Source of the DNA: an uncultured archaeon
Lineage (GTDB): Archaea > Aenigmatarchaeota > Aenigmatarchaeia > Aenigmatarchaeales > Aenigmatarchaeaceae
Direction of reading: 5' to 3'
NCBI GenBank assembly: GCA_964651405.1
Contig: CAZYZB010000002.1
Coordinates: 1 to 41,565, forward strand
DNA length: 41,565 bases
Shown: piece after piece, positions 1 through 41,565 of the stretch
Layout of the letters: each line of letters starts with the position of its first letter
How positions within the stretch are numbered: position 1 is the first letter of the stretch
The notes under the pieces: model-generated
What the model was told of the DNA's origin: nothing
The model's database searches: none
The model's input: only the letters and a program-made list of their open reading frames with translations
Program-made: the position numbers and the translations under genes

Positions 1-466
1 TTTCAAATGGCATTTAAATTCTCCTTTATTTTATATGAAGATGATAGAATTAACAGTTTAAATAATTATGCCTTAATCCGAAAATATGTTCCCATACTAG
101 AAATGAAAATAAAACTTTAGTTACGCAAGCAGGATACTCAAACGGTACAATCGCTTCTGGAAATAGACTTATTTATGAAATATTGAATAAGAGTTCTATA
201 AAAATGACTAATATTGCCCCACAGTTCAGGCAGACTGCTTCCAATGGTACGTTTTATATGTACTATAGACTTTTGGATGATGACATTTTGGAGCTAAAGC
301 AAACCTCTATTAGTATGAGCGGTTGGAACTATACAAGACAGAAATAACAACTTCACCAAATATTTACATAACCTAGCAAAAGTTGTCAAGCGCATTTTTT
401 CTTGTCGTTATAGAGATAACTTAATATAGCAAAAATCATAAATTTAAATACTTTTAAAATGTACAT

Positions 467-817
467 ATGATAAACCGAGAGGTTGAAGAATTATTAGAAA
501 TACTTGAAAAAAACAAGGATAAACAAACAATAGTTGAAGGTAAAAGAGATAAAAAAGTTTTATGCTCATTGAATTTCACTAATATAATTACAATTGAAAA
601 AGGGCTCTATGAAACAGTAGAGACCTTGAAAGAGAGTGAAGTGCTAATACTAGCAGACTTTGACTCTGAAGGAAAGCAAATAGCAAAGAAACTTAACATA
701 TTTCTTCAACACCTCGGCAAAAAAGCAGATAAAGAAACCAGAAGGAAAATCGGTTTAATGTTTGCTAAATTAAAAATCAAAAAAATTGAGGAATTAAGAG
801 GTGTTATATATGAGTAA
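467..817 (+). CDS. Small Toprim-domain protein (RNase M5/COG1658-like)
   Basis: 116-aa ORF. EGKRDKKVL ... ILADFDSEGKQI fits the Toprim Glu ... DxD pattern. The 3' end overlaps the dnaG start. Confidence 0.6.
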   Translation: MINREVEELLEILEKNKDKQTIVEGKRDKKVLCSLNFTNIITIEKGLYETVETLKESEVLILADFDSEGKQIAKKLNIFLQHLGKKADKETRRKIGLMFAKLKIKKIEELRGVIYE

Positions 818-1979
818 ACTTGCGCAAGCAACTTCAAAATATACAATTTATGCTAAATTCGAGGCAGACGGGACTGTAGAAAAGCCGGATGTTATTGGCG
901 CTGTGTTTGGCCAAACTGAAGGTTTGTTAGGTCCTGATATGGAACTTAGGGAATTGCAAAAAACAGGAAGAATTGGAAGAATTGATGTTGAAATAAAAAA
1001 TATAAACGGTAAGGCATCAGGCATAATATCTATCCCGTCTTCTTTGGACAGTTCTGAGACTGCTTTAATAGCAGCTTGTATAGAAACAATAGAAAGAGTA
1101 GGGCCATGCAATGCAAAGATTTACATTGATAAAATCGAGGACGTTAGGATCGCAAAAAGAAACTATGTCATAAATAGAGCAAAGGATCTTCTAGGGAGAA
1201 TGTTTGAAGAAGGGTTCTCAGATCCTCAGCAAATAGCAGAGCAAATAAAAGAAGCAGTAAGAGTAGCAGAGATTGGAGATTATAGAGGATTGCCAGCAGG
1301 TCCAAATCTAGACACATACGACTCTGTAATTATTGTGGAAGGTAGGGCAGATGTTCTAGCGCTATTAAGGAATGGAATAAAAAATGTGATTGCAATTGAA
1401 GGGACATCAGTTCCAAAGCCAATTATAGATATTTCAAAGCAAAAAACAGCAACTGCCTTTCTTGATGGCGACAGAGGCGGTGATTTGATCCTAAAAGAAC
1501 TTTTATCAATCGCTGAGATAGACTTTGTTGCAAGAGCACCTAGAGGGAAGGAAGTAGAAGAACTCGGCAAGAAAGAGATATTCCAATGCTTAAGAGCGAA
1601 AGAGCCAACTGAACAGACAAAGCCAGAGGTTGTAAAGGAAGAGCAGGTAGCAATTGAAAAAGTGACCCCTACATACAAATCAGGCATTGAGTTTGACAAG
1701 CTGCAAAGATTCAGAGAAGTCCTAGAGGATTTAACAGGAACTAGGGCAGCTTGCTTTTTAGACGGGTCGTTAGAAATATTAGGAAGAGTTCCAATAAAAG
1801 AAATGTTTTCAGCAATGCGAGAGCTGGATGCAGAAGTTATAGTACTTGATGGCGACGTAGATCAAAAGCTCGTCAACCAGTGTGCAAGCAACGGCGTGAA
1901 ATATGTTATTGGAATGAAGGTAGGAAGAATAAGAACGCCTGAAGGCATGGTAGTCTTAACAATACAAGATTTGAAGTAA
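801..1979 (+). CDS. dnaG: Archaeal DnaG-type primase (Toprim)
   Basis: 392 aa. Archaeal DnaG N-terminal region (GAVFGQTEGLLG) and Toprim core VIIVEGRADVLALL ... LDGDRGGDLI. ATG at 810 is an alternative to GTG at 801. Confidence 0.85.
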   Translation: MLYMSKLAQATSKYTIYAKFEADGTVEKPDVIGAVFGQTEGLLGPDMELRELQKTGRIGRIDVEIKNINGKASGIISIPSSLDSSETALIAACIETIERVGPCNAKIYIDKIEDVRIAKRNYVINRAKDLLGRMFEEGFSDPQQIAEQIKEAVRVAEIGDYRGLPAGPNLDTYDSVIIVEGRADVLALLRNGIKNVIAIEGTSVPKPIIDISKQKTATAFLDGDRGGDLILKELLSIAEIDFVARAPRGKEVEELGKKEIFQCLRAKEPTEQTKPEVVKEEQVAIEKVTPTYKSGIEFDKLQRFREVLEDLTGTRAACFLDGSLEILGRVPIKEMFSAMRELDAEVIVLDGDVDQKLVNQCASNGVKYVIGMKVGRIRTPEGMVVLTIQDLK

Positions 1980-2016
1980 ATTTAATATTAATATATGATT
2001 AAAATAAATTATAGAA

Positions 2017-3411
2017 ATGCTTGATATAGTTGAAAGGGTATTGAAGTATGTAGAAGGCCTAGCAGGCTATGCAGAAGTTAGATATGAGAATACTAGTGGA
2101 AGCAGATTTATTGTTAAGAACGGCGTTCTGGAAGCTACTGATATTTCAAAGACTTTTGGGATAGCAATAAGGTATTTGAAAAAAGGATTTCTAGGAACGC
2201 TTTATTCTAACACTCTTGAATTTGCTAAACTGAAAGCTCTAATAGACAAGACCATCAATAAGAGCTCAAATAAGATTCTTAAAAATCCAATAGACTTTTC
2301 AAAAGAAAAAGTCTATGGTTGTAATTACGAAGTCAAGCAAAAAATTAATTTAGAGAACGTTAGTCAAGAGGAAAAAATCAAAGCTATTTTCGATTTAGAA
2401 AAATCGTTGCTTAGCAAAAAAATGGCAATGAGATATTTTGAGCTTTACGATGAAATAAAAGAAAAGATTTATGCTAACTCAGAAGGCTCTAGGATAATTT
2501 CTAAAATACCAAGAATCGGATTTGAATATGCCCTAACTCTAGTTGCAAACGGCGACAGTGAGCAAAGGTCCTTTCAATACGGCGGCTCTGGTGGTTGGGA
2601 GATATTTAATAAATGGAACTTGATTGAAAAGTTATCTGACGAGGCTGATATGCTTGCTAAACTTTCAAAAGCAAAGAAGCTTGTTAAAGGTAAGTATGAT
2701 GTAATACTTGCTCCTGAGATTGTTGGCATAGCCTCTCATGAAAGTTGTGGCCATCCTTACGAGGCAGATAGAATTCTAGGCAGAGAAGCAGCTCAGGCAG
2801 GCAAGTCTTTTGTTACAACAGGTATGTTAGGTCAAAAAATTGGGAGCGATGTCGTGAGCGTTGCGGACGACCCAACTTTGCCTAATAGTTACGGTTATTA
2901 TCTTTATGACGAGGAAGGGATGAGAGCTGAAAGAAGAATTCTAATTAAAAACGGTCTGATAAATTCGTTTTTACAAAACAGGGAAACTGCTTTTGAATTA
3001 AAAACACAGAGCAACGGTTCTGCTCGTGCGAACGCATGGTATAACGAGCCGTTAGTGAGAATGGCAAACACTTTTGTTGTACCGGGCAATCATAGTTTTG
3101 AAGAATTATTAGAATCAATCAAGAATGGGGTTTATATTAAAACTTACATGGAATGGAACATTGATGACAAAAGATTCAACCAAAAATATACTGGCCTTGA
3201 AGCTTACATGATAGAGAACGGTGAATTAAAACGGCTAGTGAAAAGACCTGCCTTAGAGATAACTACTCCGAAGTTCTGGAGTTCAATTGATGCAGTCGGT
3301 AAAGACTTGGATTTTGTTGCAGGCAACTGTGGTAAAGGAGATCCGATGCAAGGAATTCCAGTTTGGTTTGGTGGACCTCATATAAGATTAAGGAATATTA
3401 TTTTGGTGTAA
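2017..3411 (+). CDS. tldD: TldD-like metalloprotease
   Basis: 464 aa. HESCGHPYEAD metal-binding motif and C-terminal GNCGKGDP...GGPHIRL, typical of the TldD/PmbA fold. Confidence 0.8.
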   Translation: MLDIVERVLKYVEGLAGYAEVRYENTSGSRFIVKNGVLEATDISKTFGIAIRYLKKGFLGTLYSNTLEFAKLKALIDKTINKSSNKILKNPIDFSKEKVYGCNYEVKQKINLENVSQEEKIKAIFDLEKSLLSKKMAMRYFELYDEIKEKIYANSEGSRIISKIPRIGFEYALTLVANGDSEQRSFQYGGSGGWEIFNKWNLIEKLSDEADMLAKLSKAKKLVKGKYDVILAPEIVGIASHESCGHPYEADRILGREAAQAGKSFVTTGMLGQKIGSDVVSVADDPTLPNSYGYYLYDEEGMRAERRILIKNGLINSFLQNRETAFELKTQSNGSARANAWYNEPLVRMANTFVVPGNHSFEELLESIKNGVYIKTYMEWNIDDKRFNQKYTGLEAYMIENGELKRLVKRPALEITTPKFWSSIDAVGKDLDFVAGNCGKGDPMQGIPVWFGGPHIRLRNIILV

Positions 3412-3413
3412 TT

Positions 3414-4724
3414 ATGAATTTAATAAATTTTGCCTTGAAAGAAGGTGCAGATGATGTTATTATTGAAAAAAATAATGGAGAAACTAAACAAGTTAAGTTT
3501 GCAAATAACAGCATAGCTGTTTCACAGAAATGGAAAATGGAAAGCTGCAAGATATTCATAGCTTGTAAGAAAAAAGTTATTACTACAGTTCTTTTTGATA
3601 TCTCTGAGGAAGCTTTGAAAAATTCTATAAGGAATCTGATCAAGAACGCAAAAATGCTCCAAGAAAATAAGAACTATCTTGGAATAGCTGAAGGTCCTTT
3701 CAGATACAAACAGATAGCAAAGTCATTTGACAAGAAGGTAATTAGTGCAGATACAACTGACATAGTCGAGTCAATGATTAATTCTGCTCTTGAGAATAGT
3801 AAGAATACTGCAGGAATTCTTTATACAAGCTATAGTGAAAGAAGCTTAGAGACTTCAAACAATGTTTCTGCTAGTGAGAAGGCAACTTCCATTCAATTGT
3901 CAATACGTGCCTTTAATGCAGATGATGAATCCGGCCATGCTGCATCATGCTCTCGGGTCTTAAGTAAAATAAAACCAGAAGAATTAGGGAGAAGGGCTGG
4001 TGAAATATCTAAACTTGCTAGGAATCCTGAGAAAGCTGAAGAAGGAAAGTTTGATATATTATTCGAGCCACTTGCCATAGCTAATCTATTGAACCTTACA
4101 AGCAGGTCTGCTTCTGCATTTATGGTAGACTCTGGATTCTCATTCCTTAAAGACAAGTTAAACAAGAAGATTGGAAGTCCAATTGTTAATTTAATTGATG
4201 ATGGTAGAAAGGAAAACGGTTATTTCTCTAGTGTGTTTGATGATGAAGGAGCTCCTACGCAAACAACGAGCATAATTGAAAAAGGAGTTCTAAAAAAATA
4301 TTTACACAACACTTCTACAGCAAAGAAGTACAAAACTAAGACCACTTCTAACGCAGGCTTAATTGCACCGTCTCCGACTAACACAATTCTGAAAGATGGA
4401 AAGATTACAAAAGAGAAGTTAATAAAAAAAATTGATAGCGGCGTATATGTTACTAATGTTTGGTACACTAGGTTTCAGAATTATTTGTCAGGCGATTTCT
4501 CAACCATACCGCGAGACGGCATATTTCTGATAAAGAATGGAGAACTTGTAAAGTCATTGAAAGGGATAAGAATTACTGATAATCTTCAAAGAATCTTAGA
4601 GAATTTTTCTGACTTGGCAAACAAACCTGAATGGATTATTTGGTGGGGTCTGGAAGGGCAGTCTCCGGTTCTTACACCGCATGTTCTAGTAAAGAATGTT
4701 AATATAACAATGCCAAAAATGTAG
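3414..4724 (+). CDS. pmbA: PmbA/TldE-like partner of TldD
   Basis: ATG at 3414 lies 2 nt after the tldD stop; the track ORF from 3363 adds 17 aa overlapping tldD. Paralogous TldD/PmbA-type sequence with no HExxGH motif seen. Confidence 0.7.
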   Translation: MNLINFALKEGADDVIIEKNNGETKQVKFANNSIAVSQKWKMESCKIFIACKKKVITTVLFDISEEALKNSIRNLIKNAKMLQENKNYLGIAEGPFRYKQIAKSFDKKVISADTTDIVESMINSALENSKNTAGILYTSYSERSLETSNNVSASEKATSIQLSIRAFNADDESGHAASCSRVLSKIKPEELGRRAGEISKLARNPEKAEEGKFDILFEPLAIANLLNLTSRSASAFMVDSGFSFLKDKLNKKIGSPIVNLIDDGRKENGYFSSVFDDEGAPTQTTSIIEKGVLKKYLHNTSTAKKYKTKTTSNAGLIAPSPTNTILKDGKITKEKLIKKIDSGVYVTNVWYTRFQNYLSGDFSTIPRDGIFLIKNGELVKSLKGIRITDNLQRILENFSDLANKPEWIIWWGLEGQSPVLTPHVLVKNVNITMPKM

Positions 4725-4842
4725 TTTCCATACGTTATATGAAAATAACCTAATGTTGGATTAAATAGGTAGTAGTGATGTTCTTTAACGCCTAGAGATA
4801 TGCTTGGGATAGGGTTATGTTTGTTAAATATAAAATATAAAT

Positions 4843-5523
4843 ATGAAATTTAAGAAAGGTCATATTCCTTGGACTAAAGGAAAGAAACATTCTAAAGAAA
4901 CAATAGAAAAGATGAAAGAAAGACGTAGCTTCTGGTGGCAAACAAAAGGTAAGGAGCTAAAACCTATAATAATTCAAAAATTAGCGAATTCTCATATAGG
5001 CAAAAAATTAAGTGAAGAACAAAAAAAGAAAATAGGAGAAAGTAATAAAGGAAAACACTATTATTGGTTAGGAAAGAAAAACCCAAAACATTCTGAAACT
5101 ATGAAGCTTCTATATTCTTCTGGGAAATTAAAACCAAACAGCGGAACATTTAAGAAAGGTCATCCTTCTCCTAAATATTGGTTTAGTAAGAAACAATCAA
5201 AAGAAGCTCAATTAAAGAGAAGCGAGTCCTTGAAAAGGGCATATAACGAGGGTAGAAGATATACTAATCCTGAGAAAGAATATCCTGCTGCCTTTAAAAC
5301 TTGGATAAGAAAAGAAATAAGAAAGAGAGATAATTTTACTTGTCAAATATGCGGAAAAATATCGAAGAGTTTAGATGTTCATCATATTGATTATGACAAG
5401 AAAAACATAGAGAAACAAAACTTAATTTCGCTTTGTCATAGTTGTCATTCTAAAACACAGGCAAGAAGGAATTACTGGAAATCTCATTTACAACAACTAA
5501 TGATACAAAGGCAATTGTCCTAA
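4843..5523 (+). CDS. Free-standing HNH endonuclease with NUMOD3-like DNA-binding repeats
   Basis: 226 aa. Repeated basic motifs GKKHSKETIEKM, GKKLSEEQKKKI and GKKNPKHSETM, then an HNH/Zn core CQICG...HHIDYD...N...LCHSCH. Confidence 0.7.
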   Translation: MKFKKGHIPWTKGKKHSKETIEKMKERRSFWWQTKGKELKPIIIQKLANSHIGKKLSEEQKKKIGESNKGKHYYWLGKKNPKHSETMKLLYSSGKLKPNSGTFKKGHPSPKYWFSKKQSKEAQLKRSESLKRAYNEGRRYTNPEKEYPAAFKTWIRKEIRKRDNFTCQICGKISKSLDVHHIDYDKKNIEKQNLISLCHSCHSKTQARRNYWKSHLQQLMIQRQLS

Positions 5524-5598
5524 AATTCTTAAAGGAACTGAGTTTCTACCTATTTAACCAGTACAAGCGAATATGAAAATAAGATAGTGTAAGTTAAC

Positions 5599-7869
5599 TT
5601 ATCTCCAACTTACGTTCTTAACATACTTCCTAGCAATGTTAGCAAGCTTTTCCATTTCTTCATCGTTCTGCGTTTTCAATTTTTTCAATTTATTATCCAA
5701 AGCATTTTCAGGAAGGAACTTCTGTAAGACAAGTAAGTTAGCGTCTTTAACATATTTTGCAATCTCTTCTATGTCTTTTTCCGAATGTAAGCTTGGCACG
5801 ACAGTTGTCCTAAACTCATAGTCCAAGTCAGAGCACATTATCAATGAAATGCTTTTCTTTACATTTTCTATCATACCTTTGACATTTGTTACAGCTTCAT
5901 AACTGCTCTCTGTTAAAGGTGCCTTGATATCCATCGCAATCGAATCTATTAGTTTTTTGTCAATCAATTGCTTCAGCATCTCCGGGTTAGAACCGTTGGT
6001 ATAGATTCTTACTAGAAATCCCATTTTCTTTGTTTTCTTAATAAAATCAGGCAAGTCTTTATGCAAAGTCGGTTCCCCGCCTGAATTATGAAGTAGCAAT
6101 GAGCCAGTACCACCTACAAAAGAATGATTATTTGGTACAACTAAATCATAAACATATTCCGAATGCTTTAATTTTATCCTTTTAATTGATTTAATTTCTT
6201 TAATGTCCCAATTCTTGGTTAAATTATAGAGGAATTGAAGTCTTTTACTTTTACAAGTCACATTGCCTTTTTTTGTTAGAAAACCATGCCTTATTGCAAG
6301 AGCTTTTTGCTTATTGGTAAAGTTGTCCAAGCTTAACCATTTTTTAAGTTTTTCTCGAGCTAATCTTTTTTGACCTCTAAAAGCATAGCCGATAAGGGGT
6401 TTAGGTATTCCCGAAACTCTCGTATCAAACGTATAGAGCGTTTTAATTCTTTTTTCGATATTTAATTTATTCAAAGAATTTGATGATATAACAATTCTAA
6501 AAGATTTATTTTTCTCATCTTCCTCAAGCCAAGCAAATGCTCCAAGTGTTTTTGCCAAGAATATTACGTCTGCACAAAGACTGGGGCTTGAAGTTTTAAT
6601 TGAGAATTCTTGCTGTGATTTATCATGCCTTACTCTATGATGTCCGTCGCCTTCTGCTAATGCTTTTAAGAAAGCAATTTTGTTTTCATTTGCTGCGTTG
6701 AAAACGATTGTAGGGATATGCTTATTAATAAACCCCTTTCCAATCAATTCGCTTATAAATTTTGATATCAAAATGTTTCCAACGATTACGTCGTATTGTA
6801 CATTTTCATTTTTATGCTTTTCCATTATAGCTCCGGATTCAGATTTGAAAATATGATGATACAAATCAAGTATTTTTCTCGCTAAAGGTAATTCATTACC
6901 CAAACTAAACTGATAAGAACTTTCAACTCTTTTTTTGCTTTTTAAATACGTATATTTAGGGCATCCTTCTGCAGCAGCGTAACCTAGAAATCTGCATAGC
7001 TCTTCTGTTACAGGAATAAATCTAGGAATCTTAACCCTTGAAGTTTTATGCCTTATATCAGAATTTGTAACTATCCATTCCTCTAATAAATCCAGATTTC
7101 CTTTAAAAAAGTTTCTATACCTGCGAATTACACTACGCGTATGTCCGATTTCCCTGCTTAATTGAGATATAGATTTGTTTTCAAGCTGTTTGATTATTTG
7201 CTTCCAATACTTAATCCGCTTTTGTTTTGAGCTTTTATTTAATTCTATTACATCGCTCACATATTCTAGCAGATCAATTTTTTCAATATGTCCTGTGTTT
7301 TCAAGCATTTCGCCTTTAGGGCTGAGGACAAAATCTCCAATTTTAAGTTCATTTACTTTTTTTGAACACAAACCATCCTTTGTTAAGGTAAAAATGCTAT
7401 GAGCATTAGTTAATTTTATATTATAGTTTCCTGGGGTTGCTGTTATTTTCCAAAGTTCCTTTGTTTTATGTCTGATTATCTCTTTGGCCGGTTTAAATCC
7501 TTCTTTTGTTAAGCACTCAAAATCTACTGTCTGACATTCATATGTAATTGGTTCACGCTTTGCAGTTGTTTCTCTAGCTTCATCCCACAATTCTTTAATT
7601 GGAACATGCTTGAAAGTTTCACTATTTTTAATTATTACATGTTCATCACCAGCGATACTAAAAACAACAGCGTCAATCCATTTTTTCTGCTTTTCTAAGA
7701 ATCCAAAGACTTCCTTTTCATCAACATCTTTTATTTTGTCGCTCTCTAGTATAAGCTCTGGGTTAAAACAGAAAGAACATCTAAAATTACAGCTAGGTAA
7801 GAATATCATTGCAGCAATTTTTCCAGGATATTCGATGAATGTATTTTTTATAAAACCTTTTATTTTCAT
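5599..7869 (-). CDS. nrdG: Anaerobic RNR activating enzyme (radical SAM), interrupted by an intein
   Basis: CNFRCSFC radical-SAM cluster near the N-terminus. SGGEPTL and the rest of the activase resume after the intein. ATG 7867-7869 overlaps the upstream stop (ATGA), so the track's extra 15 N-terminal aa are probably not translated. Confidence 0.8.
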   Translation of the reverse strand: MKIKGFIKNTFIEYPGKIAAMIFLPSCNFRCSFCFNPELILESDKIKDVDEKEVFGFLEKQKKWIDAVVFSIAGDEHVIIKNSETFKHVPIKELWDEARETTAKREPITYECQTVDFECLTKEGFKPAKEIIRHKTKELWKITATPGNYNIKLTNAHSIFTLTKDGLCSKKVNELKIGDFVLSPKGEMLENTGHIEKIDLLEYVSDVIELNKSSKQKRIKYWKQIIKQLENKSISQLSREIGHTRSVIRRYRNFFKGNLDLLEEWIVTNSDIRHKTSRVKIPRFIPVTEELCRFLGYAAAEGCPKYTYLKSKKRVESSYQFSLGNELPLARKILDLYHHIFKSESGAIMEKHKNENVQYDVIVGNILISKFISELIGKGFINKHIPTIVFNAANENKIAFLKALAEGDGHHRVRHDKSQQEFSIKTSSPSLCADVIFLAKTLGAFAWLEEDEKNKSFRIVISSNSLNKLNIEKRIKTLYTFDTRVSGIPKPLIGYAFRGQKRLAREKLKKWLSLDNFTNKQKALAIRHGFLTKKGNVTCKSKRLQFLYNLTKNWDIKEIKSIKRIKLKHSEYVYDLVVPNNHSFVGGTGSLLLHNSGGEPTLHKDLPDFIKKTKKMGFLVRIYTNGSNPEMLKQLIDKKLIDSIAMDIKAPLTESSYEAVTNVKGMIENVKKSISLIMCSDLDYEFRTTVVPSLHSEKDIEEIAKYVKDANLLVLQKFLPENALDNKLKKLKTQNDEEMEKLANIARKYVKNVSWR
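6085..7659 (-). mobile_element. 525-aa intein with LAGLIDADG homing endonuclease inside nrdG
   Basis: Inserted between ...DAVVF and SGGEPTL. Starts SIAGDEHVII (block A) and has TNAH (block B). Two LAGLIDADG motifs (LGYAAAEGC, LKALAEGDGH). Ends YVYDLVVPNNHSFVGG...LLLHN followed by Ser. Confidence 0.8.
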
Positions 7870-8114
7870 AGAAAATCTTTTATATCTTTTAAATCTGGGA
7901 CGTCTCCATACCAAGCAGCTTTTTTCTCTCCGTCATCAACAATGACAATAGATGGGGTCGATAATACATCATAAAACAAAGACTCGGAAAGACCATCAAC
8001 TTCCTTTACGTTAAATAGTTCGACTTCTAGTCCATCTTTCTTTAGCTTCTCTCCAAGTTCCTTTGCTTGTGGGCACTTGGGGCATTCAGGTTGCCAAAAT
8101 ATTTTGATTTGCAT
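7866..8114 (-). CDS. Glutaredoxin/NrdH-like thioredoxin-fold redoxin
   Basis: 82 aa with a CPKC redox motif. Sits between nrdD and nrdG and overlaps both. Confidence 0.7.
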   Translation of the reverse strand: MQIKIFWQPECPKCPQAKELGEKLKKDGLEVELFNVKEVDGLSESLFYDVLSTPSIVIVDDGEKKAAWYGDVPDLKDIKDFL

Positions 8115-10767
8115 TTATAACACCATAGTTTCCTTTTTGTCTGTCTTTGAATTCTCCTTGCTTGCTTTTTATCCAACCTTCAAATTCCCTTCCATCTTTC
8201 TTTCCGCCAATTATTGAATAGTATCCGACGACTCTACTGATACCATAAATATTGTCGCTGCCGCAGAATTTGCAATTGGCCTCATCGCTTCTCTTGTATC
8301 CTAATGAAACTTTCTTGCAATCATCGCATACTGTGAATTCAGGCGAGAAGACTATTTGAGCAGATTGTGTGTTATCCCATGTTTTTTTGACTAGATTTGC
8401 TATAGAGTTTGCATCAGGTAAATGTTCGCCTACAAACAAGTGAGTTATTGAACCAGACTCTATTAGAGAATTAAACTTTCCTTGCTTGTCTATTCTTTCA
8501 ATTATTGATAACGGTGCATCTGGTGCAAAATGTATGCTGTTCGTATAATATACTTCTCCATTTTCCATGTTCCCTCTTATGTAATTCTTTGCCTCAGGGT
8601 ATTTTACCATGTCAAGCTTTGCAAGTCTTAATGAGGTGCTTTCTGCAGGGGTCTCTTCAAGAGTGAATTTAACTCCTAGTTGTTTTTCAAGTTCTTTGCA
8701 TTTGAAATACATCGCTGAAATGATCTTTAGTCCTGTTTTGTATGCTTCATCACTTTCATGGAGTTCCTGTCCTGTGACTCTTTTAACACACTCATTAAGA
8801 CCAATCAGTCCTATGATGTGTGTTACCTTTTCTAAGTCAACATAAGGCTTTCCATCAGGGGTTGCCATACCTAATTGCCAAAGTGGAGCGCCAGGTTGGC
8901 TAGATATTTTTCTTATAAAGGTCTTCTTTTGCAAGTGTGCCTTTGCAGCAGTATCCATAGTTTTCCTTATTTCTTCAATTGTTTTATCCAAATCACCTTC
9001 AGCTCTATATGCTGCTTGTGGCAAGTTCAATGTTACATTCAAGAAACCACAAAATCGCATAGACTCTGGGTGCTGTATCATATAGTTGTCAGTTATTTTT
9101 GTTTTAAGTCTGCAGCATTGGCTTAATGTTGCATCCTCTCTATCAAAAACAAAATATGTTGCTCCATTAGCAGAAGAGACTTTGCATGCAAAATTAAACA
9201 ATTCATTTTGCTTTGGGTCAGTGAAAGTTTCATTGTTAATATGTAAGTTGAATTTTGGAAAGGGAAATGGCTTTCCATCAGAGTCGCCAGCCATCCAGAC
9301 TTCCATCATTGCTTTTGCAAATGATTGTGCTTCGTGTTCAAAATCACTATAAGTTAGAATCCTTCCCTCTTTTGGCTGGATTAGATCTCCTTTTTCATCT
9401 CTTGGAACATCATCTAAATACTTTATCGAGCCATCTGGCATTTTATGCATATATTTCCCGCCAGCTCCTATAGCTGGCACGTTCTTAAGATAAGAAGGGG
9501 TTCCTAGATGGATGTTAAAGTCTATAAACAAAGTCTGACCACCTCTTGAAAATGCATTCTGAGAGCATGAGAAAATTAAATACTGAGCTTCTTGTTTCAT
9601 TCTCTTATAATCATATCCTACGAGTAGCGGCGCATAGAATATGTTTATGTAAGCAAGGCCCAAAGCTCCTGCATAATAAGCTTGCATAGAAGCTAAGAAG
9701 GTGTTTATATGGCCCGTCAATGTGCCAGCATACTTTGCTGGTGTAGATGCAGTTGATAAATTCAATAATCTTAATCCATATTTTTTCAAATACTCAGGCG
9801 AGTGCGCTGAGCAATAAACTCTTATAGGCATTCCTAGGTTGTGTATGTGTATTGCTCCACCCATATGCGCATCAGCTACGTCCTTAGAAAATATTTCTTT
9901 TAATGCATACTGTTTAAGTATGACCTCAGCTATTTCCATGTTAACTGCTTCTGGGTTGTTTGCAGCAATGTTGCTGTTTTCATTGCTTTTTGTGAAAATT
10001 ATTTGATTCAAATTAAAGCTTGGTATTCCAAGGGTTTGTTGTTTTTCCAGCTTCTTTCCAAGTCCTCTCTCAAAAAGTTCATTATCAACTAGCTCTCTCA
10101 CCAAGCTTACTGTGATTGTTTTCATCCCAGAGCCCAGGACTTTCTTTTCAACTGATACTGCTATACTTTCAGCTTCTTCCTTAGTGATTCCAGTCTCGTT
10201 CATTAAGGCTTCTATTATTTTTTGTCTATCCCACTTGGAAGTTAACCCTTGAGTTGGTGCTGAAACAAACAAGTGGATATCAGTAGAATCCTTTGTTTGC
10301 TCTTCTGATATGACGTTTACTGCATCTAAAGACTTTTGGAAAGATGTTATGTCTGTAAAAGACTTGTAGTAAGATGCAAACCTTACATAAGCAACCTCAT
10401 TTATTTCCTTAAGTTTTTTCATTACCATGTCTCCTAAAACAGTTGCAGCTACTTCTTCCTGGCCAAATGACCTTACTTCAGCTTCTATGTCGTCTACGAG
10501 CTTTTCAATTGTTTTATAAGAAACAGGGAGCTTTTCACAAGCTCTTATAACACCTTTCTTTATCTTGTCTTTGCTGAAGGATTCTCTTCTTCCATCTTTT
10601 TTGACAACTACCATATCTTCGACTTCTACTTTTTCAAATGTTGTAAATCTTCTTCCACATTTTAAGCATTCTCTACGCCTTTTATTGGCACCTAATTCCT
10701 CATCTTTTCTTTTATCAATGACTCTGGTATTACTAGAAGAGCAAAATGGGCATTTCAAGCTAATCAC
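8086..10767 (-). CDS. nrdD: Class III anaerobic ribonucleoside-triphosphate reductase with a fused NrdR-like N-terminus
   Basis: 893 aa. Residues 1-150 are NrdR-like: a CPFC...CLKCGRRFTTFE Zn ribbon plus an ATP-cone ending VAYVRFASYY. This is followed by a second ATP-cone and the class III core. The C-terminus has a CDDC...CKFCG Zn site and the glycyl-radical motif RVVGYY. Confidence 0.9.
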   Translation of the reverse strand: MISLKCPFCSSSNTRVIDKRKDEELGANKRRRECLKCGRRFTTFEKVEVEDMVVVKKDGRRESFSKDKIKKGVIRACEKLPVSYKTIEKLVDDIEAEVRSFGQEEVAATVLGDMVMKKLKEINEVAYVRFASYYKSFTDITSFQKSLDAVNVISEEQTKDSTDIHLFVSAPTQGLTSKWDRQKIIEALMNETGITKEEAESIAVSVEKKVLGSGMKTITVSLVRELVDNELFERGLGKKLEKQQTLGIPSFNLNQIIFTKSNENSNIAANNPEAVNMEIAEVILKQYALKEIFSKDVADAHMGGAIHIHNLGMPIRVYCSAHSPEYLKKYGLRLLNLSTASTPAKYAGTLTGHINTFLASMQAYYAGALGLAYINIFYAPLLVGYDYKRMKQEAQYLIFSCSQNAFSRGGQTLFIDFNIHLGTPSYLKNVPAIGAGGKYMHKMPDGSIKYLDDVPRDEKGDLIQPKEGRILTYSDFEHEAQSFAKAMMEVWMAGDSDGKPFPFPKFNLHINNETFTDPKQNELFNFACKVSSANGATYFVFDREDATLSQCCRLKTKITDNYMIQHPESMRFCGFLNVTLNLPQAAYRAEGDLDKTIEEIRKTMDTAAKAHLQKKTFIRKISSQPGAPLWQLGMATPDGKPYVDLEKVTHIIGLIGLNECVKRVTGQELHESDEAYKTGLKIISAMYFKCKELEKQLGVKFTLEETPAESTSLRLAKLDMVKYPEAKNYIRGNMENGEVYYTNSIHFAPDAPLSIIERIDKQGKFNSLIESGSITHLFVGEHLPDANSIANLVKKTWDNTQSAQIVFSPEFTVCDDCKKVSLGYKRSDEANCKFCGSDNIYGISRVVGYYSIIGGKKDGREFEGWIKSKQGEFKDRQKGNYGVINANQNILAT

Positions 10768-10776
10768 ACCTTAATA

Positions 10777-10792
10777 ACACAAGATGTTGTGT
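10777..10792. promoter_or_regulatory. NrdR-box-like palindrome 1
   Basis: ACACAAGATGTTGTGT, a 16-bp palindrome 10 nt upstream of the nrdD start codon. It fits the bacterial NrdR-box pattern acaCwAtATaTwGtgt, recalled from the literature. Confidence 0.5.
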
Positions 10793-10807
10793 TTTTCTAA
10801 TTTTCCA

Positions 10808-10823
10808 ACACAAGTAATAGATT
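10808..10823. promoter_or_regulatory. NrdR-box-like element 2 (half-site only)
   Basis: ACACAAGTAATAGATT. The ACACAA half-site is conserved and the element starts exactly 31 nt from box 1, the usual tandem-box phasing. Confidence 0.3.
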
Positions 10824-10922
10824 ACTATTACTAAACATTTATATAGTTTTAGGTATTATACAACATATTTTTCCTCTGGAAATATCAAAATGTTTATTAA
10901 TATTGAAATTAAATAAAAAATT

Positions 10923-11468
10923 ATGCGTGCATTTCTAGGCATATCAATTCCAAATGAATTAAAGCCAAGAATAGAAGCAATCCAAGACAGATTTTCTGAT
11001 TTTGATATCAAGTTCGTTGAAAGAGAAAACTTGCATTTTAACTTGAAGTTCTTTGAGGAAATAAGCGATGAAGACGTTGAAAAAGTAAAGAAAGCTGTAG
11101 AAGACATTTTTAAGCAATTTCAACCTTTCGAAATAAAAATAACAGGAGTAGGAGCTTTCCCAAATAATAGCTATGTAAGAGTTATTTGGTTAGGAGTAAA
11201 AGAAGGCTATCAAACCCTAGCTTCGTTAGCTGAAATGATAGAAAATGCATTAGAATCTTTAGGTTTTGAAAGCAAAGAAAAGTTCGTACCTCATTTGACT
11301 TTAGGCAGAGTAAGATCAGGAAGAAATAAGAATGAGATGATAGTCCTTCTAAAGGAATTAGAAGACATAGAAGTTGGTAAAATGATGATAAATAGAATTA
11401 CAATGTTTCAATCTAAGCTATCTTCTAACGGGCCTGTATATGAAGAAGTATTTAGCATTAAAATCTAA
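10923..11468 (+). CDS. thpR: 2'-5' RNA ligase / 2H phosphoesterase (ThpR/LigT)
   Basis: 181 aa with the two 2H-family motifs HFNLKF and HLTLGR. Confidence 0.8.
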   Translation: MRAFLGISIPNELKPRIEAIQDRFSDFDIKFVERENLHFNLKFFEEISDEDVEKVKKAVEDIFKQFQPFEIKITGVGAFPNNSYVRVIWLGVKEGYQTLASLAEMIENALESLGFESKEKFVPHLTLGRVRSGRNKNEMIVLLKELEDIEVGKMMINRITMFQSKLSSNGPVYEEVFSIKI

Positions 11469-11714
11469 TTATGATACCTTTCTCTCTATTCCTTTTGAAG
11501 CAAGAGCTAAATTAACACCCAGATTAATGTCTCTCTTAGTAAAGTATCTTGTTAAAGAATCAGGATTTCTTTCTATTGCTGCCCTAGCATTACACAAATC
11601 GTTAGAAGCAGCACCTAAGGCTGTCATATTTCCATTCATATATGCAGTTGCCATATTCATGCCTATACGTTCTCCATATTGAATTGCTCTATCATTAACC
11701 TCGTTGCAAGACAT
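11469..11714 (-). CDS. Hypothetical small protein
   Basis: 81-aa ORF with a TATA-like box about 25-30 nt upstream of the ATG. No recognisable domain. Competes with the antisense ORF 11440..11682. Confidence 0.35.
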   Translation of the reverse strand: MSCNEVNDRAIQYGERIGMNMATAYMNGNMTALGAASNDLCNARAAIERNPDSLTRYFTKRDINLGVNLALASKGIERKVS

Positions 11715-11750
11715 ATAAAATAATTACTAACAAGTAGTATATAAAACTAT

Positions 11751-12155
11751 ATGATATTACCACTAAAAGTAGTAAGAAAAATTCATTTTCCAAGCGACCT
11801 TACTAAGGTTATGAACATAATAAAGATATCAATTGCAGTAGCTGCCATAGGAATAGTAGCTTTATTCTTCTTAGTTAGGTATAATGAGCAAAACACAGTT
11901 AAGATTTCAGAGCTAAAACAAGGCCAGATAGAAAGGATTACAGGTATGGTAAACTCGATTTACGTTAGCAAGGATGGACACACTTTTCTAAAGGTTGCAG
12001 ATACATCTGGAGAGGTATCTGTAGTAGCCTTTAAGAGTTCAAATATAGATGGTATGTATGAAATAGAGGTTGGAGACCAGGTATCAGTTCTAGGTAGGGT
12101 AGAAGAGTACAAAGGAAGCTTAGAGATAGTTGCTAAGGAGATAAAACAGGAGTAG
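11751..12155 (+). CDS. Membrane-anchored OB-fold nucleic-acid-binding protein
   Basis: 134 aa. An N-terminal hydrophobic helix, then an OB-fold pattern ITGMV...FLKVADTSGEVSVVAF...GDQVSVLGRVEEYKGSLEI. Confidence 0.55.
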   Translation: MILPLKVVRKIHFPSDLTKVMNIIKISIAVAAIGIVALFFLVRYNEQNTVKISELKQGQIERITGMVNSIYVSKDGHTFLKVADTSGEVSVVAFKSSNIDGMYEIEVGDQVSVLGRVEEYKGSLEIVAKEIKQE

Positions 12156-12432
12156 CCCTTCTAGCTTCGATTACGGTCAATGTAGCATCTCTTAACTTAT
12201 CAGAAGGTACATTACAATTGTCCTGTAAATAGTTTTCGAACGATCTTGTAACTTTCCCAGGAATAGCAGTTCCTACGCGTGACATCGTATAGATATTTTC
12301 TCCTTCACGTAGAATACCCTTCTCAAATAAAGTTGAATAAGCATTTTTAGCTCTATTAAAATCTCCGATATTTGGAAAAGCACCACATCTCATTACTAAA
12401 TTAATCAAGTCAAAAGTTGTTTGTTCTCCCAT
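12133..12432 (-). CDS. Hypothetical small protein
   Basis: 99-aa ORF with TTTAAATA about 23-30 nt upstream of the ATG. No recognisable domain. Confidence 0.4.
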   Translation of the reverse strand: MGEQTTFDLINLVMRCGAFPNIGDFNRAKNAYSTLFEKGILREGENIYTMSRVGTAIPGKVTRSFENYLQDNCNVPSDKLRDATLTVIEARRATPVLSP

Positions 12433-12457
12433 ATTATTTATTACTTATTAGTAGTAT

Positions 12458-12748
12458 TTAAATATTTCTTATTTTCTTCTTGAGATTCACGTACTTTATT
12501 ACATCTTCTGCAGTAGTATTTTCCATTCCAGGCTTTAGTTTCACGAGTTTTATTCTTAAGCCGAATTGATCTATACTCCTTATTTCTAAAAAGTAAGATA
12601 GGTACTTCTCAACTATATTAGAAACTACAAAAGGATTTAGATTTAGAGACTTTGAAATACCTCTTATATGGATTTCACCTACTTCCTTTAGTAAATTTAA
12701 TATATCATTGATATTTTTTATTGTTGTTCTATGAATTCCTGAGCCCAT
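12458..12748 (-). CDS. Small HTH/wHTH-like protein
   Basis: 96 aa with the HTH-like core IRGISKSLNLNPFVVSNIVEKYL. Transcribed divergently from the iteron field. Confidence 0.45.
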   Translation of the reverse strand: MGSGIHRTTIKNINDILNLLKEVGEIHIRGISKSLNLNPFVVSNIVEKYLSYFLEIRSIDQFGLRIKLVKLKPGMENTTAEDVIKYVNLKKKIRNI

Positions 12749-12864
12749 TTATAACACCTGTTATATATATGATTCAATCAACTATTTAAAATTAATTAAG
12801 CCTATTTTTTACGTTAATTATCGTGTAAAACACTGTTATAATTCGTTTTTTGTCGATAAAAATG

Positions 12865-13276
12865 TTCACGCCAACGTTCATAAAATCTTCACGTCTTCAC
12901 ATTTAACGCTCGCACTTTCTCCACACATTTGTATCACATACACTACATCTTCACGTGAACATCGAGTATAAAGTTTAACATATAAATATCTTCACGTTAA
13001 CTTCACGCGTGAACATGTGAATATCATATGAACTTCACGTGAACATTATATGAACTTCACGAAATCTTCACGTGAAAACTCTCACAAACCTGTTGAAGTT
13101 TCAAAAAAGCTAAAAATGCCACTGAGTTTCACGTCATCTTCACATTAAATGGCATTTTTCGGGAATTTTCCTAAAGAAATGTTCATTTTATCTTCACAAA
13201 AACTTCACATGTGAATTTCATGTTCACGTGAACATAGTAAAGCTTAAATATTTAGTTCACGTGAATATTATGTGAA
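12865..13276. repeat. Iteron field / putative replication origin
   Basis: 15 TTCAC plus 9 GTGAA half-sites in about 410 bp. These include five perfect TTCACGTGAA palindromes at 12950, 13034, 13067, 13223 and 13256. An AT-rich stretch (12749-12860) lies on one side and an AAA+/wHTH gene on the other. Confidence 0.6.
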
Positions 13277-13281
13277 CATTT

Positions 13282-14370
13282 ATGCCTGAAGAAATCTCAA
13301 AATGGGGTTGGAAGGAAAATCCATTTGTTCTTAAAATAGATCCAAAGCTTTTCGTAGGCTATGATGACCAAGTTAAGGCAGTTCATAATCATATCAAAAA
13401 CAAGCATAAGATTGCTCTAGTTTCAGGTAATACAGGAAGTGGCAAAACCACCTTTCTTAAATGGCTTGAGATGAATTACGACATGTCAAAATTATATGTA
13501 AGCAAGCCGCCAGAAAAGCCAGAAGAGCTAGTTAACATATTTACAGACATTTTTGGGATTAGTTTCTTTGAGAGGCTACTTGGCAAAAAACCAACTTTAT
13601 ACAATCTTCCTAATTATATAAATAGAAAATTGAAAGATGAGCACTTGGTATTTCTAATAGATGAAGCCCATGAAACTAATAAGAATGTTTTAGAATGGCT
13701 TAGAGTCTTGACAGATCAAGTTAATAATGTGAGTCTAGTTATTGCTGGAATGCCTATTCTAGAAAACAAGATAAAGTCAGAGTTAGAGACTTTAGATCAA
13801 AGAATAACTACTAGAATAACTCTGAGTTCTTTAAACAGAATTGAAACAAAGCAGCTAATACAGAGAAGAATTGAGAGTGCTGGTGGGAGAGGAATAGAGC
13901 CGTTTACAGATGCAGCTTTGGAGAAGATTTATGAGAGAACTGGTGGCTTTCCAAGAGAGGTCTTAAAATACTGTGATAGGCTGGTTAATACTGCTTTGGA
14001 GAAAAATCTTGATGTTATAGATGAAAAAGGTATAGAAGAACATAGAGAAATCGAACTTCCAAAAGTGAGAGTTGAAGAGCCTGTTGTCACATTCATGCCT
14101 AAACCACCTTCAGAAGAACAATTTAGAAGCTTGCCCTACAAACAAAGGAAGATTCTAGAAGCTTTATCAAAAAGAGACTGGTTAATACCGACAGCAATAG
14201 TTGATGAATTAGACATGAAAAGCTACAAGACTAAGGGACATGCAATAAGATCAGTTAACAATATCTTGAAAAGGCTCATGCTAGACGGCTATGTTCAAAG
14301 AGAAGCTAGAGGTAAAGCCTTTATGTATGCTTTAACTCCTAAGATAAAAACATTGTTCGTTCAGTCTTAA
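13282..14370 (+). CDS. AAA+ ATPase with C-terminal winged helix (Orc1/Cdc6-like or AAA_22/ExeA-like initiator candidate)
   Basis: 362 aa. Walker A GNTGSGKT, Walker B FLIDEAH, and a C-terminal wHTH (QRKILEALSK...YVQREARGKAFMYALT). The start codon abuts the last iteron. The family could not be resolved by eye. Confidence 0.55.
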   Translation: MPEEISKWGWKENPFVLKIDPKLFVGYDDQVKAVHNHIKNKHKIALVSGNTGSGKTTFLKWLEMNYDMSKLYVSKPPEKPEELVNIFTDIFGISFFERLLGKKPTLYNLPNYINRKLKDEHLVFLIDEAHETNKNVLEWLRVLTDQVNNVSLVIAGMPILENKIKSELETLDQRITTRITLSSLNRIETKQLIQRRIESAGGRGIEPFTDAALEKIYERTGGFPREVLKYCDRLVNTALEKNLDVIDEKGIEEHREIELPKVRVEEPVVTFMPKPPSEEQFRSLPYKQRKILEALSKRDWLIPTAIVDELDMKSYKTKGHAIRSVNNILKRLMLDGYVQREARGKAFMYALTPKIKTLFVQS

Positions 14371-14588
14371 TTTCTTTTTCTGTGGTAGTCATCTAAAAGC
14401 TGTTTAAAATAACCTCTTGCTTCATTTAATTTTAAAGCAACATCTATTGGGTATTTAGGCCTTACTCCTAAGAAGCCTTGAACCATATCTCTACCTTCGT
14501 CTAAAGAAATTAATTCCTTTCCTACACGAATACTTCCATCTTCAATGCCCACTTGACTTGTTGCAAGCTTGTACGCATTTCTATCCAT
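14367..14588 (-). CDS. Hypothetical small protein
   Basis: 73-aa ORF with TTTAAATA about 30 nt upstream. Overlaps the end of the AAA+ gene by 4 nt. Confidence 0.4.
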   Translation of the reverse strand: MDRNAYKLATSQVGIEDGSIRVGKELISLDEGRDMVQGFLGVRPKYPIDVALKLNEARGYFKQLLDDYHRKRN

Positions 14589-14903
14589 GCTAGATAAATA
14601 GTATAACAGATATTTAAACGTTACCCCTATTAAGTAGTTATCTTTAAATACTATTTAATAGTAATTACTATATGGTGATTATATGGGTAGTGTATGTGTA
14701 AGTTGTGTAACAAAAAATAATGGTAGAATACCAACACCATTAGACAGTCTTTTCGGCGGTATTCCCAGTGAAACAATTAGCCTTTTGCCAAATGGAAAGA
14801 GACAAATTGTTAATTATGAAATTAAAGACGGTGTTTACGGTTTGAATCCAGTAATTCAATAATTTTTCTTTCTTTTTTATTTTAATTTTAACTAAATAGT
14901 TCT

Positions 14904-15470
14904 ATGAAAAAGGCTCTGATTTTAATAGTGGGATTACCTGGTTCAGGAAAGTCATTTGCAGCAGATGCTATTAAAAAACATTTTCATGCCAAGGTTTTTG
15001 AAAATGGGGATATAATCAGGGAGGAGATTAAAAGAAGAGGATGGCCCTTTACTCCTGAGAATGATACAAAAGTGAGACTTTGGTTTCATGACGGTAGGGA
15101 GCATTTGATTGTTCAAAGAATTTGGGAAAAAATGAAAAATGACAAAGGAATAGTTGTTTTGGTTGGTGTAAGGAACCTAAAAGAACTAGCTATTCTTAAA
15201 AGGTTGTATAAGGGCAGAATTTTTCTAATAAAAATAATATCTTCTTTTAAAGTTAGAGCTCAAAGAGAAATAAAAAGAGGTAGATTCGGTAAGCAAGAGT
15301 CAATAAAATATATAAAAGAAAGAGACAAGTCAGAACTAGGTAAATTAGTTGGCTTGAAACAGCTGCTAAAAAAGGCAGATTATACCATAGATAATTCAAA
15401 CTTAACAAAAAAACAGATGGAAAATAAGGTTGTAAAATTAACAAGTCAATTATTAGCTAAAAAATGCTAA
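14904..15470 (+). CDS. P-loop nucleotide kinase (UPF0200 / dephospho-CoA-kinase-like)
   Basis: 188 aa. P-loop GLPGSGKS, then GDIIREE and VGVRNLKE, laid out as in archaeal UPF0200-type kinases. Confidence 0.6.
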   Translation: MKKALILIVGLPGSGKSFAADAIKKHFHAKVFENGDIIREEIKRRGWPFTPENDTKVRLWFHDGREHLIVQRIWEKMKNDKGIVVLVGVRNLKELAILKRLYKGRIFLIKIISSFKVRAQREIKRGRFGKQESIKYIKERDKSELGKLVGLKQLLKKADYTIDNSNLTKKQMENKVVKLTSQLLAKKC

Positions 15471-15708
15471 ACTTTCTTAAAGGAAAGTGAAATAACGGTT
15501 CGATACTTTTGCTTATAACATAGGTGTTATTTTTTTGGTCTCTTTCAACGAGTCTGCTCATCTCCATATCCTTCAGATATTGGCCTATTTGTTCTGTTGA
15601 GTATTTTGTTCTCTTAGACAAATCATCTGCCGTTACTGGGACTCCTATTTTTTTCATTGTTCCTAAGAGTTCACAACTTACAGCAATGGAACTTACACCT
15701 TCTAGCAT
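15457..15708 (-). CDS. Small HTH protein (trimmed from track ORF 15457..16023)
   Basis: Only the 3' 84 codons are kept: ATG 15706-15708 with ATATTTAAAT about 27 nt upstream. The 5' half of the track ORF overlaps the PRC-barrel gene. HTH-like DLSKRTKYSTEQIGQYLKDM. Confidence 0.4.
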   Translation of the reverse strand: MLEGVSSIAVSCELLGTMKKIGVPVTADDLSKRTKYSTEQIGQYLKDMEMSRLVERDQKNNTYVISKSIEPLFHFPLRKFSIF

Positions 15709-15763
15709 AAAACCTATTAAGTAACATAAATTTAAATATCTAAAATTAATTGTATATAGTAAG

Positions 15764-16030
15764 GTGATAAGAATGGATAAGGTTAGAGCCAAGGATTTAG
15801 TAGGAAAGGTCATTGTTTCTGAAGATACTGGAAGAAAGTTTGGCGTCGTTGGAGATGTTAATTTTATAACAGAATCAGGAGAATTAATGAACATAGTTAT
15901 TGCTGAACCAACAAAACAAACAATGGAATTAAAGCTTGCAGAAGATGATAAAGGCAGATTGTTAATACCCTTTTCTGCTGTCAGATCTGTTGGAGATTTC
16001 ATAATAATTGCAGAGAAAGACATTGTCTAA
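15764..16030 (+). CDS. PRC-barrel domain protein
   Basis: 88 aa. LVGKVIVSEDTGRKFGVVGDV ... LLIPFSAVRSVGDFIII matches the PRC-barrel pattern. Confidence 0.6.
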   Translation: MIRMDKVRAKDLVGKVIVSEDTGRKFGVVGDVNFITESGELMNIVIAEPTKQTMELKLAEDDKGRLLIPFSAVRSVGDFIIIAEKDIV

Positions 16031-16583
16031 TGGTAAAATGTTGACTATTGAACTTCAGAAGCTTAGTGAAGAATTAGAAAGAATTTGTGCTGGCACTTTG
16101 GCAAACCAGAAAGTAGAATCTAGAAGAATAGAAGATTATTTAAAAATAAGAAATTTACATGAAGCTTATTCATTTAAACATTCTTTGTGGTCTAGTGATG
16201 CATGTTATTTTCCTTGTAATTCAAGATGTTATCCAAGATTAGAAAATGAAACTTTCATGTCCAAAGAGGCTGCTTCTAAATTAAGAGGGTTTGAAAGTAA
16301 AAATAAAATTTATACGAATATAGACAGTAACTTTAATAATATATGTTTTCCACGCTGTGGGAATTCCAAAGATTATCCAACCTGCGACAAGAGCGGAACA
16401 ATTGATGTTAGGCTTTTAAGTCATTTAGATGAGTTTGAATCATACTACCTTTTACGTCCAGATTTTCTTTTACAGCGCGATGCTGATTTCCACCCAGAAA
16501 CTCTAGAAATGCATGAAATTTTACGTACAATTTTTGAGTCTAAAGGAAAATCAGAAGTAGTTAAGAAAGTAGATTTTATTTAA
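16008..16583 (+). CDS. Hypothetical Cys-rich protein
   Basis: 191-aa ORF; ATG at 16038 is a possible start. No recognisable domain. Confidence 0.35.
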   Translation: MQRKTLSNGKMLTIELQKLSEELERICAGTLANQKVESRRIEDYLKIRNLHEAYSFKHSLWSSDACYFPCNSRCYPRLENETFMSKEAASKLRGFESKNKIYTNIDSNFNNICFPRCGNSKDYPTCDKSGTIDVRLLSHLDEFESYYLLRPDFLLQRDADFHPETLEMHEILRTIFESKGKSEVVKKVDFI

Positions 16584-16585
16584 TA

Positions 16586-17551
16586 TTATTTTTCTTCTGT
16601 GTCTTTGATTCCATCAGTGGTTATTCTAAAAATAGTTTCACCTTCAGGCAGATTCGGTGAGTCGACGATTCTTGCTATTCTTGTATCTCCTTTTGACTTT
16701 CTTAGATAAAGACGAGTTCCAGCTTGGTGAGCAAGTATATGACCACCAATTGGCACTGTTGGGTCACCGAAAAGTATGTCAGGTCTTGACATTACTTGGT
16801 TTGTGACATAAACTGCTAGGTTGTATACCTCTGCTAACCTCTGCAAAGTATGCAAATGTCTGTTTAGCTTCTGTTGTCTTGTTGCCAGTTCTCCTCTTCC
16901 TAAATAATCAGCCCTAAAAAGTGATGTGACAGAATCAACTACTAAAAGTTTGATATTTTTTTCTTTAATTAATTCTCCAGCTTTTTCAGTTAAAACCATT
17001 TGATGGTCAGAATTATAAGCTCTTACAACATAAATGTTTTCTAAAATTTCCTTTGCGTCTAATCCCTTGGCTTCAGCTATTTGTTTAACACGTTCAGGTC
17101 TGAACGTGTTCTCACAGTCAATGAATAAACAACCGCCACCCAGGCCGCCTTTTTCTCTAGGTTGTTGAACATTTACTGCCAGCTGGAATCCGAGCTGCGA
17201 TTTACCACTAGAAAAAGCTCCATGAGTTTCAGTTATTGTTTGAGTTTCTACTCCGCCTTCTAAGAGTTTGTCAAAGTTTTTTGATCCAGTTGATATTTTA
17301 CCTAGATTTTCCCTTCTTTCAAGGAAGACAGTTGCTTTTTCAAAGCCAATGTTTAAGGCCCCTCTTGCAGCATAGATTATCTTCGATGCTGTCACTTCTC
17401 CAATTTCAGCAGCAGCAACTACTTCAAGAGGCGATGCTGCAGCCAAAGCCATCATGTCAGTATAGCCGGCTTCCTTTAGTTTATCTGCTATTTTTTCACC
17501 TACACCAGGTAGGTCTGAAATGTCTTCAATTTTTTTACTCATAGAACTCAC
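16586..17551 (-). CDS. radA: DNA repair and recombination protein RadA
   Basis: 321 aa. N-terminal HhH ([12 protein letters not shown]), Walker A GAFSSGKS, Walker B LLVVDS. Confidence 0.95.
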
Positions 17552-18541
17552 TTAAACATTCGATGCTAACATATTTATAATTTTATGAGCTTCTTCTATC
17601 GGGTCAATTTCTTTAACGTTATTAACAACAAATTCCAGTCTTTCAAACACTTTGTTCTTTCTAGCTTTCCCAACCATGATGAATTCCTTTCCTAAGATAT
17701 TCAGGTTCTCAAAGAATTCATCTTCTTTTTCCAAAGCTTGTTTTATATCCATTCCTATCAAGTCCAATGCTACGTTTCTAAAAAAGACTGCTCTTATATT
17801 GGCCGTACCATCATCGATTATTCCTGATAAAACTATGGTTTTAGTTGGTTCTACAACTCCATGTTCTGAGCATTTGAAGGTCTTTCCTTCCTTCACCACC
17901 CTACTTTCGCATTGAGGGCAGATTTCATAAAAGATGCTGGTCTCAAATAGCTGTACGAGCGATGCTCTTAACTCAGCATTCTCTCCTTCCTTCAGGGCTA
18001 TGATGTTTTTCCTTTCTATCTCAAAAGGCTTTTGCAGTTTGTCTAATGTTGGCAATTCACATTGTTCTAAAATCCTTACTCCGCCTTTATTTCCAAGTCG
18101 TAGTTCCACTCCACCCAAGCCATTGTCCCTTGTGTATGCTCCGAAAGTCTCGACTGCCATCCCAGGCTTTATTTTTTCAATTATGTCAGTTTGGTTATCC
18201 CATAAAGAAAGTCTTATGTTCCCAGTTTCATCCCCAAGTATAATGCTTGCAACTTTTCCTTTCTTTCCATTCTTTTGGAAATTTCTAGTCTCAAAAATTC
18301 TTATGACTCTTGCTGTTATTTTTAAATCCCTTATCTTTGGTACGACATTTCTTATTTCAAGTCTCCTCTTCGCCTTAGTGAAGACGTCCAAGCCTAGTTC
18401 TTTTGCGATTATGTAAGCAGCTCCTTCCTTGGAGACTAGGTTTGACAGCTCTCGTTGTTTTTCAAGTATCTTTTTTTGAACATCGTCTTGAGAAAGTCCG
18501 GTCTTTTCAATTATCTTCTGAAGTAACTCGTTAAAATCCAT
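17552..18541 (-). CDS. RPA-like single-stranded DNA-binding protein (OB folds + Zn element)
   Basis: 329 aa. OB-fold repeats and CPQCESRVVKEGKTFKCSEHG. Abuts radA with no intergenic nucleotide. Confidence 0.75.
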   Translation of the reverse strand: MDFNELLQKIIEKTGLSQDDVQKKILEKQRELSNLVSKEGAAYIIAKELGLDVFTKAKRRLEIRNVVPKIRDLKITARVIRIFETRNFQKNGKKGKVASIILGDETGNIRLSLWDNQTDIIEKIKPGMAVETFGAYTRDNGLGGVELRLGNKGGVRILEQCELPTLDKLQKPFEIERKNIIALKEGENAELRASLVQLFETSIFYEICPQCESRVVKEGKTFKCSEHGVVEPTKTIVLSGIIDDGTANIRAVFFRNVALDLIGMDIKQALEKEDEFFENLNILGKEFIMVGKARKNKVFERLEFVVNNVKEIDPIEEAHKIINMLASNV

Positions 18542-18624
18542 AAATCAAATTACTCTTTAACGTTTATATTCTTTTTTTACTATCAACAGAAGTAATCTTA
18601 ATATATAAAAATTAATTATACTTT

Positions 18625-18819
18625 ATGGCAGAGCCTAAGGCATTTTCAATTTTCTTTTCACTCGCGCTTATTCTTGTAGGAGTTCCGTTATTATTGTTTG
18701 GTATACTAGAGTATTCCTCTGACATTAATATTGGAACAGGGATTTTAGGAATAAGTATTTTTATGCTTATGCTTGGTGTAATCTTCTTAGTTGTCGTGTT
18801 GTCTCAAAAATCTACTTGA
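18625..18819 (+). CDS. Small membrane protein
   Basis: 64 aa with two hydrophobic helices. Confidence 0.35.
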   Translation: MAEPKAFSIFFSLALILVGVPLLLFGILEYSSDINIGTGILGISIFMLMLGVIFLVVVLSQKST

Positions 18820-19015
18820 TTTTCCTCTTAGCTTCTGCTATATCCTCAGTTAGCACTGTTTTTCTTCCCTTGCTTTTTGCAATTGCTGCTGCCTCTGCTG
18901 CAACATCAGCTGTCAGTTCTTCCAGCAGAATGGCAAATTCCTTAACAGCGTCATCGCTGATTCTCATGTTAGATTTTTTCAATATCTTCTCTACAGGTGC
19001 TAGTGGTATGTCCAT
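18812..19015 (-). CDS. Archaeal histone
   Basis: Histone fold: IPLAPVEKILKK...ISDDAVKEF...LEELTADVAAEAAAIAKSKGRKTVLTEDIAEA. ATG 19013-19015 (MDIPLAP) is preferred over the track start at 19039, which would overlap thyA. Confidence 0.85.
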   Translation of the reverse strand: MDIPLAPVEKILKKSNMRISDDAVKEFAILLEELTADVAAEAAAIAKSKGRKTVLTEDIAEAKRKIK

Positions 19016-19019
19016 AAAA

Positions 19020-19730
19020 TCATTTCTTGAATTTTTCAACTACTTTATTTGCAAAGTCATATTGGTCTTGATATATCTGCATTGCAACTGAGAAATGATT
19101 GTAACTGCCTATCTCGACTTCCAGTTGTTCAGCCATGTATTTCTGTAATGCCGTGAATGCAAATGCGTTTCCAGGCCAGCCGCTGAACAAGTCATTTGTC
19201 TTCATGACGACATTGAAATGAATCTTATCCTCAACTATCTGTGGATGAATTATTACTAGACAGGGCGAAGAGGTGTCTTTTCTTTGCGGAGTGAATTTTT
19301 CCAAGTCACGCATCGGTATCCATGTATGCATTACAACAGACCTTCTTCCCAAATCCTTTTTCAAGGTTTCAATTGCCTTTTGGACTTGGTCTATTCTTTT
19401 GACAACACATTTGCCGCCAGTTGTTTTTTGGACAAAATCATTTATTTCCTTTTCATTGCTTACGTTCGGCATCCAAGCTCTTATCTGGCAGTCAGGATAG
19501 CATCTTAATCTAGAATAATAAGTATAGTCAAATTCATTTTCCTTTTCAGGCGGCAAGCCGTTTACTAAATTATCTGCATACTCCTGGACTAGTTTAATGC
19601 TTATTGGAGCCAGTGATGAAAGACGAGGTTCTTTCATCGGGTTAGATATCATCAAAAACATTGGAGAATCCTTTGTCATTGTTCTAAACTCAGGCGCTTC
19701 GACCCATCTGTCAAACCCTTCAGTCATCAT
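19020..19730 (-). CDS. thyA: Thymidylate synthase, ThyA family
   Basis: 236 aa from the first ATG. Catalytic-Cys region SSPCLVI, KTNDLFSGWPGNAFAF, and SVAMQIYQDQ. A further 27 in-frame sense codons (19731-19811) that look like the true ThyA N-terminus lie upstream, with no start codon among them. Confidence 0.75.
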   Translation of the reverse strand: MMTEGFDRWVEAPEFRTMTKDSPMFLMISNPMKEPRLSSLAPISIKLVQEYADNLVNGLPPEKENEFDYTYYSRLRCYPDCQIRAWMPNVSNEKEINDFVQKTTGGKCVVKRIDQVQKAIETLKKDLGRRSVVMHTWIPMRDLEKFTPQRKDTSSPCLVIIHPQIVEDKIHFNVVMKTNDLFSGWPGNAFAFTALQKYMAEQLEVEIGSYNHFSVAMQIYQDQYDFANKVVEKFKK

Positions 19731-19811
19731 TGTGAAGACAGCCTTCTCCCAACCTTCTCCAAGAGTTTCAGCTTGAACAAATTTTACACCATAACTCGTT
19801 TTATCACCCTT

Positions 19812-20102
19812 TTATTCTTGCGTATATTCAAAACCATGCTTTAAAGCTTGTTCAGCTTTTTGCAGTTCCCTTCCTAAATATGACGCATGGTCTAATCTTG
19901 ATAAAAGTCCTCTTTTGATTATCTTTTTGCAGAGTTCTTCTGCGTTTACACCTTCTACTACTTCATTTATTTTTCCAGTCTTAATAAGTTTCTTGTCTTT
20001 TACATAATTATAATGTTCAACTACTATTTTCTTTTTTTCATGATCAACAAGAATGACAAAAAATCCCTTTATATCGAACTCGAAGTCGGTCATTTCATTC
20101 AT
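19812..20102 (-). CDS. DUF4346-like small domain protein
   Basis: 96 aa. ...LDHASYLGRELQKAEQALKHGFEYTQE resembles the DUF4346-type domain that follows MtrA-like/pterin-binding proteins (from memory; needs an HMM check). Confidence 0.55.
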   Translation of the reverse strand: MNEMTDFEFDIKGFFVILVDHEKKKIVVEHYNYVKDKKLIKTGKINEVVEGVNAEELCKKIIKRGLLSRLDHASYLGRELQKAEQALKHGFEYTQE

Positions 20103-20919
20103 CCTTTAATATATCTGATATCATTTTTACAACAGGGAACACTCGCCATGATGATTCTATAGGGCCGTAAAGTATAAAATCAGCACCAAGTATTGCTTGG
20201 CATGCGCAAAGACTGGAATCGCATATTTCTCTGACAGGCTTATCCAAGCTATGAACCCATTCAGATGCAATGTTATGAATACCACTGCCTGTTGGATATC
20301 CTAGCTCAGCTTTCAAAGCTATGACAGCTTTTATAGAGTTCAACGAGCCGGCACCGATTGGTACTACGCCGCTGTCAATTAAGACATTTTTTATTCTTGC
20401 ATTCTGCGAAAATGGCAAGAGCCTACTCTTAACATAATCAACTTTTCCTTTGACTGAGCTGTCCAAAGGATTGTAAGCGAGAAGTATAGCATTTTCAGGC
20501 CTTAGTTCTTTTATTGCATCTCTTTCATCTTCGTTCATGCCATAGTTTATAGAGTTATACACAGTATTCTTTGATTGTCCAGTTTCATTACAATGTTTCA
20601 GCACTTTTATTCTAGTCTCCCAGTCTTCCGAGTCAATGGAGAAAGGAATGTTGAAAGCATTTACAAAATTAATTATCTTTTCAAAATCATCTTCCTTGTC
20701 GAAGAATACGTCTAAAAGAAAGTTCAGCTCAGTTTTTTCTTTTAAATTTAAGACAGTCTCAATCTGTCTTCTTGCTTCATCAAAATCTATTCCATTTATA
20801 GTCCTTATTCTCTTCTCTTCTCTGTAAAGCATTGTTGCAATTAGAAGCATTGGGTTATTAGCGCCAACCTTTACGCTTCCAATTTCAACAGTCTTCAATT
20901 CTTTTGGGAATTTGAACAT
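20095..20919 (-). CDS. MtrH-like pterin-binding methyltransferase
   Basis: 274 aa. Pattern IGSVKVGANNPMLLIATMLY ... IDFDEARRQIE ... as in the MtrH family. Overlaps the downstream gene by 8 nt and abuts the upstream gene. Confidence 0.65.
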   Translation of the reverse strand: MFKFPKELKTVEIGSVKVGANNPMLLIATMLYREEKRIRTINGIDFDEARRQIETVLNLKEKTELNFLLDVFFDKEDDFEKIINFVNAFNIPFSIDSEDWETRIKVLKHCNETGQSKNTVYNSINYGMNEDERDAIKELRPENAILLAYNPLDSSVKGKVDYVKSRLLPFSQNARIKNVLIDSGVVPIGAGSLNSIKAVIALKAELGYPTGSGIHNIASEWVHSLDKPVREICDSSLCACQAILGADFILYGPIESSWRVFPVVKMISDILKDE

Positions 20920-21504
20920 CTAATCACAAATTATAAAGTTTATTGGATCAAAAACTAAATTATCAGCAATCACAACATTATTTCCGCTATAAGCTATTTC
21001 TTTTTTAGTTTCTTCAATTAGCCTAAAAATAAAAGGTTCTTCATTATATGCTTCTTCTCTTGGAATAAGCTTGATTTTTTCAATTATTTTTATAACATCA
21101 GTTTCGTCAATTAAATTTATAACCTTTTTTACCTGTCTTCTAAATCTTTCAACAACCTCTTTAGGAATATTTTCTATGAAAGGTATGGCTCCCTTTGAAC
21201 CGACGATTCTACCGTTCTCGTCAATTCCGTTCTCATGGATTGCAACCAAGCTTTGACCTGAAAAATGCCCTTTAGATTCCTTGCCGCAAACTACAATATA
21301 CCTTATATTGCAGTTAGAGATTGTGTTTATTATTACTCTTTCTATTCCAAGGTTCTCTGTTCTCATCTCTCCACAAAGAGTAAACAAATCCTTTGGGAAG
21401 TTAAATTTGCTTGAAAGAGTTGCAATAGCAACATTAGATTCTTTGTTTCCAACTTCATATTTTCCAGAAAGTATAGGCCAGTTTTCAGCAATTTTTGAAG
21501 TCAT
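20920..21504 (-). CDS. MtrA-like protein (soluble, no membrane anchor)
   Basis: 194 aa. TENLGIERVIINTISNCNIRYIVVCGKESKGHFSGQSL...NGIDENGRIVGSKGAIPFIEN follows the MtrA soluble-domain pattern. Confidence 0.7.
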   Translation of the reverse strand: MTSKIAENWPILSGKYEVGNKESNVAIATLSSKFNFPKDLFTLCGEMRTENLGIERVIINTISNCNIRYIVVCGKESKGHFSGQSLVAIHENGIDENGRIVGSKGAIPFIENIPKEVVERFRRQVKKVINLIDETDVIKIIEKIKLIPREEAYNEEPFIFRLIEETKKEIAYSGNNVVIADNLVFDPINFIICD

Positions 21505-21625
21505 TAATTCTAATGATATTTTAAAATATTTATGCCTTTGTTTTTAGAAAAAAAGTTTCTCAAAGTATTTAAATAATTATGAGTAGACTGAAGCATATAT
21601 ATTTAGGCGAAATTTAGTAAGTTAT

Positions 21626-21865
21626 ATGGGAGAACTATCAATATTTTTAATTATAATTACTATTTTTGTATCAATATTTTTTATCTCAGTTATATTCTTA
21701 ATTACGCGTTTTATTACAAAAAAGAAAGTTTCTAGAAATACGAAGATTCTTGGTTATGTTTTAGTTATAATTCTTTTAATAATATTCATTTTTGCACTGT
21801 TTATTCTACTGTTTGAGATTATTGGTGGCTATTTTCTTGGAAATCAATTAACTACGTCTGTGTAA
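21626..21865 (+). CDS. Small membrane protein
   Basis: 79 aa with two long hydrophobic segments. Confidence 0.4.
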   Translation: MGELSIFLIIITIFVSIFFISVIFLITRFITKKKVSRNTKILGYVLVIILLIIFIFALFILLFEIIGGYFLGNQLTTSV

Positions 21866-22167
21866 AAATATATATGCTTGTGAGTAAAGGTAATTTTTAA
21901 ATAACTAGGAGATAATAGCAACATATATAAAATTTAAATTCATTAACACTTATCATTGATTTATATGAAAGAATCAACCAGAGGATTACTAGAAAAGGCT
22001 CAGAAAGACGCTGATGGAAATTATAAAAGTAATCTGCCACCTTTAGATGAAAGTAAAGCTTACACCTGCTCAGAATGCAAAGGTCTTAGTAAATGTCTCA
22101 GATGTAGAATTTACTTGAATAGTTAATTAAATTTTAAGAATCTATATATGCTTATAAAACCTCGTAA

Positions 22168-22413
22168 TTGTTTAAACAACTTTCTTGTAACATAAGCATT
22201 ATAAATAAACAATTAATTTTTATATTTTCAAATTCTATTCTTGAGAGTGATTTGATGGGGTTTAAAGGCATGATAAGGGATGTCATAATGTTCTATGTTG
22301 GAGTGCAATTAATCCTTGGAAGTGCGAATATCTTCAATTTAGGTCTAATATTAATAATTACAGCAGTAATCTTTACAATACTAGGCTTTATAATTGCTTT
22401 TGGTGGTGGTTAG
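22168..22413 (+). CDS. Small membrane protein
   Basis: 81-aa ORF. The C-terminal half (from MGFKGMIRD) is hydrophobic. The start is uncertain. Confidence 0.3.
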   Translation: MFKQLSCNISIINKQLIFIFSNSILESDLMGFKGMIRDVIMFYVGVQLILGSANIFNLGLILIITAVIFTILGFIIAFGGG

Positions 22414-23649
22414 TTGTTAGACAAAATAATAGATATTGTAAACGCTCAAAACAAGTGGAGAAGAGAGCAATGCATAAACATGATTGCTTCAGAGTCCTTG
22501 ATGTCGCCATTAGCAGAAAAATATTTTGTGACTGATTTTGCAGGAAGATACAACGAACATAGTGGACCTGAGCGTCACTATCATGGCACACAGCATTCTT
22601 ATGACATAGAAGAGCTTTGCAATGAGATATTTAGAAAGAATTTTAACACACCTTTTGTTGACTGTCGTCCAATATCTGGCGGAATTGCTAATTTAATTGT
22701 TTATACTGCTTTTGCAAAACCAGGAGATAACATCGTTGCTTTAGGAATCCCGAATGGTGCTCACGTCAGCTCTACTCAATGGGGGATGGCTGGCGTTAGG
22801 GGATTAAATTCTATTGACATGTTCTTTGATCCAAAGGAAATGAACATAGATGTTGATAAGACCGTCCAATTGATAAAAAAAGTAAATCCAAAAGTCGTTA
22901 TGTTTGGAGCTTCTATGTTTCTATTTCCTCATCCGATAAGAAAGATAAAGGAACAAATAGATGTAGGCATAAAGATTGCCTATGATTCTGCTCACGTGTT
23001 CGGGCTGGTTTATAACAAGATGTTCCAAGAGCCTTTGGAAGAAGGTGCTGATGTCATTTGCTCCTCTACTCACAAGACATTCCAGGGACCGCAGGGCGGA
23101 ATAATAATTGGAAGGAAGGACTTGGATGAAAAAGACTGGAAAAAAATTCAAACAGCAATTTTTCCAGGTACAATATCAAATCATCACATCCATAGAATCC
23201 CTCCTTTGGCAATAACAGCATTGGAGATGAACGAGTATGGGAAAGAATATGCTAAGCAGGTAATTAAAAATGCTAAAACATTAGGAAGAGCTCTGTACGA
23301 CCTAGGCTTTAAGGTCCTTTGTCCTGAGAAGGATTTTACAGAATCGCATCAAGTCATAGTCAACGTCAAGGAGTTTGGTGGCGGAAGAACTGTCGCTGAA
23401 ATACTTGAAGCGAACAACATAATATGCAACAAGATGTCTTTGCCAATAGACACTCCGCAGGACGCGACCAAGAATCCGTCTGGAATAAGACTTGGTACAC
23501 AAGAGCTGACGAGAATTGGTATGAAGGAGCATAACATCGAGGAAGTGGCAGAGTTCTTTAAGAAAGCAATAAAAGAAAAAAGAAACATCAAGAAGGATGT
23601 CGAGGAATTTAGGAAGACTTTCCAGAAAATCCATTACTGTTTCGATTAA
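22414..23649 (+). CDS. glyA: Serine hydroxymethyltransferase
   Basis: 411 aa. SESLMSP and the PLP-lysine motif SSTHKTFQGPQGG. TTG start. Confidence 0.9.
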   Translation: MLDKIIDIVNAQNKWRREQCINMIASESLMSPLAEKYFVTDFAGRYNEHSGPERHYHGTQHSYDIEELCNEIFRKNFNTPFVDCRPISGGIANLIVYTAFAKPGDNIVALGIPNGAHVSSTQWGMAGVRGLNSIDMFFDPKEMNIDVDKTVQLIKKVNPKVVMFGASMFLFPHPIRKIKEQIDVGIKIAYDSAHVFGLVYNKMFQEPLEEGADVICSSTHKTFQGPQGGIIIGRKDLDEKDWKKIQTAIFPGTISNHHIHRIPPLAITALEMNEYGKEYAKQVIKNAKTLGRALYDLGFKVLCPEKDFTESHQVIVNVKEFGGGRTVAEILEANNIICNKMSLPIDTPQDATKNPSGIRLGTQELTRIGMKEHNIEEVAEFFKKAIKEKRNIKKDVEEFRKTFQKIHYCFD

Positions 23650-23673
23650 ATCCTTTTCTGTTCTAAATTAATT

Positions 23674-23925
23674 ATGAAAAAAGAACTAGACATAATACTG
23701 AAGCTAACAAAGAAGGATGAAGAGGAAATTAAAGAAGCATTCAAGTCAGGTAATGACGATTTTATCTATACAAGATTTGATTGTAAAAATGATAACAGAA
23801 TAGTAAACTCGATCTTTTGCAGAGGATGCGAATATGCATATAAAATTGATATAAGGAATCCTTGGCTGTTTGGTTGCTATGTTCAGGATTATATAAGACA
23901 GGTTAAAGAACAAATAAGGATTTAA
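23674..23925 (+). CDS. Hypothetical protein
   Basis: 83-aa ORF between glyA and the MTHFR-like gene. Contains CRGC. No domain recognised. Confidence 0.4.
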   Translation: MKKELDIILKLTKKDEEEIKEAFKSGNDDFIYTRFDCKNDNRIVNSIFCRGCEYAYKIDIRNPWLFGCYVQDYIRQVKEQIRI

Positions 23926-23948
23926 GTTTTATTGTTCTATGGATTTTT

Positions 23949-24305
23949 ATGCAGGATACTGATTTTTTCAATGCTATTGTAGCTTTAAAGAAGTTTGATA
24001 AAGATGCGATTCAAAGGCTTGTTCCTATTTTAGAGAGGGCTCATAGTCAAGTTGTGGAATATAGCAATATCCATGATAAGAAAACAGTACAATTAAAAAC
24101 AGAAGAGGGGAAAAGATATTGGATAAGCCCTGAAGGCGTAAACGTTGTTGTTTGGAATCCTGACGCCATAGTTGGCGGTTGTTTATTCCCCATGCATACT
24201 ATTCATAGGGAATATGGCATGACGCCTTCGAAGTTTGTTGAAAAATATGTGACAGATTTGGACGAGGCGCGTAAGATCGCTAGAAATCTTAATGTTTCTC
24301 TATGA
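23949..24305 (+). CDS. Hypothetical protein
   Basis: 118-aa ORF with no domain recognised. Confidence 0.4.
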   Translation: MQDTDFFNAIVALKKFDKDAIQRLVPILERAHSQVVEYSNIHDKKTVQLKTEEGKRYWISPEGVNVVVWNPDAIVGGCLFPMHTIHREYGMTPSKFVEKYVTDLDEARKIARNLNVSL

Positions 24306-25085
24306 CTATTGGATTAGTGTCTTTGCTTTTTCAAAATTCCCAAAAGGCATTATGTTAACGCCTCTTGCTCCAGTTTCTTTGATATCTCTTATCAAGTTTG
24401 CATACACGTCGTCTAGATTTTCTTCGAATACGTCTGTTGGGAATATGCCAGGCATCATTTTATTCAAGTTCTCAGCCTCTTCCTTCGAGTATAATGTTAA
24501 CAAGCCAATGAAAACAGGAGCTTCGATTGACTTTACAAATTTTTCAATACTGATCATATCAAAACAAGGTTGTGTCATAACGAACTCTGCGCCAGCAGCT
24601 ATTTTTTCCTTTGTTCTTTTTATCTCCACATCGAGGTTTGCATTAAGGTTTGCTCCGCAGCCGATAAAGAGCTCTGTGTTCTTTTTTTCGTTCAGTTCTT
24701 TTATGAATTTTATCAGTCCTAACGAGGAGAACTCAAAAACAGGTTTTGCTTTGAATCTCTCACTTATCTTATCACCTGTTAAAGCAAGGATGTTCTTTAT
24801 ATCCAAGGCCCTTGCAGCGAGCAAAAGAGCCTTTATTTCTATCAGATTCCTATCTCTGCAGGTGAAATGCATTATAGTTGGCGTCTTGAGGTTATGTTCG
24901 ACCTTGTGGCATAAAGCAATAGGATTCATTAGTGGGTATGCTAGAGGCGAATCGACCACATTGAAAGCGTCCGCGTTCAAGTCCTTTATCTTAGAGAGTA
25001 TTTCGCTAAGATCCGGTCTCGTAGGTGGCTCTAGTTCTACAATATATAGAAAGTCTCCTTCTTTTACAAGTTGTCTAAAATCCAT
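24306..25085 (-). CDS. metF: Methylenetetrahydrofolate reductase-like protein
   Basis: 259 aa. MTHFR-like TIM-barrel pattern: YIVELEPP, FNVVDSP, MHFTCRDRN, ILALTGD. The long + strand ORF 24292..25101 is its antisense shadow. Confidence 0.7.
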   Translation of the reverse strand: MDFRQLVKEGDFLYIVELEPPTRPDLSEILSKIKDLNADAFNVVDSPLAYPLMNPIALCHKVEHNLKTPTIMHFTCRDRNLIEIKALLLAARALDIKNILALTGDKISERFKAKPVFEFSSLGLIKFIKELNEKKNTELFIGCGANLNANLDVEIKRTKEKIAAGAEFVMTQPCFDMISIEKFVKSIEAPVFIGLLTLYSKEEAENLNKMMPGIFPTDVFEENLDDVYANLIRDIKETGARGVNIMPFGNFEKAKTLIQ

Positions 25086-25146
25086 ATTATCACTTGATTA
25101 AACTTACTTTAATAAGTTTAAATTTTTATTTTTTATTAAAATTAAT

Positions 25147-25389
25147 ATGAGAAGACAGCGTTGCATGTATAGTGGAGACTGTGAAGGTAAGACTCCTAAG
25201 AGTAGTAGATTTACTCATATGGAGATAGGAGGTGTCAATTACTGCTGCATTCGAGACCACTGTAATCAAAAGGAGAAAAACTATAATAGAATAAGAAAAC
25301 GTTTAAATTTTGTAGGAGTTGAGGCTTCTAAGAAAAAGAAGTTTATTTATCACAATTATCTCGATCTCACTAACCCCTCACATTCGTGA
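25147..25389 (+). CDS. Hypothetical Cys-rich basic protein
   Basis: 80-aa ORF whose stop lies inside a CTCAC-ATTC-GTGAG hairpin. Confidence 0.3.
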   Translation: MRRQRCMYSGDCEGKTPKSSRFTHMEIGGVNYCCIRDHCNQKEKNYNRIRKRLNFVGVEASKKKKFIYHNYLDLTNPSHS

Positions 25390-25658
25390 GATAAGCAAAA
25401 GTTCTTACAAAATCTCATTTCTTAGGCATTTCTCACTTCCTAAAAGGAAAAAGTGAGACTAAAAGTCAAGCGAAAAAATGATGTTTCAGCGAATATATTT
25501 TATAATATATCTATTTAGTCATAATAATCGTAATAAATATAGGCCATTAAATATGTAACGTCATATATATTACTAATATAATAACAGAAAGTATATGACT
25601 CAGATTATAAATTAGGCTTATATATCAAAAAAACAAAAAAATATTAGGTGAAAACATC

Positions 25659-25982
25659 TTGACAATGAAAAAAATTCAGAAAAATGCATTTGAAATGATT
25701 TTTCTTCATCCAAAGCCTGTAAAAATGTTGACGAGTTTGAAGAATGAGGACATAAGATACGCCACACAAGTGTCAAAAGTTGTTGATTGCACTTATTCTC
25801 ACACTGTCAAAGTCCTGGATATGTTCAGGAGATTAGGTCTAGTCGAGTTTGAGAAGAAAGGAAGAGTAAAATTAATCAAGCTTACTGATAACGGAATAGA
25901 TATTGCACATGACTTCGAGGGAATAAGAAGAAAATTCGCTAAACTTGGTATAGACTTCAAAGAATTTCCATTAAAGGAATAA
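25659..25982 (+). CDS. Winged-helix transcription regulator
   Basis: 107 aa. IRYATQVSKVVDCTYSHTVKVLDMFRRLGLVEFEKKGRVKLIKLT is an HTH plus beta-wing. Confidence 0.55.
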   Translation: MTMKKIQKNAFEMIFLHPKPVKMLTSLKNEDIRYATQVSKVVDCTYSHTVKVLDMFRRLGLVEFEKKGRVKLIKLTDNGIDIAHDFEGIRRKFAKLGIDFKEFPLKE

Positions 25983-26207
25983 TAAAAGTTTCTCATTTGG
26001 GCTATCCCTTTACGTAAAAATATGTGTAAAAAATTCTATAGACAGTTGTTGTTAATCTATCACTCCTTTAGGATGTTTATACCATAGCATCATGATCATT
26101 TGATGAGAGATGTCTATGGTACATCCATATCTAAAGTCAATTTTTTCATGTCGGACCGTTACGGACACTTATCATTAATCTTTATATGTAGGTTATCAAA
26201 TATAATT

Positions 26208-26549
26208 ATGAAAGAATTATTGCTTTGGTTGTATGGAAAATCTGCTCGCAATGCTCACATACGTGATATGGCAGAGAAATTGATCATTGTTCTCAAGGAG
26301 AAACAGTCTCTGGAACATCAAGAATTGTGTAGACTGTTGGGCATAGGCTTTGACAAATATCAAAAACCGAAAAGGACCTTCTACTTCGTCGTGAATCCAC
26401 TGAAGAAAGTGCAATTAGTGAAGGAGAAGCGAGTCTATACGACTAAGGACAGGAAAAAGTATGCTACACACTATTTTCTCGATGCTGGAGCGTTCCAGGG
26501 CTATATGACTCGCATCATAGAAGAATTCCACGCCACAATTAAGCCATGA
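26208..26549 (+). CDS. Possible second wHTH-like protein
   Basis: ATG at 26208 (MKELLLW...), trimmed from the track ORF 26100..26549. HQELCRLLGIGFDKYQ is HTH-like. Confidence 0.35.
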   Translation: MKELLLWLYGKSARNAHIRDMAEKLIIVLKEKQSLEHQELCRLLGIGFDKYQKPKRTFYFVVNPLKKVQLVKEKRVYTTKDRKKYATHYFLDAGAFQGYMTRIIEEFHATIKP

Positions 26550-26847
26550 ATAGAAAAATTATCACTGAAAAATGCTCATAAGCTATATATCATGACTTAA
26601 TGTTTAGTCTATATATTTTACGAACATAGCTTTTCGTCATATATGATGTTATAGATATAGGCTAGTGAATAGGTTAGGATAGATATATTGCGTTAGTAGT
26701 GACATAATATGTATGCTATAAAACATATGTTAGACAAGCCGATGGAAAGTTTGCTCACGCTCGAATGTGAGAGTTCGTGAGAAAACGTGAAGATTTTCCT
26801 TAGGAAAATTGAATTTACAAAAGTTTTGAATATCTCACAAATATTAA

Positions 26848-27693
26848 CTATTTCAAACCCATTTTAGTTTCAAAAATTTCAAGTAATTCTTTTGGTCTTG
26901 CACCAAAAAATCCAAAATTTTTGTTTAATAGATCTCGCATTCTAGTGTCCATGTTTTCATAATTTACAAAATGAAGTGGTGATTTAAAAGAATCAATTTG
27001 TGTCGGATTCGGTATGAAATGGTAATCCAACGAAGCTACATATACAATTTTTTTCTTATTAACTCTGCAGATATATGTAGCTTCTGCCATAATCAACTTA
27101 TCTTTTATTTTTGGTTCTCCTGTTACATACATTATTTTATCTGAACCAAGTGTATTTTTAATTCCATCTAGAATTTCTTTTTTCTCAGATAATGGGCCTA
27201 TCATTCTTTTTATTATTATTGGAGTTGGAAAATATCTACATGTCTCAGGCATTATTTTCATGAAAAAAGGCTCTATTTCAGTACGAAGTATTCTTTTCAC
27301 ATCTTCTCTATTCATAGGAGGTCTTGTCGAGTATTCATCAATAATGTCTTCCATTCTATCTAAGGATTCATCGTATATTGCATTTTTTAACGTGGAATAA
27401 TTGAACTTACTTTGCAAATCTGTAATTTTCCAATAATAAATTTTTAATAATTTTTTGGCAGCCTTCTCTAATGCAGTAGTAGCTTCTATTTCAACTGTTC
27501 TCGTAATGATACATGCTAACTCTTCTCTATGTTTAGCGAATAAATCGAATAATGCTTCACATTCTTTAAACTTTCTTTGTCTTAGAAAAAATGTTTTTCC
27601 TTTTATTTCAACTTCTATAAAAAGAGAAGAAGTTATTAATGTACAACTATCAATCATTACAAATTCCATTGCATCACAAATCTTGCATTTCAA
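26848..27693 (-). CDS. PIN-like nuclease candidate
   Basis: 281 aa. Acidic positions FVMIDSCTLI, TVEIEAT and VASLDYHF are placed as in PIN domains, with a large insert. Overlaps the upstream gene by 20 nt. Confidence 0.4.
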   Translation of the reverse strand: MKCKICDAMEFVMIDSCTLITSSLFIEVEIKGKTFFLRQRKFKECEALFDLFAKHREELACIITRTVEIEATTALEKAAKKLLKIYYWKITDLQSKFNYSTLKNAIYDESLDRMEDIIDEYSTRPPMNREDVKRILRTEIEPFFMKIMPETCRYFPTPIIIKRMIGPLSEKKEILDGIKNTLGSDKIMYVTGEPKIKDKLIMAEATYICRVNKKKIVYVASLDYHFIPNPTQIDSFKSPLHFVNYENMDTRMRDLLNKNFGFFGARPKELLEIFETKMGLK

Positions 27694-28207
27694 TTTCTAT
27701 TTTTTGATTTAGTGATTCGCAAAAATCCTTTATTTCCTCTGCTGGCAGATTGGCTTCTTTTATTTCATTTTCAATTGATGTAAGCAAATTATATTCCTTA
27801 GCTTTTTTTCTCAAATTTCTAGTATCAATAGAAATAGTTGTTATTAGATAATCATTCTTATTTATTTTAAAATCTCTTATGTTTTTTGATAGATTTTGTA
27901 TAAAAGGTATTAAAACTAGGCATCTCTCAGCAGTAGTAGGATTTTCATGTCTTTTAAAGGCAGTCATTAACTGATTTCTCATTTCAATTATTATAATTCT
28001 TAAATTTCTTAGAGCATTAAATATTATATCTTGAGTTTCTTCTTCTAATGGTTTGGAAAGTACATCAAATTGACTAGCTTTTAAAATTTCAATAAAACTG
28101 TTTAATTTCTCTTCAGATTCTTTAGCTTTTATTTTCCCCTCTGATATAAAGGACTTTAGTGTTGTATTTAAATTGTTTATATAGGGTGTATAATCATACA
28201 TAAGCAT
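27674..28207 (-). CDS. All-helical partner of the PIN-like protein
   Basis: Start trimmed to ATG 28205-28207 (MLMYDYTPY), with TATTTAAATT about 25-35 nt upstream. No domain recognised. Confidence 0.35.
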   Translation of the reverse strand: MLMYDYTPYINNLNTTLKSFISEGKIKAKESEEKLNSFIEILKASQFDVLSKPLEEETQDIIFNALRNLRIIIIEMRNQLMTAFKRHENPTTAERCLVLIPFIQNLSKNIRDFKINKNDYLITTISIDTRNLRKKAKEYNLLTSIENEIKEANLPAEEIKDFCESLNQKIEIEMQDL

Positions 28208-28371
28208 CAATCCTCTATAACATAATTTAAATACGTAAAGTTTAAATATAAACCAATAGGTTTGAAAAATTCTCATTTTTGAGACGATATATATTATCAT
28301 GTAAAATCTTAAAAAAGAAGTTTCTTTACCACCATACGTGGTAATAAAACATTAAAAGCTTTAATTAAGTT

Positions 28372-29046
28372 TTGCAAATAATAATTAATGATCTAATGGC
28401 AAAAAATGATATAATTACCTATCAACAGTTGAAGGAACGATATGGAAACATCCAAAGAGGAATAAATTACGGAAAAGGCGCAAAGCCAACTATAATTCTA
28501 ATGTCGGTTAGAGTAGGTTCGCCTTATGTTGATAAAGAAGGAATAGATGGTCAAATAGTTTATGAAGGTGAAGATGCTTATGGAAACCCAAATAAGAAGT
28601 CTATAGATCAAGAACTTACAAGACAGAATCGTTCTTTAACTAATGCCGTAATAAACTTTATTCAAGGAAAAAGAAAAGCAGAACCTGTGATTATTTTTGA
28701 AAAACTAGAAAAGAACAAATGGATTGACAGAGGGGAATTCAAACTTGTTGGTGTTCAAAGGGCTTTTGATGGGAAAAGATATGTTTATAGATTTACCTTA
28801 TCCTCTGGAGGAGAAGAGACTGAGGTTCTAGACCCAGATAACTATAGATCTAGAGGTATAACATCTGATGTACAAAAAGAAGTGTGGAAAAGAGACGGTG
28901 GTAGATGCGTTAAATGTGGATCAGATAAAAAATTACATTTTGATCATATAATTCCGTTCTCTAAAGGCGGAAGCAACGATGTTGATAATATTCAGATACT
29001 TTGTTCCAAGTGTAATATAAAAAAATCTGACAAAGTTGGTGGTTAG
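28372..29046 (+). CDS. SRA-like/HNH modification-dependent (type IV) restriction endonuclease candidate
   Basis: C-terminal HNH: RCVKCGS...HFDHIIPFSKGGSN...NIQILCSKCN. The N-terminal 150 aa have an SRA/YDG-like layout: IILMSVRVGSPYVDKEGIDGQIVYEGEDAYG ... DQELTRQNRSLTNA ... PVIIFEKL ... DRGEFKLVG. Confidence 0.6.
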   Translation: MQIIINDLMAKNDIITYQQLKERYGNIQRGINYGKGAKPTIILMSVRVGSPYVDKEGIDGQIVYEGEDAYGNPNKKSIDQELTRQNRSLTNAVINFIQGKRKAEPVIIFEKLEKNKWIDRGEFKLVGVQRAFDGKRYVYRFTLSSGGEETEVLDPDNYRSRGITSDVQKEVWKRDGGRCVKCGSDKKLHFDHIIPFSKGGSNDVDNIQILCSKCNIKKSDKVGG

Positions 29047-29068
29047 TTACTACTAAAGTAGTTAGCAA

Positions 29069-29263
29069 ATGTTTAATTATATATTTCAACTTCTTTCAAT
29101 CATGAATTATTCTAATCATTTGATTGAAACACTTCAGAGTATATGGTCAGAACTAGATCACATCCTTCAAGAAGGAGCAGTCTTCTCTTCTGAAGAGAAG
29201 GAAAGGATTCTTAAAGTTCTTAATGACTTGGAGAAATTAGTAGACGAATTCAATGTTTATTAA
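29069..29263 (+). CDS. Hypothetical small helical protein
   Basis: 64-aa ORF directly after the HNH gene. No domain. Confidence 0.25.
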   Translation: MFNYIFQLLSIMNYSNHLIETLQSIWSELDHILQEGAVFSSEEKERILKVLNDLEKLVDEFNVY

Positions 29264-31117
29264 CTATCTCTTTATCCTTGACCTAAAAAATTCTTCAGTA
29301 CCTTTGTCCATAAAATATATGTAACATCCCTTATGAGCTCGTGACATCAGAACCCTGTATATGTTCTTGAGATGCTGGGCAAGCTTCTCGTTATTTCTTT
29401 TCGCCATACTATCATGAGAGTTTTCTGGCTTTGCTACCCAAATCTGCTTTTCTTTATCATAAATCAAGTCATTGCCGAATATCACGCCTATGTAGTCAAA
29501 CTCAAATCCCTGTGCAGTATAAACAGTTCCTACTTGTTCCATACCACTTTCATGTGTAGCCCATTTCCAGAACTCTTCCTTGTTTTCCCATGGCATTTTG
29601 AAATCGCCAATAACAACGTCATTAACTAGACTTCCATCTGGATTAGGCTTGCTCCATGGCCAGCAGAAACCTGCAACAATCCTTGCACTGTTTTTCTTTT
29701 GAATGTTCTTCTCAAGAATAGCTTCTTTGAGCTTTATTGAATCGTCAAATATAACAAACTCCATTTTGTCAGATGATGTTAGAAACTGTTTCTCAGATTC
29801 CCTGATTCCAAGGATATTCTCAACCCACTGCAAATACGAATCAGATCCACCACATCTAAATTGCGTCTTTAATTCCGGCATTTCAATAATTTCTGCTCCT
29901 AACTTCTTGGCAGCATCTTTTATTAATTCAACACTTCCAATCTCACTAGGTCTTACCACCTGATACTCATCTATAAAAAATATCGATAGCTTGGAAGGTC
30001 TTATGAGGTCTTCTATCTGTGGGTTCTTTGACCTCAGCTTCCATGGAACTCCATAGTCATTACTATCTCTCCTTATCCTATGAGCCTCATCGCATATAAG
30101 TACGTCTATTTCATTTTCTTTGTATTTTGTAAAGCTGAAAAAATATTTGAAAAACTTGCTTGACCTACTTCCTAGTATATTCCTAAGTGTATTTGTAAAT
30201 GCCGATGAACCCGTCGCATGAAATACAGTCTTACCTTTCCTCATTAGTTCTCCCATTACCTCTAATGCAATGACAGACTTTCCGGTTCCAGGACCGCCTT
30301 TGATTATAACCACGGATTTCTTGTCTGAATCTGCAAGCTTCTTCGCCTTGTGCATTATGGCATTGTAAGCGGTAATCTGATCGTCTATTAGATTGAATAT
30401 CTGCTGCTTATTTATCATGTTCTTTGTGTGATCTAGCAGCTTTTTCGAAGGATGTATCGGACTGTTTATGAATCTGTTGAATACCTCTATTCCAGCGCCA
30501 TTCTGAAGTCTTTTCTTTAGAAAATTTCCAAAATCTTTTATGTCTTCCTTAGCAAACAGAGGATAATTCTCTATGATTTTTTCAAATTTTGACAGAAATA
30601 GAACATTGTTTTTATCATATCTTGAATAGTTGTGACAATAAGCGCATGAGTTTAGGAATACCTCTGGTTTTTCCTCGAATACAGTTACGAAATCCTTAAG
30701 ATCGAAGTGGTATCCTTGAACTTGAAGGGATGGATGTGCATGTTGAATCTCGAACTTTCCAAAATTCACTATAACGTTGCCTTCTATTTCAGAGTCTTTG
30801 ACATTTTCGTTTGACCACTGTTTCAACTCTATTAAAATTATACTATCTCTGTTAGATTCATCTTTGCCGAATAATAGTGCGTCTATCCTTCTAGTTGAAT
30901 AGGGCAGTTCATACTCGACTACTATTTTATTGTCCTTCAACTCTGAGAAGTCAAATGCGTTTTTAAGGAAATTCAGTGAGATGTTCCAAGAATTAAATTC
31001 TGATATGTTTACTCTTTTACCATAATAATCAAAATAGTTTTTAGAAATTATATCTGCAATCCTGTTTTGAATTATATCATCTCTGAAACTTTCAATCGTG
31101 CCTTCATAAAGTCTCAT
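29264..31117 (-). CDS. DUF2075-type (Schlafen-like) SF1 helicase with N-terminal PD-(D/E)xK-like nuclease motif
   Basis: 617 aa. RRIDALLFG...IILIELKQW (D...ExK), Walker A GGPGTGKS, Walker B ICDEAHR, and C-terminal YTAQGFEFDYIGVIFG, typical of DUF2075. Confidence 0.75.
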   Translation of the reverse strand: MRLYEGTIESFRDDIIQNRIADIISKNYFDYYGKRVNISEFNSWNISLNFLKNAFDFSELKDNKIVVEYELPYSTRRIDALLFGKDESNRDSIILIELKQWSNENVKDSEIEGNVIVNFGKFEIQHAHPSLQVQGYHFDLKDFVTVFEEKPEVFLNSCAYCHNYSRYDKNNVLFLSKFEKIIENYPLFAKEDIKDFGNFLKKRLQNGAGIEVFNRFINSPIHPSKKLLDHTKNMINKQQIFNLIDDQITAYNAIMHKAKKLADSDKKSVVIIKGGPGTGKSVIALEVMGELMRKGKTVFHATGSSAFTNTLRNILGSRSSKFFKYFFSFTKYKENEIDVLICDEAHRIRRDSNDYGVPWKLRSKNPQIEDLIRPSKLSIFFIDEYQVVRPSEIGSVELIKDAAKKLGAEIIEMPELKTQFRCGGSDSYLQWVENILGIRESEKQFLTSSDKMEFVIFDDSIKLKEAILEKNIQKKNSARIVAGFCWPWSKPNPDGSLVNDVVIGDFKMPWENKEEFWKWATHESGMEQVGTVYTAQGFEFDYIGVIFGNDLIYDKEKQIWVAKPENSHDSMAKRNNEKLAQHLKNIYRVLMSRAHKGCYIYFMDKGTEEFFRSRIKR

Positions 31118-31119
31118 AA

Positions 31120-31482
31120 TTATAACTCCGTATATTTTTTGGCGCTTCCTTTTGCTTTCTCTACAGGATATTTCTTTTCATTCTGTTCTATTTTCTTCTT
31201 TACAATTTCTGATATGTCAGCATTTATGGCATCTGCCAAATCAATACAATATACAATAATATCAGCCAATTCCTCACAAACATTCTGATATTTCTCATTG
31301 CTTTTCAACACTTCTTTTATTTCATCGGCAGTTTTCCATTGAAACAATTCTAGTAACTCGGCCGCTTCAATGCTCATAGAAACAGCAAGGTCTTTTGGAT
31401 TATGATACTTTTTCCAATCCCTTTCATCTCTGAAAGCTATAACTAATTTTTTCAAATCTTCTATTGTTATTTTATCATCCAT
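31120..31482 (-). CDS. MazG-like nucleoside triphosphate pyrophosphohydrolase
   Basis: 120 aa. FRDERDW, SIEAAELLELFQW and CEELADIIVY form the all-alpha MazG/dCTPase EExxE...ExxD pattern. Confidence 0.8.
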   Translation of the reverse strand: MDDKITIEDLKKLVIAFRDERDWKKYHNPKDLAVSMSIEAAELLELFQWKTADEIKEVLKSNEKYQNVCEELADIIVYCIDLADAINADISEIVKKKIEQNEKKYPVEKAKGSAKKYTEL

Positions 31483-31491
31483 AAAAATACA

Positions 31492-32955
31492 TTATTTAAT
31501 TTTATACTCTCTTCCATACTTAACAACTTTCGTTCTCGCAAACTTCCTGAACAACCCAGGATGCTCAGTATGAACGGGAAAGAGGACTTTCGGCTTTATT
31601 CTTTTCACAGCCTTGCCAAGCAGCGTCCCTGGCGCATGACCTGAGACATGCGTCCTGAACATCCTAATCTTAAAATGCCTTAGCCAATTATTAATTCTTT
31701 CTTGTTCGATCTCCATCTCAACATCAAATGGCTCGCACGTCGATTTAACGTAAAAAGCATTCCTCGGTTTTATATCTATTAGCTCTTTCAGATCAAAGTT
31801 CGAGCAGAACCAAACATACTTGCTAGGATCTTTACTAACGCATTCATGGTCAGAACAATTGTTAAGGAAAGGCTTTTCCCAATGCTCGTAATCCTGCTCC
31901 TTTATCCTTTGCGGAAAGTCCTTGCGTATGACTCCCCAGCCTTTTCTTATGCTATAGACACAAAGATTCTCGTCATCAATGCTTGGTATCTTGGCATCGT
32001 TGCACTCTTTCAAAAGACTTAACAAATAAGCCTGACGAGTACTGATAGCCAACTTCCTATCCAATGCCTTAGCTGCATTAAGAAACGACAGCATACGATC
32101 AGTATCACGTATCGGCCAGTCAGCAACTATAAGACCCTTGCACTTGCAACCAATCTTGGAAACCTTTTTCTCAACATCTTCTTCTTTCTGTCCCTTCCTC
32201 TCATTGATCCTCGTTCCCTCACTTATCATTGCGACAGGCTTTGACTCAGCGCACTTTTCAACGAACGTTTCACTCTCAGCGCCGCGGCGGCCGTGGAATC
32301 TTATATCACCAGTATAGACTATCGCTCCTTCTGAAGTATGAATAATAAAACCAGTCGCACCAGGCAATGAATGATCAACTGGATAAGGAATAATTTCCAA
32401 AGAATCAATTTTTATTTTATCTCCGAACTCAAAGTCGTTGACTTCCCTTTTAATAACGATATCATTATAGTGATACTGTTTAGTCTTTCTGCTGTATTCG
32501 CCTTGTTTGTTGACATAGATTTGAAAGTTTTCAACAATGTCAAGGAAATCCGTAAATCCTGACTGGGAAGTATTCTGGATTGCTTCAAGTATGAGTTTGG
32601 TCGGCTTTGAGCAGAATATTGGGACGTCATGTCGTATGTGATTTACATAAGCGGAATGGTCAGCGTGGGCATGTGATAAGAATATTCCTTGGATAGATGG
32701 CTCTGCTTCGAAGTCGCGTCCCATATGCTTTAGAAAATCTCTTCTATATAATCCTTTCAAATCAGGCAATAACCCGAACTCGATCAGGTCACCAATCACG
32801 TTGCACTTTCTCGGCTGCAAGAACTCTGAGAAGTATTGATTAGCTCGACTAAAGCTCATCCCAAAGTCAAGGAAAATATTCGTGCCGCGGTCTTCCAATA
32901 ATATTTTATTTCCACCAATCTCGTTGACGCCACCGTAGAAAGTAAGCGAAACCAT
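31492..32955 (-). CDS. Metallo-beta-lactamase fold / beta-CASP (RNase J-like) hydrolase
   Basis: 487 aa. FYGGVNEIGGNKILLED, the HxHxDH motif LSHAHADHS, and C-terminal RTHVSGHA. Sits 9 nt upstream of the MazG gene. Confidence 0.75.
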   Translation of the reverse strand: MVSLTFYGGVNEIGGNKILLEDRGTNIFLDFGMSFSRANQYFSEFLQPRKCNVIGDLIEFGLLPDLKGLYRRDFLKHMGRDFEAEPSIQGIFLSHAHADHSAYVNHIRHDVPIFCSKPTKLILEAIQNTSQSGFTDFLDIVENFQIYVNKQGEYSRKTKQYHYNDIVIKREVNDFEFGDKIKIDSLEIIPYPVDHSLPGATGFIIHTSEGAIVYTGDIRFHGRRGAESETFVEKCAESKPVAMISEGTRINERKGQKEEDVEKKVSKIGCKCKGLIVADWPIRDTDRMLSFLNAAKALDRKLAISTRQAYLLSLLKECNDAKIPSIDDENLCVYSIRKGWGVIRKDFPQRIKEQDYEHWEKPFLNNCSDHECVSKDPSKYVWFCSNFDLKELIDIKPRNAFYVKSTCEPFDVEMEIEQERINNWLRHFKIRMFRTHVSGHAPGTLLGKAVKRIKPKVLFPVHTEHPGLFRKFARTKVVKYGREYKIK

Positions 32956-33064
32956 ATTAAGAAAATGGTGTATCTGAAATAAAAATTCACCACTAAAAGT
33001 GGTAACAAACTAATTTGACTTCTGACTCTAAAATTGCATAATATATTTATGACAGTGATATCAT

Positions 33065-33310
33065 ATGATATATAGAGATATCATCAAAGGCAACTGTATA
33101 GTTAGGCTTTCACACCATGCTAGAAGACAAGCCAAGGAAAGAGGAATCTATTCAGGTCTGATAATAGAAGCAATAATGTGCGGAGAAATGAAGCAATTTG
33201 GAAAAAACTATGTCAAATTTATTAAAAGATGCGGAAAAGGCAATCTGATATGCTTGGGTGAAAGAAAGGAAAGAGACAAAATTTTGATACTCACGATAGA
33301 GTGGGGATGA
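33065..33310 (+). CDS. DUF4258-like toxin candidate
   Basis: 81 aa. VRLSHHARRQAKERGIYSGLIIEAI resembles the DUF4258 signature. Overlaps the downstream antitoxin-like gene. Confidence 0.45.
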   Translation: MIYRDIIKGNCIVRLSHHARRQAKERGIYSGLIIEAIMCGEMKQFGKNYVKFIKRCGKGNLICLGERKERDKILILTIEWG

Positions 33311-33648
33311 TTATGAACAGAATAAAAAAAGAAACAAGAAGCGAAGAGAGAAAATGTTGGAATTGCAAGTCTGTTATGGAAGAAATCACGGGGATGGATC
33401 CTGACGGAATTGCTTATAATTGCTGGAGATGCCCCAAATGTGGCGACGAGGTTCTAACAATGAGACAACTTCATGATATATCCGAAAAGGAAAAGAAGAC
33501 TATGGAAGCGAAGATATCCAAATGGGGCACGGCCGTTGCCATTAGGATACCCAAGTCGATAGTCCAGACTTATAATTTGGTGCCTGGCAAGAAAGCGACC
33601 ATCATACCAGAGAAGACAGGCTTCAAGGTTGTCTCAAGGAAGAAATAA
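33301..33648 (+). CDS. Zn-ribbon + AbrB/SpoVT/MazE-type antitoxin candidate
   Basis: 115 aa. CWNC...CPKCG, then KWGTAVAIRIPKSIV (swapped-hairpin barrel). Confidence 0.55.
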   Translation: MGMIMNRIKKETRSEERKCWNCKSVMEEITGMDPDGIAYNCWRCPKCGDEVLTMRQLHDISEKEKKTMEAKISKWGTAVAIRIPKSIVQTYNLVPGKKATIIPEKTGFKVVSRKK

Positions 33649-33655
33649 TTTTTCA

Positions 33656-33692
33656 GATAAAAACCTTTTATTGTAAATGATATTTAGAATTA
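33656..33692 (+). repeat. Cassette-site copy R0 (degenerate, with two short insertions)
   Basis: GATAAAAACCTTTTATTGTAAATGATATTTAGAATTA aligns to R7 (GATAAAGAATTGTAAAATTTAGAATTTAAG). Overlaps the stop of the Zn-ribbon gene exactly as R7 does. Confidence 0.5.
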
Positions 33693-33890
33693 CTTCAATT
33701 TTCTCTTTATCTTCTTTGAGAGCTGGTTTATCTCTTCGTCATCGAAATAACTCTTTCCGCAGTTTGAGCATTCCAGGCATTTCTGTCTTACTTTCACAGA
33801 ACCGGGGTTCTTTATCTCGAATGTAAAGTCCTTCTTCCTGCTGACAAGCTTAGTCGAACCGCATTCTATGCATCTGCTTAGTCTAGTCAT
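33690..33890 (-). CDS. YgiT/MqsA-type Zn-ribbon protein
   Basis: 66 codons from ATG 33888-33890; the track start at 33935 runs through the MBL relic. CIECGS...CSNCGKSYFDDEE. Paralog of 38308..38514. Confidence 0.55.
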   Translation of the reverse strand: MTRLSRCIECGSTKLVSRKKDFTFEIKNPGSVKVRQKCLECSNCGKSYFDDEEINQLSKKIKRKLK

Positions 33891-33897
33891 ACGCTCC

Positions 33898-33960
33898 CTA
33901 CAATAATATTTCATTACCGCCGACCTCGTTGACACCGCCGTAGAAAGTCAGAGACGTTAT
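33898..33960 (-). pseudogene. Relic 5' end of an MBL/beta-CASP gene (copy B)
   Basis: ATA-ACG-TCT... translates as ITSLTFYGGVNEVGGNEILL-stop, against the intact MVSLTFYGGVNEIGGNKILLED. The start codon is mutated to ATA. Confidence 0.8.
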
Positions 33961-33989
33961 AATAAAGAATTGTAAAAATCAGAATTTAA
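33961..33989 (+). repeat. Cassette-site copy R1
   Basis: AATAAAGAATTGTAAAAATCAGAATTTAA. Confidence 0.85.
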
Positions 33990-34082
33990 TGATTAGTAGT
34001 TTGTGGGCATAGGTTAGTTTACTGCCGTAGGCATTGAAAAGAGTTAAAAGACTTCTTAACCTAAAAATTAATAGGTGAAATT

Positions 34083-34661
34083 ATGGGTAAGATATTGGAA
34101 AAAATAAAAGAAACTTTTAAAAAGATTGCTGAATTTGATGCAAAATATCTTTCAATTTCGGAAAGTTCAAGCTCTTATGATTCACCATCTTATGATTCAT
34201 CAACAACTTATAGCCGCGGTGAGAAAATGACAAATATTGCTGAAATCATAGAATTACAAAGAAGAGGAGTTTACGCAATAAGCTCCAGTCCAGATGAAAT
34301 ACTCAGGGAATTACAAAGAAGAGAGCATACTGCATCAGGTTTCTTAACTGAAAAAGATTGTAGAACTTGTGGCTACATGAAATCGTATGGTGCGCTTTTT
34401 GGCAATAAAGTTCAGAAAAGTTGCGCCAGTTGTACTTACATGATAGAAGCGCGATCGAACGAATTATCCTTTGGATATAGTAAACCAAAACCTCAAATAC
34501 AGATAGATCCTGATGAATTAAAAAAAAGAATCGAAGCAGAAAGAAACTCGAGGTTAGAAAGCGTCTACCTTCTAGAAGACTTGGCTGATGTTGTAGGAGA
34601 TAAGGAGATATCTAGAAAAATCAGAGAAATAGCAAGTGCTGAAAGGCGGCTACGTCATTAG
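34083..34661 (+). CDS. Hypothetical protein (CxxC...CxxC)
   Basis: 192-aa ORF with a Ser-rich N-terminus and CRTCGY...CASCTY. Confidence 0.4.
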   Translation: MGKILEKIKETFKKIAEFDAKYLSISESSSSYDSPSYDSSTTYSRGEKMTNIAEIIELQRRGVYAISSSPDEILRELQRREHTASGFLTEKDCRTCGYMKSYGALFGNKVQKSCASCTYMIEARSNELSFGYSKPKPQIQIDPDELKKRIEAERNSRLESVYLLEDLADVVGDKEISRKIREIASAERRLRH

Positions 34662-34706
34662 TTCTCTAATTGCTCTATTCTCGATACATCAACTTTAAAT
34701 TTCATG

Positions 34707-34737
34707 TCAGGAAATCTTAGAAAAATCAGGATTTAAT
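34707..34737 (+). repeat. Cassette-site copy R2 (left half degenerate)
   Basis: TCAGGAAATCTTAGAAAAATCAGGATTTAAT, preceded by CATG as in full copies. Confidence 0.7.
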
Positions 34738-34739
34738 GT

Positions 34740-35102
34740 TTAAACATATGCACAAATATTTTTGTTCGTGTAATTGTTGAATATACATTTACAACCAGTA
34801 GGTGTTTTGGTTCGCATTGCACATGCTGGAGAAGCAGATGAGCATCTTGTGTTAATTTCATTATCAATCAACGCATATTTACTCATGTCAGTATTCTTAT
34901 TCACGCATGCTCCACAAGGTAAGTTAGGAGCATAAATACAATCAGAATTAACATTGCAACTAAAGTCTATCTTATAATATTCATTGTCGAGAAAATTATA
35001 AAGCTCGCCACAAGATTTGAACGTCAAAGTGTTTAGGTAAATATACAGAATCAAAATCAAAACAGCGATAACTGCAATTCCAGCAATGTAAAGTTTCTTC
35101 AT
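34740..35102 (-). CDS. Secreted/anchored Cys-rich small protein
   Basis: 120 aa. N-terminal hydrophobic helix, then about 12 Cys. The ATG abuts R3 and the stop is 3 nt from R2. Confidence 0.55.
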   Translation of the reverse strand: MKKLYIAGIAVIAVLILILYIYLNTLTFKSCGELYNFLDNEYYKIDFSCNVNSDCIYAPNLPCGACVNKNTDMSKYALIDNEINTRCSSASPACAMRTKTPTGCKCIFNNYTNKNICAYV

Positions 35103-35130
35103 AATAAAGAATTGTAAAAACTAAGATTTA
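35103..35130 (+). repeat. Cassette-site copy R3
   Basis: AATAAAGAATTGTAAAAACTAAGATTTA. Confidence 0.8.
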
Positions 35131-35164
35131 TTCATTTCAATGCATTCTTCATTACCAAAAAATA

Positions 35165-35350
35165 TCATCGCTTTCTTTTCGTAGTTTTACAGCAATAACA
35201 GCATTTCAATAAAACATATCCGTAAAATGCGAGTATTGCAGCAATTAATTCAATGATGATTGCTAAATCTGTACTAAATCCCCAGAAAGCTAGTCCATAT
35301 ATCACTATAATGACTGAAATCAAAATTGCAAGATAAAACGATATCTTCAT
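35165..35350 (-). CDS. Small two-helix membrane peptide with CCYCC tail
   Basis: 61 codons from ATG 35348-35350 (MKISFYLAIL...). The track's extra 13 aa are a translation of repeat R4. Confidence 0.5.
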   Translation of the reverse strand: MKISFYLAILISVIIVIYGLAFWGFSTDLAIIIELIAAILAFYGYVLLKCCYCCKTTKRKR

Positions 35351-35381
35351 GATAAAGAATATGGAAAAATCAAGATTTAAA
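35351..35381 (+). repeat. Cassette-site copy R4
   Basis: GATAAAGAATATGGAAAAATCAAGATTTAAA. Confidence 0.8.
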
Positions 35382-35445
35382 GTTCTCAAGTTGACGCATC
35401 TGTCGAAACGCTTAAATCTTTAATTGTTTTATTTTTATCAGTGTT

Positions 35446-36900
35446 TTGATGAGTGTAAGAGAGCATGCCGTAAAGATGGAAAAAAATCAGAAGGAAATAG
35501 GCGTTCTGTACAGTTCTCTACAGGGGAAGGCGAAAAGCGTAAGGGAGCAATACGAGAAGCTGGGAGAATTCATAAGGGTTCTGGATAGCATAGGGAATGT
35601 TATACCTGATGCAACAAAGTACACAGACCCCTTAGAAATACCCGCCGAAAGATTTTTACAGCAAAGTGCGTTTGTCGAGGAAACAAAGCAAAGGCTTTTG
35701 CAGATAGATGGCATCTACGAGACCGTTTTCAAAAACGGGAAGGACACTAGCACGAAGCAGTCTACAGCAAAAGTAGCAGAGCAGCCTGCGGCAAAAACAC
35801 CGAAACGTTCTACAGTGTATCTGGGGAAGGAGAAAAGATTCTTGGAGTTGGTCTCTAGCGGAATAAACACTCCAGATGACTTGATGAAAAATTTGGGAGT
35901 AAGCCAGTCGTATCTCAGCACCATTGGAACAAAACTTGCGGACGAAGGCAAGGTAAATAAAACAAGGCTTGAGGGGAAAAAACTTAGAATTGTATATTCT
36001 ATTCCAGGAAAAATAGGCGCGTCTGCAGCGACGTCCGTACCAACAGAAGAGCCGATGAAAATGTTTGACTATGAGTCATGGCTTAAAAGAATAGAAGGGG
36101 ATGTGGACTTGTCCAACCTTACGGTCATGGGAAGCGGTGGCATCAGGGTGTTGCTGGAAAGGCAGAACACTTCAGATATTGTAAAGATAAGCGAAGCTGC
36201 AAACATGCCCACCGAGAAAGTCGATAAGACGCTGAGGGCCTTCGAGCATGGCAATATTTTATCTGGGCAAGAACTGTCTGATTATGGTAAAAAACTTATC
36301 GGCGTTTACAAAAGCTTGGGCGTTCCAGAAAGAATTGCGTTACATTTGAGTAACAATGCCAAGACTGTGGAAACCATTTCCAGTCTGATGGGTTCAAAGC
36401 CAGAAGAGGTAATGAAAACCCTAGACCAGATGAAAGGTTGTGTGGTGCCCTTAGGCAATGGATACGCGTTTTCCCCGAAATTCTTCAAATTCGTGGACGA
36501 TGCCAGAGCTAAAATAAGAGAGAGTAACGTAAAAAGAAATTCGACGGTGACCGTGGAAGTCAAGGCGACGGCAGAAAGTCCTCAGAATCTTCTTATATTA
36601 AGTCTGGAGAAAAATTTTGGCACGCCCTCTATTAATAGATTGGATTTCAGAAAAAAAGCAGTATGGCAGATGTATGAGAACCTTGCTAAAAAATGCAGCC
36701 CCAAAGAATTGGTTGATCTGAATTCTGCTGTATCAAGAACAATGAAAGAGGAAATGAGCGTAAAGGATTATTACAAAACAATAGAACCATTAAGAAAGAA
36801 GCTTCTTCCAAGATTTTCAGGGAATAGTGACATACACTATAGTTCTAGAATTAATAGAAATATTTATTCTCACAGACAAAGAAGAAATTCTCATAGATGA
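35446..36900 (+). CDS. Large protein with three wHTH-like modules
   Basis: 484 aa (ATG at 35449). HTH-like segments: TPDDLMKNLGVSQSYLSTIGTKLADEGKV, TSDIVKISEAANMPTEKVDKTLRAFE and VETISSLMGSKPEEVMKTLDQM. Confidence 0.5.
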   Translation: MMSVREHAVKMEKNQKEIGVLYSSLQGKAKSVREQYEKLGEFIRVLDSIGNVIPDATKYTDPLEIPAERFLQQSAFVEETKQRLLQIDGIYETVFKNGKDTSTKQSTAKVAEQPAAKTPKRSTVYLGKEKRFLELVSSGINTPDDLMKNLGVSQSYLSTIGTKLADEGKVNKTRLEGKKLRIVYSIPGKIGASAATSVPTEEPMKMFDYESWLKRIEGDVDLSNLTVMGSGGIRVLLERQNTSDIVKISEAANMPTEKVDKTLRAFEHGNILSGQELSDYGKKLIGVYKSLGVPERIALHLSNNAKTVETISSLMGSKPEEVMKTLDQMKGCVVPLGNGYAFSPKFFKFVDDARAKIRESNVKRNSTVTVEVKATAESPQNLLILSLEKNFGTPSINRLDFRKKAVWQMYENLAKKCSPKELVDLNSAVSRTMKEEMSVKDYYKTIEPLRKKLLPRFSGNSDIHYSSRINRNIYSHRQRRNSHR

Positions 36901-37001
36901 TACCATCAGAAAGCAAGTAGTTCAATAATTCAGAGTTGCCTTAGATTCATGTTCTTCAGCATCTCGGATTTATTCATCATCTACAATCCAACCGCCTTCA
37001 C

Positions 37002-37066
37002 GTCCTGCAGAAGGATTTTATTTCCTCCGATTCATTAACTCCGCCGTAGAAAGTAAGCGAAACCAT
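37002..37066 (-). pseudogene. Relic 5' end of an MBL/beta-CASP gene (copy C, frameshifted)
   Basis: MVSLTFYGGVNE, then a 1-nt deletion. Restoring it gives IGGNKILLQD, against the intact IGGNKILLED. ATG 37064-37066 abuts R5. Confidence 0.8.
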
Positions 37067-37095
37067 GATAAAGAATTGTAAAGTCAAGATTTAAA
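37067..37095 (+). repeat. Cassette-site copy R5
   Basis: GATAAAGAATTGTAAAGTCAAGATTTAAA. Confidence 0.8.
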
Positions 37096-37133
37096 CAAAG
37101 AGAATTTAAAGATTTCTTTTTAATTGAATTAAT

Positions 37134-37733
37134 ATGAAAGTAAAAGACTTTTCAAAGGAAATAGTAAAAGCAGCTGTTAACAACGCTGAAGGCAAAACGT
37201 TTAGCCGTTCAAAAGTAGGATTGCTTGCAGTTGCTACTTCGAGTCTAAGCGGGCCATCTATAGAATTTTTCGGCAACCCAATATATCATCTGTCAGGTTT
37301 GCTGACTTACATACCTAACAGGATTTCAGACGTCTACAGCACCTATCAGTTGGCTAAACTGTCTGAAGATCCACGCTTCAAGGAGTACGGCCTTGAGAAA
37401 ATAGTGTATGAGGAAACGAGCTCGTTCTTACCGAAACAGCCTACTAGAAAAGATGTTCTTAACAAGAAGCATGTAGCCTTTAATATCTTAGGTGGAGTAA
37501 TCTCAACTGCTTTCCCTCCTGTAGGTTATGGACTTGTGGTTTCAACACCGTTTATTTATGAAAACAACACTACGTTTAAAAGATATCTAGAAAAATCATT
37601 TGAGATAGGCGATGATGTAAATCAGATGATAGAAAAAGGCCTAACAAAGGATGATATCAAATATTATTTGAATCTTCTGAATGATAGAAGAAAAATATGT
37701 AAAGAGTGTAAAGCTATTCATAAAAAAGATTGA
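37134..37733 (+). CDS. Hypothetical protein
   Basis: 199-aa ORF with no domain recognised. Confidence 0.4.
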   Translation: MKVKDFSKEIVKAAVNNAEGKTFSRSKVGLLAVATSSLSGPSIEFFGNPIYHLSGLLTYIPNRISDVYSTYQLAKLSEDPRFKEYGLEKIVYEETSSFLPKQPTRKDVLNKKHVAFNILGGVISTAFPPVGYGLVVSTPFIYENNTTFKRYLEKSFEIGDDVNQMIEKGLTKDDIKYYLNLLNDRRKICKECKAIHKKD

Positions 37734-37763
37734 ATATTTTTATTGAAACAATTAAAATTCTCA

Positions 37764-37786
37764 TTCAAGTTAACCAGGATTTAAGG
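37764..37786 (+). repeat. Cassette-site copy R6 (partial)
   Basis: ATTCAAGTTAACCAGGATTTAAGG. The right half is conserved. It ends 1 nt before the stop of the SNase gene. Confidence 0.6.
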
Positions 37787-37787
37787 T

Positions 37788-38282
37788 TTAACAGAATTTC
37801 CAAGCCCAATCTTCATTTGCAAATTCGCTAACATTACAAAATTCTTCATACACAGTAACATACTTATTAGAGATCATTTCAGCATTAAGATTTTTGCCGT
37901 TGCAATAAACAACCGCTACTATGCGACCGTAGCTTCCAGCAGTCTGTCCATCATCTTCATCAACTATCGCCTTTGATCCGATGGGGCATATGCTCAAAGC
38001 AATTTCTTTGGTTTCATTCCATCCTTCCTCATTATATTCAGGAGCATCGATCAAAGCAAGCCTTGTTGAAACGTTATCTACCTCCAAAGTATCTCCATCT
38101 ATAATTTCAGTGACGGTTCCGTTAAAGCATCTTGCAGTCCCTTTGCAAAACGAAGTTTCTGGACAACGACTAGGACCTCCTAAAACTTCGGTCCCATCTG
38201 GGCAAACCCATGTAAGTGGAGTAGTTTGCGAGCATCCAGCTACAAGAACTATTAAAATAATGATAGCAACTAAGAATTTCAT
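37788..38282 (-). CDS. Secreted lipoprotein-type staphylococcal-nuclease (SNase) homolog
   Basis: 164 aa. Lipobox-like LVAGCSQ, then IIDGDTLEV...TRLALIDAPE...GSYGRIVAVVY, the SNase pattern. The ATG abuts R7. Confidence 0.75.
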   Translation of the reverse strand: MKFLVAIIILIVLVAGCSQTTPLTWVCPDGTEVLGGPSRCPETSFCKGTARCFNGTVTEIIDGDTLEVDNVSTRLALIDAPEYNEEGWNETKEIALSICPIGSKAIVDEDDGQTAGSYGRIVAVVYCNGKNLNAEMISNKYVTVYEEFCNVSEFANEDWAWKFC

Positions 38283-38312
38283 GATAAAGAATTGTAAAAT
38301 TTAGAATTTAAG
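38283..38312 (+). repeat. Cassette-site copy R7
   Basis: GATAAAGAATTGTAAAATTTAGAATTTAAG. Overlaps the stop codon of 38308..38514. Confidence 0.8.
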
Positions 38313-38514
38313 ATTTTATTTTCCTGTCAATTTTCCTTGCCAAATCATCTGACTGCTCCTCGTCAAAGTACAACTCACCGCAGTTCTTGCACTCTATGCA
38401 TTTCTGATCTTTAATCTTTATCTTGTCAGGATTTCTTCTCTCGAATTCCAGATTCTTTTTAGCAGTCCTTAAATCTTTGCTCCCGCATTCTATGCACTTG
38501 CTCATTTTTTGCAT
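38308..38514 (-). CDS. YgiT/MqsA-type Zn-ribbon protein (antitoxin-like)
   Basis: 68 aa. CIECGS...CKNCGELYFDEEQ. Lies downstream of a toxin-like gene, in the MqsR/MqsA order. Confidence 0.6.
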   Translation of the reverse strand: MQKMSKCIECGSKDLRTAKKNLEFERRNPDKIKIKDQKCIECKNCGELYFDEEQSDDLARKIDRKIKS

Positions 38515-38528
38515 GTAAATCTCCTATT

Positions 38529-38852
38529 TTATAGTTGTCCATCTTCTTTTAAATTCTTTATAGCTTTTTTGTATTCGTCTATGTCAGGCTGCTGACCTGG
38601 GAATATTGTCTTGGCTATTATGTTGTCTTTCTCGTAGACGAACGGAACGGTAACCAGTTTCTTGTTCGTAACCTCGAATATGCATTTGAACGCTCCACAT
38701 TTGTCAGGAATTATTACGCCAAGCCCTTTCAGAGCAATCTCTGTAACATTCTTTCCGTTCTCAAAGCCACATCTGTCAAAAACGCCTTTCAAAATTGCTT
38801 TCTCTATAAAGTGTTTGGTGAATATGACATTCTTCTGGTTTCTATTATACAT
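38529..38852 (-). CDS. Putative toxin partner of the Zn-ribbon protein
   Basis: 107 aa. VIFTKHFIEKAILKG loosely resembles the DUF4258-type signature. Gene order is the main argument. Confidence 0.35.
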   Translation of the reverse strand: MYNRNQKNVIFTKHFIEKAILKGVFDRCGFENGKNVTEIALKGLGVIIPDKCGAFKCIFEVTNKKLVTVPFVYEKDNIIAKTIFPGQQPDIDEYKKAIKNLKEDGQL

Positions 38853-38925
38853 AACTTCATTTAATTTTTAAAATATATTTATGTCAAGTTTACCACTATA
38901 TGCAGTAACAAAAAGAGGTAGTAAG

Positions 38926-39612
38926 ATGATTAAAGCAATAATATTTGATTTGGATAACACTTTGATTGATTTCATGAGAATGAAAAGACTGAGTTGCGAA
39001 GCAGCCATGGACGCTATGATAAAGTCAGGATTGAAAATAGACAAGGAAAAAGGTCTAAAAATCATGTTTCAATTATATTCAGAATATGGTTTTGAATACC
39101 AAAAGATATTCCAAGTCTTCATGAAAAAAGTTCTGGGAAGAATAGATTATGGAATAATGGCTTCTGGCATAGTTGCTTATCGCAGAGTCAAAGAAGGTCT
39201 ACTATATCCTTATCCAAATGTTGTTCCTACGTTAAGCAAACTAAAGAAAAAATACAAGCTAGCTATCCTATCAGACGCACCAAAAATACAGGCGTGGATA
39301 AGATTAGCTGCAATGGGAATCCAAGACAAGTTTGACTTGGTAATAACATTTGACGAAACCATATCCAAGAAACCTAGCAAGAAGCCATTTCTATATCTTT
39401 TGAAAAAACTAAAACTGAAACCAGAAGAATGTGTGATGATAGGAGACTCTTTGAGAAGAGACATTGCTCCTGCCAAGCATTTAGGCTTCAAGACTGTTTT
39501 TGCAAAATATGGTGAAGACAAAGAGAAATCAAGAATTAAGCCTGACTATATAATAAATGATATAAAAGAGTTGTTAAAAATCCAGGATTTAAGTATTTTC
39601 AAAAAAACATAG
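38926..39612 (+). CDS. HAD-superfamily hydrolase
   Basis: ATG at 38926 (MIKAIIFDLDNTLIDF = motif I), LAILSDAP (motif II), K...MIGDSLRRDI (motifs III/IV). The 3' end contains repeat R8. Confidence 0.8.
   Translation: MIKAIIFDLDNTLIDFMRMKRLSCEAAMDAMIKSGLKIDKEKGLKIMFQLYSEYGFEYQKIFQVFMKKVLGRIDYGIMASGIVAYRRVKEGLLYPYPNVVPTLSKLKKKYKLAILSDAPKIQAWIRLAAMGIQDKFDLVITFDETISKKPSKKPFLYLLKKLKLKPEECVMIGDSLRRDIAPAKHLGFKTVFAKYGEDKEKSRIKPDYIINDIKELLKIQDLSIFKKT
39562..39593 (+). repeat. Cassette-site copy R8 (inside the HAD 3' end)
   Basis: ATAAAAGAGTTGTTAAAAATCCAGGATTTAAG, encoding ...IKELLKIQDL. Confidence 0.8.
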
Positions 39613-39666
39613 CTATTTAAATTATCAACTCAAACAATTCTTAATTAAAATAAGGAGAAAATAAAT

Positions 39667-39831
39667 ATGTCATTCGAAAATAGAGGTAGCTTTGATAGAG
39701 CTCCTAGAGAAATGCACAAAGCAGTTTGTTCTGAGTGTGGAAAGGAATGCGAAGTTCCATTCCAACCAACAGAAGGCAAGCCTGTCTTTTGTAGAGATTG
39801 TTTTGCTAAAAAAGCACCAAGAAGATTTTAG
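39667..39831 (+). CDS. CxxC-x17-CxxC zinc-ribbon small protein
   Basis: 54 aa, not in the ORF track: MSFENRGSFDRAPREMHKAVCSECGKECEVPFQPTEGKPVFCRDCFAKKAPRRF. AAGGAG lies 8 nt upstream. Confidence 0.55.
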   Translation: MSFENRGSFDRAPREMHKAVCSECGKECEVPFQPTEGKPVFCRDCFAKKAPRRF

Positions 39832-39905
39832 TAGTTTCTAAGCAATTAGATTACTATTTCATAGCATGAGCTATATCTTTTTCAAGTCAAAAAGAATCAT
39901 GTGAA

Positions 39906-39933
39906 ATAAAATACGAAAAAATCAGGATTTAAG
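39906..39933 (+). repeat. Cassette-site copy R9 (internal deletion in left half)
   Basis: ATAAAATACGAAAAAATCAGGATTTAAG. Confidence 0.7.
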
Positions 39934-39988
39934 ACTTACCACAAGGTTATATTTTCAAAGGTCAATTAATATCAATAAGGCTGAAAAT

Positions 39989-40555
39989 ATGAAATTTATT
40001 GATAAGAAAAATATCAAGTTGGACAAAGTGCCTACATTACTAGACAAATTTGTTGTAGACTTTATAAAAATTCTGCAAAAACACGCAAACTATGTCATAG
40101 TAAGCGGCTATGTGTCAATATTGTTTGGCAGGTCAAGGGCTACAGAGGATATAGACATTTTAGTTGAAAGAATGCCAAAAAAAAGATTTTATAACTTTTA
40201 TTCAAACTTGCAAAAAAGCGGTTATTGGTGTGTAAACATAGAAAACAAGGATGAAATTCTAAAAATATTGCTTGATGGCCTTGCAGTAAGACTTGCTAAA
40301 AAACCAAGAATAATTCCAAATGTCGAATTCAAATTCATAAAAAATGCCATTGAAAAAAATGCCATAAAAACAAGCATAAATGTAATCATGCCTTCTGGAA
40401 AAATAAAAATATCAAACATAGAACTGCAAATAGCATACAAAGAAAAAGTCCTGAAATCAGAAAAGGACCTGGAGGATGCAAGGCATTTGGAAGAGATTTT
40501 TAAGGATGAGATAAGTAATAAATTATTAGGAAAATACAGGAAGATGCTTAAATGA
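39989..40555 (+). CDS. Nucleotidyltransferase-fold (MNT-like) protein
   Basis: 188 aa. SGYVSILFGRSRATEDIDILV fits the GS-x(9-10)-DxD minimal nucleotidyltransferase motif. Confidence 0.5.
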   Translation: MKFIDKKNIKLDKVPTLLDKFVVDFIKILQKHANYVIVSGYVSILFGRSRATEDIDILVERMPKKRFYNFYSNLQKSGYWCVNIENKDEILKILLDGLAVRLAKKPRIIPNVEFKFIKNAIEKNAIKTSINVIMPSGKIKISNIELQIAYKEKVLKSEKDLEDARHLEEIFKDEISNKLLGKYRKMLK

Positions 40556-40713
40556 AAGTGTTTGATAAGGCAAAGAATAGAAAGGAAAGAATGGAATTTG
40601 TAAAAACTTGGGCAGTGTATGTTAGAACCCATTCTGACAGGGACTGGAGCAGACAGCAAAAAGTGGTTGTGGATTCGCAATTAAAGAATTTGATCAGCCC
40701 GAACAGGAAATAA
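40552..40713 (+). CDS. Small ORF coupled to the nucleotidyltransferase gene
   Basis: 53 codons. The ATG overlaps the upstream TGA (ATGA). No domain. Confidence 0.3.
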   Translation: MKVFDKAKNRKERMEFVKTWAVYVRTHSDRDWSRQQKVVVDSQLKNLISPNRK

Positions 40714-40744
40714 AATTCTTATAATTCAAAATGAAATAAACATT

Positions 40745-40922
40745 ATGATTAAAGCCATTATCTTCGACTTGGACAACACTTTGATCTCATGAAAAAAGGC
40801 TGAGCTGCGAAGCAGCCATGAAAGCCATGATTTCTGCTGGAAAGTAGACAAGGAAAAAGCGAGCGTCAAGCCGGATTACATCATAAACAATATAAAAGAA
40901 TTGTTAAAAATCAGGATTTAAG
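40745..40922 (+). pseudogene. Decayed second HAD hydrolase gene (5' ~115 bp + 3' ~55 bp, large internal deletion)
   Basis: MIKAIIFDLDNTLI..., then frameshifts, then ...KPDYIINNIKELLKIRI-stop. Aligns to both ends of 38926..39612 at roughly 80 percent identity by eye. Confidence 0.8.
40892..40922 (+). repeat. Cassette-site copy R10 (inside the HAD pseudogene 3' end)
   Basis: ATAAAAGAATTGTTAAAAATCAGGATTTAAG. Confidence 0.85.
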
Positions 40923-40941
40923 AATTACAATTTTTTAAATT

Positions 40942-41565
40942 CTAAAACACTTTAACAGAACCAAAAATCTTACGGTAACTTGTTCCCTCTCTTGTTTTAG
41001 ATTCAGCAGCAAGGACAGAGTCACTTACATAGCAATCTTCAGAGATTATAGAATTTTCAAAAATTACACTTCCAGAAACCTTAGCATCTTTACAGACTGT
41101 TACATTCTCCATCAAGTGTGTTTTTGGGCCAATAACAGCATCTTTTCCAATTTTACATCCTCTTTCCACTATAACTGGAGGGATGAAATGTGCATTAGCG
41201 TGCCTTTTAACGCTTTCATCGATCCTTGTTTGTCCGCCTAATTCTTGATCGAAAGCTATATGATTCACCTTTAGATATTCTTCAGGTTTACCAAAATCTA
41301 CAAAATTAAAATCATGCATGTAACAACCAACATTTTTACCTTTATTAACTAACCATGCATGAAAATCTCCTATCCTATCAGGTTTTTTACCAGCTTCTAA
41401 TTCTTCTTCTACATATGTCCCTAAATATTCAACTATTTTTGGAGTATAATATAAAACACCAGTTGCAGCTATGTTACTTTTTGGTTCTTTTGGTTTTTCT
41501 TCTAGTTTCTCAATAAGATGTGATCCCTTTCTCAAAGAAATGACCCCCAGAGACGTGAGTTCTTT
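40942..41565 (-). CDS. Sugar-phosphate nucleotidyltransferase, C-terminal part with left-handed beta-helix (5' end outside window)
   Basis: The frame stays open to the window edge. EKPKEP...ATGVLYY (nucleotidyltransferase core end), then hexapeptide repeats IGKDAVIGPKTHLMENVTVCKDAKVSGSVIFENSII. Confidence 0.7.
   Translation of the reverse strand, partial: KELTSLGVISLRKGSHLIEKLEEKPKEPKSNIAATGVLYYTPKIVEYLGTYVEEELEAGKKPDRIGDFHAWLVNKGKNVGCYMHDFNFVDFGKPEEYLKVNHIAFDQELGGQTRIDESVKRHANAHFIPPVIVERGCKIGKDAVIGPKTHLMENVTVCKDAKVSGSVIFENSIISEDCYVSDSVLAAESKTREGTSYRKIFGSVKVF

Follow-up and report, generated by a model that had tools for sequence, protein, structure and literature searches.

NrdR and the ATP-cone of ribonucleotide reductases (RNRs) are usually described as two uses of one mobile sensor domain, the former in transcription and the latter in the control of enzyme activity. 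Trigger enzymes such as PutA, BirA and NadR unite metabolic catalysis and DNA binding in one chain; on sensing a metabolite of the pathway in which they act, they repress genes of that pathway. To our knowledge, no trigger enzyme has been described for ribonucleotide reduction, nor one of such a kind in archaea. According to the literature, NrdR is rare or absent in archaea, and no description of an NrdR–RNR fusion was found there, including in a 2022 analysis of RNR extensions (PMC9669993).

Here, we analyzed a 41,565-nucleotide stretch of DNA (the window) from an uncultured archaeon of the Aenigmatarchaeaceae. It probably encodes, within one polypeptide, a class III (anaerobic, oxygen-sensitive) RNR together with its own NrdR repressor, acting as a trigger enzyme that represses its own gene under the control of dATP/ATP.

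Like the stand-alone NrdRs of E. coli (9FVR, 9GEX) and S. coelicolor (7P37, 7P3F), the predicted repressor part comprises a Zn-ribbon, an ATP-cone and a C-terminal helix-loop-helix, with the DNA-contact and nucleotide-binding residues present. Unlike them, it forms one covalent chain with the enzyme that it would regulate, which fixes the repressor:enzyme ratio at 1:1, and its host is an archaeon with a TATA/TFB promoter, in whose genome no further boxed gene was found. NrdR has been characterized with bacterial RNA polymerase, whereas its action at an archaeal TBP/TFB promoter is predicted here. The regulatory region resembles that of S. coelicolor nrdRJ, in which a pair of 16-bp palindromic boxes, 31–32 bp apart, precedes an RNR operon including the repressor’s own gene; in the window, however, the distal box is a half-site.

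With regard to the enzyme, P. copri NrdD (8P23; PMC11226230) likewise belongs to class III, senses nucleotides through an N-terminal cone and is followed by the activase gene nrdG. In contrast, the native cone is degenerate in our protein, and the predicted functional cone lies within the NrdR module, accompanied by the Zn-ribbon and C-terminal helices. As in PutA, BirA and NadR, enzyme and DNA-binding domain share one chain, and own-pathway repression is suggested by the operator in the gene’s own promoter and the intact ATP/dATP-sensing cone. Nevertheless, the folds are unrelated, and the regulatory half of our protein amounts to an entire repressor from an otherwise free-standing family. 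The nrdR-nrdD-nrdG and nrdR-nrdJ operons of archaea from the same family (G068, G129) share the gene order and the box pair upstream of nrdR, but there a gap of 4 nt separates the genes, the ATP-cone of NrdD is complete (84.8 bits), and NrdR belongs to a different clade from the window’s module.

Architecture of the fused protein

The features of the coding region and of the downstream genes are as follows.

8086–10758, minus strand: fused nrdR-nrdD gene, 890 aa from the conserved TTG start
10624–10758, minus strand: NrdR Zn-ribbon, residues 1–45 (CPFC...KRRRECLKCGRRFTTFE), from PF22811 and the E. coli NrdR alignment
10324–10623, minus strand: NrdR ATP-cone and C-terminal helix-loop-helix, residues 46–145, from TIGR00244 and AF2
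10270–10323, minus strand: flexible linker, about residues 146–163, from AF2 pLDDT and alignment
9982–10269, minus strand: degenerate second ATP-cone and connector, from profile, AF2 and family consensus
8134–9981, minus strand: NrdD catalytic body, from PF13597 and TIGR02487
7866–8114, minus strand: thioredoxin-like gene, 82 aa (PF13192, 40.3 bits)
5599–7914, minus strand: nrdG activase (radical SAM and Fer4_12, Pfam) with a LAGLIDADG intein inside

The open reading frame at 8086–10767 (minus strand), free of any internal stop or frameshift, encodes 893 aa when read from the GTG at 10767, as in the ORF list. This GTG is not kept in close relatives, which have GTA or TCG instead; the TTG at 10758, from which the protein begins with MKCPFC, and an AAGGTG 8 nt upstream are both conserved in them. 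The start codon is therefore likely the TTG, and the NrdR module, which the initial annotation had correctly recognized but had placed at 10318–10767, spans 10324–10758.

From the N- to the C-terminus, the protein consists of a complete NrdR, a disordered linker of ~20 residues, a degenerate ATP-cone and an intact NrdD. In Pfam, Zn_ribbon_NrdR (PF22811) matched residues 4–45 (56.6 bits) and NRDD (PF13597) residues 263–878 (397.5 bits, model positions 1–561 of 562), together with two ATP-cone stretches. The NCBIfam equivalog for NrdR, TIGR00244 (cut-off 124.65 bits), scored 174.2 bits with the whole protein and 180.1 bits with residues 1–160, and model positions 1–145 of 147 were covered; that for NrdD, TIGR02487, scored 364.2 bits against a cut-off of 326.35 bits. 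These searches, of which that with residues 1–160 had been proposed in the initial annotation, bear out its claim of a complete NrdR at the N-terminus of NrdD. Further, the module aligned without gaps over 144 residues to the E. coli NrdR structures (9GEX, 9FVR; E = 6e-37), with S. coelicolor NrdR (7P37, E = 8e-27) as another match. By sequence homology it is a member of NrdR with a non-canonical architecture: rather than being a free-standing protein of ~150–200 aa, it is joined in frame to an NrdD of ~740 residues. An enzyme and a predicted sequence-specific DNA-binding domain, the combination expected of a trigger enzyme, accordingly share one polypeptide.

The Zn-ribbon contains the cysteines C3, C6, C31 and C34 (CxxC...CxxC) and, as compared with the DNA-contact residues of NrdR named in PMC9110341, carries R12, D15, R17, K26, R27–R29 and R37, where K26 and R27–R29 fit the RRRR motif. 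Among 59 aligned fused proteins (numbered from the TTG start), R17, R27–R29, C31, C34, R37, K53 and K65 are invariant, while C3, P4, C6 and D15 are kept in at least 90%. With dN/dS values of 0.044 for the Zn-ribbon and 0.045 for the NrdD core, purifying selection on the former is as strong as on the latter. The inner- and outer-site residues of S. coelicolor NrdR, V48, K50, R51, E56, K62, F124 and Y128 (PMC9110341), correspond to V51, K53, K54 (R to K), E59, K65, F127 and Y131 according to the gapless E. coli NrdR alignment; together with F61, these nucleotide-binding residues are all present in the cone of the module. In its C-terminal part, AF2 predicted helices at 124–134 and 140–149 (893-aa numbering).

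AF2 pLDDT values of 28–48 over residues 145–166 (893-aa numbering) point to a disordered tether, variable in length in the family alignment, between the NrdR module and the remainder of the protein. Beyond it, the second cone reported in the initial annotation is present as a remnant. Whereas its hairpin and four-helix fold are retained (AF2: E167-170, E175-178, H181-233), it reached on its own 25.7 bits vs. a cut-off of 25.8 bits, over profile positions 11–71 of 88 only, and the nucleotide-binding VxKRDG..E hairpin residues are missing, with K, R and E lost. KRDG is also absent from the second-cone consensus of the fused family; an intact second cone is retained in subtype A2 fusions.

The NrdD body carries the glycyl-radical motif SRVVGYY, whose RVVGY aligns with RIVGY of T. 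maritima NrdD (4COI), the closest solved catalytic body, and, upstream of it, the Cys4 site CDDC...CKFC (CxxC...CxxC). With regard to the thiyl-radical cysteine expected on the finger loop, C551-C552-R553-L554 is invariant in 59 homologues, this loop lying outside the pairwise alignment to solved NrdDs. The thioredoxin-like gene overlaps the end of nrdD, a position shared by relatives, and its product is probably the reductant of the operon. In relatives, NrdG has 231 aa and is intein-free.

Predicted promoter and operator, and distribution of the fusion

Upstream of the TTG start, the following elements were located.

10767–10772, minus strand: Shine-Dalgarno-like AAGGTG, from sequence and conservation
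10777–10792, minus strand: proximal NrdR box ACACAACATCTTGTGT (gene strand), from PWM, pattern and relatives
10808–10823, minus strand: distal NrdR half-box AATCTATTACTTGTGT, from sequence and relatives
10838–10845, minus strand: TATA-box-like TATATAAA, from sequence, 14 nt upstream of the distal box

With a PWM trained on relatives only, the window being excluded, the proximal box, situated about 4–10 nt upstream of the Shine-Dalgarno sequence, scored 24.1 bits and was the top site of the 784-kb genome (runner-up, 14.5 bits). The pattern ACACWA-N4-TWGTGT had one match in this genome vs. 0.1–0.35 expected. Those runner-up sites that were examined (C5:6787, C20:2275, C9:21587 and C6:18162), including the ones of 13.8–14.5 bits, fall inside ORFs and were rejected as trans-targets. 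The core of the proximal box, CACAAYATCTTGT, was the same in all five aligned relatives, with flanks varying in two of them. The distal half-box, 31 bp away centre-to-centre and thus in phase at about three helical turns, as is usual for NrdR box pairs, scored −3.7 bits as a full palindrome, is kept in four of five close relatives and probably overlaps the transcription start. The TATA element is kept as ACTATWTAAAT in three of four close relatives (it is divergent in P0017), and TATA-like motifs occur at the equivalent place in other loci. We infer the promoter and transcription start of the fused gene from these sequence features; the predicted operator would thus be flanked by the TATA box and the ribosome-binding site, heading an nrdRD-trx-nrdG operon.

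The operator footprint is conserved in relatives with 79–92% protein identity, and most relatives display the layout of a weak distal and a strong proximal box with a spacing of 31–33 bp. Within the phylum, box pairs 31–33 bp apart precede most of the 13 full-length fused loci, that of G144 having a single weak box only. The operator was also found upstream of fused genes in other phyla (five phyla in all), as box pairs at the loci of Bathyarchaeia, Micrarchaeia and Woesearchaeota relatives, as two box pairs at the locus of a further relative, L163 (P0035), and as one strong box in the Asgard relative. L163 hints that boxes can occur at other RNR genes of fused-type genomes too. By contrast, no box above 4.5 bits was detected at five nrdD loci in genomes without NrdR, which served as negative controls. 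Of three short-form fusions inspected, two (L049 and L050) lacked a box in the 130 nt upstream. In G106, a single box of 23.5 bits, located where a transposase-like gene ends, was judged unrelated; the remaining one-mismatch pattern matches in fused-type genomes are inside ORFs.

In its own genome, the fused protein is the only NrdR (TIGR00244 search, 179.6 bits) as well as the only NrdD, and a single TIGR00244 match was likewise obtained in 13 of the 14 fused-type genomes of the phylum. Of its class II RNR, the genome contains only the C-terminal 72 aa, at the edge of a contig. No boxes accompany the class II RNR genes in five fused-type genomes (G043, G144, G172, G190 and G202), so the regulon may consist of the fused gene’s own operon only.

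The same architecture was observed in at least 95 of the 120 matches listed, at 29–100% identity, in five archaeal groups: Aenigmatarchaeota, Bathyarchaeia, Asgard, Micrarchaeia and Woesearchaeota. Four protein clusters, derived from separate contigs of 7.5 to 186 kb, share an identical stretch of 260 N-terminal residues, and dozens of proteins are 79–92% identical and of equal length. In a broader contig search, the matches listed were mostly bacterial free NrdRs (43–56% identity), with one further full-coverage archaeal fusion, L070. Recent loss of a stop codon in the nrdR-nrdD operon of the family was rejected as the origin of the fusion, since the module groups with fused forms and the NrdD is of the degenerate-cone subfamily. 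The NrdR tree required six changes at most parsimony and is too short to count fusion events; it is compatible with a single origin.

Probable autorepression and its alternatives

The predicted NrdR sites in its own promoter suggest that the enzyme most likely represses its own production. That it may bind its own operator as a trigger enzyme, as the initial annotation had surmised, gains support at the sequence level from its being the sole NrdR, from the top-scoring box and from the conserved operator, and further from the lack of boxes where NrdR is missing and the retention of D15, R17 and the RRR stretch in a Zn-ribbon under strong purifying selection.

If the protein behaves as the NrdRs of S. 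coelicolor and E. coli do (mechanism from PMC9110341), a rise of dATP relative to ATP would load the NrdR cones with ATP and dATP, and two NrdD dimers would supply the four NrdR modules of a DNA-binding tetramer. This tetramer would clamp and bend both boxes across the transcription start and so block the recruitment of RNA polymerase, while with ATP alone the modules would form assemblies without DNA binding and the operon would be transcribed. Enzyme concentration and the dATP/ATP ratio would then jointly set operon transcription, as a one-protein homeostat. With ~740 residues of C-terminal cargo, the fused protein might be less able to build the tetramers, octamers and dodecamers known for free NrdR. 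Moreover, an abundant enzyme bearing a repressor domain amounts to a very high repressor concentration, so DNA binding would have to be tightly nucleotide-gated or weak. More speculatively, since NrdD’s own cone is dead in this clade, oligomerization driven by the NrdR cone may also provide allosteric on/off control of the enzyme.

Three other explanations were weighed against autorepression. That assembly, sequencing or gene calling joined neighboring nrdR and nrdD genes could be imagined from the separate genes 4 nt apart in genomes of the same family, but this is effectively refuted: identical or near-identical fused ORFs recur in many independent assemblies (JGI, ENA, NCBI, Logan), in agreement with the absence of a stop between the two parts that the initial annotation had noted, and the architecture is shared by so many proteins, with a Zn-ribbon dN/dS of 0.04. 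Further, the module clusters with fused forms and apart from the family’s free NrdRs, and the fused NrdD, with its degenerate cone, is of another subfamily than the family’s unfused NrdD, in which the cone is full. Alternatively, one frame might deliver two proteins, a free NrdR and a free NrdD, through proteolysis in the linker or internal translation initiation. The linker is disordered and exposed, and co-translation followed by separation would be equivalent to the adjacent genes of family relatives. However, we regard this as very improbable, given that the linker has no Met and its only in-frame TTG is not preceded by a Shine-Dalgarno-like sequence, no protease site is known, and the linker is itself under purifying selection (dN/dS about 0.10), with a conserved motif, DSTD..L.V, running on into the degenerate cone. 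In addition, the fusion has been held down to 29% identity, though one stop codon would split the parts.

The remaining alternative, which the initial annotation had also raised, is that the NrdR module serves solely in allostery and oligomerization, its intact cone replacing the native one and its Zn-ribbon being a structural or dimerizing element that has ceased to bind DNA, with the operon controlled otherwise or not at all. The degenerate native cone, which leaves a functional cone “needed”, would fit this, as would the regulation of P. copri NrdD activity by its ATP-cones (PMC11226230), the mutual pairing of Zn-ribbons in NrdR oligomers (PMC9110341) and the flexible architecture seen in subtype A2. 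It is nonetheless unlikely, as it leaves unexplained why the genome’s only strong NrdR box pair lies in the promoter of this gene, why relatives and other phyla have kept the operator when no NrdR homologue but the fused protein is available to bind it, and why the arginines that contact phosphate and the base-reading D15 and R17 have been retained, at a dN/dS of 0.044.

As an extension of autorepression, one cone could tentatively be assigned both jobs, a possibility that we hold to be real but not the leading one. Upon dATP, tetramerizing NrdR modules would tie two NrdD dimers together, bring them to the operon’s own promoter for repression and, simultaneously, inhibit or sequester the enzyme, the NrdR cone being the sole dATP/ATP sensor after decay of NrdD’s own cone. 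If so, a single physical event would control dNTP synthesis both in transcription and in enzyme activity, the Zn-ribbon fusions to a single-cone NrdD and to class II RNR (L050, L051) would represent additional steps of the merger, and DPANN and other archaea would be an unrecognized reservoir of NrdR biology.

With NrdR in 132 of the 301 genomes of the Aenigmatarchaeota phylum, the stated distribution of this repressor is revised. Free NrdR is notoriously unstable on purification, and the fused form might prove more tractable for structural work. It offers a natural test case in which ATP/dATP-driven oligomerization could take effect at the DNA and in catalysis at the same time. For these archaea, the sequence evidence suggests a bacterial-type repressor acting at TATA promoters and, possibly, the first trigger enzyme of deoxyribonucleotide synthesis.

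Domain composition of the fused gene and its operon

The minus-strand ORF at 8086..10767, which is 893 codons long, was compared with domain profiles and solved structures. Pfam assigned residues 4-45 to Zn_ribbon_NrdR and 263-878 to NRDD, and recognised two ATP-cone stretches, the better of them at 52-139 (all in 893-aa numbering). The match to the NCBIfam NrdR equivalog TIGR00244 (cut-off 124.65) covered model positions 1-145 of 147; the whole protein scored 174 bits, and residues 1-160 alone reached 180 bits. For the NrdD equivalog TIGR02487 the score was 364 bits, above its cut-off of 326. Further, residues 1-144 aligned without gaps to the solved E. coli NrdR (9GEX, 9FVR; E = 6e-37), and S. 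coelicolor NrdR (7P37) was an additional structural match to this stretch. Since Pfam, both equivalogs and the E. coli alignment agree, the initial annotation was correct in describing an NrdR fused in-frame to NrdD at the coordinates it gave.

The promoter region was aligned with that of four relatives whose proteins are 79-92% identical. Two of these relatives have GTA or TCG in place of the GTG at 10767, but the TTG at 10758, from which the usual NrdR N-terminus MKCPFC is read, was conserved together with an AAGGTG located 8 nt upstream. For this reason, residue numbers count from the TTG unless 893-aa numbering is stated.

The NrdD half keeps CxxC...CxxC and an invariant CCRL, and the glycyl-radical RIVGY of T. 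maritima NrdD is matched in the alignment by SRVVGYY. A second copy of the ATP-cone had also been proposed; a cone stretch is indeed present, but it is degenerate, as it reached 25.7 bits when taken alone (cut-off 25.8), matched only profile positions 11-71 of 88 and no longer has the nucleotide-holding VxKRDG..E residues of the hairpin. The hairpin and helices are still present at this position in an AlphaFold2 model of the fused protein (mean pLDDT 79).

The neighbouring genes are as follows:

7866-8114, minus strand: thioredoxin-like gene, 82 aa, overlapping both nrdD and nrdG
5599-7914, minus strand: NrdG activase gene with a LAGLIDADG intein (Intein_splicing 63 bits, LAGLIDADG_3 30 bits)
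10923-11468, plus strand: LigT-type 2',5'-RNA ligase/phosphoesterase gene, divergent from nrdRD

The intein (approximately 525 codons) is a recent arrival, since NrdG is intein-free (231 aa) at the same position in four close relatives. A small redoxin between nrdD and nrdG was also observed in relatives from several phyla, which suggests a thioredoxin-type rather than a formate-type class III RNR. The LigT-type gene and nrdRD share a 155-bp intergenic region, with synteny kept in four relatives.

The host assembly (784 kb, 50 contigs, about 90% complete, 34% G+C) contains one TIGR00244 match and one PF13597 match, both being the fused gene. Its class II RNR is represented only by a C-terminal 72-residue fragment at a contig end (C42:4317-4532, minus strand; PF02867 positions 486-523), the remainder of the gene and its promoter being absent from the assembly.

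Operator, promoter and their distribution

Upstream of the fused gene, the following elements were found on the gene strand, ending with AAGGTG, an 8-nt spacer and TTG:

10845-10838, minus strand: TATA box TATATAAA, 14 nt before the distal box
10823-10808, minus strand: distal element AATCTATTACTTGTGT, 15 nt before the proximal box
10792-10777, minus strand: proximal box ACACAACATCTTGTGT, 4 nt before AAGGTG

The proximal box agrees at 14 of 16 positions with the NrdR-box consensus, which is reportedly acaCwAtATaTwGtgt (attributed to Rodionov and Gelfand, 2005). The pattern ACACWA-N4-TWGTGT has a single genome-wide occurrence, at this box, against an expectation of 0.1-0.35 for the genome. With a PWM trained on 40 boxes of relatives, the window left out, the box scored 24.1 bits and the runner-up among 783,602 genome positions 14.5 bits; the other top sites examined, including the latter, lie inside ORFs. 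The distal element consists of a right half only (-3.7 bits as a palindrome) and lies exactly 31 bp from the proximal box; most relatives share this weak-distal/strong-proximal pairing at 31-33 bp.

A five-way footprint showed no variation in the proximal-box core CACAAYATCTTGT across the five relatives; further conserved islands were the Shine-Dalgarno sequence and TTG start. The distal half-box was kept in four of five and the TATA box in three of four, with the remaining intergenic sequence diverged. As the TATA box lies 14 nt upstream, transcription likely starts inside the distal box. A site at the transcription start is usual for archaeal repressors that block polymerase recruitment.

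Across the phylum, a box pair was present within about 500 nt upstream at most of the 13 full-length fused loci; G030 carries a small ORF between the boxes and the fused gene, and G144 has one weak box only (10.7 bits). Fused relatives from Bathyarchaeia, Micrarchaeia and Woesearchaeota showed box pairs at 31-32 bp, and the Asgard one a single strong box. No site above 4.5 bits was detected at five nrdD loci of NrdR-less genomes of the same phylum, and none above 3 bits at the class II RNR genes of five fused-type genomes. Boxes thus track NrdR, whether fused or free, and the only boxed operon found in fused-type genomes of the phylum is the fusion's own. At a further fused-gene locus outside the phylum (L163, P0035; 1-1500), a class II-type RNR (ATP-cone, lgN, lgC) is divergent from nrdR-nrdD. 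Each of the two genes has an NrdR-box pair beside it in the shared intergenic region of 317 bp, so a second RNR may be under the control of the fused protein there.

One isolated NrdR-like box, scoring 23.5 bits, was observed at locus L054 (G106:C1, 2038-2053), immediately beyond the 3' end of a transposase-like ORF of 660 aa and with no RNR gene adjoining; it is probably unrelated to NrdR.

Recurrence, selection and origin of the fusion

NrdR scored above cut-off in 132 of 301 genomes of the phylum, mostly as free-standing open frames of 145-230 aa. At least 14 matches lay in frames of at least 670 aa, and 14 further sub-threshold matches (Zn-ribbon and part of the cone) in frames of 536-1466 aa; 13 of 14 fused-type genomes had no second TIGR00244 match. 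A word-indexed search with residues 1-260 returned 251 matches, and 95 of the 120 listed carry an N-terminal Zn-ribbon on at least 760 aa. Among the matches listed, fused relatives came from JGI, ENA, NCBI and Logan assemblies, the named ones belonging to Aenigmatarchaeota, Bathyarchaeia, the Asgard group, Micrarchaeia and Woesearchaeota. Annotation pipelines recognise both domains, as JGI product names of some relatives show.

When 59 fused proteins sharing 29-91% identity with that of the window were aligned, R17, R27-R29, C31, C34, R37, K53 and K65 were invariant, and C3, P4, C6 and D15 at least 90% conserved. Among five close relatives, dN/dS, approximate as dS is near saturation, was 0.044 for the Zn-ribbon, 0.045 for the NrdD body, 0.097 for the NrdR cone and 0.10 for both linker and degenerate cone. 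Taken comparatively, the case for a genuine fusion is strong, and an artefact is hardly credible.

Other same-family genomes carry separate genes in the order nrdR, 4-nt gap, nrdD (full cone, 84.8 bits), nrdG, or alternatively nrdR, 4-nt gap, class II RNR. A recent read-through of the family's nrdR-nrdD operon was ruled out, because the window's NrdR nests among fused forms in an NrdR-domain tree, in which a separate, well-supported clade unites the six free NrdRs of the family, and because unfused members of its NrdD subfamily likewise have degenerate N-terminal cones. The fused/free state required 6 changes on the tree vs. about 30 with shuffled labels, compatible with a single origin. At least three architectures were distinguished:

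A1: NrdR, degenerate cone and NrdD (the window's type)
A2: NrdR, intact cone and NrdD, whose bodies share only about 30% identity with those of A1
B: Zn-ribbon and single cone directly on NrdD (locus L050) or class II RNR (locus L051)

L051 (G003:C2, 1001-3712) encodes 903 aa with an NrdR Zn-ribbon, a single ATP-cone, a class II RNR and a C-terminal zinc finger, so the repressor finger has been joined to a B12-type reductase as well. Upstream of this gene is a pair of strong NrdR boxes, 31 bp apart, which score 19.5 and 21.6 bits. L050 (G207:C18, 914-3241) and L049 (G193:C6) encode NrdDs of about 775 aa, with the Zn-ribbon joined directly to a single intact ATP-cone and no NrdR box within 130 nt upstream.

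Several related proteins were also observed. Unfused NrdDs of the window's subfamily from NrdR-less genomes (L154-L156, L158; G280, G182, G127, G019) have a conserved N-terminal stretch (EDFYxxDKxNxxFW..., about 100 aa long) where the fused proteins have NrdR, and after it the same degenerate cone. Bathyarchaeia, Asgard and Micrarchaeia relatives have a shorter NrdR-NrdD (806-849 aa) followed by a separate 68-82-aa ORF also matching PF13597 (L159 3974-4219, L160 3978-4226, L161 4133-4339), which looks like a split-off glycyl-radical tail. In the matches P0103, P0109-P0113, P0116 and P0118-P0120 of the word-indexed search, Zn_ribbon_NrdR and ATP-cone are joined to unrelated domains (FtsZ/tubulin, PF00091; dCMP deaminase, PF00383; SHMT, PF00464; PF03706; DHH; M16 peptidase; AAA); these may represent additional NrdR fusions, or else read-throughs produced in gene calling.

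Proposed mode of control

Work on S. coelicolor and E. coli showed that NrdR with ATP only forms oligomers without DNA binding, and that a tetramer arises with ATP plus dATP. Its Zn-ribbons are arranged in two pairs at a distance of 80 Å, which bind two boxes separated by three helical turns, with sharp bending of the DNA (PMC9110341). The DNA-contact residues named there (R12, D15, R17, R26-29, R37) are all present in the fused protein, with R26 changed to K, and the nucleotide-binding residues K50, R51, E56, K62, F124 and Y128 correspond to K53, K54, E59, K65, F127 and Y131; the only substitutions, R26 to K and R51 to K, are conservative. By analogy, nucleotide-gated DNA binding would extend to the fusion, in which two NrdD dimers would have to supply the four NrdR modules. 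Such a supply is plausible, since the tether between the NrdR module and the rest is about 20 residues long (145-166 in 893-aa numbering; disordered in the AlphaFold2 model).

As far as can be read from the sequence, the locus was shown to unite an NrdR module that is complete and under selection, an intact enzyme, the genome's sole NrdR and a conserved cognate operator in its own promoter. We consider the fused enzyme rather likely to be an autorepressor of its own operon. Allostery through the cone only is an unlikely reading, and separation into two proteins is more improbable still.

No mention of an NrdR-RNR fusion was found in the literature examined on NrdR, which describes this repressor as rare or absent in archaea, or in a 2022 analysis of RNR extensions (PMC9669993). 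Both halves are bona fide, NrdR and NrdD alike, in a covalent arrangement that is undescribed and that predicts a trigger-enzyme mode of control.

Follow-up and report, generated by a model that had tools for sequence, protein, structure and literature searches.

Relic starts of an MBL/beta-CASP gene in an Aenigmatarchaeota genome: a possible record of serial accessory-gene insertion

The window analyzed here, the whole stretch of 41,565 nucleotides of contig CAZYZB010000002.1 (assembly GCA_964651405.1, an uncultured archaeon of the Aenigmatarchaeaceae), raises a question about one locus. Why does the start of an MBL/beta-CASP gene occur there in three direct copies (at 32955, 33960 and 37066, all on the minus strand), only one of which heads an intact gene? 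The window belongs to a 50-contig MAG of 784 kb, referred to below as G000, and the copies and the segment that they share are as follows.

31492..32955, minus strand: intact MBL/beta-CASP gene, 487 amino acids; open reading frame beginning MVSLTFYGGVNEIGGNKILLED
32930..32943, minus strand: core ACTTTCTACGGTGG of the intact copy (gene nt 13-26), where the crossover is proposed
33901..33960, minus strand: relic B, corresponding to MBL nt 1-60; profile positions 4-64, E = 2e-11
36996..37066, minus strand: relic C, corresponding to MBL nt 1 to about 73, ATG intact; profile positions 1-67, E = 5e-14

A 22-nt degenerate pattern of the gene start was matched three times where no match was expected. 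Furthermore, a profile of orthologous 5' ends compared with the whole 784-kb genome matched only these three places, the genome-wide E-value being 3e-19 for the intact gene (those of the relics, listed above, are also genome-wide). The intact protein carries the Pfam domains Lactamase_B_2 and RMMBL, among solved structures it comes closest to 2AZ4 (EF2904) and less close to RNase J, and its gene heads an MBL-MazG-DUF2075 operon that is found with the same three genes in the metagenome locus L038. Relic B, read from 33960 down to 33901, begins ATA ACG TCT (ITSLTFYGGVNEVGGNEILL), its ATG changed to ATA; its core lies at 33935-33948, its frame is then closed by TAG at 33900-33898, and it is identical to the resident gene at 47 of 60 positions, with differences mostly at third codon positions. 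Relic C, read from 37066 to about 36996, gives MVSLTFYGGVNE, a 1-nt deletion and then IGGNKILLQD. It has a 22-codon open reading frame with its core at 37041-37054, and its homology probably extends to nt ~73 across a second 1-nt deletion. The allele closest to relic C is that of G002 (59/73 identical, vs 53/73 for the resident gene). No longer MBL fragment was found anywhere in the G000 genome beyond the intact gene and the two relics. The other beta-CASP genes of the genome (C17 and C12) were considered as a source of the relics and rejected, with protein identities of 23-31%.

When stubs were compared with the intact gene of their own genome, 40 of 45 differing codons were synonymous (p = 9e-18) and 42 of 52 base differences fell at third positions. 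Since these differences are almost all synonymous, each relic once headed a working allele, and the relics originate from other, once-functional MBL alleles. The stub of the related genome G015 is itself 44/48 identical to the resident allele of the window. An earlier note on this sequence had described one intact gene start and two relics, with the altered start codon of relic B and the deletion of relic C, and had taken the relics for leftovers of other alleles; all of this held. It had placed the end of homology at about 55-65 nt, which held only in part, as relic C ends nearer nt 73 than 65. The abruptness that it reported was confirmed within a few bases, yet stub ends spread over nt 29-73. 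Ordinary duplication from an MBL gene elsewhere in the genome would have refuted its view, but no such source exists there.

Could the arrangement be an artefact of assembly or binning that joined strain variants end to end? The source genome is indeed a MAG in 50 contigs, and the relics resemble other alleles. Against this reading, independent single-run Logan assemblies reproduce both relic junctions to the base, and gene order across the locus is unchanged in contigs from at least 10 runs. The identical stretches shared by the copies span 11-23 nt, below usual assembly k-mers, and unrelated assemblies show the same architecture. We regard an artefact as all but excluded.

The DNA that precedes each copy is of two kinds.

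33961..33994, minus strand: R1 repeat, putative R-type leaderless promoter (TTAAATTCTGATTTTTACAATTCTTTATT) abutting relic B; from sequence geometry
37067..37100, minus strand: R5 repeat, putative R-type leaderless promoter (TTTAAATCTTGACTTTACAATTCTTTATC) abutting the ATG of relic C; from sequence geometry
32956..33010, minus strand: putative P2-type promoter block of the intact gene; conserved upstream of orthologues
36958..36975, minus strand: degenerate R-like core (AATAAATCCGAGAT) about 25 nt past the end of relic C; read from the sequence

The R-like core past relic C is a weak match that may be due to chance. The proximal 21 nt of R5 are identical to the DNA directly upstream of the intact MBL gene of G015. 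A TTAAAT box occupies -31..-26 in both R1 and R5, the genome-wide A/T peak lies at -30..-25, and TBP is encoded in the genome. A leaderless archaeal mRNA starts at its ATG, and an A/T-rich box is centred about 26-27 nt before that point. The geometry of R1 and R5 fits a BRE/TATA promoter of a leaderless mRNA, an inference made from sequence alone in which the transcription start is itself inferred and no RNA data are available; continued promoter activity of R1 and R5 likewise rests only on geometry. Within the P2 block, TTTTTATTT (32977-32985) resembles a TATA box and precedes the ATG by about 22-30 nt. Its motif GTTAC.ACT.T.AGTGGT.AA.TTTTTATT is conserved upstream of the MBL orthologues in G015, G010 and L038, and the block is itself repeated within those arrays. 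R repeats separate single genes in the G000 array, and at 35102, 35350 and 38282 the ATG of an unrelated cassette gene adjoins an R-type promoter without a gap. Most cassette borders in the window carry an R repeat without any stub. Eight repeat units from G000 and G010, folded on both strands, behaved like shuffled sequences in a search for hairpins (z -0.7 to +0.8), and no Rfam family or tRNA was found in the window.

Between relic B and the intact gene lie the following cassette genes.

33065..33648, plus strand: toxin-antitoxin-like gene pair; weak Pfam matches
33690..33890, minus strand: orphan YgiT/MqsA-type Zn-ribbon gene, 66 amino acids, downstream of relic B; Pfam MqsA_antitoxin
33891..33900, minus strand: TAGGGAGCGT, in which the stop of the relic B frame is joined to the Zn-ribbon gene's own Shine-Dalgarno-like spacer; from alignment

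The gene pair, DUF4258-like (81 aa) and Zn-ribbon/AbrB-like (115 aa), is antisense and placed between the relic B cassette and the intact MBL gene; L038 has the same pair immediately before its MBL gene, with a copy of the P2 promoter on either side. Homologues of the orphan Zn-ribbon gene usually follow a partner gene of ~100 aa and begin MQ(Q)KMSKC. The copies in the window and in G015 begin MTRLS and follow an MBL stub instead of the partner. In native operons the partner and the Zn-ribbon gene are separated by a spacer, (A)TAGGAG...ATG, to which the segment TAGGGAGCGT can be aligned. In G015 the stub and the Zn-ribbon gene form one continuous reading frame, a fusion absent from all 15 homologues found in a set of 5.8 billion proteins. 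Relic B is part of an older cassette, stub plus orphan Zn-ribbon gene, that is common to G015, and not a fresh local scar; in G000 and G015 the shared junction is joined to different gene bodies. We infer that the far end of relic B was reshaped by a later deletion that removed the toxin-like partner of the Zn-ribbon gene.

These junctions invite the alternative that a module of ~100 nt, promoter plus first codons, was co-opted and copied for strong leaderless expression, relic B driving the Zn-ribbon gene and relic C an antisense transcript into a 484-aa gene. The R-type promoters on the ATGs of the three unrelated genes and the in-frame stub of G015 speak for it. Against it, the stubs diverged under coding constraint from several alleles and are not copies of the resident gene, and the in-frame fusion is not conserved (15/15 homologues are without the stub). 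The ATG of relic B is gone, no coding sequence is driven by relic C, and the stubs are confined to the MBL locus and never dispersed. We consider this reading very improbable.

Related genomes showed the same pattern on a larger scale. In G010 nine stubs and the intact gene, all co-oriented, occupy C4:73042-82425 (9.4 kb), the ten copies being spaced 0.4-1.4 kb apart, and no MBL stub was found elsewhere in that genome. There are two stubs each in G018 and G248, one in G015 and a single orphan stub in G016; others occur in G007 and in two metagenome contigs (L046 and L120). Every array has its intact gene at the proximal end, and no stub was found away from the MBL locus. A shared cassette-start motif, GTTTAAATTGTTTT, comes after the stubs of G010 and G018, whose ends lie at nt 29-42; over all genomes the ends range across nt 29-73, with no single fixed base. 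In G010 the oldest stub (s1) lacks a promoter and lies 2 nt after the stop codon of a membrane-protein gene, which is read as its native context. The G016 stub equals stub s9 of G010 over 30 nt, but its promoter type differs. The empty state, with an R-type promoter placed directly on an intact MBL gene, was found in the close relative L098 (another lineage, with 95% amino acid identity over 198 residues), L058 and G018, in line with the check that the earlier note had proposed, and was absent from assemblies of the window's own population. About 75 of 80 metagenome loci with an MBL orthologue have no stub. Between the live genes of G000 and L098, identity is 72-77% from nt 1 to ~135 and ~90% beyond (Fisher p = 6e-6). 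Furthermore, five Logan contigs from five runs all end exactly at nt 95 of the MBL gene, an indication that the assembly graph branches there. The mosaic and this contig break indicate that the 5' end of the live gene has itself been exchanged.

A second alternative is the decay of tandem paralogues, in which two further full MBL genes, acquired as cassettes, were reduced by internal deletions to a promoter and 60-73 nt, without any insertion at the gene start. In its favour, the far end of relic B coincides exactly with the native ribosome-binding spacer of a partnerless Zn-ribbon gene, its junction resembles a deletion fusing an MBL promoter to an orphan antitoxin, and the two relics end at different points (nt 60 vs ~73). 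Against it, the three ends of G000 and G015 all fall within the first 75 of 1464 nt, with a chance of ~1e-4 if placed at random, and no longer MBL fragment exists in the genome. The nine G010 stubs all end at nt 29-42 with a shared motif. Uniform ends and a common motif, seen in both G010 and G018, cannot be explained by independent deletions. Homogeneity of the core within arrays is also left unexplained, and we judge paralogue decay unlikely.

That core, ACNTTCTACGGNGG (gene nt 13-27), codes for TFYGG; 12-14 nt of it are invariant among the copies within an array. An 11-nt segment, ACTTTCTACGG, is identical in all three copies of the window. In G010, TTCTACGGCGG is identical in 10/10 copies while flanking synonymous sites vary: synonymous sites of codons 6-9 show ~0 bits of diversity over the ten copies, and those of codons 2-5 and 10 vary. 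The same synonymous sites of the core vary freely among single-copy orthologues.

Such a core raises the possibility of classical site-specific integration, in which small mobilisable cassettes with an attP-like copy of the gene start would be inserted by a tyrosine or serine integrase that another replicon, such as a virus or plasmid missing from the assemblies, provides in trans, and the relics would be attL-type scars. Identity of the core within each array beside variable flanks, the uniform stub ends and common motif of G010 and G018, and the strictly tandem, co-oriented copies at one target all favour it. The search for machinery speaks against it. No match to the tyrosine recombinase family PF00589 was found in G010 (89% complete, 7 contigs), and in G000 there was only a weak truncated fragment (C6:9483-10088), on a contig other than that of the array. 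The serine recombinase family PF00239 had no match in any of five genomes tested. G015 has four integrases, on C2, C5 and C11, none of them on the array contig C4; no integrase gene was found in or near any array, and no recombinase domain among the cassette proteins scanned. No viral contig carrying the gene-start site was found. The units are also patchworks (the G016 stub and G010 s9 with different promoters, the G000/G015 junction on different gene bodies), and the mosaic boundary of the live gene falls at nt ~120-170. Both this boundary and the shared contig end at nt 95 fall outside the proposed core, so not all exchanges use it. Conventional recombinases are thus absent from the arrays. 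An enzyme acting in trans from an unassembled replicon is not excluded, and site-specific integration remains possible. With neither a recombinase nor an attC-like hairpin, homologous recombination or an unknown enzyme is implied.

We favour, with a probability of roughly 0.62, serial insertion at the gene start, the relics being former MBL gene starts displaced upstream by successive accessory genes. Accessory segments would have entered in succession right at the start of the MBL gene, by exchange in or beside the core within the coding sequence. Each incoming segment would bring its own leaderless promoter and first codons, which now head the intact gene, and would leave the previous promoter and stub on its far side. 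The newest segment would run from 33900 down to ~32930 (Zn-ribbon gene, toxin-antitoxin pair, P2 promoter and gene start), and an older one of ~3 kb would lie between relics C and B; the far end of relic B would have been reshaped later by the partner-gene deletion. This order of events is inferred. Several observations count against the mechanism. No circle, excision product or base-resolution presence/absence polymorphism was seen, assemblies only being available, and all assemblies of the window's population show one arrangement. The window relics end at nt 60 and ~73 without the cassette-start motif, unlike those ending at nt 29-42 in G010 and G018, and secondary deletions must therefore be invoked. 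The mosaic boundary and the nt 95 break outside the core, and the lack of stubs at most MBL orthologues, also weigh against it. Because most cassette borders carry R and no stub, recombination between R repeats may even be the main process in the window, with stubs as by-products. As to the earlier note, its claim that a repeat directly precedes both relics held, and its reading of that repeat as their retained promoter held for position, promoter use being inferred from geometry. Its claim that the upstream region of the intact gene is unrelated failed, that region being a second promoter type shared with orthologues. Repeated insertion or replacement with a crossover in the first tens of bases was supported, and strengthened by the relatives; the likeness to attL/attR scars is an analogy only, no integrase by the arrays, resolvase or attC-like fold having been found.

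Several known systems resemble this locus in part. Integrons, which have been reported in archaeal MAGs too (Ghaly et al. 2022, PMC9668308), share with it a one-locus array of mostly one- or two-gene cassettes, in which toxin-antitoxin genes and genes for small secreted or membrane proteins abound, a recurring site between cassettes (ten copies in G010, three in G000), and the apparent entry of new cassettes beside a fixed anchor gene. However, the MBL arrays have no adjacent IntI or any tyrosine recombinase, and their repeat lacks the imperfect hairpin of attC. Their site falls within the beginning of the anchor gene's coding sequence and is copied anew with each insertion, and their cassettes stand in both orientations and each bring a promoter, whereas an integron relies on one Pc. 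Tandem islands occur at gene ends, for example SCC at the 3' end of rlmH/orfX, tRNA-targeting islands and tycheposons. Like the MBL locus, they take serial insertions at one gene end, the target gene is rebuilt with every insertion, a direct repeat of its fragment marks each junction, and degraded remnants accumulate. The MBL arrays also have the identical core expected in all att copies of one array (G010 10/10, G000 3/3). Islands use element-encoded recombinases and usually 3' ends; at the MBL locus the 5' end and promoter are replaced, inserts measure 0.4-3 kb and no recombinase is encoded. In SSV-type archaeal integrases attP lies inside the int gene, again a recombination site within the coding sequence of a gene adjoining the inserted DNA, but that gene is a tyrosine integrase split by integration, while the beta-CASP hydrolase gene stays intact.

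Orphan toxin/immunity arrays of CDI/Rhs systems have homologous recombination on a conserved motif as their accepted driver. There too a short conserved coding piece precedes each displaced module, and the displaced pieces come from other alleles, as is true of the MBL stubs. The MBL locus is a mirror image, with 5' ends and promoters going upstream and not 3' toxin tips downstream; its inserted genes are unrelated to the anchor protein, and its stubs carry no variable functional domain. The evidence on breakpoints is divided: the mosaic at nt ~120-170, the branch at nt 95 and the independent recombination of promoter type and stub speak for scattered breakpoints, the uniform stub ends of G010 for a single site. 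We infer that joining by homologous recombination (of the Campbell type or through circles) on short conserved stretches is likelier than an unidentified site-specific enzyme acting in trans. Whichever way the segments were joined, the same stub architecture recurs in several genera.

The start of the MBL/beta-CASP gene occurs three times in the window, once intact and twice as short dead copies (relics B and C):

31492..32955, minus strand: intact MBL/beta-CASP gene, 487 aa
33960 to 33901, minus strand: relic B, reading ITSLTFYGGVNEVGGNEILL, with ATA and not ATG as start codon and TAG directly after
37066 to ~36996, minus strand: relic C, with ATG kept, a 1-nt deletion after codon 12, and recognizable to about nt 73

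All three copies share ACTTTCTACGG. A degenerate 22-mer matched exactly three times, at the intact start and the two relics, when no match was expected, and a profile of orthologous 5' ends run over the whole 784-kb genome (G000) returned only three places (E = 3e-19, 5e-14 and 2e-11) and no further MBL fragment elsewhere. Both relic junctions were recovered base for base in independent single-run assemblies, and the order of genes was the same in contigs from at least 10 runs. The structure is therefore real DNA and not a MAG artefact. After relic C come about 100 nt of unassigned DNA and then the 3' end of a convergent gene of 484 aa. If the copy of the local repeat R that abuts relic C, R5, were to fire, it would yield a 22-codon ORF and an antisense transcript, a possibility for which there are no RNA data. 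A pseudo-R site within the NKILL codons was considered as breakpoint and dropped because the homology of relic C continues through it.

Most differences between the relics and the resident gene are at third codon positions. When all dead gene starts found in the study (stubs, in any genome) were pooled, each compared with the intact gene of its own genome, 40 of 45 differing codons were synonymous and 42 of 52 base differences fell at third positions (binomial p = 9e-18). It follows that every stub acquired its differences when it still headed a working gene, and this excess is the basis on which the claim of the earlier note that the relics are leftovers of other alleles held. The allele nearest to relic C is that of genome G002 (59/73); relic B lacks a close match and shares 47/60 positions with the resident gene. 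Ectopic duplication from another MBL gene was rejected, since the other beta-CASP genes of the genome are only 23-31% identical and thus too distant.

Stubs were also found in relatives of the source organism and in metagenome loci:

G010, contig C4, 73042-82425 (locus L014, 1031-10426), co-oriented: nine MBL 5' stubs and the intact gene
G018: two stubs
G015: one stub 1 kb upstream of the MBL gene, forming an in-frame fusion with a Zn-ribbon ORF
G016: an orphan stub, with no MBL gene
G248: two stubs
G007: one weak match
L046 and L120, two JGI contigs: stubs present

The array of G010, a genome of the same family and another genus, is the best one for dissecting the system. Its ten co-oriented matches lie within 9.4 kb and were first found with a 14-nt degenerate pattern over fetched loci; a 17-nt pattern over 371 genomes of the class picked out these ten copies again and nothing else in G010. 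Stubs of G010 and G018 stop at nt 29-42, and a common cassette-start motif, GTTTAAATTGTTTT, comes next; this motif is a TATA-like box about 29 nt before the ATG of the cassette gene, and its TAA often ends the stub ORF after ten codons. Synonymous sites in codons 2-5 and 10 differ among the ten copies of G010; those in codons 6-9 are constant, with TTCTACGGCGG in every copy. Single-copy orthologues show free variation at the sites that are fixed in G010. The G010 stub most distant from the MBL gene lacks its own promoter and lies 2 nt after the stop codon of a membrane-protein gene, which is where the original chromosomal start would be expected. Of the 80 metagenome loci, most hold a single copy of the gene start, and a scan of genome contigs gave only three distant loci.

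The cassettes of G010 include a HEPN/nucleotidyltransferase pair, DUF4258/DUF2283-like pairs, small wHTH proteins, a Cys-rich secreted protein and a HAD-like hydrolase. One array cassette of G018 (contig C31, locus L128, 1765-2397) holds a gene for a TFIIB/TFB-repeat protein (Pfam E = 2e-26), an additional transcription-factor-B-like gene among the cargo. At L120 3873-3950 a stub follows a partner/Zn-ribbon operon and has an internal 15-nt tandem duplication (GATAGGCGACAACAA twice).

Zn-ribbon genes of the type found at relic B normally follow a gene for a partner of about 100 aa, with an (A)TAGGAG..ATG spacer between the two. It is precisely this spacer (TAGGGAGCGT-ATG) that adjoins nt 60 of relic B, and the partner is gone. 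We infer that this junction probably marks a later deletion, after which the antitoxin stood as an orphan behind the old MBL promoter; the in-frame fusion of G015 can be derived from such an arrangement by a further deletion of 22 nt. A conserved fusion protein of stub and Zn-ribbon was rejected, given that all 15 database homologues are 65-69 aa long and lack the stub.

One copy of R abuts each relic. On the coding strand it reads TTAAATC(C/T)TGATTTTTACAATTCTTTATC-ATG, a geometry that, judged from sequence alone, matches an archaeal TATA box serving a leaderless mRNA; promoter activity is likewise inferred. In G018 the R-type promoter is the spacer that runs from the stop of a YgiT-type Zn-ribbon gene (..AAGTCTTAA) to the ATG of the intact MBL gene, and it is because R is this Zn-ribbon/MBL spacer that many R copies have remnants of a Zn-ribbon 3' end to one side and of an MBL 5' end to the other. 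A second promoter type, P2, is defined by the block GTTAC.ACT.T.AGTGGT.AA.TTTTTATT, which is conserved ahead of the orthologous genes of G015, G010 and L038; its ATG-proximal part, CAATTCTTTAT, is common to P2 and R. The earlier note had described the region upstream of the intact gene as unrelated, a claim that failed on this conservation. It had also envisaged an "empty" arrangement, with R directly upstream of an intact gene, and this was found in two loci, L058 and L098, the latter with an MBL protein 95% identical over 198 residues.

Elsewhere in G000 an R-type core, TTAAATCCTGATTTTTCTATA-N8-ATG, clusters before small genes (C6:8266-9273, C13:2135-22650 and C23:1307-13413). R as a genome-wide promoter consensus was rejected: its strict form occurs only in the window, and looser forms cluster in the C6, C13 and C23 arrays. 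No other gene 5' ends are repeated behind R-type promoters in G000. A stub acting as a dispersed, MITE-like promoter element was also discarded, all copies being at one locus and in one orientation. At window 39577-39604 and 40897-40926 the complement of R encodes the last codons (IKELLKIRI-stop) of a HAD hydrolase gene and of its gutted second copy. At L038 8795-8850 a copy of R truncates a 118-aa gene after codon 11 so that it ends ...KKIRI-stop, which is the ending of the HAD pseudogene at window 40745-40922. The HAD and MBL genes are divergent neighbors with the array between them in G000, G018 and L098. At L038 9240-9985 a DUF4258 toxin-antitoxin pair lies between two P2 promoter copies (AAGTGGTAAAYTTTTATTG).

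The facts fit serial insertion at the start of the MBL gene, a reading to which we assign a probability of roughly 0.62 and in which the order of events is inferred. Exchange would take place in or beside the core, a short conserved stretch at about nt 13-27 of the gene, whose three copies in the window lie at 32930-43, 33935-48 and 37041-54; the incoming DNA would bring a promoter and first codons for the MBL gene, and the old promoter and stub would stay on the far side of the insert. The alternative that tandem paralogues suffered independent deletions is ruled out by the uniform ends of the G010 stubs, and the probability that three ends would all lie in the first 75 nt of a 1464-nt gene (~1e-4) also speaks against it. 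Four observations bear on how insertion would proceed. First, the live gene of G000 is a mosaic when compared with L098, with 72-77% identity to about nt 135 and ~90% after it (p = 6e-6):

Window 32786-32955 against L098 2785-2955: mosaic 5' segment, the first ~135-170 nt of the live gene

The 5' end and promoter of the live gene have a history different from that of the gene body. Second, five Logan contigs from five runs (L132, L135, L139, L141 and L144) stop exactly at MBL nt 95 (...CTTGACTTTGG; window 32861-32955), which implies that the samples hold a second sequence with the same preceding ~30 nt that diverges at nt 96. Third, the G016 stub equals s9, one of the G010 stubs, and has another promoter, so that promoter type and stub were reassorted. 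Fourth, the stub-to-Zn-ribbon junction, including its odd MTRLS start, is common to G000 and G015, the Zn-ribbon genes being otherwise different. Together these observations favor homology-driven insertion (Campbell-type or by a circle), with recombination on short conserved stretches preferred over one fixed cut; the enzyme is inferred, and there are no read-level data.

The main rival to homology-driven insertion is a site-specific enzyme acting in trans. G010 lacks any detectable tyrosine recombinase, and in G000 the only trace of one is a truncated fragment on another contig; searches of five array-bearing genomes gave no resolvase, and neither integrase nor resolvase was found near the arrays, the scanned cassette proteins included. 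The repeat units hold no hairpin, an attC-like structure was not found, and no known RNA or tRNA target was identified. A viral vehicle was rejected, as no IMG/VR viral contig holds the start-plus-core pattern. The only tyrosine-recombinase-like ORF of G000 (C6:9483-10088) adjoins the C6 R-type cluster; it is a 201-aa C-terminal fragment with what seems to be His at the catalytic Tyr position.

The MBL gene is the first of an MBL-MazG-DUF2075 operon. Its protein is closest to the uncharacterized EF2904 (PDB 2AZ4); its relation to RNase J is remote. Downstream of MBL-MazG, the DUF2075/Schlafen-type helicase (window 29264-31117) is matched by three PADLOC models of candidate defense families, PDC-S41 (E = 2e-24), AbiO and Nhi, and on these matches the operon is likely a defense module. 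The MBL gene is accessory (16/61 relatives), and arrays are wholly different between genomes whose MBL bodies are ~90% identical, indicating fast turnover. The source organism is an archaeon that encodes TBP and has an A/T-rich box 25-30 nt before the ATG of its genes; its genome is 0.78 Mb with 34% G+C. Contigs C37 and C40 (51% and 63% G+C, against 32-36% in all others) are likely binning contaminants.

A bolder reading, which we regard as unlikely, would make the array a dedicated gene-capture platform of small (DPANN-like) archaea that dispenses with tyrosine and serine recombinases, an "integron" with a nuclease and host repair in the place of an integrase. The attachment site would be the first ~30 nt of the beta-CASP gene, each cassette would bring a fresh promoter and start, and the beta-CASP nuclease or its MazG/DUF2075 partners would make the breaks. 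A candidate target of such cleavage would be ACNTTCTACGGNGG.

Very small archaeal genomes are thought to have few routes of gene acquisition, and to our knowledge no archaeal integrons are known outside those recovered by integrase-plus-attC searches. In the present case, genes for toxin-antitoxin systems, nucleases and small secreted proteins build up as a hypervariable array at the 5' end of a single accessory nuclease gene, and the displaced gene starts form a readable stack, up to nine deep, in genomes without a detectable site-specific recombinase. If serial insertion is true, the stack would be a datable record of successive acquisitions, and a conserved coding motif together with a portable leaderless promoter could act as a landing pad. 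Co-oriented repeats of the first 30-70 nt of a gene offer a signature that can be searched for in other lineages.

Follow-up and report, generated by a model that had tools for sequence, protein, structure and literature searches.

A 17-nt repeated core bounds an apparent gene-cassette array in one Aenigmarchaeota clade

What divides part of an archaeal chromosome into small gene units by means of short direct repeats, when no recombinase is encoded nearby? The question arose from a sequence-only reading of the window (the whole 41,565-nt stretch analyzed, from an Aenigmarchaeota (DPANN) archaeon), which described eleven same-orientation copies of a ~30-bp site, R0 to R10, and proposed that they form a cassette platform for site-specific recombination. 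We find that a 17-nt core of these copies recurs throughout the syntenic locus of at least nine relatives, in arrays of ~10–18 kb with ~10–20 sites, and that the units between cores comprise one to three genes. Across ~100 intervals the median length is 778 bp (range 0.15–2.9 kb), usually with one gene. The features of the window are collected in Table 1.

Table 1. Features of the window from left to right; positions are counted from its first nucleotide.
Feature	Coordinates	Strand	Remarks
RNase J-like beta-CASP metallo-beta-lactamase gene	31492..32955	-	conserved left flank, transcribed away from array
Toxin/antitoxin-like pair	33065..33648	+	between flank gene and first site
R0	33656..33694	+	probable decayed first site, below PWM threshold
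MqsA/YgiT-type zinc-finger cargo	33690..33893	-	TIGR03831, E = 2e-7
5′-end fragment of diverged RNase J-like gene	33901..33960	-	start codon lost; repeat family D2, 76% identity to 32896-32967
R1 core AAAAATCAGAATTTAAT	33974..33990	+	PWM 19.7 bits
192-aa cargo protein	34083..34661	+	no family match
R2 core	34721..34737	+	PWM 22.3 bits; synteny breakpoint vs L211
Cys-rich secreted cargo protein, 120 aa	34740..35102	-	missing from L211
R3 core	35116..35132	+	PWM 13.9 bits; weaker, ATTTAT for ATTTAA
Small membrane peptide cargo	35165..35353	-	
R4 core	35365..35381	+	PWM 20.9 bits
~483-aa cargo protein	35446..36900	+	no family match
Second RNase J-like 5′-end fragment	37007..37069	-	family D2; intact ATG abutting R5; also in L211o, 3664-3724
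R5 core	37079..37095	+	PWM 17.1 bits
199-aa cargo protein	37134..37733	+	no family match
R6 core	37769..37785	+	PWM 16.5 bits; left border of SNase cassette
Secreted SNase-like nuclease cargo	37788..38282	-	PF00565 weak; NCBIfam EcnA-like match
R7 core	38296..38312	+	PWM 15.8 bits; holds stop codon of gene 38308-38514
Three-gene cassette	38308..39612	mixed	whole unit kept in L024, 9358-10622
MqsA-like gene of this cassette	38308-38514	-	
107-aa protein gene of this cassette	38529-38852	-	
HAD hydrolase gene of this cassette	38926-39612	+	
R8 core	39577..39593	+	PWM 21.4 bits; within 3′ coding end of HAD; one-base insertion lengthens HAD reading frame
CxxC-x17-CxxC zinc-ribbon cargo	39667..39831	+	TIGR04272, E = 3e-20
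R9 core	39917..39933	+	PWM 23.6 bits; synteny breakpoint vs L211
188-aa protein and DUF8150 protein, cargo	39989..40713	+	
HAD pseudogene	40745..40920	+	N- and C-terminal pieces only, ~480 bp internal deletion; repeat families D7, D12, D14
R10 core	40906..40922	+	PWM 23.6 bits
Sugar-nucleotidyltransferase gene, 3′ part	40942..41565	-	next cassette, runs off window

Ten of the eleven copies, R1 to R10, share a common 17-nt core, RAAAWTCARRATTTAAD, all on the + strand, while R0 scores below the PWM threshold and looks decayed. Of the ~30-bp site, only the right-hand 17 nt are shared by all core-bearing copies; the left part, CAT(G/A)ATAAAGAATTGT, occurs in the subset R1, R3, R4, R5 and R7, and R8 and R10 carry a two-indel variant of it that is coding sequence. 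Across unrelated cassettes conservation is limited to the 17 nt, which contain an imperfect dyad, AAATC-AG-GATTT (5-2-5). In the window, AAAAATCAGGATTTAA with at most two mismatches has 7 matches versus 0.28 expected from shuffles. A PWM scan of the window gave no match of 14.5 bits or more outside 33.9–40.9 kb, the top score there being 14.4 bits at 23910, and 176 kb of array loci gave 97 PWM matches versus 0–2 in shuffles. In the related loci 89 of 90 core matches are co-oriented, in the same direction as HAD, whatever the strand of the genes (strands flanking the cores: -- 35, +- 21, -+ 16, ++ 15). The left flanks are without core matches (33 kb of the window, plus L019, L022 and L024), as are the 5 kb past the last site of L290; the motif is thus not a genome-wide promoter, an explanation that the sequence-only reading had itself raised.

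The sites are tightly packed against minus-strand genes, as first described: stop codons lie at 34740 and 37788, 2 nt after R2 and R6, and at 38308 inside R7, while 13 nt separate each of the ATGs at 35102 (left of R3) and 38282 from the core that follows. Read on the minus strand, the site is CTTAAATCCTGATTTTT-N13-ATG, with a TATA-like box ~27 nt upstream of the cargo ATG. Given this spacing, we speculate that the site acts as a putative promoter for leaderless minus-strand cargo; TATA-like boxes ~25–32 nt before the ATG occur in other window genes too. Of 51 sites, 14 have a minus-strand ATG at a distance of 13–14 nt from the core, and 15 of 56 have a minus-strand stop codon that overlaps it. 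The TTTAA of the site would often furnish the stop of the next gene on the minus strand. Cores between convergent gene ends, a quarter of the sites, score 20.05 bits and are conserved as well as the others. No promoter is needed at such positions, suggesting that selection is not only for a promoter role.

The array start adjoins an RNase J-like gene, which marks the left edge in the window, L019, L022, L024, L160, L183, L286 and L291; the array is also present in GCA_001786585.1. The product of this gene matches Pfam Lactamase_B_2, its top solved-structure match is PDB 2az4 (E = 5e-27), with RNase J chains ranking next, and it weakly matches the NCBIfam RNase J family. The adjacent pair encodes a DUF4258-like and a zinc-ribbon/MazE-like protein (weak Pfam matches) and is found at the corresponding place in L019 and L022. 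R0 corresponds in position to the first sites in L019 (7996) and L022 (6671), right after this pair, and is probably a decayed copy with small deletions, as judged from a hand alignment (MAFFT gave no clean alignment). On the right, the array runs beyond the window, with sites at ~42861, 43049 and 44529 (window-equivalent positions, Logan contig L001). The cargo labels given earlier were borne out for HAD, SNase (weakly), MqsA/YgiT, DUF4258 with its MazE-like partner, CxxC-x17-CxxC and DUF8150. Part of the cargo resembles housekeeping genes (topoisomerase IB, nucleotidyltransferase, HAD), which counts against a cassette array.

The extended site can be traced to one of these genes. HAD orthologs end in NDIKELLKIRI before the stop codon, and the extended site aligns with the conserved 3′ coding end of HAD over ~33 nt. 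Judged by this alignment, the extended site is a copy of that coding end, and the site family derived from there. In array-free genomes the HAD peptide end is kept and the core is absent; in one array-free relative, L288, the RNase J-like gene and HAD are adjacent. When third codon positions are compared, the five final codons of HAD come 5th in conservation among 218 windows, a further sign of selection on this sequence. For the HAD pseudogene of the window, positions 39917-40859 match L211o 79-1033 at 94.9%, and L211o has an intact full-length HAD at 907-1572. The sequence-only reading had mentioned neither the HAD 3′ origin nor the HAD and RNase J-like fragments, the promoter and stop geometry or the array past the window.

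Comparison of relatives, proposed earlier as a search for reordering, revealed overlapping cassette sets that differ in order and number, and every synteny breakpoint that was mapped coincides with a core or with the border of the extended site. Cassettes keep their orientation with respect to the cores, except in one short 90-nt inverted match. The window and L211 (94–98% identity) have five common blocks that are rearranged, with every border in a core or at an extended-site edge. At R2, window 34643-34736 corresponds to L211o 1-94 and the neighbors differ beyond; the R3 border starts at CAT, 17 nt left of the core; and at R6 homology with L211o stops at 37785. Presence or absence of core-bounded cassettes, which the sequence-only reading had also suggested looking for, was found in two close-strain pairs. 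In L024 and L291 (97–99% identity) a 1-kb cassette and one core are present or absent with nucleotide exactness. In the second pair, R6 and R7 of the window enclose the SNase cassette, a single site stands at that position in L211, and the L211 cassette beside it is a more divergent allele; this core-bounded gain or loss is combined with replacement of a neighboring cassette. In L019 the SNase cassette is on the other side of HAD (window 37778-38311 = L019 10660-11190, 88.6%), and the TrpB-like and nucleotidyltransferase cassettes have exchanged places relative to the window, with junctions in cores. The CxxC-x17-CxxC cassette takes different array positions in L022, L024 and L211. The exchange point differs by case, falling at the left edge of the core in one clean case and between core positions 5 and 10 in another. 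Cores at rearranged junctions are more divergent than their flanks, which points to further events or gene conversion. Excised circles and population variants were not seen, the contigs of the window strain all having one gene order. Together, breakpoints at cores, reordering, and cassette presence or absence among close strains support reading this locus as a cassette array.

As the sequence-only reading stated, the window has no match to recombinase, transposase or Cas families (ORFs of at least 110 aa plus array ORFs). A recombinase linked to the motif, whose absence that reading had listed as counting against its own proposal, was not found: Pfam-family recombinases are missing from the 41.5-kb window and from ~15 related loci (4–21 kb, both array ends included). 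Cassettes are bounded and moved at cores, as proposed, but since these loci yielded no recombinase, and since homologous or microhomology recombination between repeats would give the same junctions, site-specific recombination by an unlinked enzyme is what we infer. The explanation that we consider reasonably probable is a sedentary chromosomal gene-cassette array, in one Aenigmarchaeota clade, subject to conservative recombination at the core by an unlinked sequence-specific recombinase.

The main rival to this explanation is homologous recombination between the repeats. The core would be a regulatory element (TATA/BRE plus operator, or a boundary element) that spread within the locus, and the rearrangements would be homologous or microhomology by-products made with no dedicated recombinase. 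In its favor, the TATA-like box stands where leaderless genes on the minus strand would need it, the short dyad is operator-like, the array has no linked recombinase, the exchange point is not fixed, RadA is encoded within the window, and recombination between direct repeats yields precise loss of one repeat with the intervening DNA. However, core orientation follows the array rather than the genes, in all four strand combinations; the cores at convergent gene ends need no promoter and are equally conserved; the motif is missing from all flanking genes; and 17 nt is short for RadA-type recombination. Moreover, no mapped breakpoint lies at the longer paralogous repeats (HAD/HAD′, zinc-ribbon paralogs). 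We regard this scenario as unlikely, but one to be taken seriously. A series of insertions into the HAD 3′ end by elements with their own integrase (viruses, plasmids, tycheposon-like islands), each of them duplicating the attachment site, seems improbable to us; the integrase modules would then have decayed, leaving units that are remnants and not mobile one by one. Such accretion is described for tRNA-targeting elements of Prochlorococcus islands (bioRxiv 10.1101/2020.12.28.424599), where, as here, a variable island at a fixed chromosomal place contains co-directional copies of the target-gene 3′ end, the hallmark of integrative elements that rebuild their target gene on insertion, older units are displaced inward as new ones insert, and target-gene fragments are scattered, like the diverged HAD and RNase J-like allele fragments of this array. 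Unlike those islands, the target here is an archaeal protein-coding HAD gene rather than a tRNA gene, the conserved site is only 17 bp, and the units are tiny, with no integrase or integrase fragment in ~100 intervals. The viral collection searched contains no array and no multi-site contig, and units are individually reordered between close strains (95–99% identity), which argues that recombination among the sites is ongoing.

Two further explanations invoke known recombination systems. The sites could be dif-like targets of chromosomal XerA exploited by cassettes, comparable to IMEX at bacterial dif and to Acinetobacter pdif, where short sites likewise flank small modules that include toxin/antitoxin pairs and the recombinase is encoded away from the modules. 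This would account for the lack of a nearby recombinase and for a single locus per genome, but pdif modules alternate in orientation, whereas the array sites are all co-oriented and belong to an archaeal host. Archaeal dif, 28 bp long, has an 11-bp arm on either side of a 6-bp spacer, while here 17 bp with a 5-2-5 dyad are conserved. Although XerA recombines dif in vitro without partner proteins (PMC2958812), we judge this possibility very unlikely. Hardly credible is a classical integron array that lost its integrase (CALIN). It would fit co-oriented sites bounding single-gene cassettes and the toxin/antitoxin cargo, and attC-type arrays are reported in other Aenigmatarchaeota (PMC9668308). 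Against it, the array-bearing GCA_001786585.1 is missing from the integron-bearing archaea named in the supplementary text consulted for that survey. In addition, the sites show no attC-like fold (DNA folding z-scores -1.7 to +1.4), no compensatory covariation and no GTTRRRY/RYYYAAC boxes in their 17 conserved nt, and IntI is missing. The three differences from integrons named at the outset (a site that is short and does not fold, cargo in either orientation, no IntI) were thus correct.

Under the preferred explanation, an unlinked recombinase acting at the core, the HAD 3′ end would have been the original attachment site, and cassettes would leave as circles and re-insert through conservative recombination between cores. 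The sequence-specific recombinase would have its gene at another place on the genome or on a transient element, which could explain its absence from the locus. The closest likeness is to sedentary integrons (IntI/attC), such as Vibrio superintegrons and those of archaea (PMC9668308). Both have long chromosomal arrays of co-oriented sites with mostly single-gene cassettes, and in both, close relatives differ in cassette order and content, with the junctions located at the sites. Toxin/antitoxin pairs and small secreted or unknown-function proteins abound in the cargo of both, and a conserved gene at one end is transcribed away from the array. In contrast to integrons, the gene at the array end here codes for an RNase J-like nuclease, and the site, a 17-bp double-strand-type core rather than a 55–140-nt folded single-strand attC, derives from the 3′ coding end of a resident gene. 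The site itself also appears to supply promoter and stop codon, so that the array would have no common Pc promoter. We found no description of such an array in the literature searched. Although its site is different and its enzyme was not found, the locus resembles a bacterial integron in that cassettes are shuffled, gained and lost at its sites.

The direct repeat claimed by the sequence-only reading is real, and its observation of the region is confirmed and extended here. A PWM built from the copies places ten cores in the window, all on the plus strand and confined to the array, with no match of comparable score in the remaining 33 kb, and a search with AAAAATCAGGATTTAA at up to two mismatches gave seven occurrences in the window versus 0.28 expected. 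Only the right-hand 17 nt, which we call the core, are common to all copies, and only some copies also have the left arm, CAT(G/A)ATAAAGAATTGT. The first copy claimed, R0, falls below the PWM threshold, occupies the position of the first site of relatives, and by hand alignment looks like a decayed copy. In 176 kb of array loci there are 97 PWM matches compared with 0 to 2 in shuffles, and in the array loci of relatives 89 of 90 matches are co-oriented with the HAD hydrolase gene (HAD) that lies in the array. The consensus from the count matrix of 87 sites is RAAAWTCARRATTTAAD. The core contains the dyad AAATC-AG-GATTT in a 5-2-5 arrangement with an invariant A at position 8, shows no pairing covariation between positions 7 and 10, and is kept as the same 17 nt across genomes whose genes differ by about 20%.

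Coordinates of sites and genes in the window and in loci of relatives
Feature	Contig or locus	Position	Strand	Remark
Cores R1 to R10	window	33974, 34721, 35116, 35365, 37079, 37769, 38296, 39577, 39917, 40906	+	PWM built from copies
R0	window	33656-33694		below PWM threshold
RNase J-like gene	window	31492-32955	-	left flank of array
SNase cassette	window	37788-38282	-	between R6 and R7
HAD	window	38926-39612	+	R8 inside 3' coding end
Zinc-ribbon cassette	window	39667-39831	+	R8 to R9
TrpB-like cassette	L001	3258-4628		window-equivalent ~43061-44431
Inverted HAD paralog	L024; L291	15761-16372; 15101-15712		inside array
Topoisomerase IB gene	L019; L290; L286; L287; L293	8451-9887; 1869-3356; 17071-18570; 7552-9054; 14839-16347
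NUMOD3-HNH homing-endonuclease gene	window	4843-5523		free-standing
Radical-SAM activase gene	window	5599-7914		split by intein
Anaerobic ribonucleotide reductase	window	8086-10767		adjoins activase
Palindrome cluster	window	12850-13280		both orientations
AAA_22 P-loop ATPase gene	window	13282-14370
281-aa and 208-aa proteins	window	26848-28300		defence-like cluster
SRA-HNH nuclease	window	28372-29046		defence-like cluster
Schlafen/DUF2075-type helicase	window	29264-31117		PADLOC matches PDC-S41, AbiO, Nhi

The window is chromosomal and archaeal, encoding RadA, RPA, a DnaG-type primase, NrdD, MtrA/MtrH and SHMT, and the array HAD has more than 100 orthologs at 70-90% identity, of which the named ones are all labelled Aenigm(at)archaeota. 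Loci of relatives were fetched around HAD, and further arrays were added by a metagenome scan whose degenerate 27-nt pattern let in too much: chance accounts for 113 of the 120 stretches, and the other seven were real arrays, among them the decisive close relative L211. At least nine further genomes have the same core at intervals through the syntenic region. As a locus the array is discrete. Its left end lies directly right of the RNase J-like beta-CASP gene, whose ATG lies 13 nt from the first core in the locus L160; its left flanks carry no sites in the window or in relatives; and the array of the closest relative comprises 16 sites over about 16 kb, the next 5 kb being free of sites. In the window strain the array runs past the window edge, as the strain's Logan contig L001 has more sites after a nucleotidyltransferase gene, two small ORFs and a TrpB-like gene. 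Array size varies by lineage: the window lineage, L019, L022, L024, L223 and L286 are array-rich, whereas there are two or three sites in L287 and L293 (HAD 78-79% identical) and zero in L288 (HAD 71% identical), where the RNase J-like gene and HAD are adjacent, an arrangement taken to be ancestral. A genome-collection search with the RNase J-like protein gave only Thermoplasmatales-labelled genomes, 41-47% identical and without the motif. Public assemblies of the window strain break at window 39735-39804, inside the zinc-ribbon gene and not at a site, likely because of zinc-ribbon paralogs elsewhere in the genome.

The proposal that the sites bound a platform of exchangeable cassettes is supported by relatives, which show reordering and indels ending in cores. 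The closest relative (L211/L290) is 94-98% identical to the window at the nucleotide level in common segments, and the order of these segments is different. Window 34643-34736, which ends in R2, is joined in L211 to the cassette that follows R9 in the window, and window 35099-37785 (R3 to R6) is collinear. At the R6-R7 position L211 has one core and lacks the cassette for a secreted SNase-like nuclease, the neighbouring L211 cassette being a more divergent allele, and the zinc-ribbon cassette, which runs from R8 to R9 in the window, sits at a different array position. All window/L211 boundaries fall in a core except the one at R3, which is at the edge of the extended site. Between L024 and L291, at 97-99% identity, a 1-kb cassette and one core are present in the former and absent from the latter, with a nucleotide-exact junction. 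In L019 the SNase cassette lies on the opposite side of HAD and the TrpB-like and nucleotidyltransferase cassettes are swapped in order relative to the window, while the zinc-ribbon cassette is on the left of HAD in L022 and on its right in L024. The orientation of shared cassettes with respect to the cores is unchanged, with the exception of a 90-nt inverted match (L019 14279-14368 versus L022 10789-10700). The window strain's own Logan contigs carrying its proteins have one gene order throughout, with no strain variation seen. The comparison with relatives supports a cassette reading of the array.

As to cargo, the TrpB-like cassette encodes a PLP enzyme with only about eight close homologs, beyond which identity drops to about 65% in Zixibacteria-labelled, Thermoplasmatota-labelled and other proteins from unrelated phyla, suggesting horizontal acquisition, as for acquired cargo. 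A second HAD paralog lies inside the array in the opposite orientation in L024 and L291; it ends in ELLRNYK and a stop and lacks an inverted core, which fits avoidance of inverted sites.

The junctions among relatives show that recombination has repeatedly joined different cassettes at cores, and that recombination at the core is conservative and keeps cassette orientation. We hypothesize that cassettes are excised and then re-inserted by core-by-core recombination, and that the enzyme responsible would be sequence-specific and encoded away from the locus. Sequence specificity is suggested by a core conserved across about 20% divergence, by its dyad with the invariant A, by the lack of hairpin covariation and by breakpoints only at cores. 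The main rival is that homologous or microhomology recombination between the repeats produces the junctions. It is favored by the absence of a recombinase from every locus examined, and by an exchange position that is inconsistent between clean cases, at the left core edge in one and between core positions 5 and 10 in another; a pairwise left/right-homology statistic for the exchange point was swamped by generic left-arm similarity. Against this rival, the mapped breakpoints between relatives are all at cores and never at the longer paralogous repeats in the locus.

A dedicated enzyme was sought in and around the array. As the sequence-only reading had it, no window ORF scanned matched a recombinase, transposase or Cas family; Phage_integrase and other recombinase families were likewise absent from the annotated array loci of nine relatives, which span 15-21 kb, and no unit carried an integrase among about 100 intervals at 12 loci. 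The RNase J-like gene was rejected as the recombinase, being a ribonuclease-type protein. A eukaryote-type topoisomerase IB and a Cas4-like nuclease were rejected because they are near HAD in array-poor genomes too, with presence independent of the array; in most of these Aenigmarchaeota, array-rich and array-poor, topoisomerase IB is no more than about 10 kb away from HAD and thus tracks synteny. The 281-aa and 208-aa proteins encoded left of the array matched no family and no solved structure, and the gene lists of related loci showed no recognisable counterpart. Searches of viral contigs with the 14-mer and the 17-mer returned single chance matches only, and therefore no viral or plasmid link. 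An RNA gene or tRNA-linked attachment site was also rejected, with no Rfam match and zero tRNA genes in the window.

The site is derived from the 3' end of HAD. The C-terminus of HAD orthologs reads KPDY(V/I)INDIKELLKIRI followed by the stop, and the coding end AATGATATAAAAGAATTGTTAAAAATCAGGATTTAAG aligns with extended non-coding sites CATGATAAAGAATTGTAAAAATCAGGATTTAAG over about 33 nt. HAD from array-free or array-poor genomes keeps the peptide N-D-I-x-E-L-L-K and lacks the core, so that the peptide DIKELLKI is ancestral to HAD and descent runs from HAD to site. In array-bearing genomes the last HAD codons are kept as AGG ATT TAA (AAG ATT TAA in L019), and the last five codons stand 5th among 218 windows in third-position identity, suggesting DNA-level constraint. 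The window also keeps relics of diverged alleles of both bordering genes. For the RNase J-like gene these are 5' fragments at 33901-33960, abutting R1, and at 37007-37069, abutting R5 and also found in L211; that each abuts a site suggests past recombination involving the left border of the array. For HAD, the copy before R10 lacks about 480 bp of its interior, and the L211 ortholog of this copy is intact.

Judging from its geometry, the site also seems to give one neighbour a promoter and the other a stop codon. Coordinates and ORFs bear out the claim that minus-strand genes are packed tightly against the sites. The minus-strand reading of the site is CTTAAATCCTGATTTTT. Where a minus-strand gene starts left of the site, 14 of 51 sites have its ATG 13-14 nt from the core, a spacing that puts the TATA-like TTAAAT about 27 nt ahead of this ATG; where a minus-strand gene ends right of the site, the TTA inside ATTTAA serves as its stop codon at 15 of 56 sites. 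Other window genes carry TATA-like boxes of their own, unlike that of the site, 25-32 nt upstream of the ATG, and leaderless transcripts therefore appear common here. An archaeal BRE/TATA promoter has its TATA-like box about 26-27 nt before the transcription start and is oriented with the gene it serves. The orientation of the sites follows the array, independent of gene strand, and cargo is found on both strands, the majority strand pointing to the array start. The 21 sites between convergent gene ends hold 20.05 bits compared with 19.8-20.5 in the other classes, so the site is not only a promoter. A generic genome-wide promoter, which the sequence-only reading had set against its own proposal, was rejected as sole explanation because the motif is absent from the 33-kb window flank and from the relatives' flanks scanned, and the boxes of other genes differ.

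Two further sequence elements accompany some sites. A third half-site, TTAAATCC, lies inverted 5-6 nt left of the core (for example, L019 14236 and 18162), forms with it a palindrome of about 32 nt, and occurs where a plus-strand gene ends at the site. Between minus-strand ATG and core, a second conserved leader type, CATA(C/A)TAATCATATAG, coexists with the HAD-derived CATGATAAAGAATTGT type and is common to unrelated cargo (for example, L286 8443, L024 20506, L287 2037 and window-equivalent 43049).

The array behaves like a sedentary chromosomal integron, with co-oriented sites that bound cassettes and with order and content that vary among relatives at junctions in the sites, yet it lacks the features by which integrons are recognised. 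Integrons have an IntI-type tyrosine recombinase gene adjoining the array, whereas no IntI is present in the window or in the loci of nine relatives. Their attC sites are 55-140-nt imperfect palindromes that fold as single strands through R''/L''-L'/R' boxes, whereas the sites here are conserved over 17 nt only and have no fold; single-stranded DNA folding of 121-nt windows around R1 to R10 gave z = -1.7 to +1.4 against shuffles, and a classical integron site was rejected. Integron cassettes are promoterless and transcribed from a single shared promoter at the attI end, in contrast to the cargo here, which has no common promoter and lies on both strands beside a site with its own TATA-like box 23 nt before the ATG. 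Accretion islands at attachment sites resemble the array in the origin of its repeats, which duplicate a target gene's 3' end, here that of HAD. In such islands at least some units have their own integrase, whereas the array lacks integrases and the unit size of these islands. The Xer/dif modules (IMEX and pdif) are recombined by a chromosomal Xer recombinase whose gene lies elsewhere. In pdif modules neighbouring sites alternate in orientation, unlike the co-orientation of 89 of 90 sites here. CRISPR repeats are 24-47 bp with regular spacers of about 30-40 bp, in contrast to sites 143-2926 bp apart (median 778) whose intervals hold genes. Small serine recombinases (invertases and resolvases) are Resolvase-domain enzymes acting on a short dyad with a central 2-bp crossover dinucleotide; the core dyad may resemble the Hin/hix site, and no Resolvase domain was found. 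The archaeal dif site is 28 bp, with two 11-bp inverted arms and a 6-bp spacer (PMC2958812), and a dif-like architecture was rejected since the 17-nt core with its 5-2-5 dyad mismatches it in site length and arm spacing. GCA_001786585.1, the one public genome known with the array, is absent from the integron-bearing archaea in the supplementary text of an archaeal integron survey (PMC9668308). The literature searched held no paper with the motif string and no account of such arrays in Aenigmarchaeota or DPANN.

Elsewhere in the window, at least ten copies of the palindrome (C)TTCACGTGAA(C) form a dense cluster in a 1.1-kb stretch without an ORF of at least 110 aa, directly upstream of an AAA_22 P-loop ATPase gene; the cluster resembles the repeat field of a replication origin, or an operator field. 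A radical-SAM activase gene is split by an intein with a LAGLIDADG homing endonuclease and adjoins an anaerobic ribonucleotide reductase that has an N-terminal NrdR-type zinc ribbon and an ATP cone. Left of the array, a defence-like cluster (26848-31482) comprises the 281-aa and 208-aa proteins, an SRA-HNH nuclease, a helicase and a MazG-like protein, and the trio of helicase, MazG and RNase J-like genes is kept in L019 and L022.

There is a substantial chance that the array is a new system in its own right. That it is an undescribed DPANN gene-cassette system, with a dedicated putative recombinase, possibly of a new family, acting on a 17-bp double-stranded HAD-derived site that also serves as leaderless-mRNA promoter and stop codon, is a proposal to which we give somewhat less than an even chance. 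If true, each inserted cassette would come ready for expression, and a dedicated enzyme, if it exists, would represent a new system of recombination at a compact target of 17 bp; a target that carries expression signals too would be of evolutionary and possibly practical interest. Even with host recombination, a conserved motif that divides a stretch of chromosome into exchangeable units of genes would be an unusual genome architecture. To our knowledge, among platforms that store single genes as cassettes and shuffle them only integrons are well understood, archaeal integrons have been reported, recently, for attC-type sites only, and the mechanisms of gene exchange in DPANN archaea, which have tiny genomes and depend on hosts, are poorly understood. 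Here a DPANN locus matches the population-level behaviour of integrons with an unrelated short site and without IntI, a likeness that extends to cargo rich in toxin/antitoxin pairs and secreted proteins. If the proposal holds, genome-reduced symbiotic archaea would reshuffle and swap genes for small secreted proteins, toxin/antitoxin pairs and nucleases in the manner of integrons.

Follow-up and report, generated by a model that had tools for sequence, protein, structure and literature searches.

A promoter-like repeat in a variable island of an Aenigmatarchaeota archaeon as a probable junction of cassette reassortment

The window, by which we mean the whole stretch of 41,565 nucleotides analysed, carries a variable island of a tiny DPANN archaeon (Aenigmatarchaeota), in which a repeat of about 30 bases recurs between the genes. 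Ten copies, R1 to R10, are listed in Table 1 with the genes and gene relics beside them. A scan of the window for the core of the repeat gave 26 matches with no more than three mismatches, compared with 8.0 +/- 3.1 in shuffles; the strong copies all fall within 33974-40922 and were matched on the + strand. The left edge of R3, R4, R5 and R7 adjoins CAT, which is ATG on the minus strand, and that of R1 adjoins TAT, which is ATA. These positions, given in a preliminary description, were reread and are all correct. The half next to CAT or TAT is ATAAAGAATTGT (GATAAAGAATATGG in R4), and beyond it comes the core, either AAAAATCAGGATTTAAG or a variant. A TATA-like box had been placed some 24-29 nt upstream of the start; indeed, TTAAAT or ATAAAT is present 24-31 nt upstream of the ATG on the minus strand in all five copies, with hexamers at -30 to -23.

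Table 1 Copies of the repeat and neighbouring features in the window (positions of hexamers are relative to the start codon, on the minus strand).
Feature	Position	Strand	TATA-like hexamer	Description
R1	33961..33990	-	-29..-24	Spacer and core ATTAAATTCTGATTTTT; precedes MBL 5′ relic with start mutated to ATA (33958-33960)
R2	34708..34737	-		Full core between convergent genes; 2 nt past stop of 120-aa gene; no downstream gene
R3	35103..35133	-	-29..-24	Weakened core GAATAAATCTTAGTTTTT, 13-nt spacer, then ATG
R4	35351..35382	-	-30..-25	Core TTTAAATCTTGATTTTT, 14-nt spacer, then ATG
R5	37067..37096	-	-28..-23	In the window heads MBL relic only
R6	37757..37785	-		Half-decayed core CCTTAAATCCTGGTTAA, 2 nt past SNase stop codon
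R7	38283..38312	-	-29..-24	CTTAAATTCTAAATTTT, then ACAATTCTTTATC, then ATG
R8	39564..39594	-		Core within last codons of intact HAD hydrolase gene (38926-39612, + strand)
R9	39904..39933	-		Full orphan core, + strand genes on either side
R10	40893..40922	-		Full core, 19 nt past stop of NTP-transferase gene (40942 to contig end, - strand)
120-aa Cys-rich protein	34740..35102	-		N-terminal membrane anchor; ATG 35100-35102 adjoins R3
61-aa two-TM protein	35165..35350	-		ATG 35348-35350 adjoins R4
164-aa secreted SNase-fold nuclease	37788..38282	-		Pfam E 7e-7; lipobox LVAGC; ATG 38280-38282 adjoins R7
MBL/beta-CASP relic	33901..33960	-		First ~20 codons: ATA, then TSLTFYGGVNEVGGNEILL, then stop
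Second MBL 5′ relic	37001..37066	-		MVSLTFYGGVNE..., 22 codons; ATG 37064-37066 adjoins R5; no gene after
Zn-ribbon gene	33690..33890			ATG at 33890
Zn-ribbon gene upstream of R7	38308..38514			Stop codon inside R7 core
54-aa CxxC Zn-protein cassette	39667..39831	+		Right boundary at R9
HAD copy	40745..40920			Internally deleted; 3′ end overlapped by R10

Three of the ATGs that abut the repeat open real genes, whose products all start with MK and continue with a hydrophobic anchor or a lipobox, and the remaining two start positions, at R1 and R5, open relics of the 5′ end of an MBL gene. After the relic at R1 come GGAG and the ATG of a Zn-ribbon gene, and R1 is probably the promoter of a leadered mRNA for this gene. 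The counterpart of R5 in the metagenome locus L058 is joined at the same point, exactly at the ATG, to an intact 52-aa Zn-ribbon gene. In L058 the core variant of R3 also follows the 61-aa gene, there in front of an SNase gene, and cores homologous to R6 trail SNase genes in L002, L010 and L057-L063. The orphan core R2 is a candidate terminator. R8 moves together with the HAD gene in relatives, and the boundary formed by R9 recurs in L057 and L058; neither a promoter nor a terminator role accounts for either of these two copies. The partial gene copies at the junctions are those of the MBL 5′ end and the HAD 3′ end.

Genome-wide, 527 of 790 ORFs are without a Shine-Dalgarno sequence and the other 263 genes have one. 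Among these 527, TATA-like hexamers start mostly at -30 (69 ORFs), -29 (72) and -28 (54), where the background is about 8; there is an excess of A at -11/-10, T stands at -1 in 57%, and there is almost no information at -22 to -12. A TATA box at -29 is what leaderless genes of this genome ordinarily have, and is not special to the repeat. Two unrelated genes named in the preliminary description follow the rule as had been claimed, with TTTATATA at -31 to -24 of ATG 11714 and TTTAAATA at -30 to -23 of ATG 12432. On the minus strand the repeat has its box at the modal position and the A-rich element at -11/-10, and C or T at -1 with A at +1 gives the pyrimidine-purine step; its spacers, ACAATTCTTTAT followed by C or T and CCATATTCTTTATC, contain no Shine-Dalgarno sequence of the GGAG/GGTG type. 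This supports the view that the repeat has every sequence feature of the leaderless promoters of this archaeon, with conserved spacing to the ATG. The 13-nt left half resembles a general promoter-proximal element: TTTAAATA and then ...AATTCTTTATC are found upstream of tRNA-Phe (looser, ATTCTT-like versions precede other tRNAs), and the intact, core-less MBL gene of the relative G015 reads CAT followed by GATAAAGAATTGTAAA and has another TATA box. In the repeat, CCTGATTTTT downstream of the TATA box is conserved beyond what a basal promoter needs, in a region where the genome profile is nearly flat, which suggests an additional binding factor.

The five window copies share TTCAT and the spacer of about 13 nt and are not independent draws, so independent support has to come from other loci and genomes. 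The 17-nt core, which reads CTTAAATCCTGATTTTT on the gene strand, is family-specific and is enriched only in some genera of that family: 14-19 copies are present in each of G000, G011, G015 and G019, nearly identical over 17-35 nt and conserved across three genera, and most other relatives have 0-3. Counting copies with no more than two mismatches in G000 and 30 loci from the genera g1, g10 and g11 gave 90. An ATG lies at offset 13 from the core in 30 of them, every other offset occurring at most six times (binomial P 7e-30). The genes downstream of these 30 cores are unrelated to one another; 14 of them encode N-terminal TM or signal segments, which fixes their start codons, and others are housekeeping genes (for an ABC ATPase, a Memo-like protein and an L41e-like peptide). 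Core and spacer together precede no fewer than 25 unrelated ORFs, distributed over G000, G011, G015, G016, G017, G018, G019 and G020, and SNase homologues retain core, 12-13 nt spacer and ATG in the window, L057-L060, L062, L063 and L065.

Seven of the 19 cores of G000 lie within 7 kb, and in 20 arrays 74 of 75 cores share one orientation. The ORFs inside the arrays do not: 73 are sense and 34, about a third, antisense. Every sense cassette start has its own TATA module; antisense ones have different promoters, such as TTTAAAG at -28 of ATG 37134 or the Shine-Dalgarno-led start at 39667. The upstream gene is co-oriented with the core in 65 of 86 copies, many cores lying 0-25 nt past its stop codon. 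The core contains a stop codon in each reading frame (TAA, TAA, TGA) and a T5 run, and 33 of the 65 co-oriented genes end at one of these built-in stops (-12, -5 or +2). At 34 of the 86 copies the core points into a convergent gene and is unable to drive cargo. The earlier suggestion that the repeat brings its own TATA element is borne out in part: box position, A-rich element, missing Shine-Dalgarno sequence and the arrangement of core, 13 nt and ATG before 30 genes in three genera speak for it. The suggestion is qualified by the genome-wide rule, by a left half that stays with the downstream gene, and by the roughly 40% of cores that face a convergent gene.

In close metagenomic relatives, cassettes shared with the window at 77-94% identity have changed order, or one of them has been replaced; such permutations or replacements relative to the window were seen in L057, L058 and L059-L063. 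L058 shares four blocks with the window in permuted order, and seven of eight block ends are no more than 4 nt from a repeat edge, the eighth being the start codon of HAD. L057 and L058 have flanks that are 97.7-99.6% identical around one replaced cassette; of its two ends, one is at a core and the second is just ahead of a core present only in L057. The SNase cassette occurs in at least five different combinations of neighbours, and in a 153-aa cassette shared by L001 and L005 (92% identity) the homology stops at the core edge. Related strains have swapped cassettes at copies of the repeat, with breakpoints within or beside the copies, and its status as a recombination site rests on these comparative breakpoints. 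In the one comparison that resolves the junction, the 17-nt core moves along with the upstream gene's 3′ end, and what stays with the downstream gene is the 13-nt left half. The breakpoint is not one fixed nucleotide: in L001/L005, as at one of the two ends of the L057/L058 replacement, it coincides with the core edge on the TATA side, and between L058 and the window it falls inside the 16-nt ATAAAGAATTGTAAAA. The 30 nt of similarity common to all copies blur the exact point of crossover.

DNA folds of 131 nt around the ten sites revealed no attC-like hairpin (z-scores -1.36 to +1.76, no recurrent stem), and the same ten sites have no local inverted repeats or recombinase-type arms. Comparison of profile matches gave no recombinase family common to the array-bearing genomes. 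G010 and G011, which have arrays, have no match to Phage_integrase, Resolvase or IS110; TnpB (PF07282) is absent from G010 and has a weak sub-threshold match in G011. The only Phage_integrase match of G000, a truncated ORF of 190 aa on contig C6, scores 21.7 bits, which is below the cut-off. This truncated tyrosine-recombinase gene adjoins cores, and in G015 two integrases flank one array. As a recombination site, the repeat has the comparative breakpoints in its favour, and neither a recombinase nor an attC-like structure goes with it.

We consider it likely that the repeat is a compact, lineage-specific intergenic module which serves as a promoter and probably as a terminator too, and which doubles as a junction of cassette reassortment in a single family of Aenigmatarchaeota. 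The consensus on the gene strand is (A)TAACC-CTTAAATCCTGATTTTT-CTATATTCTTAGT-ATG, with the window variant ...TTTT-ACAATTCTTTATC-ATG. On the minus strand of the window CTTAAATC at -30 to -23 would be the TATA box and the 13-nt spacer the promoter-proximal and initiator region. Judging from the sequence, transcription is expected to start at the A of the ATG, so that the mRNA would be leaderless and need no Shine-Dalgarno sequence. With its three-frame stops and a T5 tract of the archaeal-terminator type, the module would normally also close the preceding co-oriented gene, and because it would both end one gene and start the next, each unit would be transcriptionally self-contained. The direct-repeat modules between small genes are also the places where cassettes are exchanged, permuted and replaced between related strains. 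Since no dedicated recombinase accompanies them, recombination between the modules themselves is the likeliest mechanism, on the assumption that repeats of 17-30 bp recombine in this lineage.

The same core could be nothing but the operator of a lineage-specific transcription factor, overlapping the TATA box with half-sites AAATC-N2-GATTT and having no role in recombination, the likeness of the copies being due to co-regulation of the genes and the differences in gene order being ordinary indels. Conservation past the TATA box, the short dyad within the core, the housekeeping genes headed by it (ABC ATPase, L41e-like peptide) and the lack of an associated recombinase would suit such a regulon. 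We nevertheless regard it as quite improbable: at the cores that face convergent genes there is nothing for an operator to regulate, array cores are co-oriented despite a third of antisense genes and crowd together in G000, and rearrangement breakpoints meet copies of the repeat in several independent comparisons. The half-sites, 7 bp apart centre to centre, also seem rather close for a dimeric wHTH regulator. It is very improbable that the TATA-like box goes unused, the minus-strand genes being read from longer or operon transcripts and the repeat being a conserved spacer or terminator. Tandem co-transcription is geometrically possible where cores follow a co-oriented stop codon closely, and in L002 the SNase homologue lacks a core promoter and overlaps the gene upstream of it. 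However, internal cistrons would have no ribosome-binding signal, because the spacer lacks the Shine-Dalgarno sequence that 263 other genes have; a mere spacer leaves it unexplained that 30 copies stand exactly 13 nt from the ATG, and R4 and R5 keep the full module with no co-oriented gene upstream.

A different account makes the ~30-bp repeat the attachment site of a hidden recombinase, as in an integron, with a TATA content that is secondary or selected for the expression of cassettes. Co-oriented direct repeats mostly bound single genes in either orientation, the same cassettes occur in differing orders and contexts between strains, and both the partial MBL and HAD copies at junctions and the recombinase genes near cores of C6 and G015 fit this account. 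It is unlikely in view of the arrays of G010 and G011, which have no Phage_integrase, Resolvase or IS110 match (TnpB is absent from G010 and sub-threshold in G011), of ten sites without hairpin or inverted-repeat arms, and of a crossover position that varies; moreover, promoter function is shown not to be incidental by the fixed 13-nt spacing and by the agreement with the general promoter rule.

Integron cassettes are promoterless and are expressed from one platform promoter, Pc, and the contrast drawn earlier with such cassettes is fair as a general rule. Integron gene-cassette arrays, including archaeal integrons and attC clusters, were described by Ghaly et al. 2022 (PMC9668308). The arrays studied here share with them the co-oriented short repeats mostly between single genes, a cassette order that varies among related strains, and a cargo of small secreted proteins, nucleases and toxin-antitoxin-like genes. 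They differ in that no IntI and no attC hairpin (55-140 nt, with R''/L''/L'/R' boxes) was found, the repeat of ~30 bp is conserved in sequence rather than in structure, a third of the cassettes are antisense, and each junction has its own predicted promoter instead of a single Pc. It is tempting to speculate, though we hold it to be rather doubtful, that this is a cassette system functionally analogous to integrons and built differently, in which a module of ~35 bp is all-frame stop, terminator, leaderless restart and crossover point for the excision, capture and reshuffling of cassettes at once, served by the general recombination machinery or by a recombinase of unknown family. If so, a gene dropped in sense orientation between two modules would be expressed at once, with neither platform promoter nor ribosome-binding site. 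A dedicated enzyme would make it a new kind of cassette-capture system; if there is none, it would show clearly how promoters can serve in nature as portable homology when genes are shuffled.

DPANN archaea are host-dependent and have very small genomes. Little is understood of how they vary the genes for surface and defence, and few mechanisms of mobile elements are known for them. A module of stop, terminator and leaderless promoter would explain single-gene swaps between strains with immediate expression, as well as the small-unit structure of the variable islands in this family. It also offers a concrete sequence for promoter, terminator and protein-binding assays and a marker for such islands in metagenomes.

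BRE/TATA promoters of leaderless mRNAs are known from Sulfolobus, Haloferax and Nanoarchaeum. The repeat agrees with them in a TATA box whose centre is ~25-26 nt ahead of the start codon, in an initiator of the pyrimidine-purine type that falls on the A of the ATG and in the missing Shine-Dalgarno sequence, which is also the dominant mode in the genome of the window. Ordinary archaeal promoters, however, share only TATA and BRE, whereas the repeat is near-identical over 17-35 nt and clustered in co-oriented arrays. The Correia elements of Neisseria and the enterobacterial REP/BIME are likewise short dispersed repeats at gene boundaries that can supply promoters or terminators and are substrates of rearrangement. 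They are palindromic or have inverted-repeat ends, and they keep no fixed distance to start codons; the repeat is set apart by having no such structure. Promoter reuse in prokaryotes has been described as 'putative mobile promoters' (Matus-Garcia, Nijveen and van Passel 2012, PMC3575422); there too, highly similar promoters stand before genes that are not homologous, both in a single genome and across related ones. The repeat differs from these in being fused to the start codon (leaderless), ending the upstream gene, forming direct-repeat arrays, marking breakpoints and belonging to a DPANN archaeon.

The repeat of about 30 nt is present in the window in ten copies (R1-R10, numbered from left to right), which span 33961-40922 and all lie on the plus strand. 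Judged by its sequence, it is best read as a compact module of stop, terminator and leaderless promoter that would be specific to one family of the Aenigmatarchaeota. Its 17-nt core is enriched in the window, with 26 matches (up to three mismatches) versus 8.0 +/- 3.1 in shuffles. In the preliminary description it was claimed that five copies directly adjoin a start position of the minus strand, and every coordinate was borne out: CAT is found at 35100-35102, 35348-35350, 37064-37066 and 38280-38282, and the mutated start of R1 is indeed TAT (ATA on the minus strand) at 33958-33960. Directly to the right of each CAT or TAT lies ATAAAGAATTGT, replaced by GATAAAGAATATGG in R4, and the core AAAAATCAGGATTTAAG or a variant of it comes next. 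On the minus strand, the copies adjoining CAT thus read [C/A/T]TTAAAT..GATTTTT-ACAATTCTTTAT[C/T]-ATG, and the proposed TATA-like hexamer lies at -30 to -23 of the ATG. Three of the five start positions open real genes, and their ATGs are true starts because the hydrophobic N-termini begin directly after MK. The other two open relics, about 20 codons long, of the 5' end of an MBL/beta-CASP gene (MBL).

Genes at or near the repeats and blocks shared with the metagenome locus L058 (window coordinates)
Feature	Position	Strand	Remarks
Intact MBL/beta-CASP gene	31492-32955		
120-aa gene	34740-35102	minus	membrane anchor, many Cys
61-aa gene	35165-35350	minus	two TM segments
164-aa gene (SNase)	37788-38282	minus	SNase fold, lipobox LVAGC
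Block shared with L058	38926-39597		
Block shared with L058	37069-38310		
Block shared with L058	35098-35382		
Block shared with L058	39577-39932		

No other evidence at hand speaks as strongly for a role of the element in positioning transcription initiation at the ATG as its fixed distance to the starts of unrelated genes. The core occurs elsewhere in the assembly under study, G000, with three copies on contig C6, four on C13 and at least six on C23, and on these contigs CAT often lies exactly 13 nt to its left. Of 90 core copies with up to two mismatches, taken from G000 and from 30 loci in relatives, 30 have an ATG exactly 13 nt past the core, and every other offset was seen six times at most (binomial P 7e-30). 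The consensus of this class is aaTAAcc CTTAAATCCTGATTTTT CTATATTtTTAGT ATG AAa AA. The genes behind these cores are mutually unrelated: 14 of the 30 encode an N-terminal TM or signal segment, in many cases with Cys-rich domains behind it, and others encode an ABC ATPase, a Memo-like protein and an L41e-like basic peptide. The latter is an extremely basic ORF of 26 aa (MAKRKRLTKKQKKKRRKKRRKKKKRR) in L007 4509-4620, a locus of the relative G011, that resembles ribosomal protein L41e and follows a perfect core at exactly 13 nt, so accessory genes are not the only ones to have the module.

In public genomes, exact copies of the repeat are almost confined to MAGs of Aenigmatarchaeota and further archaeal MAGs; matches to a 22-mer in contigs of Bacteroidota genomes were taken as chance or unrelated. 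Within a set of 40 relatives, enrichment of the core is limited to certain genera of the same family (14 copies in G011, 16 in G015, 19 in G019 and 12 in G020), where it again forms same-strand clusters. Genus g10 has 2-5 copies and most other relatives have 0-3, which is near the reversed-pattern control.

The assembly G000 comprises 784 kb in 50 contigs (34% GC, about 90% complete), one of which, C2, is the window in full. Its promoters were surveyed in 790 non-overlapping ORFs, leaving out of the statistics C37 (7.8 kb, 51% GC) and C40 (6.0 kb, 63% GC); these two depart widely from the 32-36% GC of the other contigs and are probably contaminants of the bin or regions of rRNA type. A Shine-Dalgarno sequence (GGTGAT-like, at -10 to -4) precedes 263 of the 790 ORFs. 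In the 527 ORFs that lack it, TATA-like hexamers start at -31 to -27, with 69, 72 and 54 at -30, -29 and -28 against a background of about 8; enrichment is also seen for A at -11/-10 and for T at -1 (57%). This sharp peak argues for leaderless transcription from a box at about -29 as the main expression mode of G000, and the predicted promoter of the repeat sits exactly on this mode. The comparator boxes cited before for unrelated genes are likewise correct, with TTTATATA at -31 to -24 of ATG 11714 and TTTAAATA at -30 to -23 of ATG 12432. Altogether, the proposal that the repeat carries a leaderless promoter appears right in substance and has strong comparative support in the 13-nt spacing and the genome-matching box. 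What has to be narrowed is its reach: the geometry is the ordinary rule of this genome, and the module would act as a promoter only for sense-oriented units, with antisense cassettes supplying promoters of their own.

The 13-nt left half, the spacer, is also found outside the repeat. The upstream region of tRNA-Phe reads TTTAAATA followed by ...AATTCTTTATC, other tRNAs have looser, ATTCTT-like versions, and the plus-strand Zn-protein gene at 39667 is preceded by TTTAAATT...ACAATTCTTAAT. The intact MBL of G015 has CAT|GATAAAGAATTGTAAATCCATC, lacks the core and has another TATA box (TTTTATTG). Across eight genera, every MBL orthologue has a box of drifted sequence at about -30 to -23. An unbiased search for enriched 8-mers in the promoter regions of G000 did not single out the core; since it is present in fewer than 10 of about 500 leaderless promoters, it marks a small subfamily and not a general consensus. 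Next to R5, a second TATA-like box, GAATTTAAAG, lies on the plus strand 10 nt after the repeat and 28 nt before the ATG 37134 of a 199-aa gene (region 37103-37134), giving two predicted leaderless promoters that stand back to back and diverge. In L001 and L009, too, the core is accompanied by a comparable additional TTTAAA box, GACATTTAAAG, which in gene orientation lies on its spacer side.

The module also has features of a gene end. A co-oriented gene is located upstream of the core in 65 of 86 cases, and in 33 of these 65 its stop is one of three stops built into the element, the TAA in TAACC, the TAA in CTTAAAT and the TGA in CCTGA, which jointly cover all three frames. Most of the remaining co-oriented genes end within 25 nt of the core. 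Oligo-T tracts are an intrinsic termination signal in archaea, and a T5 tract is found inside the core; with the built-in stops, this makes the module resemble a combined gene-end and gene-start signal. A convergent gene is faced by 34 of the 86 cores (in the window R2, R6, R8, R9 and R10), and such cores cannot drive cargo. R2, R6 and R10 each follow a co-oriented gene, at 2-19 nt from its stop, and R8 forms the 3' coding end of a HAD hydrolase gene; R9 is accounted for by neither a gene-start nor a gene-end role. Beyond the TATA box, CCTGATTTTT is conserved too; termination, a protein that binds there or homogenisation through recombination may account for this. The HAD paralogues (38926-39612 and 40745-40920 in the window, about 3480-3525 on C23) all end in a core, and their proteins terminate in ...KELLKIRI*. 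An internal deletion has removed about 495 nt from the copy at 40745-40920. The two window copies are only 75-80% identical and hence do not stem from a recent duplication.

In addition, the module is best read as the place where cassettes, the gene units between cores, reassort. In 20 arrays, 74 of 75 cores point the same way, although 34 of the enclosed ORFs are antisense and 73 sense; the orientation of the cores is thus not a mere reflection of that of the genes. Relatives of the SNase gene were found in metagenomes, and cores lie 5' and 3' of it in the window, L057/58, L059, L060 and L062/63 (L061 is without 5' sequence; L069 also has a 5' core). Its neighbours are the Zn-ribbon and 199-aa genes in the window, the 61-aa and 199-aa genes in L057/58, another gene and HAD in L059, Zn-ribbon and another gene in L060, and another gene and MBL in L062/63. 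The four blocks common to L058 and the window have 77-94% nucleotide identity and a different order; of the eight block ends, seven are no more than 4 nt from the edge of a repeat, and the remaining one is the start codon of HAD. The SNase promoter of L058, CAT GATAAAGAATTG|GAAAAACTAGGATTTATTC ATTTCAATG, is R7-like on the spacer side and R3-like on the core side, with the crossover relative to the window inside 16 shared bases, ATAAAGAATTGTAAAA. A weakened core was therefore kept with the 3' end of the 61-aa gene, and the downstream gene is different. From this one resolving comparison, the core would move with the 3' end of the upstream gene and the spacer with the downstream gene, in which case the core that ends one cassette would drive the next. 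In place of the MBL relic, the R5 equivalent of L058 has an intact 52-aa Zn-ribbon gene joined to it at the identical nucleotide.

L057 and L058 come from two different samples and have flanks of 97.7-99.6% identity. A single cassette has been replaced between them, so that a 181-aa gene in one locus stands in the place of a 213-aa gene in the other. On one side the exchanged segment ends at a core, and on the other side just before a core that is present in L057 only. The comparison also speaks against assembly chimeras. L001 and L005 share a 153-aa antisense cassette at 92% identity, with homology ending at the core edge GATTTAA|. Compared with G015, which has a single promoter after the MBL-relic/Zn-ribbon unit and before a 188-aa gene, the window has about 5.9 kb extra between R1 and R9.

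The breakpoints do not fall on one fixed nucleotide, and about 30 nt are common to all copies, so recombination between repeated modules fits at least as well as a site-specific enzyme. Searches for such an enzyme returned little. The sole Phage_integrase-like match in G000 (21.7 bits) is truncated, and none was found in G010 and G011; Resolvase and IS110 had no match, including in the array-bearing G010 and G011. TnpB has one good match, on C5 of G000, and weak sub-threshold ones (two of them in G000 and a single one in each of G011 and G019), and is absent from array-bearing G010. The truncated match is a 190-aa ORF (C6 9482-10054, minus), in which the C-terminal half of a tyrosine recombinase (HSFRYARAT...) is fused to a CxxC...CxxC zinc ribbon; the usual position of the catalytic Tyr appears changed (AALHVHLS), and three cores (8265, 8606 and 9016) lie 450 nt away. 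An attC-like fold was rejected, as no attC-type hairpin was found at any of the ten window sites (folding z-scores -1.4 to +1.8). An origin of the MBL relics as att-type target duplications is unsupported, since the intact MBL in the window and in G015 has no core; contrary to this, L061-L063 carry MBL directly behind a core. Rfam returned no family for the element, only a chance CRISPR-DR22 match below threshold (E 0.62), IMG/VR, checked for a viral origin, had no exact match to the repeat pattern, and a full-text search of the literature found no description of this element.

Among known systems, the repeat would pass for an archaeal leaderless promoter in three sequence features. It shares architecture and cassette turnover with an integron array, but differs from it in lacking IntI, attC hairpins and promoterless cassettes. 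It also falls under the less strict notion of promoters that are reused or mobile (PMC3575422), and the element thus joins features of leaderless promoter, reused promoter and cassette array. Clusters of attC without IntI are reported from two Aenigmatarchaeota MAGs of another order (Ghaly et al., PMC9668308).

In G015 (L008 11694-11917) the first 16 codons of MBL have been joined in frame to a Zn-ribbon gene (MqsA/Mut7-C-like), giving MVSLTFYGGVNEIGGN-MTRLSK... Its counterpart in the window (33690-33960) has an MBL relic with ATG changed to ATA and a terminal stop, followed by GGAG and a Zn-ribbon ATG at 33890, so that the relic would now act as a leader. Both units are read as putative capture of a promoter and 5' end. 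The seemingly empty R8-R9 cassette contains, at 39667-39831 on the plus strand, a 54-aa CxxC...CxxC zinc protein (MSFENRGSFDRAPREMHKAVCSECGKECEVPFQPTEGKPVFCRDCF...) with its own TATA box and Shine-Dalgarno sequence. Its paralogues are on C11 (23927-24135), C31 (1-205), C44 (4147-4285) and C23 (6859-6955) of G000, several at contig ends, and the family may thus be breaking the assembly. Finally, the HAD end of the array is flanked in L057 (3981-5150) and L058 (5137-6306) by a 389-aa protein with repeats of the form ...TPS..D......PS..TY..RFGSW..A...AGL, which we take to resemble homing-endonuclease-associated (HNH-type) repeats.
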